Shown: positions 1 through 36,985 of the stretch, piece by piece
Position numbering within the stretch: position 1 is the stretch's first letter
How the letters are laid out: each line of letters begins with the position of its first letter
NCBI GenBank assembly: GCA_900088475.1
Contig: FLMG01004170.1
Coordinates: forward strand, 1-36,985
Source of the DNA: Hyphochytrium catenoides
Taxonomy: Eukaryota; Protista; Hyphochytriomycota
DNA length: 36,985 nucleotides
Direction: 5' to 3'
Translations under genes and position numbers: made by a program
Notes under the pieces: generated by a model
The model's database searches: none
Seen by the model: the letters and a program-made list of their open reading frames with translations, nothing else
What the model was told of the DNA's origin: nothing

Positions 1-167
1 TCTCACATTAACCCTGCCCCCCAGGGCCTTCCCAGACGGAGGAGGAAGTCTGCGGCGTAGGACGGGAAAGGGTATAAGGAAAGGCCTCTTGGTTAGGCTT
101 ATCAGAGTGCCGCTACTACTAATCATTTTCATTAATGGATTTTCCCCTTAGACCACAGTCCCATTCC

Positions 168-360
168 TTACATTCTGGATTGCAGAGAACTTGTGACGGA
201 CACATCAAAGGCCGAGTACTGATAGGATGTCTGATTGCAGTCCGGAAGGAGGTGGCGAGGTTCGCGGGAGACCTTGAGACCAAGATTTCGAAAGGCACGA
301 AAGAGGAGGTCCGTCCTGGACACGGGGTCTGACGTTGATGAGCGCCACCACCATAAGAAC
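168..360 (-). mobile_element. CRE-like non-LTR retrotransposon fragment (region after the zinc knuckle and start of the restriction-like endonuclease)
   Basis: Translates DLLFRAFRNLGLKVSREPRHLLPD...SAFDVSVTS, preceded in another frame by YGGG. The DNA is clearly homologous to 13617-13730 (ctcaa.gt.tcccgc.aacctcg.cacct.cttccg ... cggcctttgatgtgtccg). Confidence 0.72.
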
Positions 361-367
361 TTCAAAT

Positions 368-750
368 AGAAGAAGAAGGAGGAGGAGAAGAAGAAGGCGA
401 AAGAAAAAGGAAGAGGAGGAAAAGAAGAAGAAGAAGAAGAAGAGACGAGAACCCTTGGTCCCGTCCTCAGTTCGATCTCTCCACGCTTCTCATCGCTAAA
501 GGAGAGTCATAGTTGATCATCTCAGTAATAATAAGCTGAGAAGAAGTAAGGAGGAGGAGGTGAGCCACCAATCACAAAGTCGTCACCAGCAAGTACAAGC
601 GCCGCGGGCGAGGCAAGCAAGCGACGGGTCCAGCTGCTCATCAAGAGGAATGCGCTTCGATTTCTATATCTGAAGGTTATTTACTTCATGAGCCGCAAGA
701 GAGAAGATTCTTTTGTAGAGGTGTAAAAAAGCCATGGCCAAGCGTGACCA
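368..750 (-). mobile_element. 3' end and (TTC)n-rich tail of the same CRE-like element
   Basis: Its reverse complement aligns by eye with 13930-14290. Shared blocks include aggcaagcaag.ga, gaggaatg.gcttc, aagccat.gcca, ccttggtc and gaagaagaagagac. Confidence 0.75.
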
Positions 751-1149
751 TATTAAAAAAATAGAAAGCGTCGAAGATGATGGAGAGTGAAGAGATGAGC
801 CCAAGGGACAAAGGAAGAGAGGTACAGGACAAGGGACATGACGAAAGAGATATTAGAGTTAGGCACAGACAACGACATACTTATAGAGAGAGGATGAGGA
901 GAGAGAGTGATGGGCTGAAAGTACTGAAGAAGTGCATCGCGCTTAAGGTGCCAGGGACATCTTTATTTACATCTTCTCCTTTTCCGCTCTTTCGCTTCGC
1001 CACTTGTCGACAGGAGGAGGATGGAAGTAAAGGCGGATTACCCAGCAGGGGAGAGGCAAGAGAAGAAGGGGAAAGCCGGAAAAGGCGCCGAGGAAGACGA
1101 ACAGATGCGGAAGAAGAGGATTGAATCTACACCGACATCATTTAGCTAA

Positions 1150-1330
1150 CCCTTCCCAGAGCCAAGAGGCCCAAGGCGGCGAGGTGGAGGAGATGCGGAG
1201 ACTGCCGGACCTTTTGCTACCAGTCAACAGGAGAGGCAGAGAACTGAGAAAGAGACTGATTGTGGAAAAGGAGGACGTAGAACTACTGAGGGTAGCCGTA
1301 GGTGTAGTGCGCTGTAGAGAGTCGTAGAGC
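1150..1330 (-). mobile_element. Possible further CRE-like fragment (post-RT R..S...P.AS.WL motif)
   Basis: Translates SLRISSTSPPWASWLW, which resembles the conserved motif between the RT and the zinc knuckle in CRE-clade ORFs. This is a single weak motif. Confidence 0.35.
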
Positions 1331-1429
1331 AACTACCCCACATTTTCTCAAGCTTCTGGCTGTTCTCGCATGCCATCTTCAGGACTTCATCTCTCTCTTG
1401 TCCTTCCAGACCCCTTCCTTATGCAGCAG

Positions 1430-1735
1430 TCTATGCCGGCTATCAAGGTCATTTGTCTGAGAAAGTGAAACTGAAGAAATATGAGGTCCTTTGTAAGGCT
1501 GTCGGACTGCAGTTTTTTGTTCCGCTAGTAGTTTGGGAATCCTTTGGGTGCTATTCCTCTGGATCAGCTGAAACCTTCATTCTCTTGTTGCTTGTCCTTC
1601 TTGCGAGGGCTGAGCTCGTTGGTGACGACATGGCTGCTACTGGTGGTTCACCTCCCCCACCTCCTCCTTCTTCTCCGATCATCTTTACTGAGGAGGTCAA
1701 CTATGAATCTTCTTTACTGATGATGAGCATGGATG
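1430..1735 (+). mobile_element. CRE-like element 3' fragment (endonuclease end plus 3' UTR, internally deleted)
   Basis: Translates SEKVKLKKYEVLCKAVGLQFFVPLVVWESFG, matching the K..KY...C.....F.P.V.ES.G pattern. The DNA is homologous to 13750-13840 and 14040-14180. Confidence 0.75.
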
Positions 1736-2682
1736 TAACATTTCCTTCTTTTCAGCGATACGTTGGGAATGTTTCCATCACTCCAAAGGTCACGTCCGTT
1801 ATCAGAGTGGGAGTCCACACTCGCCACTCTTGATGGCTTGTCTTTGCACGTTTAGCTGATAGTGGTAGTCTAGATCTTGCATGTTCTACATAGCGATGGG
1901 ATGTGCGGCTGCCCGCGCTCACAGCACGCTTAAGCTGTAATCACTTCACATTTGCCAGACGATCTGCACTTCAGTTTATGGCGCTAGAGTGTTCCTTCTC
2001 AGGCTTCTTCTGTGCCTACAATTAGCGTACTAGAGAGACGAGTCTCGGGAAGCATCATTCCGAGAGGCTCTAAATGCTACATTCCTCCTTTATTTCAGCT
2101 CTAGTCAAACTAATGACCATCAAAGAAAATCCGCACCTTTTGGGTAGACCGGATTACTTCTCAATGCTCGTCAGTCCAGTGGTAATAAGGTGACGAAATA
2201 AATGTGCGTACCTTGTAGGGCAAACAGTGATCATAGGCACCTTCCGAATCTTCTGAGTCTGTCCACCTGACCTGTCCAGGCAGGCGCACCAAGAGCAGAA
2301 GAGTAGTTGATGTTGCACCCAGAAATGAAGAAAGAAGAGTGTCCAATGTCCAACGTTGGTTACTTCTACAGTGGGGAAAAAGAAGGGTTGTCACAAGTAC
2401 AAGTAATACTAATGCGTGAGAAAAAATGCTCTACTGGAACTGTAACTGAGCTACCACTACCGTATGATACTCCCGTGCAACTACAAGGGCTCTGGACTAA
2501 TAGAGGTACTTAAATATCTCTGCTTCCTTATCCAAATAGTTCGGTAGCCAGAGAGATAAGGCTTACCGTACTTTTCGTTTGACATACTTGTCGTCCGTCC
2601 GTGTGATCGTTGGCAGACAGGGGATCAGGAGCGTGTCAGTAGCGGATGAGGGGAATGCACTTCGGAGGTACCGAGAGAGGAA

Positions 2683-2759
2683 GAGGCCGCAACGCCCCTG
2701 CTGCCGTCAGAACGTGCGAGCCACAGGCAGTAGAAGGCCTACAGGGGCGTTGCGGCCTC
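2683..2759. repeat. Perfect 18-bp GC-rich inverted repeat with a 41-nt spacer (hairpin)
   Basis: gaggccgcaacgcccctg (2683-2700) pairs with caggggcgttgcggcctc (2742-2759). Confidence 0.93.
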
Positions 2760-3007
2760 CACCCCGATCATAGAGACTCTTCTTTCAGACGGCTGACAGA
2801 TCACTGCACTCTTCTTGCCCCGTAAGGTTATGCGACAAAAGTTCACAGTTCGTTGTCGCTAAGGCGATCGCCCAGTTTCTTTGCATGTAGACGACTATGG
2901 ATCCACACGAGGCTCCTGGTCATGCGCAGCCTTAGTTAGACCGCAGGAGAAAGGCGTCCGGGTTTGGAGAAGGGAAAGCTGTAATAGTCTTGCAGAGGCA
3001 AAGAAGG

Positions 3008-6000
3008 ATGAAAACAATGAGCCGTAGACTACCTTCGACGGTAGCTTGCCAACCCTTCTGGTCAGCTGTAACACGCCGCACACAAGGGAAAATTAGGACT
3101 TGTTGTCTCTTCACCTTGGTTCTTCTGTTTCTGTTAGTGACAGAGTACTGCTTCCTCCCGGAAATATCTCTAGCGCGTTCTTTACTATGCACTCCGAGCC
3201 AATCAGAGGACGAGGACTGTCCAACCCCCATTAGACGGAGTCCCGCTCCTTTCTCAGGTTACTGGTGGGGCAGCACATTTTCGCTACTGGCCTTACCGGT
3301 AGCCAACGCCGCTTTTAGTGGCTGGAATCCTTCAGGTCAGTACAGCGCCTAACATTCATCCTTGGTAGGACGGAGAAAGGCATCTTCTTGCACTTGATCG
3401 CACCGTCTAACCTTCTGATATGCAGCAGGGGATGGTCGCGATTTGGAAGAGGCAAACCTGATTCCATTAGCAAACTGAATGCTGCGTACAAAGACACTTC
3501 GCAATACAGTGCCAGCAATGCTCAGCTTGCCCATTTAAACGCGATACTTTGCACTGAGAGATTATGCTACCTCTCAGGAGCCAGCCGTCGGATCTGCACG
3601 CGCGTGGTACCTGTCTCGTCAGCAAACGGTAAGTGCTCTTCTTCTTAAAGCTCTTAACGGCTAGAGAGGACTGACCTAGAGATCTTTGGCTCACCCTCGA
3701 TTCGCGTCCGTCAATGTTCAATCCTCCCTGCAAGCAGACGAGAACTCCAAAGCGCCCAACTTTCCCCCTGCCCAATTAGAGCCAACTATTCAGCCAACTC
3801 CTTAAGCCAGCTTCTCAGCCAACTCCACAGACAACTCTGCAGACAACTTCTGAACGAACTCCACAGCCAAGTCCTCAAATTCTTTTGAACCATCTCCACA
3901 GCCAACTCCACAGCCAACTCCGCAGCCAACTACTGATCCAACTCCGCAGCCAACTACTGAGCCAACTTCGCATGCCAACTTCACAGCCAACTTCTGAACC
4001 AAGCCCACAGCCAACTCCGCAGTTAGCTACTGAGCCAACTCCGCAGCCAACTTCTCAGCCGACTCCTCAGCAAATCTCGCAGCCAACTCCGCAGCCAACT
4101 TCTCAACCACCTCCACAGCCAACTCCGCAGCCAACTACTGAGCCAGTCCCCCAGCCAAGTCTGCAGCCAACTCTGCAGCCAGCTCAGCCAACCCCGCTGC
4201 CAACTTCTCAGCCCGCCTTACAGCAGGCTCCCCCTCCACCCGATGCGAATCAAACGTGGAGGATGGTACCTGACACTGCTCACTGAAGAATCTTTTATTT
4301 CGCCCTCCCACGCGTCGCCAGCCCAAGCTCCACAAGTAGATCCTGGACAATACACCTTGGCGTCACTGCTGCCCTCTCAGGGCAATGACTCCGGACTCTC
4401 ATTGTGGGGCCAGTTCAGCCAGCCCGTCAGTGCCCAGCAACCACTCTTCCGGTCCTATGGTGGCCATAGAATTTGGACGTACCTTTCCTTCAACAGCCAG
4501 AATAAGCAGTTCCTTGAGAGCGCTGCCACCGTGAATCTATTTCTCGCCTCCAAGAGCGGCTTCGCGGCCTTCATGCTCGTGCGCTTTACTTCCAGTACGC
4601 CTGCTTTTGATGAACATTTATTCAGCGTTGGCACCAGCGGCCCTGATAGGACCTGGAATTGGAGTCTCGCCCTCCGACGGTATGGGAACTTTAGTCACCT
4701 CGCCTCTGACTCTGATAATCAGAACCCGCGATCTCTCTGTCTCATCGATGAACCTGGTGCTATCGTTCCCAATCAATGGACAGTCTTTACTCTCAGATAT
4801 TCAAGTGTAACATCAAGGGCCGAGATTAGAGGGATGGTCTCAGTCTGGGATATTCCAGCCGTCGCACAGCGTTCACTGACTTGTCTAACGGTTTCTTTCA
4901 ATCTCAGTGCCAGTCAGCCGGTAGATACTTCTCTAAGCTCTTCAACAGAGGCGAGGCAACTGTCTCCATCCTACCGCCGTTCTACTCTTCTGCTGCCGTC
5001 CAACTATCCGCTTCCGCCTTGGCGCAATCTAATCAGGTGAACCGTAGTGCCTTTGTCTCTTGGGAAAGACTGAGCAGCATTTCCAGTGCATCAGCTCCTG
5101 TCTTCTATAGCAATGGCGGGTATCTCAACGGCCGTTATGTCTCGTTCGATCGCTCTCTCTCATTCTCTACTCAGTAGCTCACGCATCTTTTCTATCGGCG
5201 CCTTGGGGTTCAGCGTCGTAGCCTTGCTCCGACTCTCAGCGACGCCTGGCGCCACTGAGCGTATAGTTCAGCTGAGTGCCGCTGAGAAGATTACTATTGA
5301 AAATTTATCGCTGACTCGCTATTCTGTCTCCGATGCCCTTGCGTTCACGACCCATGAAAGTGCTCGAGTTACCACCTTGCCTGGCATTGTCATCTAGAAT
5401 AAATGGGCTGTTTTCGCTATTCGCTGCTTTGGAGGACCCAGTGAAGCCCTAGAGATAGTCTAGAATGGCGTAAGTGTTGGCCTCTCTTCCTCTTTATGGG
5501 CGGCGCGGGCGGCGCAGCGAGTGTACGGCACCTTTTTTGTCGGCCGAGCCACTGATAGCCCTATAGGACATGCTTTAATGGACATCGGGTCTCTCCATTT
5601 CTTTGACTTTGTCCTCAGCAACAGTCAGCTGGCGGCCATCACCGCCAACCTCTCCTTGGGTTTAAACGTCACAGCTGCCTGCAACCTCTGCCGCTGGCGC
5701 TGGGCCTGCAACGCTCCTCCAATCACTTGGTTCCCCTGCTCGATGCTGGCGTCCACGCTCCTTGACGAGGGCTTTGTGAATGCTTTTAGCGTTAGAAGAG
5801 TGGTCAATAGCTTTGGCTCAAGCCCTGGAACTGCACCAAGATATATTATTAAAAGTCGTGGACTGTCAGATAGGCCTTACATATCTTTTGCACCTGTTCA
5901 ATTCCTCTTCACTGGATCCATGACCACCTACCCTGAGAGTCACCGTCTGACGATCCTGGTGCTGATGCGATTCGTTAGTGCCACGATCGAGGACGAGCGG

Positions 6001-7160
6001 ATACGCTCAGGATTCTTGAAATCAGCAGTATATCTCAGCAGAAACGGCATCGCCCTCCTCCGTCAGGGCACCTCCAATCATCTCGTTTTCCAGGCATAGA
6101 GTGCTGCAGAAACTTATTTTCCGCGTGGTTAGTGCCGCTGGCGCCACGGAAGAAGGCGTTTGGGCTGTCTATGAATTCCGCTTCTCAGCCTCAGCCGTCG
6201 AGCGGAAGTGCTGAAGAATGACCAGAGCGTTGGAAGCGTTGAAGCTCTCCTCACCAACAGAGCCGTCAGCTTCTGGTGGATCCCCGGACAGCCTTCCGTT
6301 GCTGTGCAAAGTAGTGCCCAGGTGGACATTACGACTTTCTACATGTTTGATTTTAGCCTTAGCGACAGCCAGCTGGTCCAGGTCTCCAACAACCTCACAG
6401 CCAACCTTCCAATCAACGCCTCTCGTGTGGTTCCTGCGCCACCAGGCAGTGTCACGGTCCTTCCTTTCACACCTGCGTCGCTGTATCTACAAGCCTCGCA
6501 GCTCAGCCAGACCAATGATTCTGCAGTGATGAAATGGGGCAACGCTGGCTCTGCCTCAACGGCCGGCACTGCGCCTCGCTTCCGGTCTGTGGGCGTGCTG
6601 ATTGGACCCTTTGTCTCCTTCACTCGGACGGCTAAGCAGCGATTGTCTGCATCCTCATCAAGAGACCGGAATGTCACTGGGCTGCCTCTCAGCGGTGGGC
6701 TAACCATTGTGGCACTATTTATTGCGCTTCCAGGTAGCACGGCAGGAAACTCTGAGACCATCTTTGATGCTGGCACGACTACTACCGCGTCCCCTGATAG
6801 CCTGACCTTTCGACGCAGTGGCAGCACCAGCGCGCTGCAGTTCATTCTGTATAACGGGGCCTGTAAGACCAGCGCTTTAGCTATTGTCCAGAATGAATGG
6901 GCAACCTTCGCGGCGCGGTACCATTGCACCAGTGGGCAGACGAGAGTTTATAAAAATGGTGTGAGTCTGGCAACGTAACCGCTTCGGCTTCTCGGAGAGA
7001 CCGAAGTTTGTCCACCTGGCACATTGGTCAGTCAACAACGTCTTGGAATGAAGCATCCTTTGACCTCTCTGCCTTGGTTTTCTTTGACTTTGCGCTGGCA
7101 GACGCTCAGCTGGCGCAGGCGACCTCCAACCTGACCTCAAAGCTGTCTGTCGTACCGCCT
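3008..7160 (+). pseudogene. Decayed gene for a secreted/surface protein: hydrophobic leader, decayed N-terminal domain, QPTP stalk, four tandem LamG/ConA-like domains
   Basis: Four repeats at about 4340-4900, 4960-5700, 5720-6420 and 6450-7150 share motifs: [YF][LVI]SF, G[FL]T/S-hydrophobic strand, E-[HRT]-[LI], L.R.G.S..L.F, IV.N[QEK]WA.F..R[YF], KNG, FD..LS.SQL..+..NL. The reading is broken by in-frame TAG stops (5175, 5395, 5461, 6097) and frameshifts (near 4270, 4880, 5180, 6120-6190, 6980). No introns are evident. The fold assignment is an inference from the motif pattern. Confidence 0.72.
3775..4225 (+). repeat. 12-bp-unit coding minisatellite (consensus CAGCCAACTCCG) encoding a QPTP/QPTS stalk
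   Basis: Repeated cagccaactcc/cagccaacttct units translate as QPTSEPSPQPTPQ... with a frameshift near 3970. Confidence 0.92.
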
Positions 7161-7699
7161 GCCCGGCCCATCGCCTAGGAGCCACTCTTGTTATTTGAGT
7201 CTTACCATGGCTGAAGATGGAGATGCAAGTGATGGACGGAGGGGCTGCGGCGGTGGCGACCCTATATTATTTTATCCTTAAGGCTACAATAATAGCAGAG
7301 AGCTTCGGTCTGGTCCTTGTCCTACTCTTGGCGGTGGCTCATCATCTTTCTTAGGCAATAGAAAGCTCAGGCCGTCAAGCGGTCACCCGTAGCTGCCTTG
7401 AAAGGAGGATCTTCAAGCCTTTTTTCTCTCCTTGACATTGTCATTAAGCCAGCGTCATCTTCGACTGTCAGTTCTGCCTTGACGAAAGAGCTAAGGGGAG
7501 CCAGTATCTTGCCTTCAGCCTGAGCATCTGCGCCTCCTTCGAGGTCTTCTCTTCCTCCTTGTCATACGAGGTTCATTTGCTGGCTGCTGCCGCTGCCTGT
7601 CACGTAGTTATAGCGCCGATAATCTATCTATGTGTCTCCATCACTTCCCTGCTCACCTAGTTGCATCATCACCACCATCAACGCTACTCCTTCTAATCA

Positions 7700-8500
7700 T
7701 TCCTGAAGCGGGAAGGACGCCATGGCAGCAGACGTGGGCCTGAGAACCGAGGACCTGGGTAAAGAACGGACATTACTTCTTCTGTCCTCCGTCTAATTAT
7801 TACGAGCTGACACCCACGGTGACAGGGAGAGGAGCTTCTTGCACAGCAGCAGCCAAGCTCTGTCCATAATTGGTAGCAGGAAGTGACTGTAAGACACCGG
7901 TGACGGCTCAATCTGGCCTTCTGCAGATTGGGAGACCGGAGGTGGGCCTCTGGCTCCGACCTGTGCTTCCTAAGCTATTATATCTTTTTCTTCATAGACG
8001 ATACGACGCTTTTCTACCATGACGCTCTACATATAAAGATCTACATACCCTAACTCCTGCGACCGAGAGCGGTAAGTGCCAGTAGTAGTAGCAGTGGCGT
8101 CCAATGGCACTACTGGCCCACGCCCGGCAGAACAGTGGCGCGTTGTCGTTGGGGATTTCGAGGGAATATGTCGCTAAGCTCAGGAAGCTTCGAAAGTGAG
8201 ACCATTCAGCTCCACATTTGGCCGCTGTCCCATGGCAAGTCCAAGGTTGCTATGTCGATCTCCCATCGCCGTCAGTTTATTAGGGAGAAGCAAGTGCTCA
8301 AGCCTGGTTGCTCAGAGTTCCAACCTTAGCCCATCCTTTTTCTCTTTCTTCCCTCCTACTGAGAGAGCACGTTAAGACCTTCATTATCACCTACAAGACT
8401 CTAATTTGACCGCTCTTATGCGTGTCTCTTAGTAATCTGCCTCCGACCGTAGTCTTTCTACTGCCGCTGAATTCAGTCCGATGGTTAGTGCCAGCACTGT
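7700..8500 (+). mobile_element. Heavily decayed CRE-like reverse-transcriptase region
   Basis: Relics occur in the expected order: DVGLRTEDL at about 7730 (cf. DGLR.EHL), DGSIWPSADWET at about 7905 (cf. DG.IRPIAVGET), ASAQAWLLRVP at about 8290, and LSTAAEF at about 8455. Confidence 0.5.
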
Positions 8501-9397
8501 GTTGCGTCTAACCAATGGAGAAGTCTGGTGTGGCCTGGTAGGAGGTCTTAGGTTAGGTGTCGCCTTTGTTAGCGCCCATGGATAGATGAATCTGTGCAGC
8601 CCAGAGCTCGGCGTGGTCGGGGCCGTTCAGCTAGACGGTGTGGTGCATGCTTTCTTCACCGAAGAAGAAGCCAACGCCTCACGCATGATCTTAGTTAGCC
8701 GGCAGCCCGTCCGCGTCCTGTGTTGCTCGCTGCCTTCTTGTTTGACATGGGGGCTAGTGTCGGTCCCTGCTGCCTCTTCTTCATAGACCATCCCCTCCAC
8801 GTCCGAGCGCCTATCCCTCTTCGTTTGGTAGCATCTTATATGGTCTGGACGAAAAGTCGGCACCAAAAGATGATGCAGCGCACTTCTCACTCGGCAGACT
8901 GATAAGAACACCATCTCTTTCGTCATTACACCCTGGAGATCATTGGGACCGAGAGGGAAAGGAACGACAAGAGGGCAAGAAAAAACTACAGAGGAGATGT
9001 ACAGCCCCGCAGGGCTGAGTAAGCCTAAGAATCATAGTAGGTCCCATTCAGAGCTATCGTCAAGAAGCACAGCTGTCAGACTTGAAGTCTTTGGCTAACG
9101 CCGACGCTGTCATGAGAGGGCACTAGCCTGAAGTATGGACGGAGAGTTTGCTGTCAAGGAGGCAGGCAGCGAGTAGCTATTGAATTGACAGGAAAATTAG
9201 ATACTATATTGAAATCTTAGCTGGGATTATTAGGGGCAGGCAATTGCCTGGCCTCCTCGCGCTCTGTAAAAACAAATGTAAGACATATCTATACCGATGG
9301 ACGGCATTGGTTCACCTCCTTCGACGACAGGGCTCTACATGCAGCCAATTAAAGAGAACTGTGAACTCTGAGGAGCAGAGTTCCTACCACCTGCTCA

Positions 9398-10846
9398 TCA
9401 ACATCCATATATTAGACAGCAGATCCACCCGCAAGAAGGTGGTCGCGGGTTTGGTGTTGGAGCAGGAGGTGGTGGAGTGCGTGAGGGAGTGCGTGAGGGA
9501 GTGGGTGAGGGAGTGGGGGAGGGAGTAGGCCGAGGAACAGGATTGACTCTCGGCGTGGGACTTGGGGTAGGCACTGAAGGTTGGGGAGACTGTCCAGGGC
9601 ACTTGACTGCATTGGAGGGGTCAAAGCCCGCCTTCTTGGCAGCCACACACACGTTTACAAGCCCCTTGCCATAATAATCGTCACGACCAGGAGTACCGAG
9701 GTCCATAGCCGTCTCTTCTAGCGCCTTGCGGACGTCCACATTGGTCCATCCGCGACTTAAGCCATAACTCCAAACAATGGCTGCAGCGCCCGAAACGTGA
9801 GGTACGGCCATCGAAGTCCCCGTCATGACGATGAAAGAACCATCAGGCCCATAACTTCCAACACCCTCACCTGGAGCAACAATGTCCACTTCATTGTTCC
9901 ACTGAGAGCGACTGGACACTTTCCTGTTGGCATTGACCGAGCCCACTGACAACACACTGGGATAGGAGGCAGGATATAGGAATGTTGAGTTTCCAGCATT
10001 GCCTGCAGCTGCGATAACTAGTACTCCACGGTCGGCAAGGCTCTTGTATGCTGCAGCTTCCGTTTCTGAAAATCGCGGCCCGCCGACACTCATGTTTATG
10101 ATGAGTTTTGCGTTGCCTGTCTCTTGCCTGCAGGTGTTCGCAGCAGCTAATATGTCCGACATCCAGTATCGGGAACAAGTGTTCGGAGAGTTGTTGGGAA
10201 TCTTTACAACGTAGAGGTGGATGCCTGGAGCTACTGCGATGCGGGGGTTTTGCCGAGCAGCGCCAATGGTTCCAGCCACATGAGTACCATGTGGATCACA
10301 AGTTTCGTCAAAGTTCCGATATCCAGCGATAGAAGAGCCTTGGAAAGCAGGAATCTTGGCGGCTACCCCTGAGTCAGGGACGCAGATCACCAGTTCCTCT
10401 CTTTTAACTCCAGGCCTAACTGGGGTCTGCAGTGCTCCAATTAAGGACAAGCCGTACAAAGAGTTCTGGATCACCGCATTAATATTGTTGGTGGAGGGAG
10501 GGGGCGAGTTCATTCCGTTGCGTCGAATGTCAAAAGGAATGAGAGTCCGTACGACGTCCTCCTCAACCTTAGCGAACAGCTGACTTGCCCGGAGTCTCTT
10601 GAGCGCCGCTTCTGTCCTGACTTCAATCGCTTTGGCTCCAATACTTCGAAGGTTATGCAGCGGCTTGATATCTCGGTCGTCGTCCAGGAAGCGACTCACA
10701 TTGAGGGCATCGAAATGTCCTATTCTGGGGTAGATGACGAACCGCGTAGATGGAAGAGTGTCTGCAGCGGCTTGGACGCCCGCATTACGGAGGTGTCCAT
10801 CTAGAGATAGGGCTAAGGCTATTAGGGTATATAAGCTCAGCCTCAT
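9398..10846 (-). CDS. Secreted subtilisin-like serine protease (family S8): signal peptide, I9-like propeptide, catalytic domain, Pro/Thr stalk, Cys-rich tail; intronless
   Basis: An uninterrupted 482-aa ORF with the catalytic motifs VPDSG (Asp), HGTHVAGTIG (His), AAAGNAG (oxyanion Asn) and GTSMAVPHVSG (Ser). It has a hydrophobic N-terminus, ends its propeptide at KVEED, and carries PTPS repeats. Confidence 0.96.
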   Translation of the reverse strand: MRLSLYTLIALALSLDGHLRNAGVQAAADTLPSTRFVIYPRIGHFDALNVSRFLDDDRDIKPLHNLRSIGAKAIEVRTEAALKRLRASQLFAKVEEDVVRTLIPFDIRRNGMNSPPPSTNNINAVIQNSLYGLSLIGALQTPVRPGVKREELVICVPDSGVAAKIPAFQGSSIAGYRNFDETCDPHGTHVAGTIGAARQNPRIAVAPGIHLYVVKIPNNSPNTCSRYWMSDILAAANTCRQETGNAKLIINMSVGGPRFSETEAAAYKSLADRGVLVIAAAGNAGNSTFLYPASYPSVLSVGSVNANRKVSSRSQWNNEVDIVAPGEGVGSYGPDGSFIVMTGTSMAVPHVSGAAAIVWSYGLSRGWTNVDVRKALEETAMDLGTPGRDDYYGKGLVNVCVAAKKAGFDPSNAVKCPGQSPQPSVPTPSPTPRVNPVPRPTPSPTPSPTPSRTPSRTPPPPAPTPNPRPPSCGWICCLIYGC

Positions 10847-11229
10847 CTTCTTTTATAGCCTTGAAGTATGGGGTAGCAGTCCTTGTTCACAGCCGTGTTT
10901 GTGGCGAACGGATAGTCTGACTAACCCCTGGCGCACTAGGATAGCAGCAGGACGTGTGGGTGTCCTGAGCTTGTGACCAATATAAAGAAATTTGGATTGT
11001 GACCGTCGAAGAGCCGCCGCAGCTTTCGTCCTTTGGTTGGCGTTGCCTGTTGCGTGCCATTGGCATTAGCTAGCTCAAGGTTACCAGCAAGAGTACTACT
11101 TCAATCAGTAGACTTTGTCTCGGAGAGCTGCTCATCATTCACAAGTTGGAGTTAAACTAGACAACACGAGTGCTGATGCAGTAGAATTGTTAGGAATAAT
11201 TGAAAAGCTTCTCCATCCCGAAAAGGGAA

Positions 11230-12727
11230 GCAGAAATGTCGGGCAAAAGACGTGCAGGGAAATGAGAAGTGCCAGAAGAGCAGAAGTTTACATTAGCAAG
11301 AAAGAAAAGCCAGGAAGATGTGGAACTACCACGTATCCTTCGCAAGGCGTATGGTGGATCGTACTTACAATGCATTTGGCAATGGTTTCTTGTCAATGAC
11401 CCTGGTCCTCTGAGCTGCTCTTTCTGATGCGTTCACACTACTCAACAGCCTTACACTTCTTTCTGCTGTACACAGAGACCGTCAGAAGTGCAGAAAGGGG
11501 AGAAGTGCAGGGAGAAGGAAAAGCCAGAAAGAGCTGGAACTACGGCGCATCCTTCGTCAATTATAACGTAAGAAGGTGGGTTGTAGAACTATAGTGCATT
11601 TGGCCATGCTTGATCCATGGCCCTGGTGCTCCGGAGTTATCCTTTCTGAAGCACTCACTCACTACTCAACTCAAACAGAGTCTTTACACTCCGCTGTACA
11701 TGGAAAACCTCTCACAAGTGCTGAAGCGACTACGCTCGACAAAAATTTTGGAGCTACTGGCTGTCGCTTATTACCCTTGGATGCTCTAGGAATAATCGAG
11801 CGAACTTTCTTCTTCTTATCCTGGTAGAGCACCCAGCCCACCCTTACTACTCGCTTCCATCTTTTGATTGATCGAAGAGTGCAGTCAACATTCGAGGAGT
11901 GTATGATAAGTGTAAGAAGAGCAACAATATTGGGAAGACGAAGAGATGTGCGGGCCAACGAGAAGTGCATGGGAAGACGAGAAGTGCAGGGGAGAAAGAG
12001 AAGGCCAAAACGAGCTGGAACTACTGTGCATCCTTCATCAGTTGCGCTATGGTGAGTCGTACTGTGCAGTTTGCTACGGCTTCATTGTCAATGGCCCTAG
12101 TCCTCTGAGATATCCTTTCCGATGCAGTCAGACACTAGAACTACTCAAGAGAATTGCACTACTGCCGTTCAGTGAGACCTTGACAAGTGCGCTCGCCGAA
12201 ATTTTGGAGCTTCTCGCTGTCCCTTATAAACCACTGGATGCTATAGGAATAATCAACGGGGACCCTTCTTCTTATCCTGGTAGAACACCAGTCCGACCCT
12301 TAATACTACTATCACTACTAACAGAAAAAAATGCATAACAGAGGAAGATGAGAAATGCATGAGAAGACGAGATGTGCAGGAAGGAAGAAAAGTCACAACG
12401 ATCTGGAACTACTTGGATCCTTCATCAGCTGTGCTATGGTGGGTCGATTTGTGCATTTTGTTACTGCTTCTTTGTCAATGGCCCTAGTCCTCCGAGCTAT
12501 CCTTTCTGGTGCAGTCACACAGGATGGCTACGAGACCTTGACAAGTGCGCTCGCGAAAATTTATGAGCTGCCAGCTGCCGCTTAGTACCAGGGGAAACTA
12601 TAAGAATAATCTACGGGGACTTTCTTATTCTGCTAGAGCACCAGGCCCAGCCTCACTGCTAGACAGTTTCTCTGCTTCAAACTTTTGGTTGGACGACAAG
12701 TGTAGTCAACCTTCGGGAGTGTCTAGG
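11230..12727. repeat. Diverged tandem array of four units of about 0.26-0.44 kb (about 11230-11490, 11490-11930, 11930-12340, 12340-12727)
   Basis: Each unit has gagaagtgc(a)..., tggaactac...atccttc, tgca.tt, c(a/c)atg.ccct.gt.ctc and ctttc.g. Units 2-4 also share acaagtgc, aaattt..gagct, gaataatc and tcttat.ctg.tag. A partial unit lies upstream (ttaggaataat at 11190). Confidence 0.88.
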
Positions 12728-13599
12728 TATTATTTTGAAAGTGGAATTAGGGTTATCATCTTCTTCTTTTATGGCTGTAGGGGTGGTGAGGCCTCCAGTG
12801 AGGTTATTACATTGCCACCACCACCTTCACCTTGGGGAGGCAACAGAAGTGCTAGCAAGAGGATGTACCACCAATTTGTTTAGTTAGAAGAACTACCTTT
12901 GAGATTCTATTATTATTGCCGCCCACGGCCCAGCACTTCGCTGTTATTTCATCTTACTCCTGTTCTACCGTGCTTGTAGTTCTACTGGCGTCTCATGATC
13001 GAGTGGTGGATGGAACAACTACGGTTCTGCTACCTTTTACTCGGCTACTATTATGTTAGAGACCAAGGAGAAGAAAGGCTGATTGATTATTAGTGCGTCG
13101 GACGCTGTCCCCACTACGCCTCGACAAGCAATCACCGGCAAAAAAACGTCGAAGCGGTTGCTTCCGATGAGACGCAGGCTGTTGCAGCAAAGTTGGAAGT
13201 GTTCCTCATCGTCGAGCAGGAAGACCCCTCACTCTTCATGACGTGGTGGAAGGAGACGACATGGCAGCCCAGATCAGTGGCAGTAGTCTTGGTCTCTTCC
13301 ACTTTTTGTTCTCTATCATTATTATCAAGACAGGAACGGAAGGAATATAGTTCATTCTTCCTCAGCAACAATCGAGAGGGAGAAGGGGTAGAAAAGGTAC
13401 TCGAACGAACATTCATCGCGCTTGTTGACCAGACAGCTAGAAAGAGAAGAAGAGTGAGTGCAACTTTTATTTCACCCATCGTAAAGAGCGTAAAGCCACC
13501 ATCGTTATCAAAGGCGGCATCAATGTCAGTCTTATTAGCTCAATTTAGGAGTTAAGGCCACGATGCAAGCCATTAGCAGGATATTAGCTTGTCTTACGT

Positions 13600-14420
13600 G
13601 ATTCCTCCATAGTTAGCTCAAAGTATCCCGCTAACCTCGTCACCTTCTTCCGAACTCCAATCAGAAGCCTGGAGATTTGGTGGCTCGTGGCTTCTCAACT
13701 TCCTATCATACACGGCCTTTGATGTGTCCGCAGGAACCCACGCCGTTTGTCTGAGAACGCGAACTTAATTGACGTACAAGGGTCCTTAGTCAAGCTGTGG
13801 GGCTGCAGGTAGTGCCGGTAGTTTGGGAGTCTTTCGGTGGAGCTATGCCGGTCCTGGACTGTCTGGTGGACCAACTTGTGAAGCCTCAGTGTGATCCTCT
13901 GCTCTTGATGCTTCTCGCCATCAGGTCATTGGTCTCGCCTCCTGGCGATGGCTTTACGCCTTCATACCAGAGTCGCTTTGGCCATTCATAAAGAAAATTG
14001 CGCTTTAGATTCTGAAGCACATTCCTCTCACAGCAGTTGAACCCTTTTTCTCTTGCTTGCCTAGCTGAGCATGATGATGATGGTCTCGGTTGCTGCAGCT
14101 TCACCCCTCCTCCTCCTTCTTCCCTATCGTTAATACAGAGGCAGTCAGCCAGGATTCGTTCCTTTATGATAAGGAGTGTGGCAAGGATAGAAGTGATGAA
14201 GAGGAGACCAAGGCCTTGTAGCTCTTATTGTCTCTTCTTCTTCCTCTCTTTTTCTCGTTCTTCTCCGTTTCTTCTTGTTCTCTTGCTTTTTCTTTGAGCA
14301 ATAGTTATCGCTATCGGCAAAATAGATGATAATGGTGGGAGAGAACGTGTTGAAGAAGAGTCCAGGACTATGTACTTCTTGTCTCTTCTTCTTCTTCTTT
14401 TTCTTCCCGTACTTCTTGTT
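13600..14420 (+). mobile_element. Longest 3' remnant of the CRE-like element: endonuclease domain, 3' UTR and duplicated (TTC)n tail
   Basis: Reads LKVSR*PRHLLPNSNQKPGDL (PD-type motif), then AFDVS, VPVVWESFGG and RLHTRVALAIHK. The tail block at 14165-14250 is repeated at 14325-14410. Confidence 0.78.
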
Positions 14421-16822
14421 ATAGGTAACTTTGCTCCTCTAGCAGTACTAGTAGCTAACTAAAACAAAAAGACCAAAACCAGAGAAGGAAAGATAAGAAC
14501 CCGACAAGGAAGAAGAAAAAACACTAGACGGCACTACTAACAGAGAAGCCCTCCAGCAGCAGCTCCAGGAAGCTGACCCAGGACCGCCGTCTCGATCTGC
14601 TGCACTGGCTGAGGTAGTCTATGGAAAACCATCTACAGCATTACATCGTTGGAGGAGGACCGAGATCCCTCTGTAGGTGGTGGCTGTAAGCGTAGAAAGA
14701 GGGAGACCCACAACACTCCCGCACCTGTCATCAGAGATGGCCCTAATAAGCCATTCTTTCAGCAGCGTGGAATGAACTTCTCCGTGGCTCCACATACGGA
14801 CTCCCACGCCAAGGGACGAAAACCGTAGGCTTGCTCTGCGCACTCCTCAGCGTAGGGGGAAAGTTCCTCCTATGCGCATGCTTCGCGACGTACCCTGTCT
14901 GAGACTGAGCCGCTGTGCATGGCGTTATGTGTTAGAGGATTGCAGCGTGTCAGACACTGTAGTTGTTGAACCCTTTTCTTCCAAGAGGATCTCTATGGCA
15001 AGGAATACTCTTCTTTCTTGATTCCTTGTCCTACTTTCTTTCTTCATCAGTTTCTCTAAGAATTAACTCTTACTTCAAACATTTTTCTCTTTCCGACTTT
15101 ACTTCTTCCCTTCCTTCTGACCACCAATTTATTGCCGATTCATCACTTTTCTGATACCACGGATCCCTTGGTGACCATCATTCAATGATCTCTGACACTC
15201 TCTGTGCTCTCTCTTCCTCAGAGTGTTGTTTCTTCTCTCTCTGTTTTCACATCTCATGCATATCAACTTCATAGCTTTGCATACTTTAAGCTTTATAGTA
15301 CTTAGGGACTTCTCGTCTATCAAACTCGCCTCGAGCTCATAATCTTCATGCCTCTCATTCTTCCTGCTATAAGGAAAGAAGAGCTTCCAACCAACTCTGC
15401 CATCTCTTCAGTAGTAACGTCGAAGAGCTACTTGTACTATTTACTTATTTGTTACTATTTATATTGACCACTCTTAGAAAGAACTGCTACTACTTTTTAT
15501 TGACCACTTTTAGAAAGCTCTTACTACTAGAAAGCATTAAAGAGTACTACTACAAATCTCTATACTACCCTACTATTTATAAAAATAAACGTATTAGCTC
15601 TTGTTATTCTAAAGGTCTTATTAAGGTCTATACTAAAACCTCTGGACTGCGGCTCCTCTCCTCCATCGTCGGATCTGCTGCAGTTGTTGCTAACTGCTGC
15701 TACTAGTTCTACTGTTATTATTAGTTGTAGAGTTACGACTCGTACCTGTCACTCTTCCATTTCGGTAACCACCGTTTGGGTGGTAGGGGTGAGGAGTTCT
15801 AGGCTTCTTGTACGTACAAGTTCTCAGTAGTTCTCAGTAACCATGTACGGAGGGAATAATAGAAGGATTACATTGAGCTCAGTCCTCCCCCAGGTGAAGC
15901 ACCTGGTGTGTCAGGGTTGCACCTGGATCCTGAGATCTTCTCGCAGTGATGACATAGGACTATTCCTTCTGTTTTTCTCTCAATGATGGTCGCCTTCTTT
16001 CTCTTCTTCACTCTTCTTCCTTGGCAGCAGCAGCAGCAAGAGATGCTGCTGATGATGATGGATGATGCACTCCTTCTCCTCTGTCCTCCTTCCTCCGCCC
16101 GTCATCGCTGAAGCCCCGCCCGTCGCTGGCCCACCACCCGTCCCACCCCGCTTTCTTGCGGCTGCTTTGCTTCATTGTCTTGCTCCTGTGCCAGCAGGAA
16201 GAAGGCCTCTGTGCGGTGGAGCGAGGCTGAAGCTGATTCTTAGGTTCTGGCATCGTCTCTGTTTGCTGCGTGATAGCGGACACCCTCGTCGATTGGGTTT
16301 GCCTGTCGTTCTTCCTTCTTCCTCCATCATCGTGGTAGGTGGCCTCTTCTGTTGTCTCCCTCCCTTGATTGTTGTCTCGATGTCACATCATCAGTGTTGA
16401 GGAGGGCCGCCAGGAGCAGGATAACCTATGTGGGTACTACTTCTTGGTAGATGGTAGTAGTGACATCATCTCTTAACTGCTGCTTCGGGACCATCACAAT
16501 CTAAACTGTTCGTGGCATTGACCTAAGTGTTCAAGGACAGAGCCCAGAGTTAGGGTCAACACTGGAAGGGAAAGAAGAGGAAGAGAACGAAAAAAAGTCC
16601 TCTGTTCTTCTCTTCTTTCTCTTGTCGCACCCAAGTCTTACAAGTCGAAGGGCCGGCCAAAGAGGTTCATCTTCCCACCCGTCCGCCGCTGCCAGTGGAC
16701 GACAAATGGTCTTCTCTCGTGTGCTAAACGTCATTAACTCGTTACTACTGTCGCTATCTCCGTCAGCAACGTCCTCCTCCCCATCAACTTGCTCTTCCTC
16801 TGCTTTCCCTAGCTCAAGCACC

Positions 16823-18159
16823 ATGCCGAAGAAGCTTAGCGCTCTGGAGTTCTATGGCAATTATTATGGCCACACCGTTGAACACTTAGAAGTCGTTCTC
16901 TCTCATTTTGGAAGGGAAAGTGACGAGCAGCAGAAGAGTTGTCTTGAAAGAGGAACTGCTAGACGTGAGGACGGCGCCCGAGACTCCAATCGTTCCATCA
17001 TCTTTTTGGTCGGAGACTCATCGTTGGACAACAAGCACTGGCTCTTTCCCGGGTATATGAAGACAGGGGAAAGGGTGATGTTTGACTCAAGCTTCACGGC
17101 TGACGCTCCTGCCCAATATAAAGAAGTTTTGCAGCCCGCAAGGGCAGTGAAGGTGCATTAACTGGAATAAGAAAGATAGGACTCTGTTGGTTCATCCGTG
17201 AAAGTTTCTCTTCGTGCTCTCGTTGTCTGTCATCATCATCAAAGCCGTGTTGCCTATCGCAACCGCTTTAATGCGCCATTGCTCCTCTGCGCCTTGCCTT
17301 CGTTGTACCAGACCTCTCTCTTCAAATGACCTATTGGCCTACGGCCACGATAGAGCAGCTGTAAGGCTGGCTCTAGCCGCACGCTTTCTTCTGGGTTTCT
17401 TCCTCTACACCATGCTCTTGCCCATTAACTCCAATAGTACCCACTCACGCTCCACTCTCTCGTCTGCAGGACGTTGCTTACTGGTTGAACGCCATGTCCG
17501 CGGAGACGCCTGGCATTGCAGTCATCAATGCCGCCGTGGAAGAGTCAACACTTGCTGATCGTTCTGTCTCTCTTCTAGATCAGGATGAGGTCGTCCGTGC
17601 CTCTCTACGGAAGGACGATATCCTCATTGTCTCTATCGGAGGAAACGACATTGCTCTTCGTCCCTCTCCTGCCACCCGTCGTAATCTCGGGCTCCTAATG
17701 CAGTCTCCTCTCTCCTTGATAGAGACAGGAGATGCTCCGGGGCTGAATTACTTCACAACGATGTTCCACAAGGACATCGAGAGATATCTCACTCGTCTCA
17801 CGGACCAACAGAAGCCCAAAGCGATTCTTGTCTGTATGATATACTATCCTGACGAGAAGGGAAGAGGAAGCTGGGCTGACGCGTCCCTCTCTCTCCTGGA
17901 TTACGAGGACCATCCTCAAAAGCTCCAGCTTATTATTAGAAAAGTCTTTGAGCTTGGGACAAGCCGCGTGAGATTAGAGGGAACAAGCGTGCTTCCTGTC
18001 CCTCTCTATGAAGTGCTGGATGGTAAAGATCCTGGGGACTATGTAGCTCGTGTGGAGCCGAGCGTTGAAGGAGGAAGGAAGATGGCGGAGCTCTTTCTGA
18101 GGTACATCAAGCAAGGAGAAGAGATGCGCAAGGCAGAAGAGAAAGCGAGAGAGTCTTAA
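16823..18159 (+). CDS. SGNH/GDSL-like hydrolase, 2 exons (16823-17152, 17470-18159); possible upstream in-frame ATG at 16706
   Basis: The junction AAG|gtgcat...ctgcag|GAC joins AVK to DVAYWLN in phase 0. Motifs are block I LVGDSSLDN, block II NAAVEEST, block III IVSIGGND, and DYVARVEPS at the block V position. Confidence 0.82.
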
Positions 18160-18436
18160 GCACCCAATGTTTGTTCTTGTTCCTAACTCTCCGAGTGGGA
18201 CTGTCCTGTTACATCTAGCCCTTATTTCTTGAGAGGCGAAGAGAGAGAAAGGCACCCCAACGTGCAGTAGGGATTAGAGGCAGCAGAAGGAAGAGATGGG
18301 GATGGAGAGAGAGAGAGACTACCTTCCCATCAAGGCGATGGCTAAGAAGGATATCAAAACAAATGCATTAACTGTACCAAAATAAGGAAATATGACTACT
18401 TCCCGCGCTGTCTTTTCTCCTGGTTCCGCATCCTCT

Positions 18437-21400
18437 TTAACGTCTCAGATCACTGAGATAGCGGAAAGCCACAAAAATCTTGCTCTCTAGCTCTTCTCCC
18501 CTCTCATTCTGGAGGTGGAACTTGCGCGCCTTTCTTCGCCTTAGCACGCCTTCGACCACTTCCTTCGTCATTGCAACCTCCAATCCTTCCTGCACATCTC
18601 GAGAGAGGGGAGCTTCCTCGACTGTTTGTGCAAGAGGTGGACGCGTCTCTCCTTCTCCTGCAGGAGCGTCTTGCTCTTGGTTGGACTCTAACATAGCGCC
18701 GCTCTCTCCTTGCTCCCACTTTCGGTTCCGCTCTTCATTTGTCTCACTCTCGTTTTGTCTCTCCTCTTCCGGGCCTGAAGCAGCAGCCTTCTTTTCCTGG
18801 TCACTCTCTTCACCCGTCTTCTCCTCCTCTTCTGGTGGGTTGTTCTCTTCCTCATCCTCATCCTCGCTGTCATTTTCCGTAGACTTTGACGAGGTTCGGA
18901 GCTTGTCTTCTCTCTCCCTTCGTTGCTGTACAACTGTTTCTACGAGGTTCCTGCGCTCTATCTGGGAGGCGAAGTCTGCTTTCTTCTTCTTGTCCTTCTT
19001 AGTCGCGTGTATTTTGCTCACTGCCAGCGCGGCGGCGCGGTGGTCCTCCTTATCAGCTAAAGCAGAGATAGAGCATTCACGAAACTCTTCAAAGATCTCT
19101 TGCAAGGGCTTCGTAATCTGTCCCAATAGGACCTATAGGAGACGGCAGCAGCAGAACAGAATGGATCGTCAGTGCCATATTAACAGAGGTAGAGACATAG
19201 CAGAGCCAAACGAAGGCGAGCAACATGGACGATCTGTTATCTTTTGAAAAACGAGAGGAGAAGGCGGCGGGCCACGTATAGAATGGAAAAGGCCAAGACG
19301 AAAGTCAATGAGGTGGCCCTACCTTAGGCTGCAGCGGTCTTTCATCGTAGACCTTGATCATCACTTCTGCCTTGGCAGAACGGATGTCAAAGGTAACAGC
19401 CTCATTCCACTCAGGAGACTTGCTCCGGATCTTCCTTGTTTTGAAGGTCTCAACCGTCCTCCACTTCTCTTCCTCGAGCTGATGAGGAGCAGGCTCCCGT
19501 AGGAAGAGACGAATCCTCGCGTGCGGTGCGGTAGAGGATGGAGAGAGGGCCACAGCTTTCCATAAGACGACCTCCAACTTTGTGATGACGTTCGTCTCTG
19601 AAAGAGGTTTCAAGGCTTGTTGCTCTCCAACAAGAGCACGGGAGGGCCGGCGAGGTCCCTAAATAGAGAGAGGAAGAGAGAACATCAAATGCAAGGAAGG
19701 AGGTGGAGCAGAGGTCATTGCCTGAACAGGCTCCTCCACTAGCTCGGCAGGATTTGCTTTTCAAACAGACGTTTTCTCGATCTCTGTTGGTATCCCTCTC
19801 TTCTCCTATCTTCCTGCTTCCTCTGCAAGTTCCGTACGCCTTCATACCTCGTGACGCGTATCATCCATGAGATGAATCGTGCTATCGACAGACTTAGCCA
19901 CTTTCTCTCCAGCGCCAAGAATGCCTACGAATGGACTAGCAGCAAAGGTAACTAGGCCCTTGGCTGTGCCCTTGATCGCTCCTTTGGCGCCTTCTTGCTT
20001 CATGCCTTGCAGCGGCTGTTCAACCAACTTGCGAGCGCCATAACGGATCGACTTGGCGAATACCTGCATGGAAGGAATAGAGTTGCAGATTAGGGTCCCC
20101 CATCCAAGACAACATCTTGTCCGTAGATAGGCGTTTAGATATCCTGCTTGCTAAGAGTATAGAGGCATCCAGAGCTTGCACAGAGTCAGAAGGTGTCCGC
20201 TTACCTCGCCACCTTGCTTGAAGCCCTGGCCCAAGTGCTTGGGCTCCTCTGGTCCTTCTTGGTTCTCGAAGTAGGTCACACGCTTGACGGCATCTCCTAG
20301 TCCGTTTGTTGCTTTGCCAATGGCGACGGAAGGGGCTCCTATTATAGTCTGGAGGAGGATCTTTGCCCCTTCTCCCTTCTTGTCACTCTTGCCAGTAATT
20401 TCCCGGCCCGTTTGCCGGACAAAGCGTTTAAAGCCAGAGGCCACCTGTGTGACGAACAACAACGGAGAAAGAATAATGAACAAGGGTATCAACGACAGGA
20501 AGGCGCTTAGATGCGGGAGGAGGATGACATAGAGACATTGGAAAGGAGCAGAATGGCGTCCCCGCCGGCAGGGGTACTCTCAGAGAGGTGCTGATGCCCA
20601 AGTAGGGCAAACATCGCGGAAGGGCTCTGGCGCAGGGGCGGCAAATACTCAGCATTATGATAGGAGACAAAGACTTACATCATGGACAAATCCCATAGGA
20701 TCTCCCAGGAGCTCCACACTGCCAACAACCTTATACCATTGTCCCAGAAGCTGGTAGATAAACTTCCACGCCAGATCCATACCAAGGCCATCCGGAGAGA
20801 AGAAACGGGAGCGGTACGCAATGTCTCTGAAGTGGAAGGACGGCGTGATATGTGCGATGCCACCGATCATGTTTGCTATGGTTGCTGGCAGGAACTGCTG
20901 CAAAGCTGCAAACCAAGAAATGGGGAAGGCAGGATAGGTTAAGCTTGACAAAAGGCATCAAAGCATAAACGAAATGCTTGTAGGGGAGCCCGAAGCACAC
21001 AGCGGAAGAGTGGAAGAGAGAGATCAGTTCACCAGAGAGCTCATCCCGGTCCCAGGGACGTAACGAGTGCGTCTTTCGACCAGAGTGAGTGGATTATTGT
21101 TGCACACTTACCAGACTCATTGTTCTCAGGGTCAGAGAGGAAGACGAGATCGAAGTCAAAGGCTTTAAGGAAGAGTGCGTTGATGTACAGCTGCCTTCGG
21201 CTCACTTGAGGATCAGCCTTCACTGCCTTTCGCATGGCGAACTCACGACAGGTAGATTGCCCTGGATGACCAGAGAGATTGAGCGTCATAGACGTGAGAC
21301 GTAGCAGAGGGAGGTTAAAAGTGTCCTTTTGGAACCACTAGGCTACACGCCCAGACTTCTCCTTAACAAACTCATAAAAGTAACCGCAGGAAGGAGCACA

Positions 21401-24025
21401 CCCGTGCGAGAGAGCGGGAGGACTAAAAAAAAAAGCCGCAGGACGGTTTACCTTCTAGAGCCGCCTGCTGTGGGCTCTTCTGTGGCACAATCCTCATAAA
21501 GATGTTGGCCACTGTCAGCAGATAGTCCGCGTTGACCTGGCAGAGCATGTTGCCCAACCCAACATTCAATTGCTTGAGGAGGAAGATATCTGCCCGGAGA
21601 GACAGAGTGATAAAGAATGACGGAAGCGCGAAGAGTGGCAAGGAGAGGAAGGTAAGGTTTTAGATGGGGTGTGTGTGAGAGAGAGAGAGACAGGAGGTAG
21701 ACACGGACCTGTGCTTGGGTCTGTGTCCAGCTTTAACGTAAGGAAAGGTTTCTCCCCTTTCTCTGGCGTCCAGTTCTCTTGACGGTCAGACCTAAACCCA
21801 CTATCCTTGGGCACAAACACCAGCGGATACTGACTGCCTTCCGTCATATCATCTGATCAGAGAAAGAAAAGTAGAGGAAATGATCAGTAGCAACCCTTGG
21901 GACAGACAGAGAGACAGACGGACAAGGAGTAGGAGACAAACGCAGAAGAGGCAGCTTGTCCAGCGGAAAGGACAATACACGAAAAGAGAGAAAAGCCGAA
22001 CAGAGGCAGGAGAGAAGTAAACGAGCTATTGAAAGCATACAGAGCACAGCTGCAAAGAGAACGCGAACGCGTCTGCCCCTAAAGCGGGATAGAGGAGTAA
22101 AACCCCGGGAACTGAGCCAATATCCCTACCAATCTCCATGTGATGCAGACTGAGCTCCACCTTCCTCGACTTGGGCGGCGACTGGATGGCCAAATCCTCA
22201 AGATAAACAGTGAGAAGCTCTCTGGGGCGAGAGTCAATGATGTTCACGGTCACTCCCAAGAGGCGGACATCGACAGCCACGTAGGACAGAAAACTGCCGA
22301 TTGGGTTGTTAGACGTCATGAGTAGAAGAGGAGGAAAGCGACTAGAGTAACAACCAAAGTACAAAGCCAGGATCATCCGTCCTTAAGGAAGAGTCCGAAA
22401 GAAAGAGAAAAGGAAAGAGAGGAGACACAGGCTCCGTCGCTTAATAATCCTCAGACATAGGAAAGAAGGCAAAAAGAGGGATAAACACTTACCCTTCACC
22501 TTTCCGGGCGAGGTCATAGTGTGTGATAGGCGCATCCCTAAAGCAGAGCACGCGAGTGTTGTTCTCCACGTAGATCTCCGCATAGACATGGGTCATCCCA
22601 TCTAAGAGCCAAGAGAGATGATGAAAAGAGACAGAGCGAGAGGGGGTGAGAGACAGAGTAATGTTTGAGAGAACCAGAGCAAGAAGTACGAAAGACTGTG
22701 CGAACCGAGGAAACGCTTCCGCCTTGGAAAGGGCGAAAGTCACTATCAAGAGCGTGCACAAGAAGCGGGCTTTGCATTCATTCCCCCTTACCGTCAGGAG
22801 AGAAGACTGGCAGGGTCTTGATCTCAGACAGCTTGACCCTAAAGCGCTGCTTCCCGACCTTGACCTCAAGCTCAAGATCCTCATTTCCCCCGCTTCCCTG
22901 GCTCTCCCAGGCCCAGGAAGCCCATCGGAGGGGCTCGAGCGAGACAGAAGTTGCTCCTTCCAGTCCGGCTTGATGGTAAGTGATGGAGTGCTTCGTGCTC
23001 CTGAGAGATAAAAATAAGAGAGAAGGAGATGATCCATCGTCAGGTATACGTGGGCTTAGGCTACATTTCCCTCTTCACTTAGTCTCTCTAAACTCCTTAC
23101 TTATTGTCAATCCGGAACGGGGGCTTCTCGGTTACATCCTCAATGACGATGTAGGAGGTTGGACCCTGCATCGAGACGGACAGAGAGAAAAGAGGACCGT
23201 CGCCCTGCACGCCCTGAGACCATAGGAAGATATCCCGGTCCTCGTCTACTGGCAGAAGCTCCGACCAGCCAGCATTAGCAGAGGCATCTGTAAGAATAAA
23301 CAGCAATATGATGCAGAGTTCAGTTAGCAAGAACCCCAGACAAGGTTGAAAATATTGACCGTGGTATCTCTTGGGAGAGCCAGAGACGTGGAGCTCTTAC
23401 CTGACGGTGAGCTGCTGATATCCTTCAGTCTAATGCCCTTCTTTTTGTCCTCCTTGCCATAAAACTGATAGAGAATGGCGCTTTCCCCTGCCTTTACTTC
23501 CAGCAGCTCCACGTTACGCCTCGTCTTCTCTCTTTCGTCCATAAAATCGACTGTTGCTCCCTTGCGGCCGATGTTCAGCGGTGCAATCTTCAGGAGCTGC
23601 TTGGTGTTATTCTGCAAAACGTATCGTGGATGCAATGTGACGATCTTTGTCCGTAGATACTGCGCCGGAGCGACTTGAACTTCGTATGCCAAGGTGTAGG
23701 AGCCTTTGTTCTCAATGGTTCCAGGATATCCCACGCTGCATAAAGACAGAGCAAGGTAGGTGAGGACAAAGAAGAAAGAAAGAAGAAGAGAGAGATGGGG
23801 CGCCCGCGCCCGAAGACTGAGAGAGAAGAGAGAGAACTTACTTGGTTATGTCCACAGAACTGCTCCAGTCAGGCTTGGGGTCCGCGATCTTCGTTTTTGT
23901 CCGTGGGCTAAAGCCTGAGAGCCAGTCATTGTTGTCTCCTTCTTCAGGATCGGTTTCTGGAAGAATTGAGAGCTTCTCTTTGTTGTGATGAGAGGTCATG
24001 ATGATAGGAACCTGGGGGACAGCCA

Positions 24026-24056
<31 letters not shown>

Positions 24057-26979
24057 AGAGCATGGTGACAGACGCTGACGGTTAGATAGTAGTCTAGAGA
24101 CACAAGCAGAAGAAGCGGCAACAGCACTGGACTCCAGACCAGTCTTTCAGAAGTAGTAAAGACTCAGAAAAGCCAAAGACAGCAAGAGACGTGCATGTCG
24201 TCTCTCTTTTTCCCCTTCTCTCTCTCTTCTCAAAGTCCGCGTTGCGGGAATACCTCGTTATTGTTGAATATCTCCCTATTTTCTCTGTCGCTGGTTTGCA
24301 AGCTTGAGGCCTTGTATCGCATTGGCAGATTCGTCTTGTTGAACAGCCAGAACGAGGCAGAAGCCACTAGTTGAGGAGTGTGGCCCTCGTACCACGTGGG
24401 CACCAGCTGGAACTCGATCGACGGCGGGAAAGAGATCTAAGGCGAAGAAGAGGGTCAGCGCAGTAGGGCAGGTCCTGGATATAGGCTAATCTAACATGGG
24501 ACAACCGAAGAAGAGAGAGGAAGGAGTAAAAACGACAGCTGCAAGAAGAGAGAGGCCATAAAAGAGGAGGAAAAGAAAGAGGTCCATACCGACAACTTTG
24601 TGGAACAGAAGCTCTTCTCTCCTCTGCTGAAGAGCGGGATCCAAATATCCTTGGACCAGTCCGTAAACTTCTCTTCCACCCGCGTGGGGTGCAGTCTTTC
24701 CTTTTCTTCTTCGTCTCCTTGTCCGTCCCGCGTCTCCTCTTCATCCTTAGACTTTCCAGAGACGAAGTTGTTCATCAATCTGACCCGTAGCCAAGCGTCC
24801 TTGCTCATGGTCAGCCCCGAAATCTGTTGCTTTTGTCCCGAGTCCACCATGCCTTTCCGCGCATTAACTCCCGTCACAGCATCAAAGAGCTCGTCCAAAC
24901 GTCCCTTTCCACCGCGTTTGTCTCCTCCTCTACTTCGCCTCCTTGATCGTCCTCCTTCGGATGCTTCGTCTCCTCCTCCTCCTCCGCCTGAAGTCATGGA
25001 AGAGAGAGTATCGCTCGCTCTTAGGTCTCCTCCGCCAGCGCCTGAGGCTGTGGAAGGGTTGGTGTCCGCGGAGGCCGCGCTGGCTCTCTCAGAAGATTTC
25101 CCGGTCGCCGTCAGACTTCCATCAAGATCTGCAGATGGTCTCAGCCCGCGCTGGCTCTCCGGCTCTGGCTCGTCCTGGCTAAAGTCTGAGAACTCATCAT
25201 CGTCCTGGACAATCTTATATTCCATTGCCACGGGCAACGTATTCTCAAAGATAAACTGAGGCAAGATGTTGATCTGATAGTCAAAGCAGCTCTCCTGGTT
25301 GTTAACGGTATGTCTGGTCATGGTTAGCGGCTGCTCATCTATCCTGTCAGCCAGTGGGAACGTGAAGTTACCGTCCTCATCGGTGACCTTCACCGAGGAC
25401 GTGGTAGCTGACTCTTGCGCCTTCTTCTTCTCTTTCGCAATCTTCTCTTTCAACGCCTTGTCTTCGTCTTCTGTCGTGGTGCGGAGCTTGAGCTTGTTGC
25501 TCCATTCTTTCTCACCTACTTGCCTGATGGCGTAGTAACCCTTGTCAACGAGAGGAAGAGGAATGGCGATGCGATCGCAGCCAGCTACAGAGAGGAAAGG
25601 CTCTGTTCCACTCTTTCTCGCAGCTTCGTCAGGTCGGTCCCTTGTCAGCTGTCGTTCTTCGCTATCCTCTTCTTCCTTCTCTTCCCTAAGGCGCCCAACC
25701 TTAGATCTCCAGGTCTGAAGATCTTCCCCTGCGGGCCCGACAACTTTCTCGTTCTCATCGTAGAACTGAACCTCAGTGACGGAAGCCATGGCATTGCGGA
25801 TCTGCAGATTTGATCTCAGAGAAGCGCAGAGGCCGTTGGTGGAGTCGGAGGTGAAGTGAACAGCGATCCGCTTTGGAGACACTGAGGCCAGACAGCGCTG
25901 GATATAACCCTGCACCCTTCCATAGTTGTTTCCATCCTTTGCTATTGAAAGCCTGAAGAGCCCGTAAGCTTGGAGGAGAGACGTCTCTGTTGGCGGCTGC
26001 TGGGTGTACAGCTTCTTCCCTAGCTCGTACAGCTCTTCCTCTGTCTCTTTCCCAGAGAGAGAGAAGGGCAGCTTTGGGATAAGCTCGTAGATGAGGACGT
26101 CCATGTTGTCCAAGCTAATGTTAGAGATGGGCTCGAATCCATCTATCTCCATCCTCATTGTGCGCCTAGCTTGCTTGGTACTTCTCTCGATGGCAGAGAC
26201 AAAGTGACGGAATGGAATCTCTTTCTTCCGCGGGTCTTCCTCTATCAAGTCTTGGTTTTCCTCTACGTCTGCTCTTCCTTTCTCTTTCTCCAGTTCTTCA
26301 TCTCTTGACTGCTGCGCAAGCTCAAGAAACCGATCAACTTCTTCCTTCAGTTGCTCCTCTGATAGACCTTTGGCCTTGTAGACGCCAGTAAGGAGGTCGC
26401 GGACTTGGTCAACGGAGAGAGAGCCATTCTCGTCCTCGTCTTCTTCTCTAAAAAGTGCGCACAGCTGTTTCTTCCTTGTCCTCTCTTGCTGCTCTTGCAT
26501 GTCTTCAAGGGTTTCGTCCTAGAAGCCAGTCATACGTTAGCCTTAGACCGCAGCAAGAGGAGAGACTAGTCTGTCTTCATGGTCATCTATCGTCCCTCTC
26601 GTGGTGTCTCCCACTTTGGGCATTGTCTCCTCTTCTAAAGTTCCTAACAGACCAGCGTTGTCCTGGGCAGTCATTTCCTCTCCTCTCTCCCTGTGTCTCT
26701 TCTGTCTCCGTCGACTTTTCTCTCTTCCCTCTCTTCCTCTCTCCCCATCTTTGGAATTCTCTCTTTTCATTCGTCCTTTCATCATGCAGCGCCTGCGTCT
26801 CCCTGTTCTCTCACCTTGATAATACAGGGCTTCCATTGCAGGTGTTCCAGCTCCACCGGAGGGTTGGGCCTTGCGTCAGACTCCTGGGCGATGGACTCTA
26901 CCACGCACACGACGCGGTAACCAGTTTGGTTGTGCACCTGCAAAAGAGAGTGTGTTTGTTCGTTTGTGTGTGTGAGAGC

Positions 26980-27013
<34 letters not shown>

Positions 27014-30000
27014 GAGAGAAAGGGAGGGGGTAAGGGAAGAGAATGAGCAAAACCATTAGTGAAGAGGCTGTATATCATGCGGAAAAGGCTGTGGCAAGGG
27101 ACAGGGATGTGAGAGAAGGTGTGGTCGTATGTACAAGATGATGTTCGACCCATGTAGAAGAATGAACGTCGCGTACGGCCTATCACAGAGACAGAGAAAG
27201 AGGAGCCAGAGAGAGAGAGAGAGGTTGAGAGGGTGCATACCCAGAATAGCCCTCCAATGTCATTGATGTGTGGCCGCTCTTTCTCCCTTGGCTTCAGCTT
27301 GGATGAGAAGGATTCAATGGTCGCCTTCACATGCTGAAGGAAAGAGGAACGACAAGAGGAAGTGAGCCACTCTATGAAAGAACGGTACAATGAATAGGAG
27401 AAAGAAGCATGCTACCAACGGAAACATAAGGGCAGCGCAAAGAGACAGAGAGAGAGAGATTAGGAGAGAATAATAACTAGAGAGAGCAAGAGAACAAGAG
27501 AGAATAAGAGCTAGAGAGAGCAAGAGAAAGAGCCCAACCTTGAGGAGTGCGTCCGTGCAGTTGATGTTGAAATAATAGCGCGAGAGCAGCTGCAAGTTGA
27601 GGTCCGCGTTGGGCTCTTTGTAGAGGGCAAGCTGGCCTGAAGAGTAGGAACAGCACACGTGAGGCAGGGTCAACATAAGGAGGGAACCGTGATAGAGAGA
27701 GAGAAGGAAAGAGAAAGGAGAGAGAGAAAGAGGCACAAATTTAAGGAAAGGCCGGTAGATGGACAGTTGGAGGAGCATGGGTGAGACAAGACCGGGAAGA
27801 GAGATATATAGAGAAGAGATTGACGGAGCACGATAACCCAAAAAATGAAGGGCAGGGTGAAGGAGAAGAGAGAGGAGAGAGGCGAGGAGAATGGCAAGGA
27901 TTGTCGCGGGGATACCTCCGTAAGGCTCAATGAAAGGCTCCATGGCTTTAACGCTTGCATTGTAATACTCGCCACGAAGGAAAAAAGAGAGAGAACAAGA
28001 CACAATATCCTGGAGATGGGAAGAACAAGGAGAACGCCAAGGGGAGAACATTTCGTCAGGTCCGGTCGCTAATGACACCCGCGGGGGAGCGGAAGAGAGA
28101 GAGAGAGAACGCACCGAGACAGGTAGCAGCTAAGACTTGTTTTATCAAGCCAAAATGAGTCAGACACACGATCCAAAGAGAGAGAGAAAAGGGGAGAGAG
28201 AGCGAAAGAGAAGACAGACGCTTATTCACCCTTTTCCCAAAGTAAACGAGTCTCTTACCTGGGGATAAAAGAGCTGCCCTGGCGCTTTCTGCTGGGTCCT
28301 GTCAGGCGTTCCTCCTTCCCAGATAGCGAGACCCACCAGCAGATTAACGCCTTCGACAGAGAATCTCAGGGCAGACTGGCCGGTAGGCAGACGCGGGTCA
28401 TGGAGAGAGACATCGAGCCCGCCAAACTCTGTCTCTACATCCGTGCGGACAAGCATCGGTCTCCTCTTTCTCTCTCTCTTCTCTTTCTCCCGCTCTCGTT
28501 CTTCGTCAGTCAAAGAAGTGGCAGAAAGTTCTAGCACTTTTTCCATAAGCTTCTGCACCTCTGTGACCCCTTCAATAGGAGAAGAGCCTCTTAGAAGCCA
28601 GGGAGAGCGGTCTGCTCTGGAGCGGAGAAAGGGAAGAATCAACTTCTTCCAGGCCTTCCGTGCAAAGTCGTGGGAGCGGAAGAGACGGACTAGTTTCTCC
28701 TGGATGATCCTGACAAGATCGACAAGGAGAAACAGCGATAGAGCGCCATTAGTTACGGTCTTAATAGCCAGACAGAAGAGGAAGAGGATCTCTAAGAAAT
28801 AACTTTCAGTGAGAATAAGGCACAGAAAGAATTGTGAGAGATACATTCGCTCTCAAAAGCACACGCAGCTGCAAAACAGAGTCAAGCATTGAAGCTCCAT
28901 CGATTGCTTTCTTGCCACTTACAATGGGCTCTGTCCATTCAAAGACTGGAGAGTGACCTCGCATTCGCGCTGGTAGATCTCATAAAAAAGTCGAAGGGAG
29001 AGCTTTGTGACTTCCTCACTTCCTTCGGGCCCATAGCGCGCTCTGGCGGCACTGTGAAGCTCAAAGAGTCTCTTCTGCATTGCTGCAAGGGAAGCAGCAG
29101 GCTTGTCCTCGCAAGAAGCAGGAAGAGAGGCATCGTCAGAAGTCGAAGTGTCTAGTGCCGCCGGACTCTTTCTTTGCGATGACTCCTCGGAAGGCTGTGA
29201 CAGCGCTGCTTGCACTTCAACGGGCGTTCCTTCTCCAGGGTAAACGGTAGGGAAACGCGTTAGTTGCTCCTGAGTGACTTCGTCTCTTCTCTCTGCTTCC
29301 TGTCGGTGCTGCTGCTCGGCCTCAAGCTCTTCTTCTGGGATGTCTGAGGAATCCAGCACAACGCCTGCAGCTTCATCGACGCTCAACAAAATATCTTCAC
29401 GGAGATCTTCAGATGCCTCGTTACCAGGGTCAAGATCCGCATTGGCGCCTCCTCGGGTATCCGTCCGCGGCCGGCTGCTAGGTCCGATGACGACGGCATT
29501 GTTAGGATTATATCCGCGCGACCATAAATCTTCATCCAGAATCTCTACTGGAGCGCGTCCGTAGTAAAAATGGCTGGGATCTGAAAAATCTCCGATCTCT
29601 TCCGGACGCTGCTTTGAGATGATCTCTGCATATTTCTCCGCCAGCTCCTTCGTATAGAAGTTGTCCGCGTATTCCTCAGCCACAAGGCGCGCATGGCCCT
29701 GATGTTTCTGCTTGTACTGCGTCTCTGAGGGATCCATAAAATGAAGGAACTCCTGGAGAGAGATGTCTCCACTGTTGTCCTCATCGACCACGGAGAAGAA
29801 CTCGTGCACCATCTCCTCCAATTCTGTGATAACAAGCAGGATAAGACGAAACGGGAGAAGGGGAAGCGGGAGAGAGATAGACAGAGAGAGAAAGAGAAAA
29901 GGAGACAAAGCGAGAGAGAGAGAGTGGCAGCGTAGGTGACGTCAAGGTTACGATAAAGTCAGCAACGGGTTTAAAACGATAAGAGAACGAGCACCAAAAC

Positions 30001-32399
30001 GACGGAGAGCGAGACAGAGCGGAACAAGAGAAGGAGAGAAAGCAAAAAGACGCAAAAGAGAGACCTCTCTAGCCACGCAGAAGCCAGAATGTACCTGTTA
30101 GCGTGATACTCTTCTTCATCACGCGGAGGAGAAGCTCCTTGATCTCCTCTCGGGTGAGAGAACCCGTCTCATTCTTATCAATGTCTTCGAAGATTTCTCG
30201 GAATCGCTTCAGAGACGCTTCTTTCTCTTCCTTCTTGAGCTCTTTCTCTTTCTTCTCTCTCTCTTTCCTTGCCTCTTTCGTGCTCTTTGTGTCCTCCATC
30301 GCCGACGAAGCCATACGTTTGCCCATAGCTAACAGCAAGGCCACATCGTCTTTGGAAAAATGTATGGAACAGACTTTGAACTTGGCATAAAGACAGCGCT
30401 GAGCCCTTGGAGGCTCGATGAGAATGTCTGAGGGCTCTCTCCCGTCAATATCGGAAGAAGAAGGGTGAGGAAGAAATGTCGGAGCCTGCAGGCTTTCTTT
30501 CTCTTCCTTCTCTTCTCCTTCCGCTTCTTTCTTTTCACTGCCTCTCTTCTCCGCCATTCTGCCCCCTGCGTCCACGTCGTGGACACGAGGAAAGCGCTCT
30601 TCCTCTTTTGAAGAGAGAGTCTCTTCCTTCTTGTCAAGGTAAGTTTTGAGCGCAGACTCCTCTCTCTTGCTCCCGTCAGAGAGTTTGAATGGAGCTTGGG
30701 ACTCTTGGGAAGGAGAGGAGGAAGATTGGTGCAGAACAACTGCCTTTCGACCTTCTACTTCTCTCTTCTCCTCTCCCTCGCCGCTTTCTTTCTCTTCGTC
30801 TCCTTCTGCCTCCTCATCCAACTTGATTAAATGTGTGTCCAGCACAATGTCAATGTCAGGACCAGGGCCTTGAGGCAAAAGAGTCGGGAAGAGGGAAGAC
30901 CGTACACACACGTTAGCCTGAATAATTTTAGAGATAGATAGAGAGACAAGCCCAGGGTATCAGAGAGAGAGAGAGAGTGAGAGAGAGAGAGAGAGAGATG
31001 CGGAAGACGTTTCGTACCTGATAGCTCGAGCAAGCTCCTATTGGTTTCGGGCTTTGTAAACTTGATTCCTCTCTCTTCCGCCTCAATAGAACAAGGTTCC
31101 AGCGTCACCTCGTCAAGCTGAAGAGAGATCTTCTCTCTCTCTTGACTGCTCTCTATCTCAAAGAAGAGGGAAGATGACAGGCCGATGGTGTGGCTCTTCT
31201 TGACACTAGAGGGGGCAGAATGAGAACAGAAGACGTGAGCAAAATCAAAAAGCAAGATCGTGACAGGCGACGAGGAAAGGCAAACAAAAAGAAGAACTGC
31301 GACGGTCTGTACCTCTTCCGGCGGCCTCGTAGCTCTTCTTCTTCTCTCTCTCTCTCCTCTTTCTTTCTCTCTTTTCCTGTTTCCCCGTTTCTCTCTCTAT
31401 CTCTCTTCTCACCTGTAGTCGAGGGCCGCGACAACCTCCACGCCGGTGATGGCCAGTCCGACCATCACAGCGGAGAGATCAATCACATTCTTGGGAATCA
31501 GAGAAAAAAGCAGAACCGGACTGTATGGCTGGACATCGTCCCTAACATAAACTATAGGATCCGGATGCCGCCGAAGATTTTCTGGCGGCTTTCTGGGCTC
31601 GAACTCCTTTGGAAGAGTGTACAGCGCGCCTATGAGGTCCTGCGCCGCCTCCATCACGGGCTCAACATTGGCAATGATTGAGAAATCCTGGAGCTCAAGA
31701 GAGCACTCCGCTATTCCATTGGCGAGGATGCGCGAGTTGAGGACGAGCATCTTCGAGCATTCTGGGTTCTTATCCATCAGACTCTTGAAGACGTTGGCGG
31801 AGGACTCTCGGCTGGGGTGAGACAAGGGGATGAGACACAGAGGATAGCGGAATTAGAGTGAGAGAGAGAGAGAGAGAGAGAGAGGGACAGAGGAGAGACA
31901 GCATCTTGGAAGGTATAAAAAGAGAGAGGAGGAGAGGAAGAAGAGGAAGCGCTTACTCATCCGTGAGCCTCAGTCTCTCCAATTCCATCGTCAGTCCGAC
32001 CCAAGGCGTTTCTCCCTCCATGTCATACAGTCCAACAGCGCCTCCAATTCCAAGGCCCTCTATGGACAAAGTTAGCAGCTTTCTCTCTCTTTGTGCTCTC
32101 TCCTTCGTCTTCTCCTTTAAGACAGAGACAGAGAGGGAGTGCAGCTGGAAGTCCAGAGTCACGCAGCGGACGAAGAGATTCGAGTCTTCAAACTCCTTGA
32201 GCGAGTGGTCATACCACCTTCCACGCCAAGAAAAGCGAAAGAGAGAGAGAGAGAGAAAGGGAGAGTAAGAGAGAGAGAAAGAAAGGAAAGAGAATGTGAA
32301 TGAACAGAGCAAGTTAGTCAACACAACCCACGAAGCTACACAGAGAGAGAGTGGGAGGGAGAGCGAGAAGGAAAGACAGAGAGAGAGACAAACCCAGAT

Positions 32400-32430
<31 letters not shown>

Positions 32431-34902
32431 CCCACCCGACGGTCTTGCTGACAAGTGTCATAAGGTCCGCTTCTAGAGATGCCTCTGATGGCGCATCTTT
32501 CACCTTCTCTCCCCCCGAGGGCACATTGAACCGTCGCGCCATCGCTCTTCCTCGAAGTATTTCCTTGATCTCCATCTTCTTCTCCAACTCTGAGAGCTGC
32601 TTCTGAGTACGGACACGGAGAGAACGAGCAAGAGGGCCCTCGCCTTCTAGAATAGCAAAGCTGAAAGGAAGAAAGCGAGAAGTAAGCCAATATATATATA
32701 GGACTCACCAGACTACCTGCTCCATCTCTCTCTCTCTCTCTCTCATTCTCTCTCTCTCTTCGTTCCCGCGCTCTCTGCCTCTCTGTACCCTGGTCTTGCT
32801 CAATTTTTCTGTACCGGCAGGACTTTCTTGTTCCTCTCCTCTTACGTCTCCTTGTTCGTATGCCTCTATTTCTCCCTCTATATATAACAAACAGCGGTCC
32901 CTCTCTCCCGACTGAATCTCTCTCTCTCATCTCTCTTTCTCTTCTGCCCACTTTCTCCCTTCTAGATGTACATTGAATCCGTCTCCGGACCATGGCTACG
33001 TACCACTCTCGATAAGCTCGGAACTCTTCTGGTCTCAGCTGCATGAGAGACACTTCATCTGCCGCCTGGGCATGTGCCTTTCAAACGGAGACGAAAGAGA
33101 GTGAGCAGCAATCTCAGCAGCTATCTTTGGTATATAACCTTGCTGCCTCTCCAGTCTCTCTTTCTCTCTCTCTCTCTCTTCTTCTCTCTCTGATGTCCGT
33201 ACCTGCCAGTTTAGGAAATATTGCATGTGATCCCAGACGCCGAAGAGTCCTCTCAAAGTGTCAGGCTGAAGAGTGAGCGGGACATTTTTTATAGAGAGAG
33301 AAACCTTCACCAGCTTCAAAATTGGAGGAGAGAGACCGACAAGGAAATGCTGCGGACGCAGAAGACCCTGGAAGACGGGAGGCATCTCCACTCTTAGGTC
33401 CAACCGCATTGGCCGCAGAGCGTAAAAGTGTCTCTCCACTTTCTCCCTCTCTCTCTCGTTCTCCAGATCAATGGCTCGGTTCTCATAGTCAACCAAAATG
33501 ACCGCAAGATCCTAAGGAATAGACGTAACACACAGGGTTGAGTACAAAAGAAAACGGCGATCATCGTTCTCCTATGCAGCCTTTCTCTCTCTCCTTTCTC
33601 ATTTTCTCTCTCTTGCTCCTCTGTCTGTCTCTTTCTTCTCTCGATCTCCCTTTGTTAAACGTGCTTAGATTTGCCTTCCTGCAAATGCCTTTCCCATCGT
33701 GCCGACTTTGCTTCTTTTGCTCTCTCTCTCTCTCTNNNNNNNNNNNNNNNNNNNNNNNNNNNNNNNNNNNNNNNNNNNNNNNNNNNNNNNNNNNNNNNTA
33801 CTCCTTCCTCCTTCTTCGGGTTAACATGTCTCGCCGTCGTGTACTCTGTGTCCACATACACCGCCAGGCCATTTACCGTGAGATTCCGAAGCCGAGTGGT
33901 GGTCTACAGGGAACGGGACCACAGAGAAAGAGAGAAAGGGGAAAAGAGAGAAAGAGAGATGGATAGAGAGAGAGAGAGAGAGAGAGAGATATGAGATCAG
34001 GCCCAACCTTAGAAGAAATTAGGGCTGCTTTTCCGACGCACAAGGTATAATGAAAGAGGTAGATTACGTGCGGTATACGGACAACAGAGAATCATCAAAG
34101 CCTTACACGAGGGAAACACGGGAACGGAGAGAGAGAGAGAGAGAGAGAGAGTCAATCGGAGAACTGGGGAAGCGTACATGTGCCTTGATCTCTCCTTTCT
34201 CCAGCTGAATCTCTGCCAGTTCCAGCCCCACGGTGGCCATCTTAGCAGTGAACACGCGGACGGAGATCTCCTTCACGAGAAGAGAGAGATTGTCGATGAT
34301 GACGTCGAGCTTCTCCTGCCACCAGGGAAGAGATGGAGGTTCCTCTCCCTCGGACGCGTTTCTCTTTTCCTCTTCAAACTTCTGAGTTGTCTCCTGCGCA
34401 CCTTGCTATATATATAGAGAGAGGAAGAAAGCAAGAAAGAGGGGCGGTGAGTTGCTCATTAGCTGCTTATCTCTCTCTCTCTCTCTCTCGCTCTCCCTTT
34501 TTCTTTTTTCTCTCTCTTTCTCTCTGTCCAGCTTACAATTTGTTCCATTTTCTGCCGGATGGTGCTCCACAGCAAGTTTGCCTGGGCTATACGGGCAGCA
34601 CATGCGGCCTCCACTGCCTGACGGAACCGATCTGCGTTCTGCAAGAGAAGAGAGAGAGAGAGACAGAGAGAGACACAGAGAGAGAGAGAGAGAGAGATCT
34701 ATTTAGTTCAAGAACAGCACTTAAAGGTTGAGAAGATTGATGGCAAAGAAAGGAAGAGAGAAAGTAAAAAAAAATAAAGAAGAAGGTAATGCGCAAACGT
34801 TGAGAATGGAGACATGAAGGAGAGAGACATGAAGAAGAGAAGAATAGAAGCCCAACGGAGAGATGGCAGGGAGCGAAAGAGGAGGAGAGGCAAACACATA
34901 CT

Positions 34903-34946
<44 letters not shown>

Positions 34947-35295
34947 CTCCTCCAGCTGTGGGTCCCAGTAATCGTTCCCTTGAGACAAAAGATCGCAGGT
35001 GAGCCCCTCAACGTGGACTTCCACACTTCCTCCTCTGCCGAAGGGGCAAAATGATGCCCAGGAAGAAAGAGAGCAGGTGAGAGACACGAGGGAGAGAGAG
35101 ACAAGGAGAGAGAGAGAGAGAGAGAAGAGTAGTTAAGAAAGTGGAGTAGTGAGAAGGGAAGAGGGGAAAGAGAGAAGATCCCAAGGCAGCAACATCGGAG
35201 ACGATGAGGGGAGAAAAGAGAAGGGCATAGGAGACATCTGAACGAGAAAGAGAAGTGTGGAGAGACAAAGTCCAAAAGCAGTCATAAGGTTGAAG

Positions 35296-35329
<34 letters not shown>

Positions 35330-35513
35330 GAAAGGAGAGAAGGCGGTACCTGAAGACAGAGTAAGGGATTGTCAGGGAGAAGTGTCTGAGCTTCATGACG
35401 GAGAGAGAGTAAGGCAGGTAGAGATAGGGCGAGATGAGACGCAGGCCCCAGTCTCCCAAGTCCAGATTCTCGATCGTAATATTGGCTGCTAGAGAGAGAG
35501 AGCGTAAGAGAGC

Positions 35514-35574
<61 letters not shown>

Positions 35575-36288
35575 GTGGGAAAGCGTTGTGCCAATATGAG
35601 GGGAGAGGGAACACTGAGTGGCCGCTCTACCAAAAAAAAGGTATGGGAGAGACAACAGCAAGGAAGTCATAGAAGGTTCGGGAAAGGCACAGACAAGAAC
35701 AGAGAGAAAGAAAACAAAAAAAGAGAGAGAGAGAGACAAACAGAAAGAGAGAGACAGAGACAAACACAGAGAGAGAGAGACAGCGATCGCTGTAGAGTGA
35801 CGGAGGACCCACCTCGCAGCAAGTTTCCTCTGATTTTCACCGGGCTCCGTAGCATAGTCGCAGGCAGAAGCCTGAGAAGACGGAAAAAACGGAGAGAAGG
35901 AGAGAACACATTGGACATAGAGAGAAAGTCAAACAAAGGTGCGAGGCGGGAGGAAGGGAGAGTGCTCAAGAAGGAGAGAGAGAGTGATAGAGAGAATGAA
36001 AGCGCGAGAGAAAGAGAAAGAGAGGGGGAAACAGATAGAGGAAGTAATAACAGGAAATGTTGGCACAGAGCAGGGAGCAGGAACTCATCAATGGTAAGTA
36101 GAGAAAGGCAGAGAGAGACATCGGCACAGAGAGAGAAAGAGAGAGAGAGACACGGGGTAAGAGAGAGAGAGAGAGAGACAGCACCTGGCCAGCAAGGAGA
36201 GAATGGGTCCCATGAGGAAGAGAAAGGAGCCAACACCGGCCAATCCTGTCACCAGCGCCGTCTGAGACAGCGCCCCCACCACCGTCAT
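18437..36288 (-). CDS. VPS13: VPS13-family bridge-like lipid transfer protein, about 3,400 aa, 36 exons: hydrophobic N-terminal extension, chorein-N, RBG rod with EF-hand pair, six VAB repeats, ATG2_C-like region, C-terminal C2 domain
   Basis: Seen: a GT-AG exon chain with consistent phases, in transcript order 36185-36288, 35813-35871, 35350-35488, 34947-35034, 34537-34638, 34178-34405, 33802-33903 (3' end uncertain, abuts the N gap), 33203-33511, 32972-33077 and 32436-32643 (this junction uncertain), 31957-32217, 31413-31811, 31018-31205, 30095-30868, 28923-29823, 28259-28709, 27916-28009, 27539-27636, 27241-27333, 26815-26937, 24590-26518, 24254-24436, 23842-24011, 23401-23735, 23101-23287, 22792-23000, 22493-22601, 22130-22293, 21709-21852, 21452-21589, 21112-21261, 20679-20905, 20205-20444, 19848-20063, 19323-19658, 18437-19132. 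The total is 10,260 nt including the stop. VPS13 hallmark motifs occur in the correct order: chorein-N (NITIENLDL, FSLTIPY..VEVHVEG, IIDNLSLLVKEISVR, GLAVYVD), YYN..MEPFIEPY, the VAB Asn motifs (VHNQTGY, QIRNAM, FIFENTLP, FWLFNKTNLP, PRYVLQNNT, PFRIDN), GVTVNIID..PRELL, EIDD..YPLV, VGSVELLGDPMG, EQPLQGMKQEGAKGAIKGTAKGL and RRPSR. Confidence 0.93.
18440..19585 (-). other. C2 domain at the VPS13 C-terminus, probably interrupted by a long acidic insertion
   Basis: KLEVVLWKAVAL...FKTRKIRSKSPEWNEAVTF...VMIKVYDE...VLLGQITKPLQEI matches the C2 strand pattern (KT......P.WNE.F.F, V.D, LG). The terminal KFHLQ..GEELESKIFVAFRY resembles the last two C2 strands. Confidence 0.8.
26190..26470 (-). other. 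Second, partly degenerate EF-hand pair inserted after the first VAB repeat motif
   Basis: LFREEDEDENGSLSVDQVRDLL has an EF loop with Q at position 12. It is followed by the helix EEVDRFLELA, an expanded acidic loop, and EIPFRHFVSAI, which resembles the exit of a second EF-hand. Confidence 0.7.
29735..30215 (-). other. Canonical EF-hand pair within the VPS13 rod, split by intron 29824-30094
   Basis: The spliced sequence reads FREIFEDIDKNETGSLTREEIKELL...EMVHEFFSVVDEDNSGDISLQEFLHFM. Both 12-residue loops (DKNETGSLTREE and DEDNSGDISLQE) have D1, N/D3, T/S5, G6, a hydrophobic residue at 8 and E12. Confidence 0.88.
33736..33798. other. Assembly gap (run of N) next to a TC microsatellite inside the VPS13 gene
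   Basis: Run of n characters. It makes the 3' boundary of exon 7 uncertain. Confidence 0.99.
35517..35572. repeat. (GA)n microsatellite; longest of many intronic GA/TC tracts between 24 and 37 kb
   Basis: Directly visible pure GA run. Others lie at about 24035, 26980, 30965, 31860, 32405, 33965, 34130, 34905, 35295 and 36965. Confidence 0.97.
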
Positions 36289-36433
36289 CTTTTCCTTTTT
36301 TCTGTCTCTCTCTCTCTCCTTTTCTTCTTCTAGTCTTTCCTACGGCTCCAGTGTTCTATCTATGGATGTCTCTTCTCTCTCTTTCTTCTCGGCCTCTCGT
36401 TCTCCCCCTTGCCGCCTGGAGTTCTTCCTCTTG

Positions 36434-36909
36434 TTATGATGTCGGAAGGATCTGCAAAAAGAGATTTGTCATCGGATTTTTCTTGTCAATGGTCTAATGC
36501 ACATACGGAGAGGTAGAGGGTAAGGGGAGAAAGAGAACGGGAGAGAAAGAGAAAGAGAGAGAAAGAGGGAGAGAGAAAAGATGAGACAGAATAAAGAGAG
36601 AGAGAGAAGAAGAGAAACATACCTTGAGCATCTCTGGCCTCTCCCTTCTTGGGCGGCACGTTTGCTGTACAATTACCACGCTTCCTTGATTCTCAGCAGC
36701 AGGAAGATCGTGTTCTGTTCGCCATCCTTGCCCTTCCCTTCTTTCCGTCGTTCCATTTCTCTCTTCTTCTCTCTCTCTTACTCTCTCTCTCTCTTCTCTG
36801 TCTGTCTCTCCTGGCCAGGTCACTCCTTCCAAAGATGGTGGTTCAAGAGGTGGAAATGGAAGATCCTCTCTTCTCTCCTCCACATGCAAGAAGCGAAAGA
36901 GGAGAGGAT
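36434..36909 (-). CDS. Last two exons of an unidentified upstream gene (36623-36909 and 36434-36451); 5' part lies outside the window
   Basis: Acceptor cttag, an open frame (DPLLFRFLHVEE...EMLK), a strong donor AAG|gtatgt, a CT-rich intron, then the acceptor tttgcag|ATC CTT CCG ACA TCA TAA. Confidence 0.6.
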
Positions 36910-36985
36910 CTAAGAGCCATCAGCGTACAACCACTGTCATGGATCACAAAGTGTCCCCAACTCTTTCTCTCTCTCTCTCTCTCTC

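What the first reader, a model, noticed from the sequence alone, without database searches (positions are those of the whole stretch)
18437..36288. VPS13-family lipid bridge with a putative membrane anchor, EF-hands and a C2 domain: candidate Ca2+-regulated membrane-contact lipid conduit
Seen: the hand-spliced protein runs hydrophobic N-terminal segment, chorein-N, RBG rod carrying a canonical EF-hand pair, six VAB repeats with a second EF-like pair, ATG2_C-like helices, then C2. Established: yeast Vps13 and human VPS13A-D are peripheral proteins that end in a PH domain and have no EF-hands, while N-terminal transmembrane helices typify the Hobbit/BLTP2 and Tweek/BLTP1 bridges. Accessory domains are known in some plant and protist VPS13s, so single parts may not be new. 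Inference: this combination could be a membrane-tethered bulk lipid channel with built-in calcium sensing that binds the second membrane directly through C2.
Basis: partly seen in the sequence, partly recalled or inferred. Interest (0 to 1): 0.75.

Follow-up and report, generated by a model that had tools for sequence, protein, structure and literature searches.

The report
Membrane-anchored VPS13 with EF-hands and C2
This 18-kb, roughly 35-exon protist gene encodes a giant VPS13-type lipid-transfer bridge that carries its own membrane anchor, a calmodulin-like calcium-binding module and a C-terminal C2 domain; the design is shared with water moulds and I found no paper describing it.

Summary
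One minus-strand gene runs from the ATG at 36288 to the stop at 18437-18439. My provisional model has 35 GT-AG exons and 3,327 codons with no stop.

It is colinear over nearly its full length with a family of about 2,800-3,000-aa proteins from oomycetes. Shown by profile, pattern or fold tests:
- an uncharged hydrophobic N-terminal helix placed ahead of a chorein-N/RBG fold;
- one canonical EF-hand pair, split by an intron;
- a second, degenerate EF-like pair just upstream of the VAB domain;
- a VPS13_C/ATG2_C region, followed by a C2 domain where VPS13 normally has a PH domain.

The assembly gap (33736-33798) most likely lies in intron 7, so it does not disturb the frame.

- A transmembrane helix on a VPS13 already has a precedent: green-algal VPS13Y.
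- The C2 lacks the aspartate cluster of calcium-binding C2 domains.
- Only the first EF pair is canonical in this copy.
- Calcium control of VPS13 through calmodulin bound in trans was published in 2026, so this looks like a built-in version of that control.

The scan already reported the same design on other DNA of this genome (s1-338280). I found two paralogues, on contigs C3141 and C2997. No RNA evidence was obtainable, and function is inferred.

The parts
18437..36288 (-). Whole gene, from start codon to stop codon. The provisional model has 35 exons, 9,981 coding bases and 3,327 codons.
   Evidence: Family HMM hits are colinear from 35492 to 19323. Junctions were optimised and then curated by hand. 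The joined model, scored locally against the family HMM, gives 1839.5 bits over HMM positions 27-2776 of 2820.
36185..36288 (-). Exon 1: the ATG plus 34 uncharged, hydrophobic residues. This is the predicted N-terminal membrane anchor, running straight into the first chorein helix.
   Evidence: Every full-length family member that I aligned has an equivalent hydrophobic start. One shorter metagenome relative, P0014, may lack it. AlphaFold2 of a homologue gives one helix over residues 2-34.
33203..35871 (-). Exons 2-8: the chorein-N / first RBG unit.
   Evidence: HMM hits; hhalign 97.9% against the VPS13 N-terminus; PDB profile hits to 6cbc and VPS13C; Foldseek to 6cbc at E 6e-14 for the homologue model.
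33736..33798 (.). Assembly gap, most likely inside intron 7 (about 33512-33801).
   Evidence: Exon 7 (33903-33802) ends in phase 0 at a GTA that touches the gap. Exon 8 starts at 33511 after a strong pyrimidine tract and an AG. Paralogue C3141 has a phase-0 intron at the homologous position. No other contig covers the gap.
29747..30179 (-). Canonical EF-hand pair. Loop 1 is at 30141-30179 (exon 13) and loop 2 at 29747-29785 (exon 14). Intron 29824-30094 lies between them.
   Evidence: Pfam EF-hand_6, EF-hand_1 and EF-hand_7 hit the two pieces just below cut-off. Both loops match PROSITE PS00018. The same pair scores 79.7 bits in homologue P0001. In the homologue model it superposes on calcineurin B, troponin C and calmodulin lobes.
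26291..26470 (-). Second, degenerate EF-like pair at the start of the 1.9-kb exon 20.
   Evidence: EF-hand_7 gives 20.9 bits, E 4.6e-4. The loop at 26402-26440 has Gln at position 12, and no second loop is found. Nearly all full-length oomycete homologues checked have two canonical loops here.
22900..25700 (-). VAB (adaptor-binding) repeat domain; the limits are approximate.
   Evidence: PF25036 hits at 25199-25405, 23396-23692 and 23103-23279. The limits were taken from tblastn with P0004, whose VAB spans profile positions 98-566 of 570.
19848..21853 (-). VPS13_C / ATG2_C-like region (exons 28-33).
   Evidence: HMM hits of 55-110 bits. Family-level hhalign against canonical VPS13 C-termini gives 99.7%, E 1.8e-25. 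Pfam run directly on the window pieces found nothing.
18440..19658 (-). C2 domain in place of the PH domain. It comprises exon 34 (19323-19658) and exon 35 (18440-19132). Exon 35 holds a long acidic insert and a conserved extreme C-terminus.
   Evidence: PF00168 gives 29.7 bits. Weak PDB hits go to plant CAR, NEDD4 and synaptotagmin C2 domains. The last residues match the family's C-terminal consensus.

Best explanation
The locus is one intact gene for a divergent VPS13-family bridge-like lipid-transfer protein. It belongs to a subfamily seen so far in oomycetes, in this protist (three paralogues) and in unidentified metagenome eukaryotes.

Proposed working:
- The uncharged N-terminal helix, followed by a cluster of basic residues, inserts as a signal-anchor into the donor membrane, probably the ER. 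This fixes the chorein-N mouth of the lipid groove at that membrane.
- The RBG rod spans the contact site.
- An EF-hand lobe built into a loop of the rod binds calcium and changes the conformation or engagement of the bridge. It would do in cis what calmodulin does in trans on VPS13A/C.
- The VAB domain recruits adaptors.
- The ATG2_C helices, together with a basic C2 that does not look calcium-binding, hold the acceptor membrane.

Shown here: the gene structure, the homology, the domain calls, and the fold of the N-terminal 1,000 residues in a homologue. Inferred: membrane insertion and its topology, calcium binding, lipid transfer, and which membranes are joined.
For: One gene. The 14-member family HMM hits the minus-strand frames in order, from HMM position 53 to 2686. 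The curated model has GT-AG introns throughout and no stop, and scores 1839.5 bits. tblastn with three full-length homologues is colinear, including across the C2.

Anchor. The hydropathy maximum is 2.01, against 1.68-2.61 in the family and 0.86-1.09 in canonical VPS13s. There is no charge in residues 1-34, then five basic residues. hhalign puts family residue 28 at VPS13 residue 7, so about 20 hydrophobic residues are an N-terminal addition.

Fold. AlphaFold2 models of homologue P0002 have pLDDT 77.5 for residues 1-420 and 73.5 for residues 1-1000. They match the Vps13 N-terminal fragment 6cbc, the LPD-3 complex (9cap) and Atg2.

EF-hands.

VAB, C-terminal region and C2.

Calcium precedent. 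Calmodulin is a constitutive partner of VPS13C, VPS13A and fungal Vps13, and calcium changes the complex (PMC13430412).
Against: There is no transcript evidence. The only runs found held small shares of the query words, and nothing from them laid on 30900-36400.

Chorein-N and VPS13_C are not recognised by Pfam directly on the window pieces. They are recognised only through the family profile.

The structure models are of an oomycete-family homologue about 33% identical, not of this protein.

Some exon borders are provisional, notably exons 7, 10-13 and 17. Large low-complexity inserts could hide small errors.

The second EF pair is degenerate here, and this copy sits on a longer branch than paralogue C3141.

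A test of the EF lobe docking on the N-terminal part gave no verdict.
Confidence: 0.6

Rival explanations
1. The built-in EF-hand lobes are a structural replacement for calmodulin or centrin. On this view they are a permanent folding and bracing element of the rod, and the protein is not switched by calcium.
For: Calmodulin is reported as constitutive and as needed for the folding of Vps13 fragments (PMC13430412). In this copy the second pair has lost its canonical ligands without loss of the open frame.
Against: The first pair keeps two loops that fully match the calcium-binding pattern. Eight of the nine full-length homologues checked keep four such loops, and one (P0006) keeps three. That degree of conservation argues for selection on metal binding.
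Confidence: 0.22
2. The N-terminal hydrophobic helix does not span a bilayer. It could be a monotopic or hairpin insertion, an extended lipid-scooping helix at the groove mouth, or a cleaved signal peptide.
For: AlphaFold2 draws one continuous helix over residues 2-34 that merges with the first chorein helix. The window's segment contains Gly, Ser, Thr and one Gln. No dedicated transmembrane predictor was available.
Against: Hydropathy is above the usual 1.6 threshold in the window protein and in all 14 aligned family members. Basic residues follow the segment, and canonical VPS13s score far lower. TMHMM-predicted N-terminal helices are reported for VPS13Y.
Confidence: 0.13
3. This copy is a decaying or silent paralogue. 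The working gene would be the one on contig C3141.
For: C3141 matches the oomycete profile better: 446.9 against 284.7 bits for the large exon. It also sits on a shorter branch. The window copy has a degenerate second EF pair and long low-complexity inserts. No RNA evidence was found.
Against: All 35 modelled exons stay open over 3,327 codons, with consensus splice sites. The extreme C-terminus and the N-terminal motifs are conserved.
Confidence: 0.08
4. The locus is two or more genes, for example a separate C2 protein or a separate EF-hand protein, wrongly joined by hand-splicing.
For: There are no transcripts to prove continuity. An assembly gap lies within the span.
Against: Annotated single proteins of oomycetes carry EF-hand and VAB domains, and several also a Pfam-recognised C2, in the same order. 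They align with the window end to end. Both in-genome paralogues show the same order.
Confidence: 0.03

Closest known systems
Canonical VPS13 (yeast Vps13, human VPS13A/C/D)
   Same: Chorein-N start, RBG groove, VAB repeats and the VPS13_C/ATG2_C region. Calcium input through an EF-hand protein is also shared: calmodulin or Cdc31 binds near RBG1-2 (PMC13430412).
   Different: Canonical VPS13s are peripheral proteins with no hydrophobic N-terminal extension. Their EF-hand partner is a separate protein. They end in a PH domain, whereas this one ends in a C2. The canonical controls have no EF loop.
VPS13Y of green algae (Leterme et al. 2023, PMC10683392)
   Same: A VPS13 with a predicted N-terminal transmembrane helix and C2 domains. 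Its authors propose that it acts as an anchored tether, like extended synaptotagmins.
   Different: VPS13Y has two C2 domains between the VAB and ATG2_C regions and keeps the C-terminal PH domain. No EF-hands are reported for it. Here a single C2 replaces the PH domain, EF-hands are present, and no C2 was found in the pieces scanned between VAB and ATG2_C. The phylogenetic relation was not tested.
BLTP1 (Tweek/Csf1/LPD-3) and BLTP2 (Hobbit)
   Same: An N-terminal transmembrane anchor followed directly by an RBG rod. The 1,000-residue homologue model matches the LPD-3 complex at E 5.7e-18.
   Different: Those families have no VAB domain and no VPS13_C region. The sequence profiles here point to VPS13.
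Plant VPS13M1/M2 and VPS13X (Levine 2022, PMC7613979)
   Same: These are examples of VPS13s with extra inserted domains, such as a C2 in the first VAB repeat of VPS13M, or without a PH domain, as in VPS13X.
   Different: None of them has EF-hands or a transmembrane start. That paper does not use the term EF-hand at all.
Uncharacterised oomycete proteins (for example Albugo CCA20420.1, Aphanomyces XP_009825030.1, Saprolegnia XP_008620032.1, and Phytophthora entries)
   Same: Same order of parts and colinear over the full length. These are the true family of the window gene.
   Different: They are about 33% identical and 400-500 residues shorter. Nearly all have four canonical EF loops, against two in the window. 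They carry only automatic names such as 'EF-hand domain-containing protein' or 'hypothetical protein'.

Membership tests
VPS13 family (bridge-like lipid-transfer proteins) | Chorein-N / VPS13 N-terminal homology | tested here: met
   Family N-terminus against canonical VPS13 N-termini by hhalign: 97.9%, E 3.5e-13. PDB profile hits to 6cbc and VPS13C. Window exons align with the family HMM. Caveat: Pfam PF12624 searched over the genome gave no match in this contig.
VPS13 family (bridge-like lipid-transfer proteins) | Repeating beta-groove rod | tested here: met
   AlphaFold2 models of homologue P0002 (1-420 and 1-1000) show successive long-strand sheets. They match Vps13, LPD-3 and Atg2 structures. 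The result is carried over to the window protein by homology only.
VPS13 family (bridge-like lipid-transfer proteins) | VAB repeat domain, which separates VPS13 from ATG2 and the other BLTPs | tested here: met
   PF25036 on window pieces gives 35.4, 21.9 and 19.6 bits against a cut-off of 22.6. In the homologues it is nearly full length. The six repeats were not counted individually.
VPS13 family (bridge-like lipid-transfer proteins) | VPS13_C / ATG2_C region | tested here: met
   hhalign at 99.7%, E 1.8e-25, at family level. The window exons score 55-110 bits against the family HMM. Pfam run directly on the window pieces was negative.
VPS13 family (bridge-like lipid-transfer proteins) | C-terminal PH domain (typical but not universal) | tested here: not met
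   After the conserved end of the VPS13_C region the sequence is a C2 domain. No PH hit appeared in the last exons.
EF-hand calcium-binding pair | Two adjacent helix-loop-helix motifs with canonical 12-residue loops | tested here: met
   Two PROSITE PS00018 matches lie 41 residues apart. Pfam gives 23.2 and 23.5 bits on the two intron-split halves, against cut-offs of about 25. The unsplit homologue pair scores 79.7 bits. The homologue model shows structural matches to EF lobes.
EF-hand calcium-binding pair | Actual calcium binding | not testable with these tools
   This needs ITC, a calcium overlay or a mobility shift on the recombinant segment.
C2 domain | C2 beta-sandwich profile | tested here: met
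   PF00168 gives 29.7 bits, E 8e-7, against a cut-off of 22. Homologue P0002 gives 25.4 bits. Weak PDB sequence hits go to C2 domains.
C2 domain | Aspartate cluster of the calcium-binding loops | tested here: inconclusive
   There are only 2 Asp in the 112-residue exon, against 21 Lys+Arg. By eye, the loop positions lack the usual acidic residues in both the window and the family consensus. No residue-level alignment to a calcium-binding C2 was made.
VPS13Y (green algae) | TM-Chorein-VAB-C2-C2-ATG2_C-PH order | tested here: not met
   The transmembrane start and chorein are shared. However, no C2 was found in the pieces scanned between VAB and ATG2_C, and no terminal PH is present. Common descent was not tested, because no VPS13Y sequence was in hand.
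BLTP1/BLTP2 | TM plus RBG rod without a VAB domain | tested here: not met
   VAB and VPS13_C are both present.

The most novel reading that the evidence does not exclude
The EF-hand lobes are calmodulin captured in cis. They would dock on the conserved helices between RBG1 and RBG2, which in VPS13A/C hold calmodulin. With calcium they would open or close lipid entry at the permanently anchored end. This would be a self-contained, calcium-gated lipid bridge that needs neither a FFAT/VAP tether nor a free calmodulin.
Probability: 0.2. Interest if true: 0.8.

Novelty: new variant of a known kind. Interest (0 to 1): 0.55.

Why it matters
Bridge-like lipid-transfer proteins are a young field, and how their flux is switched is an open question. 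In 2026 calmodulin was found to be a built-in partner of human and fungal VPS13.

A natural family that fuses the EF-hand module into the rod, and that also replaces peripheral docking with a membrane anchor at one end and a C2 at the other, offers a simpler one-polypeptide system. It could be used to test whether calcium gates bulk lipid flow.

The family also shows that VPS13 has been rebuilt independently in several eukaryotic lineages: VPS13Y in green algae and this family in stramenopiles. The oomycete members are present in genetically tractable species, so the idea can be tested.

Tried and rejected
RNA support. The search for sequencing runs returned only three runs, each holding 7-10% of the query words. 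Laying them on 30900-36400 placed nothing. There is therefore no evidence on expression either way.

Docking of the first EF pair. I tested it on the N-terminal 25-430 of homologue P0002 with complex prediction. The result was no verdict (score 0.00) and is not evidence for or against binding.

Direct Pfam calls. There were no hits for chorein-N, VPS13_C or the first VAB strand on the window pieces, even at E up to 10.

A second contig to bridge the gap. None was found; only short repeat matches appeared.

Wider family members. Two further word-indexed searches added only unnamed metagenome proteins.

I replaced it with a pattern-based script.

Rejected readings. I rejected the two-gene reading, and I rejected the reading of the C2 as the calcium sensor.

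The joined protein. The spliced protein has no reference, so it was never sent to any search or fold tool. Database and fold work used single exons by reference, or homologue ids. The joined model was scored only locally, against the family HMM.
Full report
**Layout of the locus**

The region 18437-36288 holds many minus-strand open frames separated by (CT)n-rich stretches. Pfam scans of the stop-to-stop pieces gave five kinds of hit:
- EF-hand hits in two neighbouring pieces, 30072-30959 and 28922-29941;
- an EF-hand pair plus VPS13_VAB in the 675-codon frame 24494-26518;
- VAB in 23327-23845 (35.4 bits) and in 23100-23396;
- a C2 domain in 19308-19658 (29.7 bits, cut-off 22).

**Relatives**

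An exhaustive HMMER search with the 675-codon exon found only 16 proteins. The best are 32-35% identical and 2,200-3,000 residues long. Those with names come from Albugo, Aphanomyces and Saprolegnia. A further search added Phytophthora, Peronospora, Plasmopara, Hyaloperonospora and Thraustotheca. Their names are automatic, such as 'hypothetical protein' or 'EF-hand domain-containing protein'.

These proteins have two EF-hand pairs and a VAB domain, and several have a C2 that Pfam recognises. All the full-length members I aligned start with a hydrophobic stretch followed by a chorein-like motif.

**Gene model**

An HMM built from 14 family members hits the window's minus-strand frames strictly in order. 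It runs from HMM position 53 at 35492 to position 2686 at 19323. I optimised each junction for GT-AG, phase and HMM score. I then curated the N-terminus, the gap region, exons 8-13, exons 18-19 and the 3' end by eye.

The provisional exons, given as high-low window coordinates on the minus strand, are:
- 36288-36185, 35871-35813, 35488-35350, 35034-34947, 34638-34537, 34405-34178, 33903-33802;
- 33511-33203, 33077-33004, 32660-32436, 31811-31413, 31205-31018, 30868-30095, 29823-28923;
- 28709-28259, 28009-27916, 27636-27539, 27333-27241, 26937-26815, 26518-24590, 24436-24254;
- 24011-23842, 23735-23401, 23287-23101, 23000-22792, 22601-22493, 22293-22130, 21852-21709;
- 21589-21452, 21261-21112, 20905-20679, 20444-20205, 20063-19848, 19658-19323, 19132-18440.

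Together these give 9,981 bases and 3,327 codons with no stop. Scored locally, the model reaches 1839.5 bits against the family HMM over positions 27-2776 of 2820.

The least certain borders are exon 7, exons 10-13 and exon 17. The joined protein has no reference, so I did not send it to any search or fold tool. All such work used single exons or homologue ids.

**The assembly gap**

Exon 7 begins after a good acceptor at 33904. Its frame stays open up to the gap, where the last three read bases are GTA, in phase 0. Exon 8 begins at 33511 after a long pyrimidine tract.

Paralogue C3141 of the same genome has a phase-0 intron within a residue or two, by eye, of the same point of the alignment. 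The family sequence on both sides of the gap is in the right order and orientation.

The gap is therefore most likely intronic and does not affect the frame. One alternative cannot be excluded: the exon could run through the gap to a weak donor near 33661. No other contig and no reads cover the gap.

**N-terminus**

Residues 1-34 carry no charge. Residues 35-54 carry five basic residues and no acidic ones. The best 19-residue hydropathy mean is 2.01. The family gives 1.68-2.61 and four canonical VPS13s give 0.86-1.09.

Profile-profile comparison aligns family residue 28 with VPS13 residue 7 and continues for 333 columns (97.9%, E 3.5e-13). The hydrophobic stretch is therefore an addition in front of a true chorein-N. 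A profile search of PDB sequences finds the Vps13 fragment 6cbc and VPS13C.

AlphaFold2 on homologue P0002 gave the following:
- Residues 1-420 (pLDDT 77.5) form one helix over 2-34 and then sheets. The best structural matches are 6cbc (E 6e-14), the LPD-3 complex and Atg2.
- Residues 1-1000 (pLDDT 73.5) match LPD-3 over 837 columns. Its EF region superposes on calcineurin B, troponin C and calmodulin lobes at about 3 Å.

**EF-hands**

In the window, two loops match PROSITE PS00018, at 30141-30179 and 29747-29785. An intron splits the pair, which explains why Pfam scores the two halves just below cut-off.

The second pair, at about 26291-26470, lies just upstream of the Pfam-recognised VAB repeats. 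It keeps one loop, with Gln at position 12, and has lost the other. Eight of the nine full-length homologues checked have four canonical loops and one has three. Four canonical VPS13 controls have none.

**C-terminus**

The family's last 600 residues align with canonical VPS13 C-termini at 99.7% probability. The alignment covers the ATG2_C-type glycine-rich motif region and stops where canonical proteins begin their PH domain.

In the window a C2 follows. It starts in exon 34 and continues in exon 35, which has a long acidic insert. The protein ends with the same few residues as the oomycete consensus, which fixes the true 3' end.

The C2 exon has 2 Asp and 21 Lys+Arg. I read it as a calcium-independent, basic lipid binder. 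This is an inference from general knowledge of C2 domains, not a residue-level test.

**Paralogues and lineage**

The genome (61 Mb, 4,759 contigs) holds two further colinear copies, on C3141 and C2997. In a tree of the large-exon region the three copies form one clade (100/100), set apart from the oomycete and metagenome sequences. The duplications are therefore lineage-specific.

C3141 is the least diverged copy. The window copy comes next, and C2997 sits on a very long branch.

The scan had already reported this design on another piece of the same genome (s1-338280). That note prompted my search for paralogues.

**Literature**

- Levine 2022 surveys VPS13 accessory domains without using the term EF-hand.
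- Leterme 2023 describes VPS13Y as TM-Chorein-VAB-C2-C2-ATG2_C-PH. A transmembrane start and C2 domains on a VPS13 therefore have a precedent.
- Li et al. 2026 show calmodulin bound to helices between RBG1 and RBG2 of VPS13C, VPS13A and fungal Vps13, with calcium-induced changes.
- A search for bridge-like lipid-transfer proteins together with EF-hand returned only calmodulin-related work and reviews.

**Verdict**

This is a real, apparently intact member of an undescribed stramenopile VPS13 subfamily. It is a new variant of a known kind. Its interest lies mainly in the fused calcium module. The proposed function is not tested.

Noticed in passing
G000 contig C3141, about 63,300-75,900 (+), loci L020/L022; contig C2997, about 192,000-201,300 (-), loci L021/L023: Two further copies of the same EF-hand/VAB/C2 VPS13-like gene lie in this genome. 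C3141 is closest to the oomycete proteins. C2997 is highly diverged, with a branch length of 3.08.
   Followed up: partly
window 9401-10846 (-): A 482-codon open frame with a full subtilase (Peptidase_S8) domain, E 4e-41.
   Followed up: partly
window 17485-18156 (+): An open frame with a weak GDSL-like lipase match (22.8 bits, below cut-off). It converges on the 3' end of the VPS13-like gene.
   Followed up: no
window 18437-36288, introns throughout: On the coding strand the introns are packed with (CT)n microsatellites. Several coding or near-coding stretches carry (GA)n runs that translate as Glu/Arg repeats. This makes automatic exon calling error-prone in this genome.
   Followed up: partly
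genome-wide; loci L001-L008: A PF12624 search shows at least six other contigs with chorein-N/VPS13_N matches (C3870, C1442, C3571, C929, C3463, C4479). The genome therefore has a large set of VPS13/ATG2-type bridges.
   Followed up: no
protein P0014 (ENA metagenome, 2,384 aa): A shorter relative with an EF-hand pair and a VAB domain, but without an obvious hydrophobic N-terminus. The anchor may not be universal in the wider family.
   Followed up: no
window 3885-4283 (+): An open frame with a weak match to the PT disordered repeat; probably low-complexity sequence.
   Followed up: no
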